Shown: positions 1-64,000 of the stretch, piece after piece
How positions within the stretch are numbered: the first letter of the stretch is position 1
Layout: the number at the start of each line of letters is the position of its first letter
DNA from: a virus
Strand: one strand, 5' to 3'
Virus record (IMG/VR): IMGVR_UViG_2667527224_000001
Length of the DNA: 64,000 nt
Notes under the pieces: model-generated
The model's database searches: none
Told to the model about the DNA's origin: nothing
Seen by the model: only the letters and a program-made list of their open reading frames with translations
Position numbers and translations under genes: made by a program

Positions 1-287
1 ATCCATCTTAGCTGTTCGCTGGGAATATCTGCTGGCTACGACCGGTCGGTATAGGTCAGCCTGGATTGCTGGCCGCCACGTCACTTACTTCGGGTGAAGT
101 GACGAAACCCACATTAAACACCTCCCGAACTGACGGAACCGGAACACGGAACAGTGACTCATGTTTGACCATTTGGGCTGTCTACACGATTTGAACTATC
201 CGTAAGTGGCCTATCACGACCGTCAGTTTGTGGCCGATTTCTGCACTTCACCACCGGCAGCTTTGGGTCGATTGTAGCCCTTCAACT

Positions 288-347
288 TCAGCGGGACACG
301 CCCCGCACGTACGCCTGACACGCAGCCAACGCGATCAGTCCTTGGTC
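288..347 (-). pseudogene. C-terminal remnant of Rz-type i-spanin
   Basis: DQGLIALAACQAYVRGVSR*; DNA similar to remnant at 14485-14601. Confidence 0.7.
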
Positions 348-426
348 GCAGACGATGTACGCGGAGCCCCGGAAGTAATTAATCGGAACGAGGAATTCAT
401 CAAGATGACGCTGGTGGTGATGACGG
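345..426 (+). pseudogene. 3' remnant of the 69-aa prophage-end gene seen intact at 13138
   Basis: VADDVRGAPEVINRNEEFIKMTLVVMT vs VADNVRSALDAIDRNEEFIKMTLAVMMT. Confidence 0.75.
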
Positions 427-629
427 CATCTATAAATAAGCAAGCTAATCAGTGCCGACAATGGGATGGAGAGGGAGCGCGTTAGCAGGATAACCACAGT
501 CGTACGTACAGATTGTCTCGAGAATGAGCAACGGGGGTCGATACAGTCGAGTTAAGGTATCAATATTGCTTATAGCTAACGAATACCTGAATCTAGCACT
601 CCCACAATCATCCCTGAAAGGACCTTGCG

Positions 630-3305
630 ATGGCGTTTTCCGACGAGATTCAAAAACTCTACATCAGCTACTTCAATCGCCCGGCAGACCCAGGCGGATT
701 GGCTTATTGGATCAACCAAGGCAATCAAAACGGCGAGAACACAGCAGCCATCGCCAACGCATTCAGCGCTTCGCCCGAGTACAAAAAGACCTTCGCTGAA
801 GAAAACAGCACAGCCATCGTTAATCAGATCTACCAAAATCTATTCGGTCGTGCCGCCGAGGCTGATGGGCTGCAATACTGGAGCTCGCGCCTGGACAACG
901 GTACTTTCAACCTCGGCAACATCGTCATTGCCATCTTTAACGGCGCGCAGAATGGCGACAGTGTGGCAGTAACCAACAAGACGCTGGCGGCAACTCAGTT
1001 CACAGCGCACCTGACTACCGCCGAACAGATCGCAGCCTATACCACCGATAGAGCGTTCGCCTTAGCCAGCAACTGGCTTAGCGGGGCGCTGACCCCGGAC
1101 GGCCTCACAACGGCACTATCAGGGCTGGGACCTGTCATAGTCGACATCGTCGGTGGTTCGACTCCGAGCAGCGGGCCGGTTGTCAGCACCATTCAGGTAT
1201 CTGCAGGCGGTACATATAATGGTATTCCAGTGGTCAATGATCTGTTCAAATCCAGCATCGCCAACCTCGATGGATCTACCCTCACCGGCAATGCGGCAGA
1301 CGCAGATATCCTAACCTTGACCACTGCTGGCACGGTCACCATCAATAATGGCACTACAGGTGGCACCCTTAGCAATATCAAGGTATTGAATCTGGCCGAC
1401 GGCACCAACACCATCACCTATAACACTTCGGCTGGATTTGCCAACATCAACGGCGGTACGGGCGACGATACCTTTATTCCCAACACCGCCTTGTTGCCGA
1501 TTACGATCAATGGTGGCAGCGGTACCGACACCATTGTCCTGTCGGCAAGTTATGCGGCTTCCGTTTCAGGCAGCAATACCTTTGCCAGCAATGTGACGAA
1601 CATCGAACAATTGCGCCTCACCGGCGTGACCAACCAGACCATCGATCTCCAAGCCTTGGGCAATTACAGCAATGTGACTGTGGGCAACGGGCCGAATGGC
1701 CTGACACTGCTCAATCTTACCAATAATGGCCATGTGACGCTGACCAGCTCTGGCACGGCGATGACCCTCTCCAATGCAGATTTTGCAGGTGGCGTGAATG
1801 ATACTGTCAATCTCTCGCTGAACGACGCCAGCACCGTCGGCGTGGCCTTTGCCTCTGTGGGTATTGCAGCTTCCGGAGTTGAAACGGTCAATATCAGTGT
1901 CAATGACAATCAAGTGACACCCACCGGCGCTTTCAACGACACGCTTACCTGGCTGGGCAACTCGATCCAAACCATTAACATCAGCGGGAACGCAGGCCTT
2001 ACCCTGAGCGCTTCGAGCACCGCACTGACCTTGGTGGATGCCAGTAATATTACCCTCGGCGGCTTTACTTGGAGCTCCTCGTCACTGATCGACAGGGCGA
2101 CCGTCAAAGGCAGTGCCACCGGCACCAACACCGTAAATATGAACTCCGCAACGGCGGGCGTCGAATACACGGGAGGTGCTGGTAATGACAACGTCACCGT
2201 AAATGGCACCGTGACCTCTTCTGTGGCGCTCGGCGATGGCAACAATTCCTTGGCCATCAATGGCGTCAGCATTAAGGGCACTTATACAGGTGGCAGCACC
2301 GGTACCGATAGTCTGGCCTTCTTTTCTGCAACACCGGATGTAAGTTTGGCAACGATCACAGGCTTTGAAAACTTGACCATTGTCAATAATGCCTCGGTCA
2401 CCCTGAAAGCTGAACAGCTTTCGCAATTCACTGGCAACATCAACGCGGCCGGTACCGAGACCTTCAACCTGTCCACCGCAGGCACGTTTACCGGTCTGAA
2501 CAATATAGAAAAATACAACCTGGCAAATGGCAGTAACAACTTCACCGCCACAAATTCCACAAAAACAGTGGTGGGCGGAACCGGGAGTGATACGTTTAAC
2601 TTTACTGCTAACCAGATTGTAAACTCTCTAACCTCGCTAGATGGCGGGCTCGATAATGATGTGCTTAATATCGGTGCCACCACAACACAAACCATAGACC
2701 TGAGCACCAAAATAAGTAATATCGAAACGATCAATGTGGCGGGGAGTACAGGTACCGCAACGTTTACGAATGTGAATGGTGCGGGCGTTACCCTGAACTA
2801 CACTAAGAGTACAGGTGACACCATGATCAACCTGGGCAGCGGCGGTCAAACATTGAATTTGCTAGGTAACTCCTCTTCGTCCGCCTTCATTACGGGCGGC
2901 GCAGCAGTTGACCATATAGTACTGAGCTCTACCGATTCTGGCTCGGAAACCTTGATCGCCACTGGCCCAAACATGTCAAACAATACGCAAATTGACGTGG
3001 TGAGCAACTTCAATGCCAGCGGAACGGATTACTTCAAAACCGGAGTCAATGCAGCCTCCGTAGGCTCTTATATCATTGGAAATGCCGACACTGGAAACTA
3101 TTTGTCCACCATGGCCGCAGGGCTGTCCGTCGTTTTAAACAATACCGCCCAAGCTTATTTGATTACGGTACAGACAGGCAGTGCAGCCGGCACCTACCTA
3201 TTCCAAAATACCGGATCAAATACGGCACAACTTGACAGTACCGACTTTTTCATACAATTGACCGGCAACATAGGAACCATTAGCACTAACAATATGATTA
3301 TGTAA
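630..3305 (+). CDS. DUF4214 N-domain, RTX-like beta-repeat S-layer-like protein, probable type I secretion substrate (891 aa)
   Basis: N-term LYISYFNRPADPGGLAYW...IYQNLFGRAAEADGLQYW; several GGxGxD repeats; Gly/Thr/Asn-rich, no signal peptide; C-term DFFIQLTG. Confidence 0.85.
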   Translation: MAFSDEIQKLYISYFNRPADPGGLAYWINQGNQNGENTAAIANAFSASPEYKKTFAEENSTAIVNQIYQNLFGRAAEADGLQYWSSRLDNGTFNLGNIVIAIFNGAQNGDSVAVTNKTLAATQFTAHLTTAEQIAAYTTDRAFALASNWLSGALTPDGLTTALSGLGPVIVDIVGGSTPSSGPVVSTIQVSAGGTYNGIPVVNDLFKSSIANLDGSTLTGNAADADILTLTTAGTVTINNGTTGGTLSNIKVLNLADGTNTITYNTSAGFANINGGTGDDTFIPNTALLPITINGGSGTDTIVLSASYAASVSGSNTFASNVTNIEQLRLTGVTNQTIDLQALGNYSNVTVGNGPNGLTLLNLTNNGHVTLTSSGTAMTLSNADFAGGVNDTVNLSLNDASTVGVAFASVGIAASGVETVNISVNDNQVTPTGAFNDTLTWLGNSIQTINISGNAGLTLSASSTALTLVDASNITLGGFTWSSSSLIDRATVKGSATGTNTVNMNSATAGVEYTGGAGNDNVTVNGTVTSSVALGDGNNSLAINGVSIKGTYTGGSTGTDSLAFFSATPDVSLATITGFENLTIVNNASVTLKAEQLSQFTGNINAAGTETFNLSTAGTFTGLNNIEKYNLANGSNNFTATNSTKTVVGGTGSDTFNFTANQIVNSLTSLDGGLDNDVLNIGATTTQTIDLSTKISNIETINVAGSTGTATFTNVNGAGVTLNYTKSTGDTMINLGSGGQTLNLLGNSSSSAFITGGAAVDHIVLSSTDSGSETLIATGPNMSNNTQIDVVSNFNASGTDYFKTGVNAASVGSYIIGNADTGNYLSTMAAGLSVVLNNTAQAYLITVQTGSAAGTYLFQNTGSNTAQLDSTDFFIQLTGNIGTISTNNMIM

Positions 3306-3326
3306 AAAGAAAAACCAGACCGCGCG

Positions 3327-3351
3327 CCGCTTGAGGCCAGCACTCAAGCGG
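3327..3351. terminator. Hairpin between convergent genes
   Basis: CCGCTTGAG-N7-CTCAAGCGG perfect 9-bp stem. Confidence 0.6.
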
Positions 3352-3375
3352 TTCCCCCACAGTACAGAGCCACTT

Positions 3376-4071
3376 TCAAAAAGATCCTGCTCTGAGCGAA
3401 GCTGCAGCATCAGCCTCATCTCGCGCTACCCACTTCGCCTCCCACTTGTCATCCATTACGGTCACTCCGTAGCGATATGCACCGAACAGCGCAGCGGCCA
3501 CTAGCAGCACCGCCGAGATATAAGGAAGGATTCGGAGTAGAAGTTTCACCTCTGTCGCCTTCGTCCACAGCTTCAGCCGATCCGCCTGGCCATTGAGCCC
3601 GCCATTGATCCGGCGAGTGATTTTTTCGGAGTCGCCAGCATCAGCCAAGGTATTCAGCCCATTGGTTGCCCAGAACCATGCGGCCGACAAGCAGGCATTC
3701 TTCGGCTGCTCCAACAGCTCTGGCTGATTGATCAGGTTGAGGGCCAGGGCTTCGCCGCACTCCGCATAGTTCGCCCGGCCCGTGATTTGGATCAGGCCCC
3801 GGCCGCGATACTTGAAGCCGTCGCCCGGGACGGAGTTGCCCAGATCCTTGCGGCCTTCGTACTTGGCCTGGGCCGGAGTCGGCCCCCACATCTCCCGGAC
3901 GTAAACCAGCTGGCCGGACTCATGCCCGATCTGGGCAATGAACGCGGCCACTCGTTTGGAGCCGACAATCTGGAATCGGCCCATGGCCGTGTTGAGGACA
4001 GGAACAAAAACGCCGGCTTTGGCGCCGGCGTTCGGGAGGATCTGCAGCAACTGCTGCGCGGTGATTGGCAT
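3376..4071 (-). CDS. GH19 endolysin fused in frame to a truncated DUF2514 spanin N-terminus
   Basis: MPITAQQLL...AQIGHESG...YRGRGLIQITG near-identical to 15840-16373; no stop, reads into KLLLRILPYISAVLL...KWEAKW. Confidence 0.85.
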   Translation of the reverse strand: MPITAQQLLQILPNAGAKAGVFVPVLNTAMGRFQIVGSKRVAAFIAQIGHESGQLVYVREMWGPTPAQAKYEGRKDLGNSVPGDGFKYRGRGLIQITGRANYAECGEALALNLINQPELLEQPKNACLSAAWFWATNGLNTLADAGDSEKITRRINGGLNGQADRLKLWTKATEVKLLLRILPYISAVLLVAAALFGAYRYGVTVMDDKWEAKWVARDEADAAASLRAGSF

Positions 4072-4128
4072 ACTTTTCTCCAGGCGAAAAAAAGCCCGCA
4101 CTTGGCGGGCTTTCTTAAAAGATTAAAA

Positions 4129-5064
4129 CTATCCCAAAATACTGAAATCAATTGACTGTCCGGCGATGACTTGAACACCAGACATATCAATCGTAACAAC
4201 ATCATCACTTACTACAATATTACTTTTACCAAATGACTTGGACGGATCCGTATTGGTAAAAGTGGAGGAATTTAGCACAACATCTTTAAACGACGCCAAC
4301 TCCTTGTTCACATCAGAAAATGTCAACGTCACGCCACCTGCGTAAGAGAAGTCCGAGTCAGGAAACGTTAATACAAAATTTCCAGCACTAACATCAATAT
4401 CCATTTTGGTAAAATCTGTTAGTTCAACATCATCTCCAACCGTGAAGGCCTGATGATCAAAGGACGCCTTCAAATAATTAAAACTAACCTCTAGATTTTT
4501 CCCCATAAAATCTAAAACTTTCGGAGTAGTTGGTGTAACTGGTGATGAAGGATGATCCCAATAATTGTTGATCAAGCTGGCAGTAGCCACCGAACTGGTA
4601 TCGCTGGTGACAAATGCCAGCAACGACTTCGCGTATGTCAAATCATTACCAGACAAAGACTTCGCAAAATTAAATCCCGCGTCGACCTTATTTTGCAGCA
4701 ACTGATGATCGTCGCCCTTTCCATCCTGGATTGAAAAGATCATTTCCTTGATCAGGTCTTTTCGATTGCCCAAATCTGCAAATCGATCCTGCCAATATGT
4801 GGTGCCTGCAGCATCGGGGCTGCGGTTAAGGACCGTGCTGTAAAAATTGGTGAAAAAGTCAGTATCCGATACCTCGTCTCCGTAGAGCGACTTACCCTCT
4901 TTGCTGGTGAGAAAGCTGGTTACCAAGTCATCAAATGAGAGACCATTTGTTAGCTGGCCCGACCAGTAGGCAAGTCCATCCTTATCCGGCGCCCGGCCGA
5001 AAGCAGCGACGTACATTACGGTTGCGAGTTTTTGCGATTCAACTTCGGTCATAGCGCCTTCCAT
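4129..5064 (-). CDS. DUF4214-domain protein with beta-rich C-terminal domain (311 aa)
   Basis: MYVAAFGRAPDKDGLAYW and FYSTVLNRSPDAAGTTYW motifs. Confidence 0.85.
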   Translation of the reverse strand: MEGAMTEVESQKLATVMYVAAFGRAPDKDGLAYWSGQLTNGLSFDDLVTSFLTSKEGKSLYGDEVSDTDFFTNFYSTVLNRSPDAAGTTYWQDRFADLGNRKDLIKEMIFSIQDGKGDDHQLLQNKVDAGFNFAKSLSGNDLTYAKSLLAFVTSDTSSVATASLINNYWDHPSSPVTPTTPKVLDFMGKNLEVSFNYLKASFDHQAFTVGDDVELTDFTKMDIDVSAGNFVLTFPDSDFSYAGGVTLTFSDVNKELASFKDVVLNSSTFTNTDPSKSFGKSNIVVSDDVVTIDMSGVQVIAGQSIDFSILG

Positions 5065-5077
5065 GTGGTTTGTTCGT

Positions 5078-5098
5078 GTAGTGTCATTTTGACACTAC
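5078..5098. promoter_or_regulatory. Perfect palindrome just upstream of the DUF4214 gene
   Basis: GTAGTGTCA-TTT-TGACACTAC. Confidence 0.4.
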
Positions 5099-5328
5099 GG
5101 TGCCAGCCACTGGAAGCCCTGGGCGCTGTAACGGCGAGCACCTAAGAGCAGTGTTTGTTGCCAAGGCAAGGTTGCTCAACACAAACCTAATAGCGTAAAT
5201 CTGTAGTCCATACCTGTGGTGTTGCATTGAGGCGGCGTTGATATCATCCCGCCCACGTTCTCCATGTATTAAGGGATGCGGGAGAAAATAGAAGCCCCGA
5301 AGGGCCAACCTCGGGGCTTCGTCTTTTC

Positions 5329-5483
5329 AATCCCCAGACGAAGAAAACCCCGAACGGGTCGGGGTATTGGTGAAGTGTTTGGCCCCGCCTATTCGGACGC
5401 CGGCCCAGAACAGCCAGGCTCGCCATCGAGCTACGCCTTCCGCGCGCAATGCCCGGTACAGAATGGCGTCCGCTTCCTTGCGA
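5329..5483 (-). pseudogene. 3' remnant of DUF1353 gene
   Basis: Near-identical to ~16380-16533. Confidence 0.85.
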
Positions 5484-5484
5484 C

Positions 5485-5608
5485 TGTTGGAGCTCGCGGT
5501 GTAGCACTGAAGTCCGCCGAAACGAAACCTGAGCCAGTGGCTGACGCCGAAACAGCCGGCGATACAGGCACAGACGAAGAGGTCGAATTTGAGGAGGTGT
5601 CAGCATGA
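5485..5608 (+). pseudogene. C-terminal remnant of gene preceding YqaJ (probably a recombinase)
   Basis: Acidic tail ...EEVEFEEVSA* overlapping YqaJ start (ATGA); position only. Confidence 0.45.
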
Positions 5609-6247
5609 TTATCGTAAATTGCGCCCAGGGCTCAGAGGCTTAGCACCAGGAGCGGGCCGGGGTGATCACCGCCAGCATGTTCGGCGACGCCCGAGCTCGC
5701 CTGAAGTCAGGCCCAAACAAGGGCGAGCCTACAGAAGGCTTTGGATTACGCATTCCGCCTTGCCGTTGAGCGGATCGGTGGCAAGCCGCTGGATAACGGC
5801 TTTGAAACCTGGCAAATGCGCCGGGGGCACGAACTGGAACCTGAGGCGAGGATGGAGCACGAAATCCAGACTGGCCTGATAGTTACTCAGGTGGGGCTGG
5901 TCAAGACTGATGATGGTGTGTTCGGAGCCAGTGCCGACGGCTTCATCGGCGAAGATGGCGGCGCAGAATACAAGTGCTTCCTCGCGCCGGAAAAGCTCCG
6001 CTCGTTCCACATCGACAATGATGCCAGCGAAATCATGGACCAAGTCCAAGGCTGTATGTGGATCACCGGGCGCAAATGGTGGCACATCGGGATGTACTGC
6101 CCGGACCTGAAGGTGGTTGGTCGCCAGCTCTGGTGGAAAGAGTTCCAGCGCGATGACGACTACATCGAAAAGCTCGAAGAAGACCTTTGGCAGTTCAAGC
6201 TCCTGGTTGACGGCTATGAGGAGATACTGCGGAGTAAAGCCGCATGA
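5605..6247 (+). pseudogene. YqaJ/lambda-exonuclease family, inactivated
   Basis: MIIVNCAQGSEA then TAG at 5641, further frameshift ~5730; FGASADG, EYKC, DQVQG motifs downstream. Confidence 0.85.
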
Positions 6248-6817
6248 TCAGCAACCACCTCAGTCTGGTCGAGCAGCTTCGACCCAGGTCAAGCGAACTG
6301 GCGGACCAGGTCGAGCAGTACCTGGCAGCTGGCGGCAAGATCGAAGAAGCCGAGCCCTACAACTACAAGCCCAAACCGATCAGCTACAGCAACCAGATGC
6401 CGCCGGCGCCGAAGCCATTCGTTCGGCGCCGGGTTGAAGCGCCTCCCCCGCCACCCACTGCATTCGATGCCCGCCAGCAGGCGCGCGAAAGACTGGTCGA
6501 TCAAGTTCGTAGGTTGAGCAGCACACACCCAAGTGGAAGTTGCGGCAGCCATCGGCATCAGCAGGAAGGCTATCTACAACATCGCCAAAGAGCATGACAT
6601 CACATTCCAGCGCCCAACCCGCGGCGGCGCGAATGACGCGCCGCGCAAGGAGCAAGCAGATGCCAGAGACGCGAAATATGCCGAGCGGATCAGGGCCTTC
6701 ATGGAGCTTGGAATCTCCCGGCGCCAGTGCTGCGGAAAGCTGGCCATCGGCAATAAAGCCTTCGAGCGAATCATTGCGGCCCACGGCATCGACTACCCGA
6801 AAGCACGCCAAGGCTGA
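6244..6817 (+). pseudogene. Phage HTH-type protein split by frameshift (~6530)
   Basis: Two overlapping ORFs 6244-6597 and 6533-6817 form one phage-like gene. Confidence 0.65.
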
Positions 6818-6904
6818 ACCTCATGCGCCGCATAGCTCGAGTTCAACAACGTAAACGACAAACCTGGCTGGCATTGCCGGCCAATGGGATAGAAGAGGTA
6901 GATC

Positions 6905-7366
6905 ATGGCCGAGGAACAGGAGCTGACGGCGGAAGCCAAGAAGCAGCGCAAGAAACGCGAGAAGGCCGCAGCAAGGGATGCTGCATTGGGCGTCGAGAAG
7001 TTTCAGATCGAAGTTGCCGGTGTGTTCAAGCCTGACCTGAAGCGAGTAATGAAGGCGCACGGCATAAACAACCAGCAGGACATTCACCAGCGGCTGCTGA
7101 TCAACCTGATCGCTGCCGACTTCGAAGCCCAGGCCTGGATGCTGCGGAGTGTCACGACACCTTATGTAGTGAGCGAAAAGGTGTCGCGCATTCTAAGAGC
7201 GGCCAGCCTCAAACACCTGCAGGCGACCCGGGCGAGCCAGAAGACGAAATCGTCGAGCCCGTATAGCGATCACGCATCGGACTCGATAATGAAGAGGAAC
7301 TGGCCGTCGTTCGTAGTTGCAACGCCAGCCTCCACCCAGCCCACAATGTCCCCGCCAGGACCGTAG
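6905..7366 (+). CDS. Phage hypothetical (MAEEQELT...), paralog of 56887-57246; 3' end probably frameshifted
   Basis: Near-identical first ~90 aa; C-terminus overlaps opposite-strand gene. Confidence 0.65.
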   Translation: MAEEQELTAEAKKQRKKREKAAARDAALGVEKFQIEVAGVFKPDLKRVMKAHGINNQQDIHQRLLINLIAADFEAQAWMLRSVTTPYVVSEKVSRILRAASLKHLQATRASQKTKSSSPYSDHASDSIMKRNWPSFVVATPASTQPTMSPPGP

Positions 7367-7503
7367 ACCTCTTCGACATCCAGGAGAAAATTCCACGTTC
7401 CATTGTCTGAGTAAGCAAAGCCATTTTGTGCCCAGCCTACTCGCGGCTTTTCCGGCTCCTTCCCGTAAAGAATGTATGCCCCATCGCTGTAATCAATAGC
7501 CAT
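7270..7503 (-). CDS. Small antisense cargo protein (MAIDYSDG...)
   Basis: AAGGAGG RBS before ATG 7503. Confidence 0.65.
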   Translation of the reverse strand: MAIDYSDGAYILYGKEPEKPRVGWAQNGFAYSDNGTWNFLLDVEEVYGPGGDIVGWVEAGVATTNDGQFLFIIESDA

Positions 7504-7560
7504 GTCGACCTCCTTGTGCCGGCCCCTTGCCGGGCATTCGTAATACCCCAACACAACTCA

Positions 7561-7606
7561 AATTGCCAATTGCCAATTGCATCAGGCCACGGGGGGGGGG
7601 GGGGGG
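7561..7606. repeat. (AATTGCC)x3 tandem repeat and G16 homopolymer (7591-7606)
   Basis: Direct reading. Confidence 0.9.
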
Positions 7607-7628
7607 CGGCCGTTGGGCGTTATAAGCA

Positions 7629-8363
7629 TCAGCCTGAGATAATTTCACACTTCCCGATGGAAGGCCTAATTTTAACGCCAGACTTCATATCAGTCATTAC
7701 AATTCGATTAGTTTCAAAGCTCTCTAGAACTACATACCTATCAGAAATAGTACCTATTAGCACCCCTTTAACGACCCCTGCACTATCAACCACCAATGGC
7801 GTTCTTTCCGAACACAGCCTTAACTTTTGCAAACTTGAACCCGACTCATCATAAGGAAGAAATATAAGCGACCATAACATGAATAACAATGTCGAAGCAC
7901 CCACCAGCCTTTCGCCACCGCCTTCAAAATATTGAACCAATGCTAGCGATAAAAACGTACTAGGAAAAACTGTTCCGGGAGCCCTTAGTGAAAACTCGAA
8001 CAAAATTGAATCCATTACTTCTTTTTTTAACAACACTCCGACACCAAGTACCAATATCGTCCCCACAATTAAAAAATAAGTAACCCACTTCCTTGCATCG
8101 GGAACCATTTTATTATCAGTCATTAAAAAAGACAAAAAAATGCTTGTCAATGTCATACCTCCCGTCCAGGGCAAGCCATCCTTAACTAAGCCTTGAGGCT
8201 CAATTGCGCTAACGACCCATGACGCCTGTAGACCGGAGTAAAAAAAATAGTTTTGAGAAAGCCCCACGAGGTATGCAAAACCAATTAACAGTCCAAATAT
8301 CCCTACTAACTTAACAATTTTGTCCAATAGATAATCATAAGTCGGATTGGCATTACCGTTCAT
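7629..8363 (-). CDS. AT-rich polytopic membrane protein, antisense cargo
   Basis: Long ORF with about six hydrophobic segments; start uncertain (8363 or 8450). Confidence 0.7.
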   Translation of the reverse strand: MNGNANPTYDYLLDKIVKLVGIFGLLIGFAYLVGLSQNYFFYSGLQASWVVSAIEPQGLVKDGLPWTGGMTLTSIFLSFLMTDNKMVPDARKWVTYFLIVGTILVLGVGVLLKKEVMDSILFEFSLRAPGTVFPSTFLSLALVQYFEGGGERLVGASTLLFMLWSLIFLPYDESGSSLQKLRLCSERTPLVVDSAGVVKGVLIGTISDRYVVLESFETNRIVMTDMKSGVKIRPSIGKCEIISG

Positions 8364-8478
8364 CACGTTGCGCTCCCATCTTATTGAGCAAACCGTCTGC
8401 ACAATAAAAGACCATTCCCCCAAAATTACCAATAAGTCGCATCCGGTCACGGAGGGCGACGCCTACCCGGAGATAACC

Positions 8479-8700
8479 TTGACCCCACAATTCGAAAGCC
8501 CCAACGGGATATGGCGGCGTCTTGGTTGAGCGAGGTTCGCGCGGAGCACGGACGATTCGCCGCCCAGACGGATCGGAAGTGTGCATCGACAGCGAGCGCG
8601 GACGCCACACAGGAGAGATTGAAGCGGCGCGGCAGGAGCTGGCGTGCCTGCCGCACGGCGAAAGTGCGCGCCAGGCGGCGCATCTCTACATCTTCGCTTG
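8479..8700 (+). pseudogene. Broken copy of 57758-58030 gene
   Basis: MTPQFESPNG..WRRLG then TGA after an ~8-nt deletion relative to right copy. Confidence 0.75.
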
Positions 8701-8727
8701 ACCCGGCCTCACCTATTGAACAGAGAC

Positions 8728-8970
8728 TTAGCCATTACCTCGGTCATACCAATTGGTGGCCAGCTCAATCCCGCACATTCTGGCATCGTCAATGCTCTGG
8801 AGTGGGCCGTCTGATTCTCCTATCAGGCTTTCACCACTTGGATCTAGTTGCGCCACAACCCGAACGCCGACGGGCACAGGATCGCTATCCACGCCCCACT
8901 TAAAGCGCACAAGTGCCTGCTTTCCGCTGGCATGTGAGAGAAAGAATCCTGGCGGCCTATCTATAGCCAT
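8728..8970 (-). CDS. Small antisense hypothetical, distant homolog of 62607-62849
   Basis: Shared F.W...D.VP...E..GP...A..W.D pattern. Confidence 0.55.
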   Translation of the reverse strand: MAIDRPPGFFLSHASGKQALVRFKWGVDSDPVPVGVRVVAQLDPSGESLIGESDGPLQSIDDARMCGIELATNWYDRGNG

Positions 8971-9007
8971 CGCTTTACCCTCTTAAACCCGGATTGATTA
9001 CGAATCA

Positions 9008-9325
9008 TCAACCACCAGAGTCAACTCCCCCGCCGCCATTCGCTACTGTCGAGATAACGGAATTGTCTGGATCAAGGTACAAATCAATAATGCACCCACT
9101 TTCATTGAGGAAAATGGTGATTCTTCCCGGTTCTATCTTCTCGGTTACCGCATCACCAGCTCGCACAACCCGACACTTCCTACCAATCAGATCTTTGATT
9201 GTCGTAGGAACGCCTGAAAGAGGGAAAGGAACCGGCCTTGTATTACTCCATGGCCAAACGTGCGAACCACCTCCGTCACCTGTGCCGCCCATAGCAGCCT
9301 CCCAAATGTAAGTGTTGGCAGTCAC
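9008..9325 (-). CDS. Peptidase inhibitor I78-like small protein
   Basis: LIGRKCRVVRAGDAVTEKIEPGRITIFLNESGCI resembles I78 pattern. Confidence 0.5.
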   Translation of the reverse strand: MTANTYIWEAAMGGTGDGGGSHVWPWSNTRPVPFPLSGVPTTIKDLIGRKCRVVRAGDAVTEKIEPGRITIFLNESGCIIDLYLDPDNSVISTVANGGGGVDSGG

Positions 9326-9382
9326 TGCCAGAAACTAAAGCAAAGCCCACAAACTCAAATCACGCCAGCCGGCGAGGGTCCC

Positions 9383-9577
9383 ATGTCGCCATATAGAACC
9401 TCAGGGACGACCGTCGTGATCTTCTCCGGCGGGCGGACCAGCGCCTACATGCTGCACCAGGTACTGGATAACGACGATGACCTCTGCGATCTGGTTGTCA
9501 CCGTCGCCAAAACCGGCAAAGAACACCCGCCGTGCTCGAGTTCGTCCGAGAATATGCCAATCTCGACCGGGCCATAG
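9383..9577 (+). pseudogene. N-terminal remnant of PAPS-reductase-family protein
   Basis: FSGGRTSAYML PP-loop, TGKEH; truncated. Confidence 0.75.
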
Positions 9578-9599
9578 CCGGTTTCTTTAGCAATTAGCG

Positions 9600-10313
9600 C
9601 TAAACCATTTTTTTCACTCGTTCCCATTCACTTTTTAATATGCTCTGAGATATTTTTACAAGATCATCACATTTTCCGGAAAGCATAAAACCTTCATCGG
9701 CGGCACGATTACAAATTTCTTGAGATATGCGGACTAAATATTGAGAGTCAGATTCTTCCGGGTTTATATACAGCTCAATTAAGGAAAGATACCTTCTTGC
9801 CTCGCCATTTGCCGATACTATCTTTGCCCTTAACTCTCGATCACGATGCTCTACTGCCATAAGATCATCAAACGTCTCAGGATTCAATTTTGTGCGACGC
9901 TGATTAAGCACGTGTAGTGATCGAACCTCAAAGCAGGATGCAATAAAGTTTGAAATCGTTAACCGCAAACCATTTATCCATTCCTGCCTATTCTTGGCTA
10001 CATTTTCTGCCTTACTGCGCTCCAACTGTTTATCCGCACTATCTTTTGAAATTTTCTCTTGCGAATCGGTAGTAATTTTGAAGTTTCTTACTGTAGTCCA
10101 TGTACCTAAAACGACAATAAACGCGGTCAAAATAATGCCAGCCAAGCCTAGCCAGTCAGTGCCGGAGTCAACCTTAATTTCAGGGATTCTGTATACGCCA
10201 AGCATCATCGCATCCACAGTCATAATTTCTCCCCTTTCGACTTGAATTACTTTGCCATTACTTTCGGAATGAGGTGCCGGCATCCCCATAAAAACCATGG
10301 TTAGCCAAGGCAA
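9600..10313 (-). CDS. Single-TM, helical antisense cargo protein
   Basis: TM WLGLAGIILTAFIVVLGTW then charged domain; AT-rich; start uncertain. Confidence 0.7.
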   Translation of the reverse strand: MPWLTMVFMGMPAPHSESNGKVIQVERGEIMTVDAMMLGVYRIPEIKVDSGTDWLGLAGIILTAFIVVLGTWTTVRNFKITTDSQEKISKDSADKQLERSKAENVAKNRQEWINGLRLTISNFIASCFEVRSLHVLNQRRTKLNPETFDDLMAVEHRDRELRAKIVSANGEARRYLSLIELYINPEESDSQYLVRISQEICNRAADEGFMLSGKCDDLVKISQSILKSEWERVKKMV

Positions 10314-10641
10314 TTGCCGGACTCAAACCTTCCGAATGACAACAAGAGTAGATCAGCGCTCCGCACTGACAGTACCTCCCTGCGCGACTCGCGTCAGCTT
10401 GGCCATGCCGTGCCTACCCTGGAGCGCGCCCGTCGCCGAAAAGCTGATCACCCCCAAACGAATACAGTTAGGGCTTAGGCAGGGGGATTGCTGATGGTTC
10501 TCCTGCCGGGAGCTGCGAGTTACGCGACTGGCGAGGCGAACCAATAGACCTTAGTTCGCCTGCTCAGCCTCCCTTTCACCCTTCATCCGATTTCACAATC
10601 CATCTACAAGTCTGCCGGTGAACGGTGGGCGAGGAATTCCT

Positions 10642-11489
10642 ATGCCTGAAATCAGCCTGCACCTAGGCGACTGTCTTGAGGTAATGAGGCAGCTGCCAGA
10701 TGCCAGTGTCGACATGGTGCTGGCCGATCTGCCCTACGGCACAACCCAATGTGTCTGGGACGTGATTATCCCCTTCGAGCCGCTCTGGCGTGAGTTCTTG
10801 CGAATCGCCAAGCCGGAGGCCGCCATCGTGCTGTGTGCGGCCCAGCCGTTCGCCTCGATGGTGGTCGCAAGTAACCCGAAGCACTATCGTTACGAATGGA
10901 TCTGGGAGAAAGGCAACGCCACCGGCTTCCTGAACGCCAAGAAGCAACCCCTTCGGGAACACGAAAGCGCCCAGGTCTTCTACCGCCAGCAGCCCCCGTG
11001 TACAACCCGCAGATGTCGGCCGGACATGAGCGGAAGACGAGCAAGCGCAAGACGGTCAACTCGGAGTGCTATGGCAAAGCATTGGCGCTCACCGAATACG
11101 ACTCGACAGAGCGGTACCCACGATCGGTGCAGTTCTTCTCGAGCGACAAGCAGTCTGGGAGCTTCCATCCGACACAGAAGCCGGTTGCGTGGATGGCTTT
11201 CCTGATCAGCACCTACAGCAACCCCGGGCAAGTGGTGCTGGATAACACAATGGGCAGCGGCACCACTGGCGTGGCCTGCGTGCAGCTAGGGCGCCAGTTC
11301 ATCGGTATTGAGCAGGACGCCGAAATCTTCGGTACCGCTCAAGGGCGAATCGCCGGCGCGGTAACTCTCCGCGATACCACGGTGCCGCAAATCGAATTGT
11401 TTGAGGCAACAGCCTCCCCCCCCTCCCCACCTTCTGTCGCCACGCGGCATGGAGCAACGCCGCCCGAACCGGCCATAGGTATTCAATGA
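10642..11489 (+). pseudogene. Beta-class N4C/N6A DNA methyltransferase, frameshifted
   Basis: DLPY, HPTQKP, DNTMGSGTT motifs in two frames; shift at C5 run 10993-10997. Confidence 0.85.
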
Positions 11490-11689
11490 AGCGAGAACTG
11501 ATAAAGATCAGCGAGTTTCAGCGCCGGCGCTGGGGCGAAAACGGTACACCGCAATGCCCACAGGCCATCCGCAACCACATCCGCAATGGCGATGTGCCTG
11601 GGGAGCAGATCGGAAGACTCTGGCACGTTGACTGGGCAGCATTCAGCCGCTCGCAGGGCAACGACCTCGTCGCTATGGTATTGAAATGA
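11486..11689 (+). CDS. xis: Excisionase-like protein
   Basis: Small winged-helix-like ORF (GEQIGRLWHVD) directly upstream of integrase. Confidence 0.75.
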   Translation: MKRELIKISEFQRRRWGENGTPQCPQAIRNHIRNGDVPGEQIGRLWHVDWAAFSRSQGNDLVAMVLK

Positions 11690-11697
11690 GCTGCATG

Positions 11698-12812
11698 ATG
11701 GTGCCACGGCCGCACAGCCCTGCGAACAAGGGACTCTTGCGCAGAATCTGTACTATGACGCGGGCCGCTCGACCTATCGCTACCGGCGGCCTACCGACGG
11801 GAAGTGGTTCCAGTTTGGCACCGACCGCATCAAGGCGATCGACGCAGCAAAGCAATTGAATCTTGAGTTTATGCACGGCGCCGATCTGGTCGGCGCAGTG
11901 TTGAATAACACCTCAGAAACATTTGCCGGTTTCCTCGACACCTACGAGCGCGATGTCCTGCCACCTCGAGAGCTGGCCAAGGGAGCCCTGGGCCTGTACG
12001 CGGTGCACTTTAGGCGGTTTCGCAAGCAGTTTGAGGGCAAGGCTGTAGACCAGATCACGACTCGAATGATCGCGGAGATGCTGGACGCCCTCACCCCGCG
12101 CACGGCGAACCAGTGCCGAGCCCTGCTGATCGACATTTTCAACCACGCCGCAGCAAAGGGGCTGTGCCCGGACAACCCCGCCGCCAGCACCATAAACCGC
12201 ATCGAGAAGAAGCAGCGCAAACGTCACACCGTAGAAGACCTAAAGGCCATCAGGGAGAAGGCGCCAGTCTGGGTTCAGAACGCAATTGACCTGGCCCTGA
12301 TCACTGCCCAGCGCCGCACCGACATCCTCGATATGCGATTCGACGGAGTGCGTGATGGGTTTCTCTATCTGGTGCAGAAGAAAACCGCAAAGGCCAGTGA
12401 CGCGGCGTGGATTCGCTTCCGGGTGACGCCCGAGCTGCAGGCAGTCATCAGCCGCTGCCGTGACGACACCGCATCACCTTACCTGGTGCACCGGAAGCCT
12501 GATCGCCTGAAACAGAAACAGGCGCAGACCAAGGACCACTGGACGAAGGTTGAGGAACGGTATTTGACGCGAGCATTCAAGGAAGCCAGGGAGGTGGCAA
12601 ACTGCTACGCAGGATGGAAGGAAGAAGAGATGCCTGGCTTCCACGAAGTGCGAGCGCTGTCACTGCACCTGTACAAGAAAGCCGGAAAGGACGGTCAGAA
12701 AATCGCAGGTCATGCGAGCGAGGGTATGACCAAAAACTACCAGCGCGACCACGAAGAAATCATCTGGTCAGAGGTGATTCCGGACCTGAATATCAGCGAA
12801 ATCACCGGATAG
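11698..12812 (+). pseudogene. int: Lambda-family tyrosine integrase, frameshifted near codon 13
   Basis: MVPRPHSPANKGL out of frame with QNLY...; catalytic R (TAQRRTD), HEVR, H (GHASE), Y (KNY) intact downstream. Confidence 0.85.
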
Positions 12813-12842
12813 TTTTGCGCCAGTTTTGCGCGGGTTTTGCGC
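12812..12842 (+). repeat. Three GTTTTGCGC direct repeats, probable integrase arm sites
   Basis: 11-bp period at 12812, 12823, 12834, between int and att core. Confidence 0.7.
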
Positions 12843-12847
12843 AGACA

Positions 12848-12874
12848 CAAAAAAGCCGATCTAGATGATCGGCT
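12848..12874 (-). terminator. Intrinsic terminator downstream of tRNA 3' end
   Basis: AAGCCGATC-N-GATCGGCTTTTTT on minus strand. Confidence 0.75.
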
Positions 12875-12901
12875 TAAGTGCCTGATTTTACTCAGGAAAT
12901 A

Positions 12902-12949
12902 TGGTCGGGACGGAGTGATTCGAACACTCGACCCCTAGCACCCCATGCT
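12902..12949 (-). tRNA. 3' fragment only of tRNA-Pro(GGG), att core (not a functional tRNA)
   Basis: Minus strand AGCATGGGGTGCTAGGGGTCGAGTGTTCGAATCACTCCGTCCCGACCA: anticodon arm, T-arm, CCA; 5' half absent. Confidence 0.85.
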
Positions 12950-13137
12950 TGAAAATGGGCACAAGGCCCAGCATTTACTGGCTCTCCCTCTGGCGCTCGC
13001 TGCAAACGGTGCCTTACAGAGGCGAACAGGTAATAGCGAATCCCCGAAAAAGTCCCCACGCCTATTTGGCCTGTCCTTGGCGTTCTGCCGACCTCAAACT
13101 CCCCTGCTAAGCTCATTTCCTCCGCGGAGGAAATTCC

Positions 13138-13347
13138 ATGCCCAACTCAGACCTGCTCCCTTCCCTGCTATTCAAGATCAACGAAAACCAACTCGCCCTT
13201 GAAGCCGCCATCATGGAGCTCACGCTTTGGGTTGAGCAGCGTGGCGCAGCCGATGTAGCTGACAACGTTCGCAGCGCCTTGGACGCAATCGACCGGAACG
13301 AGGAATTCATCAAAATGACTCTGGCGGTGATGATGACGCCGGAGTGA
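13138..13347 (+). CDS. Conserved small prophage-end hypothetical (69 aa)
   Basis: GGAGG RBS; remnant paralog at 345-426. Confidence 0.75.
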   Translation: MPNSDLLPSLLFKINENQLALEAAIMELTLWVEQRGAADVADNVRSALDAIDRNEEFIKMTLAVMMTPE

Positions 13348-13498
13348 TCGATAACGGCTGTGGATTCAACCGGTCGACGCAACACAACTAAATTCAGCGC
13401 AAGCAGAAAACCCGCGTATGCGGGCTCTCTGGTCGCTACCAAGGTAAAGTTATCGCTGTAATCCCTTACTCAATAACGGCCTACACCTACGGTGGCCA

Positions 13499-14257
13499 TT
13501 AACCGTACACCGCTTCCACTCGGCGAGCTTTTGCGGCAAAGGCAACCAAGACCACCAAGACTGCGGCAAGTACCAACGAGGAACCTACGGTACCAAAGTC
13601 CAGGCCTCCTTTTTCATGCGGTTTGGTCAGGAAATCGCCGAGGGTTGCACCGAACGGACGGGTGAGGACAAATGCCATCCAGAACAGCAGTACACCGGAG
13701 ATACGGGTGTAAAACCTGGCCAGCACCACGGCGATGATCGCCGAACCGATCAGCAGTGCGCCACCGGCAAAGCCAAGACCGGAGTCGTCAGCCAAATAGT
13801 CACCTAGCGCAGTGCCCAGGGTGTTGGAGATCAAAATAGCTGTCCAGTAGAACAATTCACCCTTAGTGGTGTGGATGCTATTCACCGATAAGCTTTTTTC
13901 GCTCAGGCGCCAAACCGCAAAAATCGTGATCAGCAGGCTGATCAAAATCAGCGATCCAGAGGCATAGCCAAGGCCTAGGGTGCGGTCCATAAAGTCCGAC
14001 ATTGTCGTGCCCGCGGTACTGGTGGAGAGAATCACGATCCAGTACAGCACCGGGTTATGACTCTTGGAAAACAGCTGCATGCCAAGCGTCACCAGAAAGG
14101 CGCTGATCAGGATCAGCGAACTCATGGCGTAGCCCACGTTCAGGGTCATTGAAAGCAGATCACCGGCGGTCTCGCCGAGAGTAGTGGCACAGATTTTCAT
14201 AACCCAGAAAGCCAGGGTTATTTCCGGCAGCTTGTTCAGGTTGATATTGGTGCTCAT
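13499..14257 (-). CDS. COG4705/DUF347-repeat membrane protein
   Basis: KLPEITLAFWVMKICATTLGETAGD; duplicated GTxxxDF / TLGTALGD; many TMs. Confidence 0.8.
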   Translation of the reverse strand: MSTNINLNKLPEITLAFWVMKICATTLGETAGDLLSMTLNVGYAMSSLILISAFLVTLGMQLFSKSHNPVLYWIVILSTSTAGTTMSDFMDRTLGLGYASGSLILISLLITIFAVWRLSEKSLSVNSIHTTKGELFYWTAILISNTLGTALGDYLADDSGLGFAGGALLIGSAIIAVVLARFYTRISGVLLFWMAFVLTRPFGATLGDFLTKPHEKGGLDFGTVGSSLVLAAVLVVLVAFAAKARRVEAVYG

Positions 14258-14484
14258 GAAGAAGACGCATTCCTGATCGGGAAAGGGTAAGTGGGTATCG
14301 CGCTGAGGAATCAGTTATGAATTACGCATGGGAACAATCAGCGAGCTGTGCCGCGACGTTAAGCGACGCTCAACTTTCGCGAAAGAAAAGATACAGCGCA
14401 ATACTTAGCTGAGACTGAGGGGGTGCTGATGTGTTTGCCAAGGGTGCTGACCGGCAGCAAAGGGTCGATTATAGCCCTTCAACC

Positions 14485-14601
14485 TCAGCGCGAAACTTCC
14501 CTGACGTACGCTTGGCACGCCGCCAGCGCAGTCAATCCCCGGTCACCCTCGTCGGTGATTCCGATAATTCTTTGAGCATGCGCTGGGTCAAGTCGGGCGC
14601 G
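14485..14601 (-). pseudogene. C-terminal remnant of Rz-type i-spanin
   Basis: RADLDPAHAQRIIGITDEGDRGLTALAACQAYVREVSR*. Confidence 0.75.
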
Positions 14602-14642
14602 TTATCTTGGTCGCGCCCCCCCAAGGAGTGCTTAACCACCAC

Positions 14643-15221
14643 TCACTTTTTGAAAAAAAGCTTCTTGGCCGCGAAGACTGCAACCGCGCCAGCGATTCCT
14701 ACAGGTCCACCAACTACTGCAGCTGCGCCAATTAATGCAGATTTCGCCGTAACTTTTAAGGCTGCTTCTACTGGCTTCTCTGACTCAGAGGCAGCATCGA
14801 ATCCATTTTTTAATGCTGATGCGGAGGCAATTGCAGTAACCACAGCAGCACCACCTGGGACGATATGAGCAAGTGTATTTCCCGCCATGGAGAATACGGA
14901 CCGGACCTGCTCGCTGGTGGTGGTGCCATAGATGCACCAGTCCACAAAATGCTCACAGTTGTTCGTGACCAGATTGTAGGAGTCTTCACCCAGTCGCGTA
15001 TACCCTCGAGCAATGCGCGCTTCAGCGTCATGCACCGCCAATGGATGCGACTCCACAACGGTGGGCATGCCACCGCTGAATTTTTCGAGGCTTACTCTGC
15101 AGATAGGTCCAGACACACTATCCCCAAAACCAGAATAATGGAGCACCTCACCGGCACCAATATAGATGCCATGGTGGGTATATCCGCACCTTACGCTCAC
15201 CAAATGGTCGCCCCTGCGCAT
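14643..15221 (-). CDS. LRAT/NC-domain (permuted NlpC/P60) protein with hydrophobic C-tail
   Basis: YTHHGIY, VLHY, YNLVTNNCEHF motifs. Confidence 0.85.
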   Translation of the reverse strand: MRRGDHLVSVRCGYTHHGIYIGAGEVLHYSGFGDSVSGPICRVSLEKFSGGMPTVVESHPLAVHDAEARIARGYTRLGEDSYNLVTNNCEHFVDWCIYGTTTSEQVRSVFSMAGNTLAHIVPGGAAVVTAIASASALKNGFDAASESEKPVEAALKVTAKSALIGAAAVVGGPVGIAGAVAVFAAKKLFFKK

Positions 15222-15326
15222 AACCTAATCCCTGATAAAGATTAGCGATGATGGCATCTTGCCGTGCCACTCCACAAGACCAAACGAATTCGATGAGTAG
15301 ACAGGTTTTTGATCATATACCGCGGG

Positions 15327-15602
15327 CTATCGGCTATCGGACGCCTTCATAAACTTGCTCACAGATAACTCCCCTGGCTCGGGCTTGGTCAGCAACTTCA
15401 GCCAGATCTCCCGCTCTCTGGTCAGCGCGCTTGAGCACGTCGGCAAGCACCATTGCGGCGCGGGCAGCTGCCTGGCTTGCGGCGGCAGTGCAGGAATGGC
15501 CGCTGGCATCACTGGTTGCGAGCCGAGCGGCAAGGTTGTCGGCTGCCCCGCGCAGGCCGTCAGCAGAAGCGCGAGCGGCAGCAGCATCAGCAATCGCCTC
15601 AT
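15327..15602 (-). CDS. Embedded Rz1-like o-spanin lipoprotein
   Basis: MRRLLMLLPLALLLTAC lipobox, Pro-rich, nested in spanin gene in another frame. Confidence 0.75.
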   Translation of the reverse strand: MRRLLMLLPLALLLTACAGQPTTLPLGSQPVMPAAIPALPPQARQLPAPQWCLPTCSSALTREREIWLKLLTKPEPGELSVSKFMKASDSR

Positions 15603-15843
15603 CGATACGTTGTTGTCCATTTTGGATTGCCTTGTTGATTGACTGTTGACGGGCTTGTTCCTTGGCGCGCTCGGCGGTTTCATTCGCCAGCTTCGCGGCG
15701 ATGTCCAGGGCGTCGCGCGCTTCCCACTTCCCTTTCCACTCAGCATCCTTCACTGATAGCCCGTGATGGTAGGCGCCGAACAGCGCGCCGACGGCGAGAG
15801 CAATCAGCAGCAGGATCGCGCCGGCTTTGGCATAGGTCGTCAT
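15334..15843 (-). CDS. DUF2514 Rz-like i-spanin
   Basis: N-terminal TM, Ala-rich coiled coil, RARGVICEQVY; follows endolysin. Confidence 0.8.
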   Translation of the reverse strand: MTTYAKAGAILLLIALAVGALFGAYHHGLSVKDAEWKGKWEARDALDIAAKLANETAERAKEQARQQSINKAIQNGQQRIDEAIADAAAARASADGLRGAADNLAARLATSDASGHSCTAAASQAAARAAMVLADVLKRADQRAGDLAEVADQARARGVICEQVYEGVR

Positions 15844-16373
15844 GGCAGCACCGCCGTCGCCTTGCTCCAAAGCTTCAGCCGATCAGCCTGGCCATTGAGC
15901 CCGCCATTGATCCGCCGGGTGATTTTTTCGAAGTCGCCCGCATCAGCCAGGGCGTTCAGCCCATTGGTTGCCCAGAACCATGCGGCCGACAAGCACGCGT
16001 TCTTCGGCTGCTCCAACAGCTCTGGCTGATTGATCAGGTCGAGGGCCAGGGCTTCGCCGCACGCCGCATAGTTTGCCCGACCGGTAATCTGGATCAGGCC
16101 CCGGCCGCGATACTTGAAGCCGTCGCCCGGGACGGTGTTGCCCAAGTCCTTGCGACCTTCGTACTTGGCCTGGGCAGGGGTTGGCCCCCAGATTTCACGA
16201 ACGTAGACCAAATGACCGGACTCATGTCCGATCTGGGCAATGAAAGCAGCCACTCGTTTGGAGCCGATAATCTGGAACCGACCCATGGCCGTGTTGAGGA
16301 CAGGAACAAAAACGCCGGCTTTGGCGCCGGCGTTCGGGAGGATCTGCAGCAGCTGCTGCGCGGTGATGGGCAT
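15840..16373 (-). CDS. GH19 endolysin
   Basis: AQIGHESG, YRGRGLIQITG, RRINGG. Confidence 0.92.
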   Translation of the reverse strand: MPITAQQLLQILPNAGAKAGVFVPVLNTAMGRFQIIGSKRVAAFIAQIGHESGHLVYVREIWGPTPAQAKYEGRKDLGNTVPGDGFKYRGRGLIQITGRANYAACGEALALDLINQPELLEQPKNACLSAAWFWATNGLNALADAGDFEKITRRINGGLNGQADRLKLWSKATAVLP

Positions 16374-16781
16374 TTACTGATCTCCAGACGAAGAAAACCC
16401 CGAACGGGTCGGGGTCTTGGTGTAGTGCTTGGCGCCGCCTATTCGGACGCCGGCCCAGAACAGCCAGGATCGCCATCGAGCTACGCCTTCCGCGCGCAAT
16501 GCCCGGTAAAGGACCGCGTCCGCCTCCTTGCGAGTGACCTGCCCGCCAAAATAAAGCCAGTCGTGCACAGTCGCCGCGTAGTTCCCGTAACCAGCCACCA
16601 GGGCGAACAGTACAAACAGAAAGACGTTGTGCAGCACCTGAACGCTGGCGAAGTCGGTGACGAAGCCGGCCGGCACGATGATCGTGCGTTGCTCCTCATC
16701 GGCCAGCACTAGGTCGTCGAGCAGTTTGTAGGTGCGGCGGTCGGTCTGGTCGGTTTTCAGGGTGGTGACAAATCGGCTCAT
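16374..16781 (-). CDS. DUF1353 protein
   Basis: VPAGFVTDFAS, VHDWLY, EAD motifs. Confidence 0.85.
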   Translation of the reverse strand: MSRFVTTLKTDQTDRRTYKLLDDLVLADEEQRTIIVPAGFVTDFASVQVLHNVFLFVLFALVAGYGNYAATVHDWLYFGGQVTRKEADAVLYRALRAEGVARWRSWLFWAGVRIGGAKHYTKTPTRSGFSSSGDQ

Positions 16782-17350
16782 GCGGGCAACTCCAGTTCCG
16801 GCAACTCCAGCAGGAAGTCCTCAACAGTCGGCTGCGTTCGCTCTCCCGCTTTTACGGCGGCCAATTGTTCATAGGCATAGGCCCAGACCAAAGATCGCCA
16901 AGCGCGAAAGGCCTTGCCGTCATTTTGGAATTTGGGCACCGCTGGCTCTTCGGCATAGCTCACAGCCGTGGCAATACTGTCGTAGCGGGCCGCAATAGCG
17001 GCTTCGTTGAGCCTGGCCTGTATCGCTTGCTCGAAAGCCGCCGTGATCTCAGCCTGAATCAACGCCTCCCGCGCCGCCTTCTCTGCCGCCGTCATAGCTA
17101 CCTGTTTGCGGGTCACCAGTACGACCTGGCGCTCGGCATCCAGGGTAAGCACCTCGGCACCCCACTTCTTGTTCGCCCCCAGTTCGCCGTCGCCGTTTTC
17201 TTCCGGCCACCATGCGAGGTTTTGCACTCCCAGCGATGGATCGGTCCACGACAGATCGGCGAGCGCTGCAATTGACTCGGGCGTGCCGGACTGGTCAAGG
17301 AACTCGGGCACAGGCTCTCGGACGGCGTTACCGTTTTCAATTTTGATCAT
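16778..17350 (-). CDS. Tail fibre assembly-like protein (DUF4376-like)
   Basis: YDSIATAVSY...FRAWRSLVW; position after fibre gene. Confidence 0.65.
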   Translation of the reverse strand: MIKIENGNAVREPVPEFLDQSGTPESIAALADLSWTDPSLGVQNLAWWPEENGDGELGANKKWGAEVLTLDAERQVVLVTRKQVAMTAAEKAAREALIQAEITAAFEQAIQARLNEAAIAARYDSIATAVSYAEEPAVPKFQNDGKAFRAWRSLVWAYAYEQLAAVKAGERTQPTVEDFLLELPELELPA

Positions 17351-18498
17351 TATGAAACCCTCACGAATGCTGTTTTATCGGGGTCGAGTGCTTGCACGCT
17401 CGGAAGGTTGAAGCTTGTGGCAGGGAGAAGACTGATTCGCGCAACCAGATTTAAGGATGATGTAGAAAGAACAACCATGTAGCCACCTCCTACCGCGTAG
17501 GATTGGTTGTAAGAATTAGCTGGTGAAGTAATGGCAGTACCAAATTTCTCGGGAAGGTCAAAATTAACTACTGACTGTCCTGTTACGGGAAATAAGAAAA
17601 ACCTGCCGAAGGCAAAAGCAGCTAGTAGGTTTAACCCGGTGGCGGTGCCTGAGAACCAAGAGAGCCCGTCCCAAGAGTATGTTGCTGCCGCGCCTGTAGT
17701 GTTAGACGTCGCAACAAAGAAACCGTTACCGTAGGCCAGCCCTGTTACCCGCCGCGCGGTTGGTAATGCACTAGAAGTCCAAACTACACCGTCTGCTGTA
17801 CTAGATACATATGCCGAATTATTCGAAAGGTCGCCAACGACAAAACGACCGGAGCCGTATGCCATCCGTGATTGGCCAGTACCAATCCCAGCAGTATTGT
17901 TACTGGCCACCCAAGCAATGCCATCTAGTGAATAACCTGCACCATTCGCAATATTACCCCCGAATGCTACAAACCTTCCTCCCCCGTAGGCGATAGACGA
18001 CCACGCTGCCGCGGACGGCATGACTCTTTGCGTCCATACCGCACCGTCGTTAGTCGATGCGCTGAAAGCTACGCCGGTAGCGATAGCGACGAAAACCCCA
18101 CCTCCGTATGCGATACCTGTATAGGTTGCCGCCGGCAATGCACCACCAGCCTGCCATGTAGCCCCAAAGTCTGAAGAGACAGCGGATAACCCGGTGGAAC
18201 TTATGGCAATGAACAGTCCATTTCCGTAAGCGACACTTACCCATGTAGCAGTCGCAGGAAGGGAAACCGTGGTAAACGAGTTGGTTGTAACCGCCTGCGT
18301 ATAAGCATCGCCAATCGCGCGATACAAGGCCGAGTAGTTATCCTTCAGCAAACTCCGCCCATCGGCGGGCAACTCATTCGCCGCAGCAATGCCAGCGTGA
18401 GCCATTACAGTTCCTACCGCAGATATAGAGCTAATCGCGCTGCGAGGAATCCCCAAAGGATTGCCAAGCGGATTCCCCAAAGGGTTACCGTAAGCCAT
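17350..18498 (-). CDS. Receptor-binding/fibre-like protein: collar motif plus beta-propeller-type repeats
   Basis: VGTVMAHAG...DGRSL...LYRAIG collar; repeated W..(I/V)AYG.G.FVA units; N-terminal (GNPL)x3. Confidence 0.7.
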   Translation of the reverse strand: MAYGNPLGNPLGNPLGIPRSAISSISAVGTVMAHAGIAAANELPADGRSLLKDNYSALYRAIGDAYTQAVTTNSFTTVSLPATATWVSVAYGNGLFIAISSTGLSAVSSDFGATWQAGGALPAATYTGIAYGGGVFVAIATGVAFSASTNDGAVWTQRVMPSAAAWSSIAYGGGRFVAFGGNIANGAGYSLDGIAWVASNNTAGIGTGQSRMAYGSGRFVVGDLSNNSAYVSSTADGVVWTSSALPTARRVTGLAYGNGFFVATSNTTGAAATYSWDGLSWFSGTATGLNLLAAFAFGRFFLFPVTGQSVVNFDLPEKFGTAITSPANSYNQSYAVGGGYMVVLSTSSLNLVARISLLPATSFNLPSVQALDPDKTAFVRVS

Positions 18499-18878
18499 TA
18501 GTAATCCTTCCAAGTTGCGGAGAAAGTTACGCCAGCCGCCTGTGCAACGAGCAGTGAAACGTCGAGCGTTTCGTTTGCGCCAAGCTCAATAGGAGTCGAT
18601 GGAGTGATATCAAACGCTACTTGTGGCAGCTTTGCGGTGAGCGCAGACGTATAAGCGGGTAGAGTTTCAGAGCGCAAAACTTTACCCGCTTTATTCACGT
18701 TGATGCCGCTTGCCGTAACAGTACCCTTCGGTGTTGCTCGGATGCTTGTAACAACGCAACCGTTTGCACCAGCAGTCACAAGAATCGTCCCGGCAGTCCC
18801 CACGGCGGTAGCTGCAGTGAGATCAACAGCGTTTGTCTTCGGAGTTTGAGCAAAGGGAGCAGTGAATGTGTTTGGCAT
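18498..18878 (-). CDS. Tail-tip hypothetical
   Basis: ORF in tail operon, beta-rich. Confidence 0.65.
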   Translation of the reverse strand: MPNTFTAPFAQTPKTNAVDLTAATAVGTAGTILVTAGANGCVVTSIRATPKGTVTASGINVNKAGKVLRSETLPAYTSALTAKLPQVAFDITPSTPIELGANETLDVSLLVAQAAGVTFSATWKDY

Positions 18879-18887
18879 GATGGTTCC

Positions 18888-19319
18888 TTAGAATGACAGA
18901 GCGACGGAGTGCATAAGGGCGAGGTTGCCAATCGAGCCTTGCGCGGACTCAGCGGCTGTGGCGGATGCGGCGGCGTTACTGGCCTGCACGGCTGCTTTAT
19001 TGGCTTGGGCAGCAGCCAAGGCCACCTGCTCCGCGCCATTGTTGGTAGCGTCGATGGCCGATTGCGCCGCGGCATTTTTCGAGGAGTTCGCGGCAGCAGC
19101 TGAGTCGGCCGCTGCGCCGGCAGAAGTGGCGGCGGCATTTTTGTAGCTCTCAGCCGCATTCACCTGGGTGGCGACCCAGGAAAGCGAAATATTAAGCTGA
19201 GGGACCATCAACTGCTGAGCGGTAAGCGATGCGCCGGACTTGATGTCAAATACCGATTCCGGGTCAGTTGGCAGTGGCGGATCTGGAAGAAGATCGATTA
19301 CAGGCGCTGTGACTGCCAT
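18888..19319 (-). CDS. Tail-tip protein with Ala-rich linker
   Basis: ORF in tail operon. Confidence 0.65.
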   Translation of the reverse strand: MAVTAPVIDLLPDPPLPTDPESVFDIKSGASLTAQQLMVPQLNISLSWVATQVNAAESYKNAAATSAGAAADSAAAANSSKNAAAQSAIDATNNGAEQVALAAAQANKAAVQASNAAASATAAESAQGSIGNLALMHSVALSF

Positions 19320-20233
19320 TAGTTAAGGCTCCGTGTTTCAAGGGAGTAGTTGGCGCGTCCATAGGTTGGAAGCCCCATAGCCAGGCGCTCGAAGCGCCCG
19401 GCGATAATTGTGTAATCCAGATTCTCGCTGCCGACGTACAGCGCGACGGTATCGCTGAGCGGAACGAGAGTTCGCCTGACGCTTGAGACCTCTTCCGATG
19501 AGAGGACGATGTCGAAGCTGATCATTTGTCTCTTGCCGCGCGGAATGATGGTGACGTTGCCGAAGTCGTCTTCCTTGACGCTTGAGAAGCTTTCGTCGGC
19601 AATGCTGCTCCCGTGCACGGCAGTGCCAATCGTCTTGGCCATGCCGATAACCATCATGCCGATCCTGGCCGTACTTCCTGGCGCCAGGGCAATGACCCGG
19701 ATATCAGCGCCACTGAATGGCGGAAGGTCGAAGCGTGCGACGTTGTCCTTCGTCTTGAACTCGCCGAAGTAGTACTGATACCAGCTTCCCCCTGCCTTCG
19801 TAGACATGGCGAAGGTTTGGTCGTAAACCACCGATCCGCCAACAATCATCTGGATCTGCACAGAGGCGGCGCGAACCCCAACCAGCCCAATGGAGTTGAT
19901 CCGCTTGCCGGGGCGAACGGTCAGATCGATGCTTTCGGGGTTTGATGTGAACGTGCCGATGGTCCATGTGTTGCCGGCCCGCTTGTTGAACATCTTCCAG
20001 CGGTTGGTTGGCCCGAGGTCGAGCCATGCCGGAGGGGATACGGTATCCGTCTCCGGGTTTCTCCCGGTGTTTGCGACCAAGGCCTCGTAGTTGCGATGGT
20101 TTAGCATCACCTTGTCGCTGACCTTGTATGCCGTGGCGACCAGCCACAGCGCGTTATCCGTCTCCGGCACGTTGTTGCTGATCATGGCGACAGGCGCTAT
20201 CTCGACCGGTGGAACGACCTTCATAACGCTCAT
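19319..20233 (-). CDS. Distal-tail-like protein with carbohydrate-binding-like N motif
   Basis: W..ATAYKVSDKV...NYEAL...PPAWLDLG resembles CBM5/12; follows tape measure. Confidence 0.55.
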   Translation of the reverse strand: MSVMKVVPPVEIAPVAMISNNVPETDNALWLVATAYKVSDKVMLNHRNYEALVANTGRNPETDTVSPPAWLDLGPTNRWKMFNKRAGNTWTIGTFTSNPESIDLTVRPGKRINSIGLVGVRAASVQIQMIVGGSVVYDQTFAMSTKAGGSWYQYYFGEFKTKDNVARFDLPPFSGADIRVIALAPGSTARIGMMVIGMAKTIGTAVHGSSIADESFSSVKEDDFGNVTIIPRGKRQMISFDIVLSSEEVSSVRRTLVPLSDTVALYVGSENLDYTIIAGRFERLAMGLPTYGRANYSLETRSLN

Positions 20234-23200
20234 GCGGCCTCCGTTTTAACTGTGTTGACGACCTGCACGCCCGACTCATTAATCTGCGTCGTGTTGTAGG
20301 CCGTCTTTTCCATGTGCTTGGTGAGGAACGCCAAGTCGTTATGAATATCCGCGCGCAACTGGCGCAGCTCGGCGATGGTTGCGGCTGAATCACCGGAACC
20401 ACTGGGCGTTGCTGCCGTCTGGGTGACGCTGTAGACCCGGGTCGGTGTTGCTGACTTCGCACCTGGCCCAGCAATTCCGCCACCCGCGAATGCAGGCAGC
20501 TTGCGGCCGTTCATTTGATCCAGAAGGTCGGTTCCGTAGGTGCGCACTGCGTCAGCAGTCAGCACGTATTCGCCATTGGAAAGGCGAGCAATGATGCTGT
20601 CGCTGGTGCCAGTACCCGGTCCCGAGATCAGGCCGCCAGTTGCGTAGCCGGCCTTGACCTTCTCTTTATTTTCCTTGGCTGCATTGGCGATTGCCTGGGC
20701 CAGCTGGTCAAGAGTGATATCCCCCTTGGAAACCTGGCCCAGCCAATAATCCCTGCCAGCTTTATCAGCGTCGCGCCCGAGTAGCTCCGTGTAGATGGTG
20801 TCGATATAGGCGCCGTTGGTGGTGGCGGAGTTCGTTGTACCCTTCCCGCCCATGCCGGCCAGTGCCGCTATAACTGCCATGTTCATAGCGCTGATTGCAT
20901 CTGCCACGCTCTTGACCGAGTTATCAATGCCGTTGAGCGCATCCATCTGCGCCTGGGCGAAGGCAAGCTGATCGTCGAACTTGGCCATTTGCAGCTTGTA
21001 GTCGTCCTCGGCCAGGTCTAGCTGATCCTGCAAGTACTCGACCGTCTGCTCGGCGGTGGTCAGTTGCTTGCCGTTCAGCTTGTTGAGTTCGGCGACCTCG
21101 TTGACAGTCCGACCCTGGTCCCGCTGGAAGTCTTCCATCGAGCGATACAGGTCGGTGTTGTTGCTTCCGAGGGTGTCGAGCGCATCGCTCAGCCCAGCAA
21201 ATTCCGCGAGAGACCCGCCTGCCCGCGCCTTGCTCAAAGCACTTTGCAGCGTGGCCTGAGCCTGGTTGCGCAGCGCCTTAACCGTCTCGTCTGAGTCGCC
21301 GCGCAGTTGCTTCAGCGCAGAGCCCAGGCTATTGCTGACACCGGTCAGGTCGCTGACGTTCTTGCTTGCCGTGCTGGCCATGTCGTTGAGTGAGGTGACC
21401 CGGGCGTTATAGGCCGCGGTCACGTTCTTCTGCTCAGCTGCGATAGCTCGCTGTAGGGCTCCGTTTGATCCAGTAACCGCCCCCATCAGAGCGTCAGCGA
21501 TTGCTTGAGCAGCCTGGGTAGCACGCTGCTCAAGGATCGTGTAAGCCTGCGAGGCATTGCCGGCCAGACCTGTCATCGTGACAAACATCTGCTGACCGGC
21601 AGTTGTCGTCATGTCCAGCGCTTCAATGACGGCCCGGTACGCATCGCGCGTATCAGGAAGCGCCAGGCCGAGCGCAGCAAACTGCTTGCCTACTGCGGCG
21701 AGCGTGTCGTCCGCCTTCTCGGTGTCGCTGAAGAAGTTTTCGTAGTAGGTGCCTGCGTTCTTGGTCAACGACTCAAGGCCGCCGGCCATCGCCGAAAGCC
21801 GCTCAGCCAGCAGGCCGCCGCTCACACTGAAGTCGTACAGATCGACGTTCAGGTTTTCCAGTACATCGTTGACGCTGTAAAGGTTGTTAACGAAGGTGGT
21901 CAGCCCTTCGAAAGTTCGGCCGCCAAGTCCTGCGCCAACCGCTGAATCGACAGCGGTAACCATCGAGTCAGCAACGCCGCCAAACCACTTAGCGATCTCT
22001 TCCTGGATCTGCTCGGCCGTCTTGTCCTTGGTGCTGATCTGAGTGGAGGCGACATTCAGGCCATCTAGCACTCCGTCATTCAGCTTGACGTTGAGACGAT
22101 CAAACAGCGTTAGGACAGAGTTCTCGGTGGCGTCGTAGGTGTTATCGAGCGCCGCCTGCATTTCAGGATCGAGCACAGAAAGCCGAGTGCGTTTCTTGTT
22201 CTTGCCGAAGAGGCCGCCCTTTTTCTTCTGGTACTCATACTGGCTGGCATTGAGGTCGCCACCCTCTACGCCTACCTGGATGCCTTGGTCCTTAGTTGTC
22301 CATTCGCCGGCAAACAACTTTGAGCCGAATGCCGCACCCAATGCCGCACCAATGACCGTACCGATACCAGGCAGAACAGAGCCCATCGCTGCACCCATTG
22401 CCGTACCGCTCAAGGCGCTTGCTGCAGCTGTGCCGGCGATCGTGCCAGCCGTTGCGCCACCCCATCCGCCAAGCCCTCCAGCAACTGCGCCCTTCACGCC
22501 AGAGTTCTGATAGCCCTGAATCGCGCCACCAATACCGCCGGCAGCAGCTCCAAAGCTAGCGGCCGCACCTCCCCATGTTGATCCTGTTTGAGCTGCCGAC
22601 CAGTTCGCCATTTGCGAACCGGTATATCCGGCCTGCGTCGCTCCTTGCGCAGCGCTACTTGCAGCCCCTCCACTGCTGCCGAACAGACTGCTCAGCCCGC
22701 TATTGACGTAGCTGGACCCATTGCTCAGCGCGCCCTTCATGCCGCCAAGGAATCCCTCGCCAGCATTCCAGCCTGCAGCGACAGTGCTGCCAAATCCAGA
22801 TGTAGCAGTGCTGTAGATCCCGCGCCCAGCGCTAAGCATGGACTCGAAATCCATCGATCCGCCGGATCCACTAGACCCCGCAGAGCTTGCGCCTGCTGTC
22901 GAGCTTGAAGATACGCCAAACATTCCAAGAACGGACGGCATCACCTTCGACTTGATCGCAATCCGTGCGAAGTCAGCGATGATCGAATCAGCAAAGTCCT
23001 TAATGGACGCTTTCCCAGTCGTGGCGAAGCTGACCAACACATCTTCCAGGCTTTTGAATGCACTGGTGAATGCCGACTTCGTCTGCCCTGCTACGTCCTT
23101 GACCTGCTCCAGATAGGTCGCGTAGGCCGATGAGGCACCGTTGAGCCAGTTGGTTTGCTCGGCCTCTACAGCGCCGTAGTACTCCTTCTGCATTGCCAGG

Positions 23201-25905
23201 CGCTGAGCCAGGGCCTCGCGTACTGCGGCCGTCTCCTGCTGGTAAACGCTGTCATCGATCTGGTTTTTGTTCTTCTGAGCCAGCAGCTTGTCGAGCTTGT
23301 CCTGATACTCCTGCTGGATCTTGATGTCTTCTTGCAGGCGTTTGCGCGCCTCGTCACCCATGCCGACACCGGCCACCGACAAGGCCAATTGCTTCTTGGT
23401 AGTCGCAAGCTGGTCATCCAGCGCGTCAATGTAGGTTTGGACGGCAGCGGCCTGCTTCTTGAGCCGGCCCTCTTCATTTGTCGACAGGACGTTGAGCTGG
23501 GTGTCAGCGTCCTGCTGAGCCTTGACCATGTTGGTACGCGCGTCGGCGATCTTCTGGTCAAGCGCGATACGCTGCTCGGCCGAAGTGCTTTTTTTGCCCT
23601 TGGCCGCTTCGAGCGCGTCAATTTCAGCCTGATAGGCTGCAGTGATCTTTCCTTTTTCCTGTTCGACCAGGGCCGCGCTCTGCTCGCTGTAGTCCTTTTG
23701 CGAGAGCAGGCCGCTTTTCTGCGCAGCGTTCAGTTTCTGCTGGGCGTTGTCGTACTCGCTGGTAATCAGTTTCAGCTTGTTCTGGGCGTCGTTGAATCCG
23801 GACAGATCGACAGATCCTGCAGTCGTCTTGGCATCCTTGTACTTGGCGTTAATAGCCTCCCTTTGCTGGTCAATGCTGGCTTGTGTAAGCCTTGCATTAT
23901 TGGGATCTGACTTGCGTAGATCAGCAATCTCCTTATTTAGGCTGTCGATCTCATCCTTACGCTTGTCGCTGTTTGATCTTGTCGCCTTCTTTCTGGCATC
24001 AAGGGCATCAATTGCCTTTTGTCCAGCCAGCTCAACTGCGGCGCGCTCTTTCTGTTTTGTTGCGTAATCAGCCTCGGCAGCATCCTTCACTTCAAGGCCG
24101 CGAATGTAATCCCTGAGGCTTTGCTTGCCCTTTTCACCAATATAAACAAGATCCTCGCCGGGAATCATTTCACTGCCGCCGCGAGTCTCAAGCCTCGACA
24201 AGGTATCTTTTGCCGTCTGGATTCGCTCAGAGTTAGTCGGTGCGCGACCGACATTCTTTAAGCTATCAGCAGCCCTCGCCACTGCGTTATAGCCCTTCTC
24301 CCAAAGGCTAAGGTTTTCCAAGATCTTCGGCGTGCGGTCATTAATCGCGTCGGCATATTGCTCAGTGGCAAGCTTGACTGCGCCGGCATGATTGCCCTGC
24401 TCTTCCAGAGCTACGATTTGTGAGTAAACCGATGCAGTAAGATAGTTGTACTGCTCATTGAGTGCTGCCGAGGCTTTGACTGGGTCGCCGGCAAGCTTGT
24501 TGAACTCGGCAACTGTTTCGCTTACTGCTTTGCCGGTTGCCTCCTGCATGGAAACTGCCGCCTTAGCAACATCTAGGTAGCTGTCGCTTGCGATCTTTCC
24601 GCCGGAAGCAAGGCTAGCCAAAACTTCAGCCGCCGCCCCGGTCGAGCCAACTGTTGCGCTAACTTGGCGAGCCATGTCACCAAGCTGGCCGGCGGTCATG
24701 CCGGCAGAATTACCAGTTAGGATCAGCGACTTGCTGTACGCATCAGCCTCTTGGCTGCCTTTGTAGTAGGCGACTCCAAGACCCACAGCGGCTGCTGCCG
24801 CCAGAGTGAATGGATTAATCAGGCCAGCGACATAGCCACCCATGGCCTTCGCCGCTGGGCCGATGCCGCCGAACATATCCTTGAGCTGACCGCCCTGCTG
24901 GATGAGGACAGTCATCGGCGCTTGGCCGCCTTGCAGGCTGGTGAAAATATCCGTGAACTGCGCAGGGAGCTGACGCAGCGCCGCAGTTGTCTGCGCGGAA
25001 GAAACACCGGTTTTCTGAAGGCTGTCGTCGAAAGTGCCGAGTCGTTGTCGGGCCTGATCCAGCTTCGCGGTGTACTTGGCGAACTCTCCGTCAGGCAAAA
25101 TTCCAGCGGCGTTAAATTTGGAGAGCTGGTCCTGGGCTGTGTCGAGCTTTTTCAGTGCCGCAACTGTCGGATCGATCTTGCCGAGCAGCTCTGCGAGATC
25201 CCTCGCTTGCGCTTCCGTAGCAGCAGACGCCTTTTGCGAGGATGCAGTGCTTCGATCTGTAGCAACGGCGAGAGCATCAGACTCCGCCTTGAAGCGCTTC
25301 TGCATCGCAGCGTAATCAGTGCCTGAAGATTTCGCCGCTTCAAGTGCAGACGTATTGCTGCTAATGCTGGCCGTGACTCGCTGGTAATACTCGCTAGCGT
25401 CCAGGGATGATTTGGCCATGGCGGTAAGACGGGCCAGTGCAGCATCAGCCGACTCGGACAGTTTGCCTTCGGCAGATGACAGGCCATTAGCGGCAGCTGC
25501 AGCCTTATCAAACCCAGCGGCAATACCAGCTGCAGCCTTCCCAGTCTTTTCGCTGGACTGAGCAATCTTGTCCTGTGCAGCGCTCACCGCCTCGCTCTGT
25601 GCCCGGTAGCTGCCCATTGAGGCGGCAGCGGACTGAAACGAACTGGACGCCGCCGAAATAGAGCGCCCGATATCTGCCATCAATTTGGCGGTAGCGTCTT
25701 GCTTGGCGTTGAGTGTCTGTAGCTCTTTGGCAATCTGCTGAGTATTGGTTGCCATACCGCCGATTGCCTGCTCCCAGGCCCTGCCGGTGCGCTTGACGCT
25801 GTCCTCGCTCCGCTTGCCGGCCTCCGTCATCTTGTCGAGGTCGTCAGCGGCCTGCGCGGCATCGGAGGAATCGACGCGAATCCCTAGCTCGGCAATCGAG
25901 GTCAT
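20230..25905 (-). CDS. Tape measure protein (1891 aa) with C-terminal DUF4214-like motif
   Basis: Length, TMP core (LPAQFTDI..SL.GGQ.P..V.IQQGGQ), lambda-like C domain, Gly-rich TM zone. Confidence 0.92.
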   Translation of the reverse strand: MTSIAELGIRVDSSDAAQAADDLDKMTEAGKRSEDSVKRTGRAWEQAIGGMATNTQQIAKELQTLNAKQDATAKLMADIGRSISAASSSFQSAAASMGSYRAQSEAVSAAQDKIAQSSEKTGKAAAGIAAGFDKAAAAANGLSSAEGKLSESADAALARLTAMAKSSLDASEYYQRVTASISSNTSALEAAKSSGTDYAAMQKRFKAESDALAVATDRSTASSQKASAATEAQARDLAELLGKIDPTVAALKKLDTAQDQLSKFNAAGILPDGEFAKYTAKLDQARQRLGTFDDSLQKTGVSSAQTTAALRQLPAQFTDIFTSLQGGQAPMTVLIQQGGQLKDMFGGIGPAAKAMGGYVAGLINPFTLAAAAAVGLGVAYYKGSQEADAYSKSLILTGNSAGMTAGQLGDMARQVSATVGSTGAAAEVLASLASGGKIASDSYLDVAKAAVSMQEATGKAVSETVAEFNKLAGDPVKASAALNEQYNYLTASVYSQIVALEEQGNHAGAVKLATEQYADAINDRTPKILENLSLWEKGYNAVARAADSLKNVGRAPTNSERIQTAKDTLSRLETRGGSEMIPGEDLVYIGEKGKQSLRDYIRGLEVKDAAEADYATKQKERAAVELAGQKAIDALDARKKATRSNSDKRKDEIDSLNKEIADLRKSDPNNARLTQASIDQQREAINAKYKDAKTTAGSVDLSGFNDAQNKLKLITSEYDNAQQKLNAAQKSGLLSQKDYSEQSAALVEQEKGKITAAYQAEIDALEAAKGKKSTSAEQRIALDQKIADARTNMVKAQQDADTQLNVLSTNEEGRLKKQAAAVQTYIDALDDQLATTKKQLALSVAGVGMGDEARKRLQEDIKIQQEYQDKLDKLLAQKNKNQIDDSVYQQETAAVREALAQRLAMQKEYYGAVEAEQTNWLNGASSAYATYLEQVKDVAGQTKSAFTSAFKSLEDVLVSFATTGKASIKDFADSIIADFARIAIKSKVMPSVLGMFGVSSSSTAGASSAGSSGSGGSMDFESMLSAGRGIYSTATSGFGSTVAAGWNAGEGFLGGMKGALSNGSSYVNSGLSSLFGSSGGAASSAAQGATQAGYTGSQMANWSAAQTGSTWGGAAASFGAAAGGIGGAIQGYQNSGVKGAVAGGLGGWGGATAGTIAGTAAASALSGTAMGAAMGSVLPGIGTVIGAALGAAFGSKLFAGEWTTKDQGIQVGVEGGDLNASQYEYQKKKGGLFGKNKKRTRLSVLDPEMQAALDNTYDATENSVLTLFDRLNVKLNDGVLDGLNVASTQISTKDKTAEQIQEEIAKWFGGVADSMVTAVDSAVGAGLGGRTFEGLTTFVNNLYSVNDVLENLNVDLYDFSVSGGLLAERLSAMAGGLESLTKNAGTYYENFFSDTEKADDTLAAVGKQFAALGLALPDTRDAYRAVIEALDMTTTAGQQMFVTMTGLAGNASQAYTILEQRATQAAQAIADALMGAVTGSNGALQRAIAAEQKNVTAAYNARVTSLNDMASTASKNVSDLTGVSNSLGSALKQLRGDSDETVKALRNQAQATLQSALSKARAGGSLAEFAGLSDALDTLGSNNTDLYRSMEDFQRDQGRTVNEVAELNKLNGKQLTTAEQTVEYLQDQLDLAEDDYKLQMAKFDDQLAFAQAQMDALNGIDNSVKSVADAISAMNMAVIAALAGMGGKGTTNSATTNGAYIDTIYTELLGRDADKAGRDYWLGQVSKGDITLDQLAQAIANAAKENKEKVKAGYATGGLISGPGTGTSDSIIARLSNGEYVLTADAVRTYGTDLLDQMNGRKLPAFAGGGIAGPGAKSATPTRVYSVTQTAATPSGSGDSAATIAELRQLRADIHNDLAFLTKHMEKTAYNTTQINESGVQVVNTVKTEAA

Positions 25906-25920
25906 GTGTTTCTCCGGGCA

Positions 25921-25978
25921 ATAAAAAACCGGCTCGAGGCCGGCTTTGAGGCAATAAAAAACCCGCCTAAGCGGGTTC
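25921..25978 (-). terminator. Two tandem intrinsic terminators
   Basis: ACCCGC-TTAG-GCGGGT-T6 and AGCCGG-CCTCGAG-CCGG-T6 on minus strand. Confidence 0.7.
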
Positions 25979-25998
25979 GGTGGTTCTGGGTATTGCTT

Positions 25999-26622
25999 CT
26001 ATATCTTGCAGCGCATCGCTCCAGCTGAAACCTGCTCGCTCAACTGGCGCGCAGCGTCATCGATAGCCACAGCCATTGCCTCTTCAAGCTCGGGAAAGCC
26101 TATGGCTGCGTAGTTCATGTTCTTGGAACTACGGCCTACTACTGAAAGCCGCTGCTTTTCGCCGCCGCAATACGAAACATCAGCGCCAACCTTGATCATT
26201 GCCACCGTGTCAGCAGTCATGGCGAACGACGCGAGAGGGATAAACATCCCGGTGCGGTGGGCCGCAGCGTCGTCTGTACCAAGCTCAATGTCAGCACTGA
26301 CGGGCTCAATCTTTACCGAAGCCGGAGCGCCGTCGTCCCGGTCACCAATCCGAGTGTCAGGCATGGCCGAAGATACGTAGGACTGAATCGACTTAGTCAG
26401 CGGGGAGCCTACGGCTACATCCAGCTTTGCCGAACTCCACTTATTGCCAACAGGCTTGACCTGGATGACCTTCTGCTGGAATTGCTGGCCAGCCACAATC
26501 TGAGCTGTTGCACCCTTCACAGGTGTGACAATTAGCTGCTGACCTTTCGGCTTTGGCGCGATCTGAACAGCAGAACAACCAGCCAGCAAAGCAACCAGAC
26601 ACAGCGCAACAATTCCCTTCAT
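25999..26622 (-). CDS. Lipoprotein cargo inside tail operon
   Basis: MKGIVALCLVALLAGC lipobox. Confidence 0.75.
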   Translation of the reverse strand: MKGIVALCLVALLAGCSAVQIAPKPKGQQLIVTPVKGATAQIVAGQQFQQKVIQVKPVGNKWSSAKLDVAVGSPLTKSIQSYVSSAMPDTRIGDRDDGAPASVKIEPVSADIELGTDDAAAHRTGMFIPLASFAMTADTVAMIKVGADVSYCGGEKQRLSVVGRSSKNMNYAAIGFPELEEAMAVAIDDAARQLSEQVSAGAMRCKI

Positions 26623-26684
26623 GGCGACATCCTCGATTAAGTTCCGGCAATCTACCACTATCGCGAGACACCTCCAAAACGCGC

Positions 26685-26951
26685 CTATCTCTCACGTTTG
26701 ACTTGCATTACCTCAAGCGCCGCCATTTCCATGGTGCGGATATCTTCGAAGGTGTGGATTCGCTCAGCCTTGGGGATACCCTGTAGTCGCATTACAGGCT
26801 CAAGCGCCACGTAGTCGAGGCCGGTAGCCCCAGCCATGCCCGTACGCCACTGTGTCTGCATCGCTGCAAAGCACTCGAAGGACGCCCAGCAATCCGGCCA
26901 CACCTCGACTTCTACCTCGAAGTCTTCAGCGCTGAATCCGAACGCCGCCAT
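26685..26951 (-). CDS. Tail chaperone T-part (DUF1799-like), -1 frameshift extension
   Basis: TQWRTGMAGATGLDY; in -1 frame from A AAA AAC. Confidence 0.8.
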   Translation of the reverse strand: MAAFGFSAEDFEVEVEVWPDCWASFECFAAMQTQWRTGMAGATGLDYVALEPVMRLQGIPKAERIHTFEDIRTMEMAALEVMQVKRER

Positions 26952-26998
26952 TTCATCCTCGGCCGCCGCGCCCTGATACAGGGCGCGAGCCGAGGCGA

Positions 26999-27310
26999 TC
27001 AGTTTTTTTGGCGAGCCTGCTTCAGCTCATCGTGATAGGCGACCAGCAGAACCATCGGCGCACCGTAGAAGTTCTGGATCAGCAATTCCAGCGACTCGCG
27101 GTTGAATGGGTCTTCGATGTTCCAGCCGACCAGGATGTCTTCAAGCATTTCCAGATCGGTCATCTTCGCCATGGTTTTTCCCCACGCCGCGAGTTGATCA
27201 CGGGTGCGGTGCTTGAATTCGAATTCAAGCTCGACGGATTCGCCGCCGTGTACTGGCATCTGGATCTTTGCTTTGAAGGTTGGCTTTACTGCGAGGCTGA
27301 ACTTGGCCAT
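26999..27310 (-). CDS. Tail assembly chaperone (G-like)
   Basis: Position, size, terminal slippery site. Confidence 0.8.
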   Translation of the reverse strand: MAKFSLAVKPTFKAKIQMPVHGGESVELEFEFKHRTRDQLAAWGKTMAKMTDLEMLEDILVGWNIEDPFNRESLELLIQNFYGAPMVLLVAYHDELKQARQKN

Positions 27311-27373
27311 GTGTGGCTCCTTATGGGGTCAGAAAATAAGGCGGGGGAACGTCTCCCCCACCTTTGCCGCTAT

Positions 27374-28021
27374 TTAAGAGGCGTAACGGGTTGGACGGGA
27401 CAGCAGGGAGAAGGACGAGTTAACGGTGTCGACCTGGCCCTTGTTCTTGGTCGGCGTCTCGTTCAACGACACATAGCCGTAGTAGTAAATCTTCGAGCCG
27501 TTCTTGTTCACCATCATCAGAGGGCGAATGGCGCGGGCATCAGCAGCCTTTTTCAGGGCCTGATAACCGACCAAAGATGGGTCATCGCCGATCTCCATGG
27601 ACAGGCTCTGCGCCGAGTACATGGTCGGGATCTGGATCTCGAAGTCTGCTTCCAGCGGCGACACGGTGGCGTACTGCTGATCGCCGCCCGAGGTGCTGAT
27701 GCCGATCACCTGGGTGATCTGGGTAAAGGTCAGCACTTTGGTTGCGCTGCCAGCCGAGGTGCCAGCAGGGAATGCGGTGGTATCGCTGGTGTCCAGGCCT
27801 TCAAGCTCGAAGGTGCTGGCCAGTGGGTTGGCTACGCGAAATACGCGCTCGTTGATGCGCTGCCAGCCGCTCTTTACGGTGATGATGTCGCCAGCCGACA
27901 GGCTGTGACCGGCTGCGGTTGCAACGGCGGTTGTGGCGTTGCTGATCGCGGTGATCGATACCGGGGTGCCGAAGGTGGTGCCCAGGTGAATGGTGGTGCC
28001 GTCAGGGATCGAGAAAGCTAT
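27374..28021 (-). CDS. Major tail tube protein; apparent start codon ATA
   Basis: AFSIPDGTTIHLGT...; AAAGGA RBS 6 nt before ATA at 28021. Confidence 0.8.
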   Translation of the reverse strand: MAFSIPDGTTIHLGTTFGTPVSITAISNATTAVATAAGHSLSAGDIITVKSGWQRINERVFRVANPLASTFELEGLDTSDTTAFPAGTSAGSATKVLTFTQITQVIGISTSGGDQQYATVSPLEADFEIQIPTMYSAQSLSMEIGDDPSLVGYQALKKAADARAIRPLMMVNKNGSKIYYYGYVSLNETPTKNKGQVDTVNSSFSLLSRPTRYAS

Positions 28022-28119
28022 GGTAGTTCCTTTGCGGCCGCATGGACCGACGCTGAGTTTCGCCCGAACGGGCAATAAAAAACCCGCTCAAGGCGGGTTG
28101 TGGTGTTGCGGCAACTGGG

Positions 28120-28521
28120 TCAGTTGGTGTCGAGCCGGTAGCTGAATGACGCCGGGATGCTGATCAGGCCATCAGTAATAATCGGGGCGACAATGCTCAT
28201 CGGGGTCATCACCTGCACGCCTACAGCGCCAAACCTGGCATTGAGCGGGAAGTGGTCGGCGAGCTCCTGAGCAATTTCGTCGCCGTCCCCAGTGCCATCA
28301 CCCGCCGGGAAGATGACGTTGATTTGGAATGTCCCGGAGTACAGGCGATGGTCCCCCTCAAGCGTGAGGCTATCCGTCAACGCCGGAATGGCATGACAAG
28401 ACAAGTACATGCCCGACGGCCTTTCGAAGGCTTGGCCCGGATAGGCCACTGGCAGTGCCTTGTCATTGGCGTAGACCTCCAGTGCGGCCTCGAAGGCGCG
28501 CTTGATCAGGGCTTGGGACAT
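28120..28521 (-). CDS. Tail terminator-like protein
   Basis: G.FQINV..P.G.G motif; position. Confidence 0.7.
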   Translation of the reverse strand: MSQALIKRAFEAALEVYANDKALPVAYPGQAFERPSGMYLSCHAIPALTDSLTLEGDHRLYSGTFQINVIFPAGDGTGDGDEIAQELADHFPLNARFGAVGVQVMTPMSIVAPIITDGLISIPASFSYRLDTN

Positions 28522-29117
28522 TAGGTTTTCCTGCGAGCAAGAATCTCGCTGACGATGGATTGGAATCGGTCGACGGTGATGCGGACCATCCCGCCCGGCG
28601 CCTGCTTCTCCGAGTGTCCATACTCGAGGGGGATCGCATACGGCAGGTTATTCACGATGTAGGCGACATCCCCTGCTTCCAGGCTACCCACCCCGGCAAT
28701 GATTCTGCCGAGCGTATCCGCGCCATTTGGATCAATGGTCTCAAGCTCACCACTTGCAGGGCTGCCAATAGTGAATTGCCAATTCCCCCGGAATCGGCCT
28801 CCCACGTAACCAGCAGCCCCCTTGATCGCCATCGAGTCGTTGACCTTCAAGCCTTTACGCAGTCTCCCGCCCTTAGTGACATTGGCAGGATCAGAGCGCA
28901 GGGTTGCGTTGTGATTGGCTACTTCTTGGTTGTGCTGGGCAGCTACCGCGTTCTCGGCCCATAACTCTGGGTTGCCCACCGGAGAGAGCCTAATCAGTGC
29001 CTCCCCAACCTTGATCACGATTTCGCGAAAGCTCAGGTCAATGTCCTTCTTTGCCTCATCAGCAAATGCCTGGAGCTGAGCAGAAAAGCCACCGCTAAAT
29101 CCTGAATACTTGTTCAT
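28521..29117 (-). CDS. HK97 gp10-like neck protein
   Basis: SPVG, GGRFRGNWQ, LEYGHS..APGGMVR. Confidence 0.8.
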   Translation of the reverse strand: MNKYSGFSGGFSAQLQAFADEAKKDIDLSFREIVIKVGEALIRLSPVGNPELWAENAVAAQHNQEVANHNATLRSDPANVTKGGRLRKGLKVNDSMAIKGAAGYVGGRFRGNWQFTIGSPASGELETIDPNGADTLGRIIAGVGSLEAGDVAYIVNNLPYAIPLEYGHSEKQAPGGMVRITVDRFQSIVSEILARRKT

Positions 29118-29500
29118 CGCATCACCGAGGCTGAATACAGCAAATCAATGCCCGCGGGTGACACAGGCGTAACGCCAATCACCTTCCATTCTTCGCCATC
29201 AAGAATCACGACATGGCCTGGCGCTGGCGGCCACAGCATGCCTTTCGCGGCAATCTTGAGAGCTCGAATGTTCGATTCGATTAGCGTGCCCTCTTGGAAC
29301 TTCTGATCGAACGCCTGAACGGTGCCCTGGCTCGCTGGGCGTACGATCGTCGTAATCACCTGCTCCTCTACGACACCTGGGCGGTTCTTCCCGATCGAGG
29401 TGTCGTACTTGCCTGCGATAGTCCGCCGAAGCGTAAGCGGCCGCCCAAACTCCGCCATCATGTCCAGGGTCATTTGAGCCATTTCGTCATAGAACTCCAT
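29114..29500 (-). CDS. Head-tail joining protein
   Basis: Position and size. Confidence 0.65.
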   Translation of the reverse strand: MEFYDEMAQMTLDMMAEFGRPLTLRRTIAGKYDTSIGKNRPGVVEEQVITTIVRPASQGTVQAFDQKFQEGTLIESNIRALKIAAKGMLWPPAPGHVVILDGEEWKVIGVTPVSPAGIDLLYSASVMR

Positions 29501-29503
29501 GGT

Positions 29504-29992
29504 CTACCCCCGGATTAGTGCAATCTGGCTTGAGCTTCCAAGGAAACCTGTAAGCAAGGCAACACACGGACGTGTAGACACGGAAGTCTTCACGACCGGC
29601 GCCGCGTACTCGCGAGTTACAGCCCCGTCCACCGCCTCCTTTGTGATGGCTCCCTTCACGACCTTGGCTGCCGCTACATCCTCGGCATGAAGCTCAGCCG
29701 CCAGAGCCATCTGCGCTTGTTTGACCTGGGCGGGAATCGCATCGAGCTTGACCGCGAAACCATTGCGCACCACGCCCGATCGAGGCCATGAAAGAGCCTG
29801 GTCACCAGACACTGGGCTGCCCGCCCAGCGAAGACCATCAAGCTGCACAGCAGCACGGCGTAGCAAAGCTTCTTGAGCAGGTTCAGCATCTGGCACCTCC
29901 ACGCCGTAATTGGCGGCATAGACCGCAAAGTCCGCGGCGCTGACAAACGAGTCGGCGCCGGAAACAATGGAACCGTCTTCGATGATCAGCAT
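29504..29992 (-). CDS. Head-tail connector (DnaT-like annotated family)
   Basis: IEDG..V.GADSFVS, QAL.WPR. Confidence 0.75.
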   Translation of the reverse strand: MLIIEDGSIVSGADSFVSAADFAVYAANYGVEVPDAEPAQEALLRRAAVQLDGLRWAGSPVSGDQALSWPRSGVVRNGFAVKLDAIPAQVKQAQMALAAELHAEDVAAAKVVKGAITKEAVDGAVTREYAAPVVKTSVSTRPCVALLTGFLGSSSQIALIRG

Positions 29993-29995
29993 GGG

Positions 29996-30580
29996 TTACT
30001 CCGCCGGCAGGAGCGCTTTCAGCTCGTCCAGGGTTACGTCGTCGTTGAAGGTGATGCCTTTTTCGGTCAGCGCAACCTTCAGCTCGACGACCTTTTCAGC
30101 GACTTCGGCTTGATCCACCAATGCCTGCAGGTCCGGTTTCTTCGCTTTCGGGTCGAAGTCGATACCTCTTGCGGTCAGGACTTCGCGCAGTTTGGCGATG
30201 GGCATCTTGCCGTCTGCGTTGTTGTCAGCATCTTGCTCGGCAATCGCGTCGGCAATTTCTTGAGCGGTGCTGCGCGAGACGTAGCCTTCTGGCGGGTAGT
30301 TCGCTGCCGGGTAGCCCGCAGCTACGAACTCGGCCACAGTCGGACCATCTTCACGCAGAGCGGCGCCCTGCCACGAACAACCTTCAGGCTCGTCGGTCAC
30401 GCCGAACTTCTCGGCATATGCCTTCGGCGCCATGCCGGTGACACCGTCGCATTCTTCTAGGCCGGCACCGTCGCTATATGCCAACGGGTTACGAATGGTC
30501 AGGCCATTGGCCTGGGCCGCAGCCTTCTGTTCGGCAGTGGCAACCCCAGGGATAAACCACAGAATCTTTTGCTTGATCAT
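29996..30580 (-). CDS. Head accessory protein with HeH/LEM-like repeats
   Basis: LREVLTARGIDF...KKPDLQAL and LK.AL.EKGITF. Confidence 0.65.
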   Translation of the reverse strand: MIKQKILWFIPGVATAEQKAAAQANGLTIRNPLAYSDGAGLEECDGVTGMAPKAYAEKFGVTDEPEGCSWQGAALREDGPTVAEFVAAGYPAANYPPEGYVSRSTAQEIADAIAEQDADNNADGKMPIAKLREVLTARGIDFDPKAKKPDLQALVDQAEVAEKVVELKVALTEKGITFNDDVTLDELKALLPAE

Positions 30581-30622
30581 GAATGCCTCACCGGCGCCGA
30601 GCGAACCCGGCGCTCTTCAGGG

Positions 30623-31576
30623 TTACTTGGTTTTGACGAGAACGCCGGCGGTGTCCTTGTTGGAGGTGGCCACCTTGTCCCAGTTGGTCGAAGTGCCCAG
30701 CGCAACGTCAGTCGGCGATTTACCGCCGGCTGCGATGTCCCACGCATAGCCTTTCAGGCCTACGTTGTAGGTCCACTCGGCCTGGTAGGTGGTCTTGATG
30801 TTCTCGCCACCTGCGGTGTCCTGCAGAATGGCGTGGAAATCGCCATTGGGTTGCACGATGCCCGCGCCCTCGACCAAGCCCAGGGTGTTGTAGGTCGGAG
30901 TCGCACCCGGGTTGATCAGCGCGTCGGAGTCAGTCACCACAAACAAGCGACCGAAGGCATCGCGCATCACATTGACGGTGCCAAAGCTGAACAGCTGCTC
31001 GGCGTTTGTCAGCGCGTTGTCGTACAGCGAGTGCAGCACGGTGGAGTGCAGCAACCAGGCGCGAAGTGAGCCGGCGCGATCGCCAAACAGCGCGGAACCC
31101 TTGTTCAGGACACGGAACGTTGGAGCCGCCGCCGTGCCATCGTGCACCACCGCCGCGTTGCCCGACGTTGCCGCCACCAGGGCGCGGATACCGGCGTTAA
31201 GCTGGTCTTGCACCTGAGCGATGGCCAGCTGCTCGCCGATCTTGATTGCCGCCAGTTCAGGGTTCTGGAGGATCCAGGTGTACTGCTGCTTTTCGAACTC
31301 AATCGGCGGCGTACCGGCGGCGACTTTCACCGACACATTCAGCAGGTGCTCCAGGCGCTTGGCAGCCACAGCGCCAGAGCCGTAGGCGTTACGACGGCGA
31401 ACCAGGCCGGCAATTTGTTTGAAGGAAGCGTCCAGCGAGAAGTCGCCCTGATTCTGGCCCGCAGCCAGTACCAAGGTGCCGCCAGAGGCCGCGTTGAACA
31501 GCTGCACCTGCTGATCCACAACCTCGGTCATGGCGGAGTAGGTTTGCTTGTTGAATACCTGAAGATCGAATGGCAT
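30623..31576 (-). CDS. Major capsid protein
   Basis: 317 aa after scaffold; YQAEWTYNVGLKGYAWD. Confidence 0.85.
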   Translation of the reverse strand: MPFDLQVFNKQTYSAMTEVVDQQVQLFNAASGGTLVLAAGQNQGDFSLDASFKQIAGLVRRRNAYGSGAVAAKRLEHLLNVSVKVAAGTPPIEFEKQQYTWILQNPELAAIKIGEQLAIAQVQDQLNAGIRALVAATSGNAAVVHDGTAAAPTFRVLNKGSALFGDRAGSLRAWLLHSTVLHSLYDNALTNAEQLFSFGTVNVMRDAFGRLFVVTDSDALINPGATPTYNTLGLVEGAGIVQPNGDFHAILQDTAGGENIKTTYQAEWTYNVGLKGYAWDIAAGGKSPTDVALGTSTNWDKVATSNKDTAGVLVKTK

Positions 31577-31596
31577 AGAGCCCTCTCAGTGATGGA

Positions 31597-32340
31597 TTAC
31601 GCTTGCGACTGAGCCCAGGCCACTTTTTCGGCGTCGGTCTTGCAGTCGGCGAGCTTTTTCGGGGTGCCGGAATTGCCACCACCACCGTTCGGAGCGCCGC
31701 CGCCATTGGCGCCGGAGCCCTTCAGGATGTGGTCGCGGTGGGGGTACTGCGAGACAAGGGTTTCAATCGCTTCGTCGAAGTCGGCCAGCTCACCCGGGCG
31801 GGAGCGGCTGAAGATCTTCTGGCCTTGGGCGTCATAGGCGACGACCTTGCCGTCTTCGATCTTCAGGCTTTGCCCGAAGGTGGCCTGGACCATGTCGGCT
31901 GGAACTGCCAGCTTTTCGGCGATGTACTTCGAGCGGGCGAAGTTGCCACCGATCTTCTCGGCGTACAGTTGCTGTTCGAAGGTCTGCGCCTTGCCGTTGG
32001 CTTCATCCAGCTGGGTCTGGAAGGCTTTGCTGATCTCGTTGCGAACAGTGTCAATCTCGCCGGCGTCCACCAGCTGCTTCTGATCGAGTTTCGAGACGGT
32101 GTCGAGAGCCTTTTTGGCCGCCGCTGGGTCATCGATACCCTCGAAAGCCTTGAGAGCTCGTTCGGCAGTATCCTTGCCTTCGCGGTGATTCTTGGCTTCG
32201 GCATTCAAAGCGGTGATGCGGGATACGGCAGAGGCGGCATCGAACGGAATGTCCTTGCCGTCGTCGTGCGTGTATACCGGCTTGCCGTCCTGAATCTCAG
32301 CGTATTGCTTGCCGTCCACTTCAACAGTCTTGAGCTTCAT
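31597..32340 (-). CDS. Capsid scaffold (DUF6651-like)
   Basis: MKLK...DGKPVY, coiled coil, Gly-rich tail. Confidence 0.8.
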   Translation of the reverse strand: MKLKTVEVDGKQYAEIQDGKPVYTHDDGKDIPFDAASAVSRITALNAEAKNHREGKDTAERALKAFEGIDDPAAAKKALDTVSKLDQKQLVDAGEIDTVRNEISKAFQTQLDEANGKAQTFEQQLYAEKIGGNFARSKYIAEKLAVPADMVQATFGQSLKIEDGKVVAYDAQGQKIFSRSRPGELADFDEAIETLVSQYPHRDHILKGSGANGGGAPNGGGGNSGTPKKLADCKTDAEKVAWAQSQA

Positions 32341-32474
32341 CTTGTCTCCTGCGAGCCATCCGGCTCAGTGCGCCCCGTCCATCCGAACAGCGGGCATAAA
32401 AAAGCCCCGGCGGATGCCGAGGCTTAAAGGTGTTCGCGCCACGTTTTGGCGATATCGCATTTCGTGGCGCGCAT

Positions 32475-33548
32475 TTATTTGAGGCGTTCGCGCAATTGCT
32501 CCATCGTGAGCAGCTTGCCCTTGTCGTTGTAGAAGGCGTCCAGCTTCAGACCGCCCTCGCGCATCATCTGCGCCCGCGTCACCCCAAGGATCTGATCCTG
32601 TCGCCCTGCCGACTGCTTGCTAAGCCATTCAGCGTAGGTCGTGCTCGCCGGCACCTGGCCGTCCATGCTGGCTCGGGTTGCGCCATCGTCGAAGCCGAGC
32701 GCCGCGGCACTCTTGAGCACCGGGAACTTGGTTGAGCGGCAGCACATGTGAATGCGCCCCGGCCGCGCCAGCCAGGGGATCTTGTGGCCGATCGGCTTGT
32801 AGGTCTTGAGCGTGTAAGGCAACTGGTCGCGAATGCGGCAGGTGCTGGAGGTCTTGTTATCCAGGGTGCTTAGCCACTGCACATGGCTGATGATGTCGCT
32901 GTTTGCCTCGTACGCGGCGTCACTGGCTGTTTCGGCGGTGTGGCCAATAGCTGAGCGCACAATCGTTTCGACGTCGCGCCGGGAGCGTTGCAGCAACCCG
33001 TCTTCGAAGTTCTCGCTTTTACGTCCGACGATCTGCTTGACGATATCGCTGGTCGTACGCCCCTCAACCACGCCTGAGCGAATTGCATCGCGGATGCGTG
33101 CGGCTCGATCAGCCTCAATGCCAGCCATCCATTCTTTGAGCAATCGCCCCTGAAAGGGTCTGGCTTGAACAATCGCCTTGGCCGCACTGAAGGCAACGCT
33201 CACCACTGGAAACTGAACCTGCACCGCACGCGGAAGAACGGATTCGACCAAGGCCTGCTGAAAGCTCAACTCGTAGACAAGCAAGTCATCAAGGTTGCGA
33301 TTCAGCGCCTCATTGACCTCAAGGAAGGCTGTCGCATTCACCTGCAATACAGCCGACAGCACCTGGTTCATCGCCTCGACCGTCAAGACCGTGCCGACAT
33401 TCTCCATTGCGTCAATCAGGCGTGACTTGAGTTCGGCGTCCCGGCCGTTGAGGATCGCGATGATCGCCCTCGCCTGGGCGTTACTGTAATGCGTCAGGTC
33501 GATAGCGTGACCAAGCATGGCGTCACGCAACTGCTGATTAATGCTCAT
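32475..33548 (-). CDS. Minor head protein (Mu F / SPP1 gp7-like)
   Basis: WLSTLD.KT...C, H..CRS. Confidence 0.85.
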   Translation of the reverse strand: MSINQQLRDAMLGHAIDLTHYSNAQARAIIAILNGRDAELKSRLIDAMENVGTVLTVEAMNQVLSAVLQVNATAFLEVNEALNRNLDDLLVYELSFQQALVESVLPRAVQVQFPVVSVAFSAAKAIVQARPFQGRLLKEWMAGIEADRAARIRDAIRSGVVEGRTTSDIVKQIVGRKSENFEDGLLQRSRRDVETIVRSAIGHTAETASDAAYEANSDIISHVQWLSTLDNKTSSTCRIRDQLPYTLKTYKPIGHKIPWLARPGRIHMCCRSTKFPVLKSAAALGFDDGATRASMDGQVPASTTYAEWLSKQSAGRQDQILGVTRAQMMREGGLKLDAFYNDKGKLLTMEQLRERLK

Positions 33549-34918
33549 TACAGCGTACCCAGTGCAGGGCCTTGCATCTCAATGCGGTCCTTCTCCACCG
33601 CCCAATCCAGCTCGTCGCTGATAACGCCGCGGCGCTGCATTTCGGAGTAGAGGGTCTCGTCGCTGATCTTCCCGGCGGAAGCCATGCTGATCAGGGATGG
33701 AAGGCTGACCTCGGGAGCAAAGTCGCTATCGAAGTTGCCGCGCATCTCGACATGCCCGCCATCAGGCAGGCCGCGATAGTCGGCAAGGATCTGGAGTAGC
33801 TGAGCGAGGCAGTCGGCGAACTGGCCGGCCATTCGCGCCAGAGGCGACAATTCCTGAGCGGCCTCTTCATTGGCCTGGGCTGCCGTTTTCACCTGCTGCT
33901 TGTCGCGCTGCAGCAGCTTTGCCCCTGCCATGCGCATCTCATCAATCAAGTCTTGCAGTGATTGGCGGCCGGCCTCGATTGCGGCGCCGGTGTGTTCGAC
34001 ATACTCAGCACTGCCATCCTTCGGCATGCGGGTTGCGCTGCCGGAGCTGATGACCAGCTTGAATTGATCGTCATCGGTGAACACGAACAGCAGCGGCACC
34101 CGGGCGACGTGCAGGAGGTTGTCCTGATCGCTCTGCGACTGCCAGTGCTTGACGTTGAGGTAGGCCAGCTCCAGCAATGAGGGCTTGGCGGTGAGCGCGC
34201 CGGTGCGGCCTGTGTAGAAGGTCACCAGCGGAATGTACGAGAGGCTGGTCGCGCCTCGCTCATGCAGCTCCCACGCCCCGCCTTTGTCAGGTTTACGGTA
34301 GGTTCGCCAAGAGCCAGGCTCCAGCACGCGAATCTGCTGAACGCTGGCGGTGCCAAACTCACCATCCGGCACCTCGACGGACTCCATGTAGCGAAACTGG
34401 GTCAGTTTGCCTGCAGTGAATCGCCAGCCCAGCACCTGATCAGGCTTCACAATGACCGCATAGGGCCGCACGCCCGCCTTGATCTCTTCGGCCCGCGTCT
34501 TGTAGAGCGGATTCCCCTCTGCATCTTGGGTCGGCTGGTAATCGATGAGCGCGTGACACAGCCCGTGACTCAACCCATTGCGGAACAGTTCGACCGACCA
34601 TGAGTTGAGATCGTTGCCGGCCAGGTCAATGTCGCCACACAGGGTCTTGATGTCATCAGGAACATCCTCACCCAACTGCAGGGGCTCGGCGAACACTCGC
34701 GACGTCATGTTGCTGACTGTCTCGGCATATACCGGCAGCAGCGTGGACAGTGCCAGGCGCTCCTTGTAAGTGTCATCTTGCTCTGCGGGGTATTGCGGCA
34801 GCAGAACTTTGCCAACTGCGCGCATGGCAGATGTTCCGCCCATCAGCGGCGCAACAATGTCCCAGTAGGCACGCATGCGGTCCACCGCCGGAAGCGTGGC
34901 GCTTGGGTCATCACTCAT
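33548..34918 (-). CDS. Portal protein (DUF4055-like)
   Basis: 456 aa directly after terminase. Confidence 0.85.
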   Translation of the reverse strand: MSDDPSATLPAVDRMRAYWDIVAPLMGGTSAMRAVGKVLLPQYPAEQDDTYKERLALSTLLPVYAETVSNMTSRVFAEPLQLGEDVPDDIKTLCGDIDLAGNDLNSWSVELFRNGLSHGLCHALIDYQPTQDAEGNPLYKTRAEEIKAGVRPYAVIVKPDQVLGWRFTAGKLTQFRYMESVEVPDGEFGTASVQQIRVLEPGSWRTYRKPDKGGAWELHERGATSLSYIPLVTFYTGRTGALTAKPSLLELAYLNVKHWQSQSDQDNLLHVARVPLLFVFTDDDQFKLVISSGSATRMPKDGSAEYVEHTGAAIEAGRQSLQDLIDEMRMAGAKLLQRDKQQVKTAAQANEEAAQELSPLARMAGQFADCLAQLLQILADYRGLPDGGHVEMRGNFDSDFAPEVSLPSLISMASAGKISDETLYSEMQRRGVISDELDWAVEKDRIEMQGPALGTL

Positions 34919-34920
34919 GG

Positions 34921-36408
34921 TCAGATTCTCAGGGATTGGGTGGAGGTTGGTACAGGCTTGCGCTTGGTCATGGCGACCGCGAAGTAGCGGAAGCCGTCAG
35001 AGCCGTGGGATGTCTTGTCGTGCAGCGGCTTGTCTTTCCAGCAGCCGCGCTTGTCGTCCCATTCCTTGCGGTAGTTCTCAAGGTGGGTGATGCCTTCTTC
35101 GCACTTTGATTCGTCGAACACGCAGCGCGGCAGGATCTCCCGAGCCGCCTCGATGCCGGTGTCAACGCCTGTCTTGGGCACGACCTGGAACTTGATCGAG
35201 TACCGCTCTCCATCGATCTCATAGCCTTCTTTGGCGATGTCCTTGCGGCTCTTGGCATCGCTGCCGAACTCGCGGTTTTCGATGTCGTGCGGCCCCCAGT
35301 GCTCGGAATAGGTATAACCCTTGTTCTTGAGCACCTTCATGTAGTGCCGCAGGCCCTCGCCTGAGTTTTCGTAGTAATCAATGACGTGGTATTCGGTGCC
35401 GACCTGGCGCACGAACCAGATGGCCGTAGAGTCGCCGACGCCGATGTCCCAAAAGGTCATGACCGGAAGGTGCGAGTTGTTCGGTATCGCGCCTATGCGG
35501 CCTTCTGCGTAAAGCCTGGTGAACTGCTGGGCGTAGTAGGCGCCCTCTACCGACTGCTGGAAGGCCTCGACCGGGATCGACGGGTACTCGCGCTTCATGT
35601 CATCGCCGAGGGTCTTTTCCTTTGCGGTGTACCAGGCGCGCTGCCCGGGGTTCGTCTGGATGCCGTGCTTGGCCTCCAGGTCGTTGAAATAGTCAGTCAG
35701 GCGTTGCGGAATAACCGCCGTCGCCGGGTCCAGCCAGTACAGCGGGTTACGCCACCAGCTGAAGAAGAAGAATTTCCAGTCGAGAAGGCCCAGCGGCGTG
35801 CCGGACAGCTGCTGCTTCTCGGCGCTCTGCGAGTAGTCGAAGAAGTAGCCGGCCCGACCCTCCGCAGTCGATTCGATGGTGACGAAGCAATCTGCTGCCA
35901 CCGCCTCGAAGGCGCCAGTGACGATCTCCCGCGCCTTATGTGGATACTTGGCGCAGATCTTTCCGAACTCGGAAACGTGCAGATAGCGCAGCGTGCCGCC
36001 CCGGAAGGAGGTACTGACGTAGAGCGAGCCGCCTTTGCTAAATACCAGCTCGCCCGCCGCGTCATTGCGCGCCGGGTTGGCCGCCTTGATCTCAGCCGGC
36101 AGGTTGTCATAGGCGTACTTGATCTTCTCCCGAAACAGGCGCTTGGCGTCCGTCAGGGTGTGAGCGATCAGCGCGCACTTGGCAGCCTCGAACAGCGCAG
36201 CATCCAGTTGGACGATGCAGACCAGAGTCGTAAACCCCAGCTGCCTCGCCTTGAGGATGATGTTTCGGGTGTGCATGCCCTGGAAGTAGTCGATCTGCTC
36301 CTGCGTCATGCGGAAGCGGACTTTCTTACCGTTCTTGTCGGTGATCCAGTAGAGATTGTTCAGGCGCCAGAACCGATCCCTGAGCAGCTTCAAGTGCTCG
36401 GGCTTCAT
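34921..36408 (-). CDS. Terminase large subunit
   Basis: KARQLGFTT, ESTAEG, WDIG nuclease motif, H.SDGFRY. Confidence 0.93.
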   Translation of the reverse strand: MKPEHLKLLRDRFWRLNNLYWITDKNGKKVRFRMTQEQIDYFQGMHTRNIILKARQLGFTTLVCIVQLDAALFEAAKCALIAHTLTDAKRLFREKIKYAYDNLPAEIKAANPARNDAAGELVFSKGGSLYVSTSFRGGTLRYLHVSEFGKICAKYPHKAREIVTGAFEAVAADCFVTIESTAEGRAGYFFDYSQSAEKQQLSGTPLGLLDWKFFFFSWWRNPLYWLDPATAVIPQRLTDYFNDLEAKHGIQTNPGQRAWYTAKEKTLGDDMKREYPSIPVEAFQQSVEGAYYAQQFTRLYAEGRIGAIPNNSHLPVMTFWDIGVGDSTAIWFVRQVGTEYHVIDYYENSGEGLRHYMKVLKNKGYTYSEHWGPHDIENREFGSDAKSRKDIAKEGYEIDGERYSIKFQVVPKTGVDTGIEAAREILPRCVFDESKCEEGITHLENYRKEWDDKRGCWKDKPLHDKTSHGSDGFRYFAVAMTKRKPVPTSTQSLRI

Positions 36409-36409
36409 G

Positions 36410-36934
36410 TCAGGCTTCCTTCGATAATTCATCCATCAGGTCAGACAGGCCGCTGACTGTCTTGTCGCCTTCCTCGGTGTCGAGGTTGTAGGCCTGGCGT
36501 TCGCCCTTGATCACCTTGAGCTGGGCGTCGACTCCAGCGTTCAGCGCGCGGGAGAAGTCGCCAAGATTGTCCTCGTCGATCTCGATATCACTCAGGGCTG
36601 CGCGAAGCTTGTTAGAGATTTCACGCCACTGCCCAAGGTCGGCCCGGTGAGCCAATACAACTGAGGCGGCTTCATCGGATGCCTCATCAACAATCTGCGC
36701 ATCGTCACGCACTTCACGCTGCGTGACGTCGGTGCGTGAAGGGTTGCGTGAAAGCTTTTCCTTGGTCGCCGTACGAACCTGGTCGGTAAGGTCACGCTGC
36801 CAGCCATTCTTCTTGGCTCGACTGCGGATCGTTGCTTCGTTGGTGTCGTACTTTTCAGCTATTCCACGCAGTGAAAGCGACCCGGCCCGGTAGGCACGTT
36901 CGATCGCCTCCCAGTCGGGTTGCTTGGTTGTCAT
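36410..36934 (-). CDS. Terminase small subunit
   Basis: PDWEAIERAYRAG HTH; adjacent to TerL. Confidence 0.85.
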   Translation of the reverse strand: MTTKQPDWEAIERAYRAGSLSLRGIAEKYDTNEATIRSRAKKNGWQRDLTDQVRTATKEKLSRNPSRTDVTQREVRDDAQIVDEASDEAASVVLAHRADLGQWREISNKLRAALSDIEIDEDNLGDFSRALNAGVDAQLKVIKGERQAYNLDTEEGDKTVSGLSDLMDELSKEA

Positions 36935-37161
36935 GGGGGATCCTTAGTCTTGGCTGTCCAGCAGCACATCAATCAGCCTCTGCCTACCCAGCCAATACAC
37001 CAAGGCACCGCATGATTGAGCATTGCTCTCATTTGTGATTTCGAACGCATTTCAGTTGCAACAGACTGCTCATCGGATACCTATCAGAGTTGCTTGATCC
37101 GATGGCAAGTAGCCGCTATTCCTTAAAGTCATTGCCTGCAGTGATACTTAAGGAGAAGAGG

Positions 37162-37386
37162 ATGCTGAATAAATACGTGGTTGTTCCGGCAATTCCTGTG
37201 GCAACAGAAGCCGTGCGTGAGGGTGATCGCTATTACTGCAAAACCGTCTCGAGCGGATTCAATCTCTACGACAATCAGGAAAAGCAGAGATTGGTGCCAG
37301 CCTATTCAACCCGCCAAGAAGCTGAGACCGAATGTGAGCGACTCAATCTTGAGCGCCTTCAATCCATACAGTCTGCATACGCTTGA
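37162..37386 (+). CDS. Small antisense hypothetical
   Basis: AAGGAG RBS, 74 aa. Confidence 0.65.
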   Translation: MLNKYVVVPAIPVATEAVREGDRYYCKTVSSGFNLYDNQEKQRLVPAYSTRQEAETECERLNLERLQSIQSAYA

Positions 37387-37387
37387 G

Positions 37388-37576
37388 TCAGCTCACCATG
37401 ATGTTCGTCTGCAAATGGGCATGCCCGTGCAGGATGGACACAACCAATCCCTGAGGTAGGCCGGCTGCCTTGGCAGCATCGATCGCCTTGGCGATGGCGG
37501 TATCCAGCTCAGTGACGGCCTTGTTGATGGCTGGGCTCAGTGGCAATGCGTGATGCAGGCGGGTGATGTTGGTCAT
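37388..37576 (-). CDS. Small late-operon hypothetical
   Basis: GGGAG RBS; 62 aa. Confidence 0.65.
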   Translation of the reverse strand: MTNITRLHHALPLSPAINKAVTELDTAIAKAIDAAKAAGLPQGLVVSILHGHAHLQTNIMVS

Positions 37577-37629
37577 GCCCTACTCCCATGTCGCGACACA
37601 ATTTGCTGATTCGCGAAACGTGTCGCGGA

Positions 37630-38037
37630 TTACTGGTTCGCCCCATTCAGGTTCCGGCGAATCTCAGCCAGGTCCTGAGCGATCTCACCCAGATCCTTGT
37701 CCCGGCGCTTCTCGGCCCACTTGAACCAGGCGCGGACCAGAACCCAAGCAGGCAGGCCGCACACGAAGATCAGCCCGCCGATGGCGATCAACCCAACGTC
37801 GTCATTCGCCCAGTCACCAATCCCCAGCCAGCGCACGACGAACGCGCCGCCGCAGATGCTGGATACGGTGGTGCTGATCATGGCGACAACGAACTCGCGC
37901 ACGGTCTTGGGCAGCGTCATCGCCATGACAACCACAGCAGCCAATACCGCAACGAAGCCAAAGGCCCCCAGTTTGTACAACGCAATCCCGCCAGCGGCGG
38001 TCAATGGGCCGGGCTCGGACATAGGTAGTGATCTCAT
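37630..38037 (-). CDS. Holin-like membrane protein
   Basis: 3 TM segments, charged C-tail, first gene of late operon. Confidence 0.7.
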   Translation of the reverse strand: MRSLPMSEPGPLTAAGGIALYKLGAFGFVAVLAAVVVMAMTLPKTVREFVVAMISTTVSSICGGAFVVRWLGIGDWANDDVGLIAIGGLIFVCGLPAWVLVRAWFKWAEKRRDKDLGEIAQDLAEIRRNLNGANQ

Positions 38038-38162
38038 ACGCGCCTCGGGTTTCTAGGCGAAGGAATTGGGCCGGCGCCCGTGCAACTCCCCACCGAAGCG
38101 GCTAGAGGATGCACAGACCCGGAAACGACAAAGCCCAAGTGCTTGCTCAGGCCTAGAACACT

Positions 38163-38203
38163 TACAACATAATTGTTGTATTACTACATAACTGTTGTAT
38201 AAT
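38163..38203 (+). promoter_or_regulatory. hicAB promoter with two 18-bp palindromic operators
   Basis: TACAAC-ATAATT-GTTGTA, TACTAC-ATAACT-GTTGTA; TTGTAT-N16-TATAAT. Confidence 0.75.
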
Positions 38204-38231
38204 GAACTCATCCAAACAACGAGGCGAGGTG

Positions 38232-38411
38232 ATGAAGTTCAGCGAGTTCAGACGATGGTTGAAGGCCCAAGGGGTGACCTTCGAAGCAGGCAAAGGAAGC
38301 CACTTCAAGATCACCGCCCCAAACGGCAACAAGACCACCTTCGCGGATCACGGTAGTAAGGAAATGCCAGAACCGACCCGCAAGGCGATCATCAAACAAC
38401 TGGGGCTCTGA
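38232..38411 (+). CDS. hicA: HicA toxin
   Basis: 59 aa, GKGSH motif. Confidence 0.9.
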   Translation: MKFSEFRRWLKAQGVTFEAGKGSHFKITAPNGNKTTFADHGSKEMPEPTRKAIIKQLGL

Positions 38412-38463
38412 AGAGCCCCTTCACCACATCTGAATGCTGGACGATCACCTCCGAGGAGTGACC

Positions 38464-38889
38464 ATGTACGACTATGCAATTCGCTTTGAGCGAGATGACA
38501 CACCAGGGCTCGCCGTGTTTTGCCGTGACCTGCCGCAATTCCACAGCTACGGCGATGACGAGCAGCACGCGCTGAGCGAAGCGGTGGATGGTATCGAGAC
38601 AACCTTGTCGATCTATGTCGATGAGCGTCGTGCAATTCCGGCAGCGTCTGCACCAGAGGCTGGCGAGCGCGTTGTTCACTTGCCAGCGGTAACCGTTGCC
38701 AAGATCGCTCTGTGGAACGCCATGATGGATCGAGATATGCGCAAGGCTGACTTGTGCCGGTTGCTCGGCGTGCACCAGGCCCAAGGTGATCGATTGGTCG
38801 ACTTCCTGCACACATCGAAGATGGAGCAGCTAGAAGCCGCCCTGTCCGCTCTCGGCAAGCGCCTGGCTATCTCTGTAGAGGCAGCCTGA
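38464..38889 (+). CDS. hicB: HicB antitoxin with C-terminal HTH
   Basis: FRDLP...GD...AL.EA.DG; HTH; follows hicA. Confidence 0.9.
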   Translation: MYDYAIRFERDDTPGLAVFCRDLPQFHSYGDDEQHALSEAVDGIETTLSIYVDERRAIPAASAPEAGERVVHLPAVTVAKIALWNAMMDRDMRKADLCRLLGVHQAQGDRLVDFLHTSKMEQLEAALSALGKRLAISVEAA

Positions 38890-39132
38890 ATAAAAAAGGC
38901 CGTCAGGTGGCGGCCAAGTGCAGCACGGAGCAGCGAGGGGAAATCTTTACTCGGCAATGGTGAAGTCGATGTAATACGCCTTGCCCGGTTCGAGCTTGTC
39001 GGCCGCGGACTTCACGATCTTGGCCTTAATTAAGCGACAGTGTGAGCTTGCCGAAACGGCTTAATCGCCCTGCGTTTCTCTTCAATCGCTAAAGCGAAGG
39101 CTCCACCAGGCCAAGCCAAAGGACACTCAAGA

Positions 39133-39660
39133 ATGAATCTCACCAGCATGCAAACCAAAGATTTGCTCAAGCTTCAGTCTGATGTGATAGGCGAGCTTAG
39201 AAATCGAGGAATCTTGAGAACCATGAATAACCCTACCGGCGACTATGCAGAGTGGCTGGTTGCATCGGCTCTAGGTTTGAAGCTCGCCAATAACTCAGCA
39301 GCAGGTCACGACGCAGAATCTGAAACTGGCAAAAAGATCCAAATAAAAGCGCGCCGGGTAAACCCCACCAACAAATCAAGACAGCTAGGCGTTATACGGA
39401 ATTTGGAAAAAAACGACTTCGACGAATTGGTAGCAGTGGTTTTCAATGAGTCATACGAAGTGGTTGAGGCCGTATCAATCCCCCACTCAGTCATAGCCGA
39501 GTACAGCACGTACAGACAGCACGTGAACGGCCACATATTGCACCTTCGCGGAGCATTGATTTCGGACAATCGCGTTCGTAGCATCCGCGCTGAGTTGAGC
39601 GCTTATAGCGATGCACTCACGTTGCTCACAGAGGCCGCCGAAGCAGACACTTTGGCTTGA
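39133..39660 (+). CDS. Restriction-endonuclease-fold protein (DUF6998-like)
   Basis: GDYAE...GHDA...IQIKAR (E-D-QxK). Confidence 0.65.
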   Translation: MNLTSMQTKDLLKLQSDVIGELRNRGILRTMNNPTGDYAEWLVASALGLKLANNSAAGHDAESETGKKIQIKARRVNPTNKSRQLGVIRNLEKNDFDELVAVVFNESYEVVEAVSIPHSVIAEYSTYRQHVNGHILHLRGALISDNRVRSIRAELSAYSDALTLLTEAAEADTLA

Positions 39661-39851
39661 TCATCGACGTCCTCTAGGGCAAAGAGACGCCTATCAGCCT
39701 TTCACCTTCTGGAAGGCCCGCCGCAGGGAAATCCCAGAAATCAGAAAAACAAAAACCCGGCGCGATGGCCGGGTTCAGGGTTTCGTGTGCGTTTCGCGTT
39801 ACTTGTGCACTATGGGAAAAGTACGCGCAAAATCCCGTCATGTCAATATGA

Positions 39852-40529
39852 TTATGCCGCCTCTTGATCTTTTTCCGCGTGGATCACCTGCCACAACGGC
39901 TGCTGCGCCTGAATATCCACTTCCTTAACCGCTTCTTTCAGGGAGTCCCACAAGTCCAGCCAGTCGCGCGTCCAGTTTTTCGGGTCGATGGTCACCCCGA
40001 AGAAGGCGCTCATCTCCGCCGCTACCCGGGCTGGGCCCCATTCCGCCGCGCCATGAACCTCACCCTTGTAGGATTGCAACGCCATGGTGACCAAATACTG
40101 GGCCTTCACTCGCTTGGCTGAGGTCAGGTCTGGCAGTTGTGCTTTGGCGGTGATCAGCAGCACGGCGTTCATCACGTGTTGCATGGTCATCATCGGGTGA
40201 TACAGGAAGTGTCCGAACTGCTGCACCTGGAATGGCAGCGTGTCGATGGCGCGCAATACCTTGCCGATTGTGGCCAGGTGCGCAGCGCGGGCGGTGGATC
40301 GACCTACCGGCGTGCGGCGCGTCTCGCTGATACTGATCCGCTGACGGACAACTTGAATGCGCTCCTCCTTGTCGTCCCCCAGCGCTGCAAACACAGCCTC
40401 GTGACGCCGCATGCGATTGCCAGTCTTCACCGGTGCCGACTCGGCCTTTTCGATTGCCGCGGCGCTGATCGATGCATTCGATTCGTGCTGCGACTCTGTC
40501 CATACTTGCCTTGCGCTGATCAGTTTCAT
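39852..40529 (-). CDS. Late regulator, Q-like antiterminator
   Basis: Position after NinG, before late operon. Confidence 0.6.
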   Translation of the reverse strand: MKLISARQVWTESQHESNASISAAAIEKAESAPVKTGNRMRRHEAVFAALGDDKEERIQVVRQRISISETRRTPVGRSTARAAHLATIGKVLRAIDTLPFQVQQFGHFLYHPMMTMQHVMNAVLLITAKAQLPDLTSAKRVKAQYLVTMALQSYKGEVHGAAEWGPARVAAEMSAFFGVTIDPKNWTRDWLDLWDSLKEAVKEVDIQAQQPLWQVIHAEKDQEAA

Positions 40530-41110
40530 GCTGCTTCCTTTTTCAATTCTCTGGTCTTTGCCCGGTATTCGGCGGTCATCGCCTTCAATTCTTCGACGGT
40601 GTACTTCTTCGGTTCATGTGGACCTTCCAGCCACTCGACCGCCTCAGCCCCGATTCGCTTCACCAGCTCAATGCGGTAGTTCACGATGTTTCCGGATAGC
40701 TGGGTATTGCAGGGCGAGCATTGTCGGTGGCAGTTGAGTGGTTCGAAACGTAAGGCCGGGTTACTCCCAACCGTCCTGTAATGGCCGGCGTCGTACTTGC
40801 CCTGGTGATGCCGGCCGCAGCTGATACACGGTAACTCGGCATCCCGGGCGCGAACCCAGGCATTGAAGGCGGTCTGCGTGTCTTTGAGGTGATCCGCCCT
40901 ACTCTTCAGCTTCTCCTTGCGGACCTTGATCTCACGGCGCTCGATCTGGGCCAGCGATTTGCGCGCCTTCTCCTGGTTCACGTCCTTGATGGCCAGGCCG
41001 CATGCCCAGCTGCACACCTTTTGCGCGGTGGAGAATGACGGCTTGAAGCTCGCCCCGCAGGCCGGATTCCGGCACTTCTTCGCCTTGGCTTCCTTGAGGG
41101 CGACTCTCAT
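40526..41110 (-). CDS. ninG: NinG recombination protein
   Basis: CISCG, DAGHY, RF..LNCHRQC..CN. Confidence 0.9.
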   Translation of the reverse strand: MRVALKEAKAKKCRNPACGASFKPSFSTAQKVCSWACGLAIKDVNQEKARKSLAQIERREIKVRKEKLKSRADHLKDTQTAFNAWVRARDAELPCISCGRHHQGKYDAGHYRTVGSNPALRFEPLNCHRQCSPCNTQLSGNIVNYRIELVKRIGAEAVEWLEGPHEPKKYTVEELKAMTAEYRAKTRELKKEAA

Positions 41111-41694
41111 GCATAGCTCCCCAGCTGATCAGCAGCAGACAGCGCCTCAGCCTCACTCTCAAAGTGCGCGGACAGCACCAATCGCCAGCAGGCGTTAAAC
41201 ACGTCGCGGTAAAGTGGCTCAAAGGCCGTATCGTCCATATTTGCCCAACTGATCGACTTGGCCTCTTTGCGGATACCTTCCGGCGTGTGCACCAGGTGGA
41301 AGTGGCCGGCCTCGATCGTCACCCATTCGCGGAATGCTTCACGGCTCTTGTCCACCGCCGGGAAGCGTTCAGCGCGTGCCGTCTCCAGGCCGGCGACGTA
41401 AGCCGCGACCGCGTGAGACAGCTGCCCCGGCTTGCCGCTTTGCGCCTCGAAGAACTTGGCCAGTCCCTGAATGCCACGCATCTCTTGGCGCGGGATGAGG
41501 CCGCCAACCGGCTCCCAGTAGTCCCATGCCAGATCAAGCATCGAGAAGAACTTGCCGTGAAACTTGCCGTTGCGCATGCGGGTGAACTTGCCGTGAATGA
41601 CCTGGCCAGCCTTCCACTTTTGGACCAGTTCGCGGTCGGCCTCGGTGGCTGGCACCAAACCTTGGGCGGTGCGGATCAATGCGAGTTCAGCCAT
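41107..41694 (-). CDS. DUF1367 protein
   Basis: RN.KFH.KFF.ML, SIS.ANMD..F. Confidence 0.8.
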   Translation of the reverse strand: MAELALIRTAQGLVPATEADRELVQKWKAGQVIHGKFTRMRNGKFHGKFFSMLDLAWDYWEPVGGLIPRQEMRGIQGLAKFFEAQSGKPGQLSHAVAAYVAGLETARAERFPAVDKSREAFREWVTIEAGHFHLVHTPEGIRKEAKSISWANMDDTAFEPLYRDVFNACWRLVLSAHFESEAEALSAADQLGSYA

Positions 41695-42487
41695 GGGATA
41701 CCCTCCCCGATGCCAACTCCTCAACCTGCCTCAATAGCAGGGCTCGACGATCTGCCAACTCATTGGCCGCTTCGATCCGCATCTCGTCCTTCCTTTCGGC
41801 GCTTGCCGCACGCATTTTCATCATGGAAGCTTTTACCCCCTGAAGCCTTTCGCGAACTGCCGGAGTCGGCCGGGTAACTTCACCGGTGATCAGGCCCGCC
41901 AGAGCGCGACCGTCTTCGGTCACTGGCGCCACGCTCAGGTCCGCCAGATACAACTGTCCGCGCTCTTGTGGAATGCGCTGCATCTGCACGGCCTTGGTGA
42001 TCGCCGCGGTGCGCCGGCTTGCGTCGAACCCTACAGACACATGCCAGTTCACCGGCTTAACGTCGCCTCGGGCCTGGGCGACAAATCGCTCGTAAGCACT
42101 AATGAACGCCATGCGAGCGCCTATCTTGTCGCCGGCATCGAGGACAGGTTTTGCCGCGGCCAAGGCGAGCTGGATCTCGTCGGTCAGCACAACCGTCTCG
42201 AATTCGTCGTTCGTGGTCATGGCGATGGCCCATGCTTCGTCCTTGCCAGGCCGGCCATCAGCAGCCTGAACACGCTGCAGGATGTCGGCCATAGCCAGCT
42301 TGCCCTTCACCTCAAAGCGGCAAGCCTTCAGCGCGGCTTTCACGGCAGACACCGAGTAAGCGCACAGATCCTCGGCCATCATTGCCGCAGTGCCTGGGTT
42401 CATCTCCTGGCCCATGGCCTCGGCCGTGGCACAGATCGCCGCAGCCAACCCAGCAACCTGCTGGTCGTTCATTTCAGAGGTATTCAT
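41687..42487 (-). CDS. Replication protein P-like
   Basis: Follows O-like gene; RPGKDEAW. Confidence 0.6.
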   Translation of the reverse strand: MNTSEMNDQQVAGLAAAICATAEAMGQEMNPGTAAMMAEDLCAYSVSAVKAALKACRFEVKGKLAMADILQRVQAADGRPGKDEAWAIAMTTNDEFETVVLTDEIQLALAAAKPVLDAGDKIGARMAFISAYERFVAQARGDVKPVNWHVSVGFDASRRTAAITKAVQMQRIPQERGQLYLADLSVAPVTEDGRALAGLITGEVTRPTPAVRERLQGVKASMMKMRAASAERKDEMRIEAANELADRRALLLRQVEELASGRVSHG

Positions 42488-43451
42488 TGCGCTCTCCTGC
42501 CTGGCGCTTGGCCAAGACCATTTGGGCGGCCTGCTCCGCTGCGGACAGATTCGCTTCGGTGCGCTCCATCTGGCGGGCGGTGGTTCCGTTGACGCGCTGA
42601 CCGGTTACCCATTGGGTGTGGTAGCTCTCAGCGTTCGCCAACAGCTCGTTGAGGCTGTGACACTTGCGTATGACGGCGGCATCACTGGTTTTCAGGAAGT
42701 GGGCTGCAACGTGGTGGGCGACGTCAGCGCCGAGACGGTCGACCAACTGGCCGAGTTGGCCGCCGACCTTGGCATTCCACACCGGCCAGGTGCCGTAGCG
42801 CTTGCGGTAGGCCATGGCGTAGTTCGCCCAGACCTTGAAGGTTTTGCAGGTCTGGTCCTTGGGGCCCGGCATGTCTGCGGGGATCTCAACCCGTGGAGCG
42901 TCAGAGCGATCAACCACCAGCACCAAGCCGCGGGACTGGGTCGGCTTGTCCGAGCCATCCTGCAAGCTGTGACTGGTCTCCTGATTGGTAACCTGATTAT
43001 TGGTATCCTGATTTGTCGGAGATTTTTCCGACCCTAGATCGGATTTTTTTCCGACCTTGCTCGGATATTTTTCCGAGGTAGATCGGATTTTTTTCCGACC
43101 CTTGGATTCTGGCGGGGTCGGATATTTTTCCGACCCATCCTGCTTCTTGTTCCACTCGGCGGCTTTCTGGGTCAGGCGAAAAAGCGTGATGTTCGAAGTG
43201 CTGGAAAGCTCGATCAAACCAGCTTCTTCCAGGGCCTTCAGCATGCGATACGCCGTGTCCGGCTTGTCGGTCAGCAAAGGCAGCTCTTCCACGATCTTGG
43301 CCTTGCTCAAAGCAAAGAAGATCCCGTCATCAGTCTTGAGCGCTTTGGCCCAGCTTGGGCAGCCGTAGACGAACGCGAACAGCAACGCTTGTTGGGAGTT
43401 GAGCCCCCACTCAAGCGCCTTCGCCTGGTTGATCGTCACGGTGAATTGCAT
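42474..43451 (-). CDS. Replication initiator O-like
   Basis: N-terminal wHTH, internal iterons. Confidence 0.8.
   Translation of the reverse strand: MQFTVTINQAKALEWGLNSQQALLFAFVYGCPSWAKALKTDDGIFFALSKAKIVEELPLLTDKPDTAYRMLKALEEAGLIELSSTSNITLFRLTQKAAEWNKKQDGSEKYPTPPESKGRKKIRSTSEKYPSKVGKKSDLGSEKSPTNQDTNNQVTNQETSHSLQDGSDKPTQSRGLVLVVDRSDAPRVEIPADMPGPKDQTCKTFKVWANYAMAYRKRYGTWPVWNAKVGGQLGQLVDRLGADVAHHVAAHFLKTSDAAVIRKCHSLNELLANAESYHTQWVTGQRVNGTTARQMERTEANLSAAEQAAQMVLAKRQAGERNEYL
43016..43135. repeat. Five TCGGA-(A/T)n-TCCGA iterons, probable phage ori
   Basis: At 43016, 43039, 43061, 43083, 43118. Confidence 0.8.
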
Positions 43452-43452
43452 G

Positions 43453-44259
43453 TCAGGCCTTCCCGACCAGTGCGGCCAGTTCGAGGAAGCGATCGACGTA
43501 CCAGTGAGGCTGCGTCTCGCGAGGGGATTGAGGGTTGATGAGGTTCTTGCCGTAGGTCATGCCCTTGTCGGTCACGCACCAGAAGTTGACCGTTTCCTGC
43601 TTGGAGTTCTTGCGCGGGAGCTGCCTGAGGAAGCCCTTGGCGGCCAGTGCGCGATTGAAGGCGGCCGCTGTGCTGGCGATGCCGTGATCTTTGATCAGGG
43701 CAGTAATGGCCTTAGTGGGCATGGAGCTGCCACCGGTGGCGTCTGGTGCGGCATCGACGGCGTAGCCAGGCAGGAACTTCGGATCAAGCCCGTTGTTCTG
43801 GGCGATCTTCGTGAGCATCAGCATTTGGCTGGATGGTGCAGGCTTTAGGAGGCGCGTGAAGCACTCCATGATTGCCAGTTCACCGACGACCTTCGTGCCA
43901 TTGAGCAAGACCTGCGCGCGCGCGCCCTGTTGCTGTTCCAGTTCGCGCCAGCGGCGAATCACCTTCATGCGCATCGGAGCGCTGTAGCCGGTGAGTAGGC
44001 AGTCGGTGTGCTCGCGGTCGAGCAAATACTGCACCTGCTCACGGTTGCGACCATCCAGATAGATGTCCTCAAAACTGAGTACATCTACTTTCAGGTCTTT
44101 CAGCATTGCCACGATGTCGCGCTTCACGTTGTCGTGACGCTTGCCGGTGACATTGGCGATCTCGAGTGAGGACATCGTGGTACGCGACACGTTTTCAGAA
44201 TTAACAAAACGTGTCGCGACATTGGCTGGAGTATTGACGTGGGAAATTTGGTTGTTCAT
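43453..44259 (-). CDS. Rha-family / KilA-C antirepressor
   Basis: MSSLEIA..TGKRHDNV.RDI; C-term TDKG..YG. Confidence 0.85.
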   Translation of the reverse strand: MNNQISHVNTPANVATRFVNSENVSRTTMSSLEIANVTGKRHDNVKRDIVAMLKDLKVDVLSFEDIYLDGRNREQVQYLLDREHTDCLLTGYSAPMRMKVIRRWRELEQQQGARAQVLLNGTKVVGELAIMECFTRLLKPAPSSQMLMLTKIAQNNGLDPKFLPGYAVDAAPDATGGSSMPTKAITALIKDHGIASTAAAFNRALAAKGFLRQLPRKNSKQETVNFWCVTDKGMTYGKNLINPQSPRETQPHWYVDRFLELAALVGKA

Positions 44260-44514
44260 GCTTACCTCATCACGTTGTGCGAATAAGCCGGGTCACTACC
44301 CCGGCTTTTTCATGTCTGAAATTCAGTCGATTGCTTTTCCGCAGGCGCAACTAATCCCGTCGGCAGGGCTTCTGCCCTCAGCGTTCAATGTCCTCAAGCG
44401 TCCTGTTGTCTTGCTGTCCATTTCCTTTCCCCTGATGGTCGTCCTGGTGCGAGCGGCTTAACTGCCGGCTACGCCCGTGTTGCTCTTCGGCCCCCGCCGA
44501 TGTGTTGCGATTAC

Positions 44515-44979
44515 TTACCCGGCCTTGTGCAGCTCTATCACCGCAGCTACAGCCTCGAGGCTGGCCGACATGTACTTGGCATGCAGGGCGCGGATCTTCT
44601 TGGCTTCTGCGGCATCGATCTCGCCGTCTTCCAGTGCAGTCGCCACCATCTGATCCAGGGCGCCGCGCTGTGCCGAGGCATTCAGTGAGCGCTGGTACAG
44701 GTCGACGTTATCCAGCTGGCCTGCCTCGGGCAGTCGAACGAACACACCGCCGTACATGGCGCAGATGTAGTTGGGCAGGTGTTCGGTTTTGGTTTCGCTT
44801 TCCAGGACGAAGATTTCGGTGTCGCTCAAAGGCTTGCAACCCGCCGTCTCGTAGATCTGGTTTTCGAGGCGTTTGTCCTTGATGCCCAGGCGAGCGGCAG
44901 CGCAGTCCATGCCGCCTGGGAAGGCGGTGGATACGGCAGCCATCACTTGGCGACGGGTCTCTAGTACGAGCGTTTTCAT
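44515..44979 (-). CDS. CII-like regulatory protein
   Basis: Position after cro; family pattern. Confidence 0.6.
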   Translation of the reverse strand: MKTLVLETRRQVMAAVSTAFPGGMDCAAARLGIKDKRLENQIYETAGCKPLSDTEIFVLESETKTEHLPNYICAMYGGVFVRLPEAGQLDNVDLYQRSLNASAQRGALDQMVATALEDGEIDAAEAKKIRALHAKYMSASLEAVAAVIELHKAG

Positions 44980-45027
44980 GTCCTAGTTTTTCCTTTGTGC
45001 TGATACGGCCAAAATGCCATCACCGAA

Positions 45028-45258
45028 ATGATCAAGGACGCATCCATGACCGACTCTTCCGAACTACAAGGCGAGGTAGCCGCCCTTTGCTGCTTGGTAG
45101 TCGCACTGGCTTCCACCCTTCCCTTGTCGTCTCAACTCAGGCTTTGGCCTGCGTTTGAGAGGGTTGCCGGTCCGTTACGGGGTCGGCTTGGTCGTGAAGA
45201 GCTGCGAGGGTTTGAGCGGGCGACTGCATCACTCAGTTCGCAGCGGGTTGTGGGTTAG
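45028..45258 (+). CDS. Small antisense hypothetical
   Basis: 76-aa ORF between cro and cII. Confidence 0.5.
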   Translation: MIKDASMTDSSELQGEVAALCCLVVALASTLPLSSQLRLWPAFERVAGPLRGRLGREELRGFERATASLSSQRVVG

Positions 45259-45485
45259 GCGGCGGAAAGTGATTCAGTCGGATAGAGATCCGGCCGCAGC
45301 TCGTGGCGCGACACGCCGGTGGCTTTTTCGATTTCGAGAACTCGCTCGGCAGGGACACGCCCGGAGGCGCACATTTTCTGCACCGCCTGAGGAGTGACCT
45401 TGAGGAGGCGAGCTAGGGCGGACTGCCCGCCAGCGGCTTTAGCCGCCCTGCAGATAGGCAGGTCTTCGATAAGTAGCTCTTCCAT
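45255..45485 (-). CDS. cro: Cro-like (YdaS) repressor
   Basis: GGQSALARLL..TPQAVQK...VSRHELRPDLY; divergent from cI. Confidence 0.88.
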   Translation of the reverse strand: MEELLIEDLPICRAAKAAGGQSALARLLKVTPQAVQKMCASGRVPAERVLEIEKATGVSRHELRPDLYPTESLSAA

Positions 45486-45499
45486 TTTGAACCTCAAAG

Positions 45500-45591
45500 T
45501 TACAATTACAACCAGAGGTTATCGTATGATAAGCCAACTTACAACTTACATTCACAGTGAAAATTACAACTACCGGTTGCATCATTGAGCT
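45500..45591. promoter_or_regulatory. OR region with 17-bp operators TACAAC-N5-GTT(G/A)
   Basis: 45507-45523 TACAACCAGAGGTTATC; 45565-45581 TACAACTACCGGTTGCA; extra half-sites. Confidence 0.75.
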
Positions 45592-46305
45592 ATGAGCACA
45601 TTAGGTAAGCGCATAGCGCAAAAACGAGAGCAATCAGGGTTGAGTCAGTCTGAGCTGGCTCGCCGCCTTGGCTTGTCGCCTCAAGCAATCCAGAAATGGG
45701 AGTCGGAGGCTTCGGTTCCGCGAGGACGGAGGCTCGACGAAATAGCAGGCGCCCTTTCGACTTCGGTCGGTTTTTTGGTCACTGGCGAGGCTGCAGCTGA
45801 GGCTCAGCGCAAGATTGAATCGAACGCCACAATGATCGGCTCAATTGACGTATGGGATGACGACACCCCGCTGGACGATGATGAGGTTTACGTGCCGTTC
45901 CTTAAGGAAGTGGAGCTGTCGGCAGGGAGCGGGAAGACCGTCGTTGAGCAATCCCACAAGCAGAAACTGCGCTTTGGAAAGCTGACCCTGCGACGCCAAG
46001 GCGTACAGCCGAGCGAGGCTGTATGTGTAACTGTAAGCGGGAACAGCATGGAGCCTGTGCTGCCGGACAAAAGCACCGTGGGTGTTGACCAGGGCAGCAC
46101 AAGTGTTGTGGACGGAAAGATGTATGCCATCGATCACGACGGCCAGCTCCGGGTAAAAACCCTCTACCGTCTGCCAGGTGGAGGCGTCCGTATGCGCAGC
46201 TTCAATCGGGACGAGCACCCTGATGAGGAGTACACGGCGCAAGAGATGGCCGAGCGGAACATTCACATCAAAGGCAGGGTTTTCTGGTCGTCCGTACTTT
46301 GGTAG
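45592..46305 (+). CDS. cI: CI repressor (HTH + S24 autopeptidase)
   Basis: HTH; AG site; GNSMEP; LRVK. Confidence 0.93.
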   Translation: MSTLGKRIAQKREQSGLSQSELARRLGLSPQAIQKWESEASVPRGRRLDEIAGALSTSVGFLVTGEAAAEAQRKIESNATMIGSIDVWDDDTPLDDDEVYVPFLKEVELSAGSGKTVVEQSHKQKLRFGKLTLRRQGVQPSEAVCVTVSGNSMEPVLPDKSTVGVDQGSTSVVDGKMYAIDHDGQLRVKTLYRLPGGGVRMRSFNRDEHPDEEYTAQEMAERNIHIKGRVFWSSVLW

Positions 46306-46344
46306 TGCCGCTGATCAGCCTGTAAAAAATCCAGCGAGGAAGTT

Positions 46345-46584
46345 ATGCCCCTCACCAAGCCCAACCAACAGTTACGCCGTGATCTGAAAGAAGTCGCTGC
46401 CCTGCTCAAGTGGTCAGGGGTCGACCTGACGGGGATGACTGTACGGTTATCCGAGTCGGGGCTTGAGGCTGAGGCGCGGGAGCTGCTCAAGATAGTGGCG
46501 AGCTTTCCGGATGCCGAGGACAAGCTGGTGGCTTATGCCGCAGAGGTACAAATAGGGCTTGTTACCAGGGTGAAGGCTGAATAA
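46345..46584 (+). CDS. Small hypothetical (MPLTKPNQ family)
   Basis: GAGGA RBS. Confidence 0.65.
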   Translation: MPLTKPNQQLRRDLKEVAALLKWSGVDLTGMTVRLSESGLEAEARELLKIVASFPDAEDKLVAYAAEVQIGLVTRVKAE

Positions 46585-46631
46585 CTGGAACAGCGGTGAG
46601 AAGCAGGTGATTTAATCAAGGGCCTATCAAG

Positions 46632-46820
46632 ATGGCGCACTCGCTTCAATACCACATAGGCGAATCCGTCCGTGCCATTGAGGTCGAGGCGGAGCGACTG
46701 CTGGACGTAATGGACAGCCTCAAAGAAGCCGGAAATGAAGATCTGTCTAATACTGTCTTGGTTCAGGTGCAGAAGCTTCTTGAGGTTGCGATAGCGCTGA
46801 GAATTGCTGCATCGGGGTGA
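46632..46820 (+). CDS. Small helical hypothetical
   Basis: 62-aa ORF, resembles 47152. Confidence 0.55.
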   Translation: MAHSLQYHIGESVRAIEVEAERLLDVMDSLKEAGNEDLSNTVLVQVQKLLEVAIALRIAASG

Positions 46821-46917
46821 AAGCCGAGCTTGAGTTGGGGAAAGATTGCGCGAGCCAAGCCTGAATGGGCGTGGCGGTTTTGTAAAACACGGAGCTCCAT
46901 TAATTCCAAGGATAGGT

Positions 46918-47118
46918 ATGAAAAAGACAATAGCTCTATCGATGCTGGCGCTGCTTTTAGGCTGCAGTACTCACAAGCCTGAACCTCCCATCCTCCCGCA
47001 GGGCAACATGCCGATGACGGAGCGGGAGTACCAAGAATCAGAGCTGTTGCTGCTCAATGGGCAGAAGCTGCCTCCTGAAGAGTACCAGCGGCGGCGAAAT
47101 GAGATTTTGGCGCGCTAG
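46918..47118 (+). CDS. Small lipoprotein with SHOCT-like tail
   Basis: LLLGC lipobox; LLNGQKLPPEEYQRRRNEIL. Confidence 0.7.
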   Translation: MKKTIALSMLALLLGCSTHKPEPPILPQGNMPMTEREYQESELLLLNGQKLPPEEYQRRRNEILAR

Positions 47119-47151
47119 GAACTGCGTAACGACAACTTACAGGAGGTAGCC

Positions 47152-47337
47152 ATGGGTCACTCGGTGAAATTCCAGGCCGAGGTCTTGGCGAAGGATCTGG
47201 AGGCTCAGGCCGAAAAGATGCTTGAGCAGGAATTGATTTTTAGAGAGGCGGGACGGCCGGCACTGGCCGACCAAGTATTGGCGCAGCACAAACGATTGCT
47301 TGAAGCCATTGCAGCGCTTCGAGATCTGAATAAGTGA
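47152..47337 (+). CDS. Small helical hypothetical
   Basis: AGGAGG RBS. Confidence 0.65.
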   Translation: MGHSVKFQAEVLAKDLEAQAEKMLEQELIFREAGRPALADQVLAQHKRLLEAIAALRDLNK

Positions 47338-47346
47338 TAGGACGCC

Positions 47347-47529
47347 ATGCCGCTCAACAATCCAAAACAAGAACTAAAGCGCGACCTGAAAGACGCTGCC
47401 GCCGCTCTTGAGCATGCCGATACCCTGGCACTGATGATGCTGATCAGCGGGCTTTATGCGGGAGATCGGCTGTCGGCGCTAGCGGATGAGGTGATGGCGG
47501 GAAGGATTGTGCGGGGGAAGGCTGGGTAG
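47347..47529 (+). pseudogene. Shortened paralog of 46345 gene
   Basis: MPLNNPKQELKRDLK vs MPLTKPNQQLRRDLK; similar C-term, shorter middle. Confidence 0.5.
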
Positions 47530-47579
47530 GTGGGCTGGTGGAGATTTTTAGGGCAGTTTTCAATCATAAGGGAAGTGAG

Positions 47580-47882
47580 ATGACCAGAGAATACGAGCGC
47601 AACGATGTGCCACCCCAATCGCCAGTGGTGAAGAGGACGGCAAATCACATTAATGAACACTGTACCGCTGTATTTGTCATGGCTATGGGGACGCCAGAAG
47701 GTCAGCGACTGGTTCTTCAGTTCGGAAGGGATGCTGTCGAGCTTTCTGACGGATCGACGCGAGGCAACAGTATCGTTAGCACGATCCAGCATACCTTTGC
47801 GAACATCACTATTGATTCGTCCGAAGCCGTGCGAATGGCCGAAGCTATACTGGACTTGGCTAAGGGCAAGACGGGTCGCTAA
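47580..47882 (+). CDS. Hypothetical, first gene of a two-gene unit
   Basis: 100 aa, coupled to next gene. Confidence 0.65.
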   Translation: MTREYERNDVPPQSPVVKRTANHINEHCTAVFVMAMGTPEGQRLVLQFGRDAVELSDGSTRGNSIVSTIQHTFANITIDSSEAVRMAEAILDLAKGKTGR

Positions 47883-47884
47883 CC

Positions 47885-48418
47885 ATGATGAAGCCCGATC
47901 AGCGCGCGCAAGCTAATCTTGCTACCTTCTCCATTGTGATCGCGCAAGCCAAAAGCGACCCTGAGCTCCGAGACGCCGTTCTGGCTGACGGGGCATTTCG
48001 CACGATATGGCCCTTGATTGGAGGGCATCATGACAAAGCTGATCCCGTGGAGGATACTGGCACAATGAATGACATATCCCGCGAAGAACTCGATGCAAAA
48101 TTATCCGCCGTAGAAGCGCGGATGGATCGTCGCATCGCAGATTTTCAAAGCGATATGCGCCAGGCTGTGAGTGACTTTCGGCTTGAGATTCAGCCTTTGA
48201 AAGGCATGAAGACGAATATCTGGTCGGCGACAGCAGTTATGGTTGGCACCATCATCGCTGTTGTTGGCCTGTCCTTTACTGCCTTTGACTCTGGGCGCGA
48301 AACTTCTGCGCTTGTGCAAGAGGCTAAGCAGCAGTCATTAGAAACCCGGCAGCTGCTCGAGCAAATTCAAGCGCAGCAGAAGGCTTTGGTTGCTCCACAA
48401 CCAACCACCTCCAAGTAA
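47885..48418 (+). CDS. Coiled-coil + single TM protein
   Basis: ISREELDAKL coil; TM IWSATAVMVGTIIAVVGLSF; terminator follows. Confidence 0.7.
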   Translation: MMKPDQRAQANLATFSIVIAQAKSDPELRDAVLADGAFRTIWPLIGGHHDKADPVEDTGTMNDISREELDAKLSAVEARMDRRIADFQSDMRQAVSDFRLEIQPLKGMKTNIWSATAVMVGTIIAVVGLSFTAFDSGRETSALVQEAKQQSLETRQLLEQIQAQQKALVAPQPTTSK

Positions 48419-48543
48419 AAAGCCCGGCCCAGCGCCGGGCTTTTCGTATCTGGCACCACCTCCCTCCCATAACCTGGCGATCAGCGGCCACTCTTCCATG
48501 TTCCCATGGACTAAAATCGGGTTGAGCGATGGAGGGATTACGC

Positions 48544-48741
48544 ATGGACAAGCCGAAAAACGCAGAAGAGATGCGAGCGCTGCTGCTCAGCCAGCACCCC
48601 AACCTGAAAGATGATCTTGCGAAGATTTCAGACTTTGAGCTGCTGCAGCTCATGATCTGCGCCTACGAATGCGCGATTGGCATCAAAGAAGCCGAGATGG
48701 GCGAGATGGCCAGGGCGCTCTTTTCCCCTATGCTCCATTGA
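48544..48741 (+). CDS. Small hypothetical
   Basis: GGAGGG RBS; own terminator. Confidence 0.55.
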   Translation: MDKPKNAEEMRALLLSQHPNLKDDLAKISDFELLQLMICAYECAIGIKEAEMGEMARALFSPMLH

Positions 48742-49045
48742 TTTCATCCGGCCCGTACATCTGGACGGCTTTTTTCGTATCCGCCCTGTCACGCCTTCGT
48801 CACAGCTATCCCGCACAATGCGGGCAGCCAAAGGGATTTGGCCCCGTGCATCAAGAGCCCAGTCAAGTGCCGGGCCTTTCGTTCCCGACTTGAAACCATG
48901 AAAGCTCCGACTAAGCTAAAAATTAGCTGAAGGAGCGGCTCTCGGTGAAAAAGACAGCCCGCTTACGCGGGCTTTTTTATTTGCTCAGTAGGCCGGTGGC
49001 TCGCAGCAGCTACCGCTCGGGCTCTATTTAAAATGGTGGCATCCC

Positions 49046-49288
49046 ATGGATACCATGACCAAGCAACAAATCGAAGTGATACTCTCGGATCGACTACCGA
49101 ACTGCACTGTCTCCTGCTCGATAAATCCAGATGGCACGCTGGCGGTGGCGTTGACAGGACCATCCTCACAGCAATTTACTGTCATAAACGTCGACCGTCT
49201 CCAATATCACGGGGCGGCTGGAATCAACAGGCTTGTACGGGAGATCCTGGAAGAGATGGTTATCACTCGGAAGTCCTCTAGCTTTTGA
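49046..49288 (+). CDS. DUF1652-like protein
   Basis: C.V.C.I.PDG.L.V pattern. Confidence 0.6.
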   Translation: MDTMTKQQIEVILSDRLPNCTVSCSINPDGTLAVALTGPSSQQFTVINVDRLQYHGAAGINRLVREILEEMVITRKSSSF

Positions 49289-49321
49289 CACTGCACTACC
49301 AACTGCAAAAGCTATCAAGCT

Positions 49322-49543
49322 CTATCCCTCACAGATCGTGCCTTCCACCGCGCGCGCATAGGATAGCGTCGCCACCCCTATCAAGGTCTTGCGCTCTTCT
49401 GGATCAATAATCCGCTTCTCCCGAAAATTGTCAGCGAGCCGAAGCAATTCGTCGTACTGCTCCTGCGCATTCATCTGGTCTTCTGGGTTCGTCAGTAACT
49501 CATGCCAGGCGTAAAGCGCCTGTGCTTTCGCGTCATCGTACAT
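49322..49543 (-). CDS. Small hypothetical, paralog of 50172-50372
   Basis: W..LL......EQYDEL.R.AD.....II..E. Confidence 0.65.
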   Translation of the reverse strand: MYDDAKAQALYAWHELLTNPEDQMNAQEQYDELLRLADNFREKRIIDPEERKTLIGVATLSYARAVEGTICEG

Positions 49544-49766
49544 GGCCTACTCCGAAATTTTTTTGGTAGAGCTCAGAAGACTTCGGGAAATTCAGTGGTC
49601 CGGACATACGGTATGAAGCGCAACGGCGCCGGGCTTTTTGTTTCCGCCCTCCCGCCCCTCTTGCCGGCATCGACCTGCACATAACGCAACGGCCTGCTGA
49701 TTTTCGGTCGACCTGAAGCTAGTCGAAGCCCACGACCCAAAAGAGTACAAAAGTACTCCTTCCGTA

Positions 49767-49807
49767 TTGCCTTTTAGCGATGGATAAAATACTGTTTATT
49801 CATACAG
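49767..49807 (+). promoter_or_regulatory. SOS promoter: LexA box CTGT-N8-ACAG (49792-49807) over -10
   Basis: TTGCCT-N17-TACTGT; TACTGTTTATTCATACAGTA. Confidence 0.8.
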
Positions 49808-49824
49808 TAAATCAGAGATCCATC

Positions 49825-50082
49825 ATGGCAAAGGCAAAGAAAGAACCTACCCCTCCTACTCCGCCCTCCTCCTACGATCTGATGGGCATGCGTGTGCAGA
49901 AGATCATCAATTCGACTGGTGCGCAGACTGCAAAGCGAGCGGTCATCTATAAAGCCCCGGACGAGCTGCAGGATGATTGGGAGCAGTTGCTCGAGGCGAT
50001 TGATGAAGCGGACAACGTGACCATCGCTCACCAGGATGATGGAGGCGTCCAGGTTTTCTGGACCGTGCCGAAAGACGATTGA
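49825..50082 (+). CDS. DUF1654 protein
   Basis: YD..G.RVQKIINS..AQ...DDGGV.VFW. Confidence 0.8.
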   Translation: MAKAKKEPTPPTPPSSYDLMGMRVQKIINSTGAQTAKRAVIYKAPDELQDDWEQLLEAIDEADNVTIAHQDDGGVQVFWTVPKDD

Positions 50083-50171
50083 TCAAAACGAATGACTGAA
50101 GCCCGCCGATGTGCGGGCTTTTCTTTGCTTGCGATACAGATTCGTGACCTTGGCTGCCTGACTGCCCTGCC

Positions 50172-50372
50172 TCAATGATATTTGTGCCCTGGACTCCCAA
50201 CAAGATAGCTTCCGGCTGTCCGCACCAGCTCTCGCCACTCGGAGCAGTCAATGATCCCACGGGCCAGTAGATTATCTGCAACGCTGATCAGTTCGTCGTA
50301 GCGTTTCTCGATATCGCCATTCAATGGGCGCGACAGCATCAGGCGCCACTCGGCCATAGCGGTGTTTTTCAT
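50172..50372 (-). CDS. Small hypothetical, paralog of 49322
   Basis: RYDELISVADNLLARGIID..EW.EL. Confidence 0.6.
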   Translation of the reverse strand: MKNTAMAEWRLMLSRPLNGDIEKRYDELISVADNLLARGIIDCSEWRELVRTAGSYLVGSPGHKYH

Positions 50373-50519
50373 AATTGCTCGAGCTCGGCGATGGTATGCA
50401 AAAAAATTGTCTCACTGGACAGGAGTCACGGCCAGATAGCCCCCCGCCGTTAGTGATTTACATTGACCCAGATCAAGCAAGGTAAAAATATCATTACCGA
50501 TTTCCGGCATGGCAACCCA

Positions 50520-50681
50520 TGCCCAGCCCACGGATTGCGAACTGATAGGCCTGCGCATCCAGAAGATCATCAATTCACCTGCCGCCCAGAAGCTGAGATC
50601 GGCGATGCGGAGGGCGTGACCCTGGAGCGCCTGGACGACGGCAGCGTCGAGATCTCGTGGGTAGTGCCGAAAGACGATTGA
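50520..50681 (+). pseudogene. Degenerate second DUF1654 copy
   Basis: Frameshifted IGLRIQKIINS; ...DDGSVEISWVVPKDD*; same downstream terminator. Confidence 0.7.
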
Positions 50682-50787
50682 TCAAAGCGAATGGCTGAAG
50701 CCCGCCGAGCGCGGGCTTTTTGTTTCGCGCAGCCATGATGGCAGTGAGCCATGATAAAATTGCGTTTCAACTTAGGAGGGAAACGCT

Positions 50788-51159
50788 TTGCCTTTGAAAG
50801 CCAAACAGATAAAGGTCGCCTTGCTTAGCCTTGCAACAGGCCTAAGCCTCACCTCTATTGTCGCCATCGCCGCATCGGCAAGTGAAGGCATGGATGACTG
50901 TAAGCGCCTGGAAAGCTCAGCAGAGCTAGTAATGCGGGCGCGCCAGGCTGGCGCTCCGATGTCAAAAATATGGAAAGTTGCAGAGGACACTCATGACGAC
51001 TACTTGGAGGCTATGTATAAAATGCTCGCCAAAAATGCGTATGAGACCCCTCAGTATTCGACTGAGCCGATGCAGCAGCGTGCCGTCGTTGATTTTCAGA
51101 ACACCTTTTTCTTGGCCTGCATTTCCAACCTAGAAAAAAAGACCAAGAAAAAATCGTGA
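50788..51159 (+). CDS. Exported protein with signal peptide
   Basis: Basic + hydrophobic N-term ending ASA; Cys pair. Confidence 0.7.
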   Translation: MPLKAKQIKVALLSLATGLSLTSIVAIAASASEGMDDCKRLESSAELVMRARQAGAPMSKIWKVAEDTHDDYLEAMYKMLAKNAYETPQYSTEPMQQRAVVDFQNTFFLACISNLEKKTKKKS

Positions 51160-51244
51160 TTTGCTAACGAACCCAAACAGCCCGCCTAGCGCGGGCTTTT
51201 TTATGCGTGAAAAAACAACCATAGATTACTGAATTCCGTGAAAT

Positions 51245-51370
51245 TACAACTTTTAAGAAAAATATCTACAACCAATAGCTTGCACTCTGTAACTGCAGGT
51301 TGTAGATTTGCACCCATCGCAGCGACACACAGCCACTGCGAAGGGCCGAGAGGCCTGCCGCTCTTTAACA
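51245..51370 (+). promoter_or_regulatory. OL/pL with operators, GNRA hairpin and boxA
   Basis: TGTAAC-N5-GTTGTA 51288-51304; TTGCAC-N17-TAGATT; GGCC-GAGA-GGCC 51344-55; CGCTCTTTAACA 51359-70. Confidence 0.75.
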
Positions 51371-51541
51371 ACCTGAAGACGTACCCTGGCGCCAGACGGC
51401 GTTTGAGTCCGGGGAACAGTACGCAGCACAGCATGCTTCCTTGCGCGATATATCGGCTCGCAGGTTTGCTGAGCAACACCCACAGATTTACTGATGCCGC
51501 TTCGATGAGGCGGCATTGGAAATCAACCGGAGGGCAAGACC

Positions 51542-51673
51542 ATGAATCGCAAGCAATTTCGTAAGGCCCGCGTCGCAGTGAAGTTTGACTGCATCAACCC
51601 GACCGCCTGCAACTGTGACGTTCCGGGCTATGAGAAGGCCCTGATCCTCTCACTGATGCACCGCACGAATTAG
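51542..51673 (+). CDS. 43-aa basic/Cys peptide, first pL ORF
   Basis: GGAGGG RBS; MNRKQFRKARVAVK... Confidence 0.55.
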   Translation: MNRKQFRKARVAVKFDCINPTACNCDVPGYEKALILSLMHRTN

Positions 51674-51845
51674 GCGAAAGCCAACGAAAAAAGAGAGATG
51701 CGACCCTGGAATCTTTTCAAATAAGTCTGGATCGCCGCGTAAAGCCCCGAACGCGTCATGAAGGGGTGACAGTGCCCGATAGGTGGGTGAATGGCGTAAT
51801 GGCCTTGCATGCCGGTCCGACCTACTTCGGACACAGAATCACTGC

Positions 51846-52270
51846 ACGACAGCCTGTCGTTAACTGCCCGATCCTCTCTATGAGAGCGCATCGGGGTGTG
51901 ATCTGAATCCTGCCGCCAAGCAGCACAGCTTCCATCCAGCGAGATTCGGAGGAATGAACACGGGTCGATGCAGGGATTGGCTCCTGCCAGATCACACCCC
52001 GATGCGGACGAAACTGCGGCCTATAACCGCCCACCTGCGTCATCCCAGAATCGGTTGTTATCGAGCGCTGGCGAACTGAATACGGCCGTGGAACTCGGCG
52101 CCGGAGACGTGACCGGCAAGCAGATGCGGCGTTGAAAGCTGGGTTGAACGCTTCGGCGGCCCTGGAGAAACGCAGGTTAATACGGCGCCAGATAATGCTG
52201 GTTGCCCCTCCGAGCGGTCGTCCCGAAAGGGTCCGCTCTCGCCGGAATCGCGCCCGGCCATCTGCACCCA
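51846..52270 (+). ncRNA. Candidate structured leader RNA
   Basis: Perfect 19-bp stem 51887-51905 / 51988-52006 plus several hairpins; no convincing ORF. Confidence 0.45.
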
Positions 52271-52382
52271 CCCTCCCCCGACACCACCCGCATGCACTCC
52301 CCTCCGCGCCCAACGGCAACCAGCGGAATGGATGAGTGCAGCCGTGTTTTGTTGGATCAACACCGCCACTCTGGAGGCGACC

Positions 52383-52670
52383 ATGAATTACGAAGTGATT
52401 GTTGAAGGCTTTGTCCTCCAGGTGGAGGTAACCCACTGCGAGAACACGCCGCCCTGCCCGAGCAGTTGGGACAGCGACTGGGATGCGCAGGGCTCCCGGG
52501 AACTGGAGTTCAAGTTGGTATCAGGCATCTGCTACGACGAAGACGGCGCCCGAATGGATGTCGAACGGCACCTGCTGCCTCTACTGGCCAAGCAGTACGG
52601 GCCGCAGATCGAAACCGCCCTGTGGATTGAGATCGACGCGAACCAGCGCCGGCGTAGGTGGGCAGCATGA
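52383..52670 (+). CDS. Early phage hypothetical
   Basis: GGAGG RBS; coupled operon. Confidence 0.7.
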   Translation: MNYEVIVEGFVLQVEVTHCENTPPCPSSWDSDWDAQGSRELEFKLVSGICYDEDGARMDVERHLLPLLAKQYGPQIETALWIEIDANQRRRRWAA

Positions 52671-52900
52671 GCCAGCGACAGCAAGACCATCAGACAGCCG
52701 TCACCTGGATCGAGGGTGAAATTAACAACATGATCCGCGACCTCGGCAAGCCGAACGCCAGCGCTGCAGCGACTTCAGCCATCACCCTCGCCTTCCTGCT
52801 CCACGCAATCAGTGAGGAGGAGCATCGCTGTTACCGGGCGCGCATTGATCAGATCTACGCCGACTACAACGCATCGATCAAGCAAGAGGTAGCAGCATGA
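52667..52900 (+). CDS. Early phage hypothetical
   Basis: ATGA coupling. Confidence 0.7.
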   Translation: MSQRQQDHQTAVTWIEGEINNMIRDLGKPNASAAATSAITLAFLLHAISEEEHRCYRARIDQIYADYNASIKQEVAA

Positions 52901-53067
52901 CCACACCACCAGTCAAAACCCTGATCGACGAGCAGCTCGACGAGATCGAACGCAGCCTAGCGGTCATCGGCGCAGGCCTTCCCCGCGAATTGCCGGTGTC
53001 CGCGCTGCCGCCAAAGCTTGTTGAAGCTGTTAAGGCTGGGCGAATCGCCGTGAGGCCACGACCATGA
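52897..53067 (+). CDS. Early phage hypothetical (56 aa)
   Basis: ATGA coupling on both ends. Confidence 0.7.
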   Translation: MTTPPVKTLIDEQLDEIERSLAVIGAGLPRELPVSALPPKLVEAVKAGRIAVRPRP

Positions 53068-53306
53068 CCATGATTTGCGGTAATTGCGGCCAGTTCGGAA
53101 TCCGGTGGATGGGTCCGATGAGTCGGCTCCCCCATACCGAATGCCCGCACTGCGGTGGCACGAACTGCCATCTGGTCGATCAGCCAGAGCCGGATGAGCC
53201 TGAAACTGCCACATGCAGCTGCGGCGCCCAAGGCGAGGTGAATTACGACGACGGCTCGGATCGCCGGTTCTACTGCTACAGCAGCTTACCGGCGTGCTCG
53301 CCATGA
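53064..53306 (+). CDS. Cys-rich zinc-ribbon-like protein
   Basis: CxxC, CxxC, CxC. Confidence 0.65.
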   Translation: MTMICGNCGQFGIRWMGPMSRLPHTECPHCGGTNCHLVDQPEPDEPETATCSCGAQGEVNYDDGSDRRFYCYSSLPACSP

Positions 53307-53419
53307 CCTCCTACCAACGCGCCAAGCGCTTCTGGTTCTGGCGTGGCTCTGCCATCGCCCTTCTGTTCTTCACTGCCTGGATGCTGGCCAGCTCTTACTG
53401 CGCCCAGCTCACTCAATAA
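53303..53419 (+). CDS. Small TM peptide
   Basis: MTSYQRAKRFWFWRGSAIALLFF... Confidence 0.6.
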   Translation: MTSYQRAKRFWFWRGSAIALLFFTAWMLASSYCAQLTQ

Positions 53420-53463
53420 CCCAACACCTTCAAACGCTGCGTGCATCGCGGCAAGGATTCCTC

Positions 53464-54564
53464 ATGTCCGCAAATACCGAACTGGCCGTAGTACCGCCGC
53501 AAGAAACCGCCCTTGCCGTCTACAGCACTGAAAAGGGCCTTGAGCCCTGGCTACAGAAGATCCGCACCGAAATTGACGGCTTCACGCCTGATATCAGCAC
53601 CCGAAAGGGTCGCGATGCGATCGCTTCTATGGCCTACAAGGTTGCCCGGACCAAGACCGCTCTGGACGATGTCGGCAAGAAGCTGGTCGCCGACCTGAAG
53701 GAAGTCCCGAAGAAGATCGACGCCGAGCGAAAGCGCGTTCGCGACACTCTGGACTCATGGCAGGAAGAGGTTCGCCGTCCGCTGAACGAATGGCAGGCCG
53801 CTGAGGACGCCAGGGTCGACAAGCACAACGATGCGATTGAACGCATCCGGGTGCTGGCCGTGGACCTGGACGGTATCACCGCCGAAGACCTGGCCGACCG
53901 CATGACAAATCTCGAAGCAGTTGCCATGGGCGCCGACTGGGAAGAGTTCGAGCCGGAAGCTGCCCGCGCCAAGGACAAAGCACTGGGCGTGCTTCGCGCC
54001 GCCCTTGCTGCTCGCCAGAAGTACGAAGCTGAGCAGCTTGAACTGGCTCGCCTTCGAAAGGAAAAAGAAGACCGCGATAAGAAGGATCACGAAGAGCGCA
54101 TTGCCCGAGAAGCTGCCGAGCGAGCCACCCGCGAGGCGGAAGAAAAGGCCCAGCGTGAGCGCGACGCCGAAGCCCAGCGCGCCCGTGATGAGAAGGCAGC
54201 AGCCGAGAAGCGCGAAAGCGACCTGAAGCTTCAGGCCGCAGAGTCTGAACGCCTCGCCGAGCAAGCCAGGCGCGAAAAGATCGAGGCCGAGCAGAAGGCT
54301 GAGCGCGACAGGCTGGCAGCTGTGGAGCGGGAGAAGCAGGCCATAGAGCAGGCTCGACTGGACGAGATCGCCCGGCAACAGGCAGCGGCCGACGAAATCC
54401 TGCGACAGGAACGACTGCGCGAGCAGGACAAAGAGCATCGCCGCTCAATCAACCTTGCAGCCCTTCAAGCCTTCGTGAAAGGCGGCATGACTGAAGAGTG
54501 CGCGAAGCAAGCAATCACACTGATCGCCAGCCGCCAGATCCCCGCCATTTCCATTCAGTACTGA
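53464..54564 (+). CDS. Phage coiled-coil protein
   Basis: TPDISTRKGRDAIASMAYKVAR; E/R/A-rich coil. Confidence 0.8.
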   Translation: MSANTELAVVPPQETALAVYSTEKGLEPWLQKIRTEIDGFTPDISTRKGRDAIASMAYKVARTKTALDDVGKKLVADLKEVPKKIDAERKRVRDTLDSWQEEVRRPLNEWQAAEDARVDKHNDAIERIRVLAVDLDGITAEDLADRMTNLEAVAMGADWEEFEPEAARAKDKALGVLRAALAARQKYEAEQLELARLRKEKEDRDKKDHEERIAREAAERATREAEEKAQRERDAEAQRARDEKAAAEKRESDLKLQAAESERLAEQARREKIEAEQKAERDRLAAVEREKQAIEQARLDEIARQQAAADEILRQERLREQDKEHRRSINLAALQAFVKGGMTEECAKQAITLIASRQIPAISIQY

Positions 54565-54571
54565 GGTCGCG

Positions 54572-55354
54572 ATGAGCAATCTTGCAGTGAAAGACCAGGT
54601 CGAGCGCATGCCGGCCATTCAAACCGAATCGGCAACCATCATGTCGATCATCCAGCAGGTGGCCATGTCGCCGGACGCTGACATCGACAAGATGGAACGC
54701 TTGATGGCGATGCATGAGCGCTTCCAGGCACAGCAGGCCAAACAGCAGTACGACGATGCGCTGGCCCAGATGCAGGAAGAAATGCCGGTGATCGGCGAAC
54801 GCGGCGGAATCAAGGACAAGAACGGCCGGATCCAGAGCACCTACGCGCTCTGGGAAGACATCAACGAGATGATCAAGCCAGTGATGGCCAAGTATGGCTT
54901 TGCCCTCACCTTCCGCACCCCGCGCAACGAGCGAGGCATCGAAGTCGAAGGCGTTCTGAGTCATCGCGCTGGGCACCGGGAAGTGACCTCGATAGTCCTG
55001 CCAGTCGATACGTCGGGCAGCAAAAACGGCGTCCAAGCTGTCGCCTCCAGCGTCAGCTACGGCAAGCGCTACACCGCAGGCCTGCTGCTCAACATCACCA
55101 CGACCGGCGAAGACGACGACGGCAACGGCCCGGCCGCGCAGGTGACGCCGCGCGTGACTTCTGCCCAGGCCGCGCAACTCGCCATGCTGCTGGAGAAGTG
55201 CAGCGATAAGGCGAAAGAAGCCTTCAAAAAGATGCACGGCACCCCGGCATCGGTTGAGAAATCTCTGTTCGACCAAGTGCTCGCAATGCTCACCAAATCA
55301 GCGACCCAAAACAGCAAACCAGCCGAGGATAAAGACAATGAAAATCATCAGTAA
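54572..55354 (+). CDS. ERF-family ssDNA-annealing recombinase
   Basis: SVSYGKRYT, GEDDDG. Confidence 0.88.
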   Translation: MSNLAVKDQVERMPAIQTESATIMSIIQQVAMSPDADIDKMERLMAMHERFQAQQAKQQYDDALAQMQEEMPVIGERGGIKDKNGRIQSTYALWEDINEMIKPVMAKYGFALTFRTPRNERGIEVEGVLSHRAGHREVTSIVLPVDTSGSKNGVQAVASSVSYGKRYTAGLLLNITTTGEDDDGNGPAAQVTPRVTSAQAAQLAMLLEKCSDKAKEAFKKMHGTPASVEKSLFDQVLAMLTKSATQNSKPAEDKDNENHQ

Positions 55355-55955
55355 CGTAGAGCAAGGGACTCAAGAGTGGCTGGATCTGCGCCTGGGCATC
55401 GTGACCTGCTCGGAGCTGGACACTCTGCTGGTCAATGGTAAGGGCGAAGCAGGCTTCGGCGCCGGAGCATTCACCTACATGAACACGCTGATCGGCGAGC
55501 GCATCACCGGCGAAGCTGCCGATCCGTTCCAGGGAAACCGCCACACCGAGCGCGGACATGAATACGAGGGCGTCGCCCGCGGCCTGTATCAGTCGCAGCT
55601 CGACGTCACCACCGAGCAGGTCGGCATCATCCTGAATCACGGGATTGGCTACTCGCCTGACTCGCTGATCGGCGAAGACGGCCTGTGCGAGATCAAGACC
55701 AAACTGCCGAAGTTTCAGGTGGAAGTGATCTTGTCCGGCGAGATCCCCAAGGAGCATGTCGCGCAGTGCCAGGGCGGCCTGTGGGTGTCGGATCGCGAGT
55801 GGATCGACTTCGTCAGTTACTGGCCAGGCATGAAGCTGTTCGTGAAGCGCGCCTACCGTGACGAGGTGATGATTCGCAAGATGAGCGAGCGCGTCAAAAC
55901 CTTCTACGAAATCCTAGACGAGCGCATGAATCGCGTGCTCGGCATCGCCGCTTAA
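55338..55955 (+). CDS. YqaJ/lambda-exonuclease family
   Basis: QGTQEW..LRLG..T.S; YSPD; EIK; QCQG. Confidence 0.88.
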   Translation: MKIISNVEQGTQEWLDLRLGIVTCSELDTLLVNGKGEAGFGAGAFTYMNTLIGERITGEAADPFQGNRHTERGHEYEGVARGLYQSQLDVTTEQVGIILNHGIGYSPDSLIGEDGLCEIKTKLPKFQVEVILSGEIPKEHVAQCQGGLWVSDREWIDFVSYWPGMKLFVKRAYRDEVMIRKMSERVKTFYEILDERMNRVLGIAA

Positions 55956-55964
55956 GGAAAGCCC

Positions 55965-56447
55965 ATGCCAACACTTACCGACGTCGGCCGCATTGGTCGT
56001 GATGCTGAGCTGCGCTATACCCCGGGCGGTGACGCCGTGATCAATCTGGCCCTGGCCTGCGACTACGGTCGCAAAGGACAGGACGGCAAGCGCCCCACTC
56101 AATGGGTCGACGCCACCCTCTGGGGTAAGCAGGCCGAGGTCATGGCGCCTTACCTGCTCAAGGGACAGCAGATCTACTTCACCATGGACGATGCCCATAT
56201 CGAAACCTACGCCAAGACCAATGGCGGCGAAGGCTTCAAGCTGACGGGCAAGATCATCCTAATCAAGTTCGTCGGCTCGCCGCCTCAGGCCGCCAATCAG
56301 CCAGCGCAGCAGCCGAGGCCTCAACAGTCCCGGCAGCAGGCCGCCGCTCGCCCAGCACAGAATCAACAAGGAACGAATGGGCCGGACTACGACAGCTTCG
56401 ACGATGACATTCCCTTTGCGCCCCTCCACCACCTGAACGGTGCCTGA
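55965..56447 (+). CDS. ssb: Single-stranded DNA-binding protein
   Basis: GRIGRDAELRYT..G; acidic DDDIPF. Confidence 0.9.
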   Translation: MPTLTDVGRIGRDAELRYTPGGDAVINLALACDYGRKGQDGKRPTQWVDATLWGKQAEVMAPYLLKGQQIYFTMDDAHIETYAKTNGGEGFKLTGKIILIKFVGSPPQAANQPAQQPRPQQSRQQAAARPAQNQQGTNGPDYDSFDDDIPFAPLHHLNGA

Positions 56448-56805
56448 TATGGACCCAGCAATCGACAGAAACAACATCGCACAGATGAAACTGGAGGCGG
56501 CGAAAGCTGCCTTTTTTGCATCTGGAGGCCGGCAGCAGTTAATCCCTATCGGCGTGGGGAAAGATAGCCTGGCCACACCAGGCGCCGAGCCTCCCAAATA
56601 TGGCTACGCCAAGATCGCCGCAAAGCCGACAAAGCGCGGCAGGCTCATCACTGATGATGAAAAGGCTGCACTGGCTGCCCGGCTCATGGAATGCAAAGCG
56701 GCCGGCATGACGCGCTACAAGGCCAGCAAGCATATCGGCATCAGCGAGACGCTTTGCCGGCGGTTGATCGCCGATTACGCGCTCGACTTCCCGGCGGCGA
56801 GTTGA
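56448..56805 (+). CDS. Phage HTH-like hypothetical
   Basis: C-terminal MTRYKASKHIGIS..L. Confidence 0.65.
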
Positions 56806-56886
56806 TGCGCCGCATAGCCCGCGTCCAACAACGCAAACGACAAACCTGGCTGGCATTGCCGGCCAGTGGGATAGAAGAGGTAGGTC

Positions 56887-57246
56887 ATGGCCGAGGAACA
56901 GGAGCTGACGGCGGAAGCCAAGAAGCAGCGCAAGAAACGCGAGAAGGCCGCAGCAAGGGATGCTGCATTGGGCATCGAGAAATTCACTGTTGAGGTTGCC
57001 GGGGTGTTCAAGCCTGACCTGAAGCGAGTAATGAAGGCCCACGGCATAAACAACCAGCAGGACATACACCAGCGGCTGCTGATCAACTTGATCGCTGCCG
57101 ACTTCGAAGCCCAGGCCTGGATGTTGCGGAGTGTCACGACACCTTATGAGATACCAGAAAAGGTGTCGCGAATGTTCCGAGAGGAGAGCTTGAAGGAATT
57201 ACGACGCAATCCCGGGGATGAAACCTTACCCTTCACCATTATCTAG
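56887..57246 (+). CDS. Phage hypothetical (MAEEQELT...)
   Basis: Paralog of 6905. Confidence 0.7.
   Translation: MAEEQELTAEAKKQRKKREKAAARDAALGIEKFTVEVAGVFKPDLKRVMKAHGINNQQDIHQRLLINLIAADFEAQAWMLRSVTTPYEIPEKVSRMFREESLKELRRNPGDETLPFTII

Positions 57247-64000: not shown

Follow-up and report, generated by a model that had tools for sequence, protein, structure and literature searches.

The locus analysed here raises the question of why the tape measure protein (TMP) of a Pseudomonas prophage shares a domain, DUF4214, with two cargo proteins encoded close to it. The original prediction, made from the window (the whole stretch of 64,000 nucleotides that was analysed), saw in the three proteins one envelope- or LPS-binding module: the phage would use it to engage the envelope during entry, and the prophage proteins would compete for this ligand or mask it. 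The motif on which this reading was built is real. HMM search places PF13946 above its gathering cut-off (23.2 bits) in all three proteins, with 38.9 bits in the TMP, 57.3 in a protein of 891 aa and 79.8 in a protein of 311 aa. Furthermore, two HMMs that we built were run on the ORFs of the 64-kb window in all six frames and matched only these three; the DUF4214 match is therefore not due to chance. The features discussed below are listed in Table 1.

Table 1. Features of remnant B and prophage C in the window (positions are those of the window)
Feature	Position	Strand	Size	Content and evidence
891-aa DUF4214 gene (moron 2)	630-3305	+	891 aa	two N-terminal DUF4214 repeats, long beta-strand repeat region; Pfam 57.3 bits
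GH19 endolysin of remnant B	3376-4101	-	241 aa	
311-aa DUF4214 gene (moron 1)	4129-5064	-	311 aa	two DUF4214 repeats, helices, C-terminal beta-sandwich; Pfam 79.8 bits
Perfect palindrome	5078-5098		21 bp	core TGTCA-N3-TGACA; 25-45 nt upstream of the 311-aa gene
Terminator-like hairpin	5291-5320	-		12 pairs and T run; right after the chaperone fragment
DUF1353 chaperone gene, 3' fragment	5330-5486	-		92% identical to 16380-16536
Early-gene remains of remnant B	5484-11569			YqaJ fragment, methylase fragment; blastn map, Pfam
Integrase of remnant B	11856-12812	+		PF00589, PF22022
att repeat, border of remnant B and prophage C	12897-12949		53 bp	blastn and ARAGORN on the genome
Own cargo of prophage C	13499-15221	-		DUF347 membrane protein (13499-14257); LRAT/NlpC-P60-like protein (14643-15221)
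Lysis genes of prophage C	15334-16373	-		Rz-like spanin (15334-15870); GH19 endolysin (15840-16373); PHROG 181, PHROG 312, PF00182
Tail-tip genes of prophage C	16374-20233	-	304, 143, 126, 387, 190, 135 aa	PHROG 6278, PHROG 1158, PF07087
TMP of prophage C	20230-25905	-	1,891 aa	PF06791, PF09718, PF13946, PHROG 24
GPGTGTSDSI...NGEYV core motif of the TMP	20494-20649	-	aa 1753-1804	directly after the DUF4214 repeat; alignment
Single DUF4214 repeat of the TMP	20659-20829	-	aa 1693-1749	Pfam PF13946, 38.9 bits

The DUF4214 repeat of the tape measure protein

By its family domains (PF06791 TMP_2, 265 bits; PF09718 Tape_meas_lam_C, 94 bits), its long helical build and its gene order, the ORF at 20230-25905(-) is a genuine tape measure gene. 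PHROG 24 ('tail length tape measure protein') matches its product at E 1e-205 and PHROG 3547 matches aa 1418-1838. The gene of the tube protein (PF08813) is located at 27374-28075, and tail-tip and chaperone genes lie downstream of the TMP gene. An N-terminal part of lambda type (1,100 aa) precedes a middle part that is hydrophobic and rich in Gly, and the C-terminal module is conserved. Positions 20689-20814, which encode on the minus strand the peptide quoted in the original prediction, fall inside the DUF4214 repeat of this module (E 8.8e-10). Residues Y1705, G1710, W1721 and G1728 are invariant across 49 TMP homologues (about 50% identity), and the hallmark residues of DUF4214 (Y...LGR..D..G..YW...G) are kept under selection in the TMP. 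Some of the aligned homologues carry two repeats. The AF2 model of aa 1600-1891 is poor (pLDDT 56) and was left out of the fold search; within it, the repeat is modelled as three helices with a pLDDT of about 80.

The GPGTGTSDSI...NGEYV motif that follows the repeat is nearly invariant in the alignment of TMP homologues, and a motif of this type is present twice in gp16 of mycobacteriophage Douge (PDB 8zdo). A tblastn search with aa 1600-1891 found 784 phage records, the matches listed lying mostly over this motif, and the DUF4214 segment alone (aa 1672-1752) had no match in 50,697 phage records. Homologues of the C-terminal module number at least 1,188; PF13946 is present in 106 of 119 among the matches listed. 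The N-terminal parts to which the module is joined are of two or three different TMP types, and the module is always accompanied by a gene, immediately downstream, that encodes a PHROG 6278-type protein of about 300 aa. Judged from these matches, DUF4214 is a constant element of the C-terminal module that more than 1,000 Pseudomonas prophage TMPs share. The domain already carries a database label in these TMPs; a full-text literature search found ten papers that name DUF4214 and gave no mention of it in a TMP.

The special match claimed between the TMP and its two neighbours did not hold. The TMP repeat shares 34% identity with the 891-aa protein and 36% with the 311-aa protein, and at least eight other DUF4214 proteins tested are closer to it; the likeness, as far as these sequences tell, is at the family level only. 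As for the module itself, the double DUF4214 unit of the 311-aa protein adopts, in the model, the fold of the phycobilisome linker (PF00427; PDB 3ohw, 3pru, 2ky4) with a Foldseek probability of about 1.0 and a VIA Z up to 7.7, and the DUF4214 profile finds the linker repeats of ApcE at E 2e-4. Model and profile together indicate that the DUF4214 repeat is a three-helix unit homologous to the phycobilisome-linker domain, whose cyanobacterial phycobiliprotein-ring partner is absent here. The only structural relatives of DUF4214 are protein-protein docking domains, which counts against an envelope-docking reading; binding of envelope or LPS had been an assumption of the original prediction. We also considered the DUF4214 pair as an LPS binder similar to the N-domain of Caulobacter RsaA (PDB 7peo), a large secreted LPS-anchored surface protein that has no sequence relationship with these proteins; the match was weak (Z 4.9) and was discounted. 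No DUF4214 structure came up when the PDB was searched by sequence with the TMP C-terminus and the 311-aa protein; the Douge TMP motif was the only match. To our knowledge, no activity or ligand has been assigned to DUF4214, a domain that is rare in the genus Pseudomonas (28 of 401 genomes).

The two cargo genes and the prophage that carries them

The TMP belongs to the intact prophage C, which begins at ~12,950, ends shortly beyond position 64,000 and has a 53-bp repeat of tRNA-Pro at each border. This repeat, 100% conserved in many relatives, is identical to the 3' part of a tRNA-Pro(GGG) gene located about 1 kb beyond the right end of the window. The integrase gene of prophage C is located just beyond the window (C2:1323625-1324122); the ORF at 62930-63973, also considered for this role, has no Pfam match and was rejected. 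The last tail-tip gene (135 aa) encodes a DUF1353 'tail assembly chaperone'. DUF4214 is absent from both proteins of the element's own cargo. The same genome harbors a second intact prophage with a DUF4214 TMP (prophage 2), whose repeat is 96% identical to that of prophage C and which lacks such cargo.

Both DUF4214 neighbour genes sit in a gutted sibling prophage, remnant B, arranged in tandem with prophage C at tRNA-Pro. Both neighbours are prophage add-ons, but they lie in the decayed sibling and not in the prophage of the TMP. The early-gene sequence still present in remnant B has homology to the early regions of both prophage C and prophage 2, and sequence comparison indicates that the deletion with its junction at ~5484-5486 took all its head and tail genes, its TMP included. 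Nucleotides 3547-4109, in the endolysin of remnant B, are 90% identical to the endolysin of prophage C, and a 245-aa relative was found in a P. baetica prophage. The two DUF4214 genes flank the endolysin gene of remnant B, in moron positions. Since prophage C adjoins the intact tRNA-Pro, it integrated after the cargo-bearing remnant B. Therefore, the cargo failed to exclude prophage C, if it was present and expressed at that time.

Sequence evidence supports the classification of the 311-aa and 891-aa genes as prophage add-on genes (morons). Their GC contents (0.44 and 0.52, respectively) differ from those of their flanks (0.59-0.62), as is also the case in eight other prophages; overall, the morons have a GC of 0.44-0.55 versus 0.58-0.61 in tail modules. 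Neither protein has a PHROG match or the features of a tail fibre or virion accessory protein. The 891-aa gene and several homologues lie on the opposite strand.

In the 891-aa protein, the beta-strand repeat region shows GGxGxD-like motifs, and members of its family are labelled 'S-layer protein' or 'beta strand repeat-containing protein' in the sources. Its sequence has the apparent form of a type I secretion substrate. PF00353 RTX repeats were not called by Pfam in this protein; many members of the family carry them, and the cargo protein of G054 has true RTX repeats. Orthologues with 66% identity are located in non-phage loci, so that we rejected the idea of a phage-specific gene. No type I secretion system (T1SS) was found next to the cargo genes, either in the window or in the 40 kb upstream. 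An AprD/HlyD-type T1SS pair is encoded on the 116-kb contig C1 (105.8-108.9 kb), beside other DUF4214 ORFs.

The 311-aa gene probably starts at 5052, downstream of an AAGGAG ribosome-binding site, and would then encode 307 aa. Both a signal peptide and RTX repeats are absent from its product (sequence, Pfam), and the AF2 model (pLDDT 77) has a structured C-terminus; export of this type is, on these grounds, putative. The C-terminal beta-sandwich gave only generic structural matches (Z 4-5.3), and its look-up in a structure atlas was uninformative (score 0.80). The terminator-like hairpin also heads a homologous cassette in P. fluorescens PS918, and the palindrome, which looks like an operator, is kept upstream of 311-aa homologues in two other species; both travel with the cassette. 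A simple scan found no sigma-70 consensus promoter upstream of the gene. Homologues of the 311-aa protein are encoded between the tail and lysis genes of intact DUF4214-TMP prophages.

Linkage of DUF4214 genes to DUF4214 tape measures

The co-occurrence expected by the original prediction was found. An extra DUF4214 gene lies within 10 kb in six of 16 prophages with a DUF4214 TMP and in none of 75 phages with a DUF4214-free TMP (Fisher p = 1e-5); this statistic overstates independence, because the control phages were not matched by host and the prophages are relatives of one another. None of five DUF4214-TMP contigs found in a scan of IMG/VR has an extra DUF4214 gene within 7-10 kb, which lowers the rate to 6/16. 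Two large DUF4214 frames that are not TMPs (2,640 aa in G092 and 1,837 aa in G341) were left out of the tally. Linkage was observed in G054, G095, P. baetica (two prophages), strain B26140 and P. monteilii, and also in P. fluorescens PS918, a metagenome contig and G161. The linked genes vary in type (307-1,182 aa), position and strand, and the low-GC extra genes are placed just past the tail or lysis genes. Such cargo is absent from ten of the 16 prophages, including both intact ones of this genome.

Possible roles in shielding, exclusion and tail structure

Psh (PP_1794) of P. putida KT2440 is a T1SS-exported, surface-associated RTX-DUF4214 protein that confers broad phage resistance, for which its authors propose, without an adsorption assay, masking of the O-antigen receptor (bioRxiv 10.64898/2026.09.02.748959). 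An exclusion system of this kind can thus be called undescribed only in part, an RTX-DUF4214 shield being now on record (bioRxiv 10.64898/2026.09.02.748959). By architecture, the 891-aa protein appears to resemble Psh, which combines DUF4214 with RTX-like repeats in the form of a T1SS substrate, and so do the prophage cargo proteins of G054 (504 aa) and G161 (1,182 aa). However, Psh is chromosomal, lies beside its AprD-type T1SS inside the O-antigen locus and has no reported connection with a TMP, whereas the genes described here are prophage add-ons without an adjacent T1SS, and the 311-aa type lacks an RTX part. CwpV of C. difficile (PMC4737114) is likewise a large secreted surface protein with an anchoring N-terminal domain that confers phage resistance, without sequence relationship to these proteins.

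Since Psh shields P. putida from phages, the analogy hints at surface shielding as the best reading of the cargo. The add-on genes would be lysogenic-conversion genes whose products reach the cell surface, the 891-aa protein being an S-layer/RTX-like substrate of a T1SS, such as the one encoded on contig C1. The two N-terminal DUF4214 repeats would anchor this protein to a component of the envelope, in line with the proposal for Psh, and once anchored it would lower adsorption or entry of other phages. In the TMP, DUF4214 would most likely dock the C-terminal, first-ejected part on a partner. Phage and cargo would then both make use of one DUF4214-binding feature in Pseudomonas hosts rich in DUF4214, which would account for their recurrent pairing, and direct competition between TMP and cargo would not be required. 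We hold this proposal as a whole, namely surface-displayed lysogenic-conversion morons that dock via DUF4214 and fend off other phages, only tentatively.

It is hardly credible that the pairing is a coincidence in a DUF4214-rich genome. With about 12 DUF4214 ORFs in 6.6 Mb, the chance of finding one such gene within 20 kb of the TMP amounts to a few percent, but this applies to the present locus alone; the pairing recurs in at least seven other genomes or contigs, whereas in these genomes a 10-kb segment has a chance of about 1% of containing a DUF4214 gene, and the census disfavours this explanation. It is also very improbable that the virion contains the small DUF4214 proteins (307-480 aa) as accessory tail fibres or receptor-binding proteins. 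Their conserved, anchor-like N-terminal half, their variable beta-sandwich C-terminal half and the fact that in L026 and L025 their genes share the strand of the tail and lysis genes between which they lie would fit this role. However, their GC is very low (0.44-0.51) compared with tail genes, and their upstream region contains a terminator hairpin and an operator-like palindrome. In P. baetica the gene is encoded on the opposite strand, no PHROG matches these proteins, and here the gene is intact in a prophage stripped of all structural genes. A rather unlikely, more serious alternative confines DUF4214 of the TMP to the virion, as a purely structural or assembly unit, a plug that docks the trimer of the TMP inside the lumen formed by the tail-tip rings, the cargo being surface or adhesion morons of host type without a functional tie to the TMP. 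Until they are expelled during infection, TMP C-termini occupy the lumen of the baseplate (PMC13033339), and homologous phycobilisome linkers dock inside ring-shaped phycobiliprotein discs. Since the C-terminal module always comes with its PHROG 6278-type neighbour, a partnership at the tail tip is suggested; moreover, ten of 16 prophages manage without cargo. The C-terminus of the Douge TMP does bind the lumen of the baseplate hub, but through its last 40 residues and not an internal domain (PMC13033339). Besides, a plug would leave unexplained why, among the thousands of genes of a host, different DUF4214 genes entered this prophage family at least six times.

The mimicry envisaged by the original prediction, in which prophage DUF4214 proteins would occupy or mask an envelope ligand needed by the ejected TMP and phages with a DUF4214 TMP would fail to complete entry, draws on the same linkage data, and the independent arrival of different DUF4214 genes in a single prophage family points to selection. 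That a DUF4214 protein is able to block phages is known from Psh, and the TMP repeat lies near the C-terminus, which exits the tail first. HK97 gp15, a small inner-membrane moron of the YebO family, provides a precedent of tail-directed exclusion by a tail-operon moron, since it excludes superinfecting phages at the step of tail- and TMP-dependent DNA entry (PMC3594210). As here, it is a moron among tail genes; it is expressed from the prophage, and exclusion depends on the tail region of the incoming phage. The proteins described here differ in being large (311 and 891 aa) and in sharing a domain with the TMP itself, and neither has a hydrophobic segment (sequences, model) or a YebO match. 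Several observations speak against mimicry: prophage C, with its DUF4214 TMP, integrated after the cargo-bearing element (if the cargo was then present and expressed), and two intact DUF4214-TMP prophages coexist in the genome, the second without such cargo. Moreover, the TMP repeat is no nearer to the neighbours than to other DUF4214 proteins, the TMP is kept inside the tail until adsorption is over, the masking of an O-antigen receptor proposed for Psh concerns a different step, and the 311-aa type lacks an export signal. We consider this reading unlikely. Equally doubtful is the broader scheme in which a lysogen would display the docking domain of incoming TMPs, saturate its partner in the envelope or tail tip and block channel formation, as a modular, repeatedly acquired defence.

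Functional domains embedded in TMPs have precedents, for instance the Rpf-like and peptidase motifs of mycobacteriophage TMPs and the C-terminal domain of T5 pb2. Such domains near the C-terminus are thought to act on the envelope at entry and are enzymes with known substrates. Similarly, DUF4214 is an extra globular domain near the TMP C-terminus. What is new here is that DUF4214 is a conserved and fixed part of this module in a very large family of Pseudomonas prophage TMPs and that members of this prophage family have on several occasions acquired differing DUF4214 genes of surface type at the tail/lysis end. This locus bears on the ligand of DUF4214, on the spread of Psh-like shields by prophages and on competition between TMP and lysogen for one partner. 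If TMP and cargo do not compete, the cargo genes would be ordinary lysogenic-conversion morons beside a decorated TMP. If they do, this would be a new logic of superinfection exclusion, relevant to the phage-proofing of production strains and to the choice of therapeutic phages.

A DUF4214 repeat within a conserved tape measure module

The peptide pointed out at 20689-20814 in the tape measure protein (TMP) of prophage C is obtained from the minus strand only, inside the TMP gene. Pfam calls DUF4214 (PF13946) at aa 1693-1749 of this 1,891-aa protein (38.9 bits versus a cut-off of 23.2) and also in the two neighboring cargo (moron) proteins, with two N-terminal repeats in the 891-aa protein (57.3 bits) and two repeats in the 311-aa protein (79.8 bits). 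Two HMMs built from DUF4214 alignments matched only these three frames within the window. Therefore, the observation stands and is confirmed at the HMM level. The TMP also harbors TMP_2 (aa 296-497, 265 bits) and Tape_meas_lam_C (aa 919-989, 94 bits) domains and matches PHROG 24 ('tail length tape measure protein', E 1e-205), while PHROG 3547, a second TMP family, spans aa 1418-1838. Judging from identities, the likeness between the TMP repeat and those of its neighbors is at the family level only: 34% with the 891-aa protein and 36% with the 311-aa protein, versus 42-44% with further DUF4214 proteins, from this genome as well as others, and 96% with the TMP of a second prophage of the same genome.

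The repeat belongs to a conserved C-terminal module. A query with TMP aa 1560-1891 retrieved at least 1,188 homologues, nearly all of them Pseudomonas prophage TMPs, and PF13946 is present in 106 of the 119 homologues listed. Since their N-terminal TMP types differ (PF06791/PF09718 or PF20155), the module is shuffled as a unit. The DUF4214 hallmark residues are invariant in an alignment of 49 TMP homologues, some of which carry two repeats. Furthermore, a tblastn query of TMP aa 1600-1891 reached 784 phage records from many hosts (Mycobacterium, Gordonia, Vibrio, Klebsiella and others), the matches listed lying mostly over the GPGTGTSDSI motif. Douge gp16 (PDB 8zdo) has two copies of this motif. 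The DUF4214 segment of the TMP alone gave no match among isolated phages.

According to its AF2 model (pLDDT 77), the 311-aa protein is helical in its N-terminal half and forms a beta-sandwich at the C-terminus. Structural comparison pairs the helical half with phycobilisome linker domains (Foldseek probability ~1.0, VIA Z up to 7.7), and the DUF4214 profile finds the ApcE linker repeats (E 2e-4). These relatives are protein-protein docking domains. No sign of LPS or peptidoglycan binding was seen, and the 'envelope/LPS-binding module' initially proposed is an assumption. The only functional datum on DUF4214 here concerns Psh, an RTX-DUF4214 protein exported by a type I secretion system (T1SS) that provides broad phage resistance in P. 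putida; its binding to O-antigen was proposed on the strength of docking and of its occurrence in an LPS preparation (bioRxiv 10.64898/2026.09.02.748959).

The cargo genes lie in a decayed sibling of prophage C

The window corresponds to C2:1259311-1323310 of a 6.6-Mb genome, taken to be Pseudomonas on the basis of how its best protein matches are named. The 53-bp att repeat and the tRNA-side integrase delimit one prophage of ~52 kb (~12,950 to ~64,980), prophage C. Its minus strand carries, in this order, the terminase, head and tail genes, the TMP, six small tail-tip genes (the last being a DUF1353 'chaperone'), a GH19 endolysin, an Rz spanin and its own cargo. The tail-tip module is unusually small (six proteins, ~1,300 aa in total, no J-like central fibre). 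In related loci (L022-L032), a BNR/sortilin-like beta-propeller protein of 510-780 aa replaces three of the small genes. The TMP may replace tip proteins through its long C-terminal extension.

Beside the second integrase lie early-gene fragments that share 86-97% identity with the early regions of both prophage C and a third prophage (C2:5.16-5.21 Mb); at ~5484 they meet the final 157 nt of a DUF1353 gene. This element, remnant B, is a sibling prophage stripped of every head and tail gene, TMP included, with more remains upstream of the window. Since prophage C adjoins the intact tRNA, it integrated last. Both DUF4214 morons are housed in remnant B. Hence, the 'one locus' of the original prediction holds as a neighborhood, but not as a single prophage. 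The tandem array, which also includes a further integrase fragment and a third att copy, reaches up to ~35 kb upstream of the window (C2:1224661-1259310). A 1,268-aa Big_13 protein, whose C-terminal part carries two DUF4214 repeats, begins directly after this third copy.

Features of the tRNA-Pro array (window coordinates unless prefixed C2)
Feature	Position	Strand	Remark
891-aa moron gene	630-3305	+
311-aa moron gene	4129-5064	-
Perfect 21-bp palindrome	5078-5098		Non-coding stretch of the remnant B insert
Terminator-like hairpin, strong	5320-5291		Remnant B 1.2-kb insert
Second integrase (remnant B)	11856-12812		Left of att repeat
53-bp att repeat	12897-12949		Identical to 3' part of tRNA-Pro(GGG), ~1 kb past the window's right end
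Prophage C own cargo	13499-15221	-	Four-repeat DUF347 membrane protein and LRAT/NlpC-P60-like protein
Tail-tip module	16374-20233	-
TMP gene	20230-25905	-
GPGTGTSDSI...NGEYV motif	20494-20649	-	After DUF4214 repeat; almost invariant in the 49-TMP alignment
Third att copy	C2:1224661-1224708		Degenerate, 92%
Integrase fragment	C2:1256858-1257245
Glycosyltransferase (Glyco_trans_1_2 and DUF3880)	C2:1257676-1258938	-	0.4-1.6 kb left of window, beside 891-aa gene
Integrase adjoining tRNA-Pro(GGG)	C2:1323625-1324122

The DUF1353 and endolysin genes of prophage C adjoin directly (end at 16374 and start at 16373, respectively); in remnant B, they are parted by a 1.2-kb insert with the hairpin, the palindrome and the 311-aa gene. 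The 311-aa gene has a GC content of 0.44 versus 0.59-0.62 in its flanks, and its true start is likely 5052, preceded by an AAGGAG site, which makes the protein 307 aa long, as in database homologues. The hairpin and a TGTCA-N3-TGACA palindrome precede the P. fluorescens PS918 homologues, and the palindrome also precedes that of genome G095, suggesting that the cassette travels with its own control region. Moreover, an operator-like palindrome (5078-5098; L018:14716-14736; L025 ~9950) is kept upstream of 311-aa-type DUF4214 genes in three species, which implies a dedicated regulator.

On the opposite strand, past the remnant B endolysin, the 891-aa gene occupies the place that the spanin and cargo genes take in prophage C. 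Sources name the family of this gene 'S-layer protein' or 'beta strand repeat-containing protein', many members combine RTX repeats and DUF4214, and orthologues (66% identity) occupy ordinary chromosomal loci. This surface-protein gene and the glycosyltransferase gene may form a surface-modification pair in the remnant B cargo slot. Inspection of both moron proteins revealed no signal peptide. No T1SS is encoded near the window; an AprD/HlyD-type T1SS adjoins other DUF4214 ORFs on the 116-kb contig C1. On this small replicon, 105.8-116.5 kb and 12-21 kb (of 116.5 kb) hold an AprD/HlyD/outer-membrane-factor operon, several DUF4214 ORFs and a 1,125-aa ORF, a possible Psh/T1SS-like system that could export the 891-aa protein. 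A ~130-nt element, perhaps a gene fragment, is repeated with 70-86% identity (250-400, just upstream of the 891-aa gene; 14450-14560; C2:457180-457320, 650 nt upstream of the DUF4214 gene C2:457948; C2:879424-879640; C2:1257307-1257424).

Recurrent pairing of TMP and cargo DUF4214

DUF4214 is rare in the genus (any match in 28 of 401 genomes). Prophages were located via their DUF4214-TMP and scored for whether the next 10 kb downstream contain an additional DUF4214 gene. The predicted co-occurrence was borne out: such a gene is found in 6/16 prophages versus 0/75 controls, i.e. viral contigs whose TMP has the GPGTGTSDSI motif without DUF4214 (Fisher p = 1e-5, the prophages being related and the controls not host-matched). 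By chance, ~1% would be expected per 10-kb stretch in the genomes concerned. The pairing is thus recurrent and non-random in this prophage family. The extra genes belong to G054 (504 aa, true RTX), G095 (480 aa), P. baetica contigs C204 (602 aa) and C149 (428 aa, opposite strand, between two tail genes), strain B26140 (606 aa, syntenic with C204) and P. monteilii (598 aa, between tail genes and integrase). Prophage C (with its own cargo) and prophage 2 of the host genome, strain 11/12A, P. lundensis, strain A1437 and five IMG/VR contigs have none. Three further cases, additional to this tally, were located via the cargo: P. fluorescens PS918 (TMP, four genes, 307-aa gene, endolysin), a metagenome contig and G161, where a 380-aa gene and a 1,182-aa RTX-type gene flank the endolysin exactly as in remnant B. 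The cargo genes show at least four unrelated C-terminal types, three different positions, both strands and low GC, which indicates repeated capture.

Possible roles of the paired domains

The DUF4214 call in TMPs is already public, many module-bearing TMPs being named 'DUF4214 domain-containing protein' by NCBI, and a full-text literature search, in which ten papers mentioned the domain, brought up none about its presence in TMPs. What is new is the census, together with the anatomy of the cassette and its setting in tandem prophages. The claim of an undescribed exclusion system must be restricted, since shielding by a DUF4214 protein is already reported in a 2026 preprint (bioRxiv 10.64898/2026.09.02.748959).

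According to the original prediction, prophage DUF4214 proteins compete for or mask the envelope ligand of the TMP. This model agrees with the pairing, and HK97 gp15 offers a precedent (PMC3594210). However, remnant B was already in the cell when prophage C entered, TMP and cargo repeats have no special similarity, no export signal can be seen in the small cargo type, and the O-antigen receptor masking proposed for Psh is a different step; such competition is therefore unlikely. The TMP repeat could instead be purely structural, as its linker-like fold and the constant partnership of the module with a 300-aa tail-tip protein encoded next to the TMP would suggest, but this rather doubtful role does not explain why DUF4214 genes were captured repeatedly. 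We tentatively favor another reading, while holding it for somewhat short of probable: the morons would be lysogenic-conversion surface proteins of the Psh kind, and the pairing would reflect the use, by both phage and cargo, of a DUF4214-binding feature of DUF4214-rich hosts.
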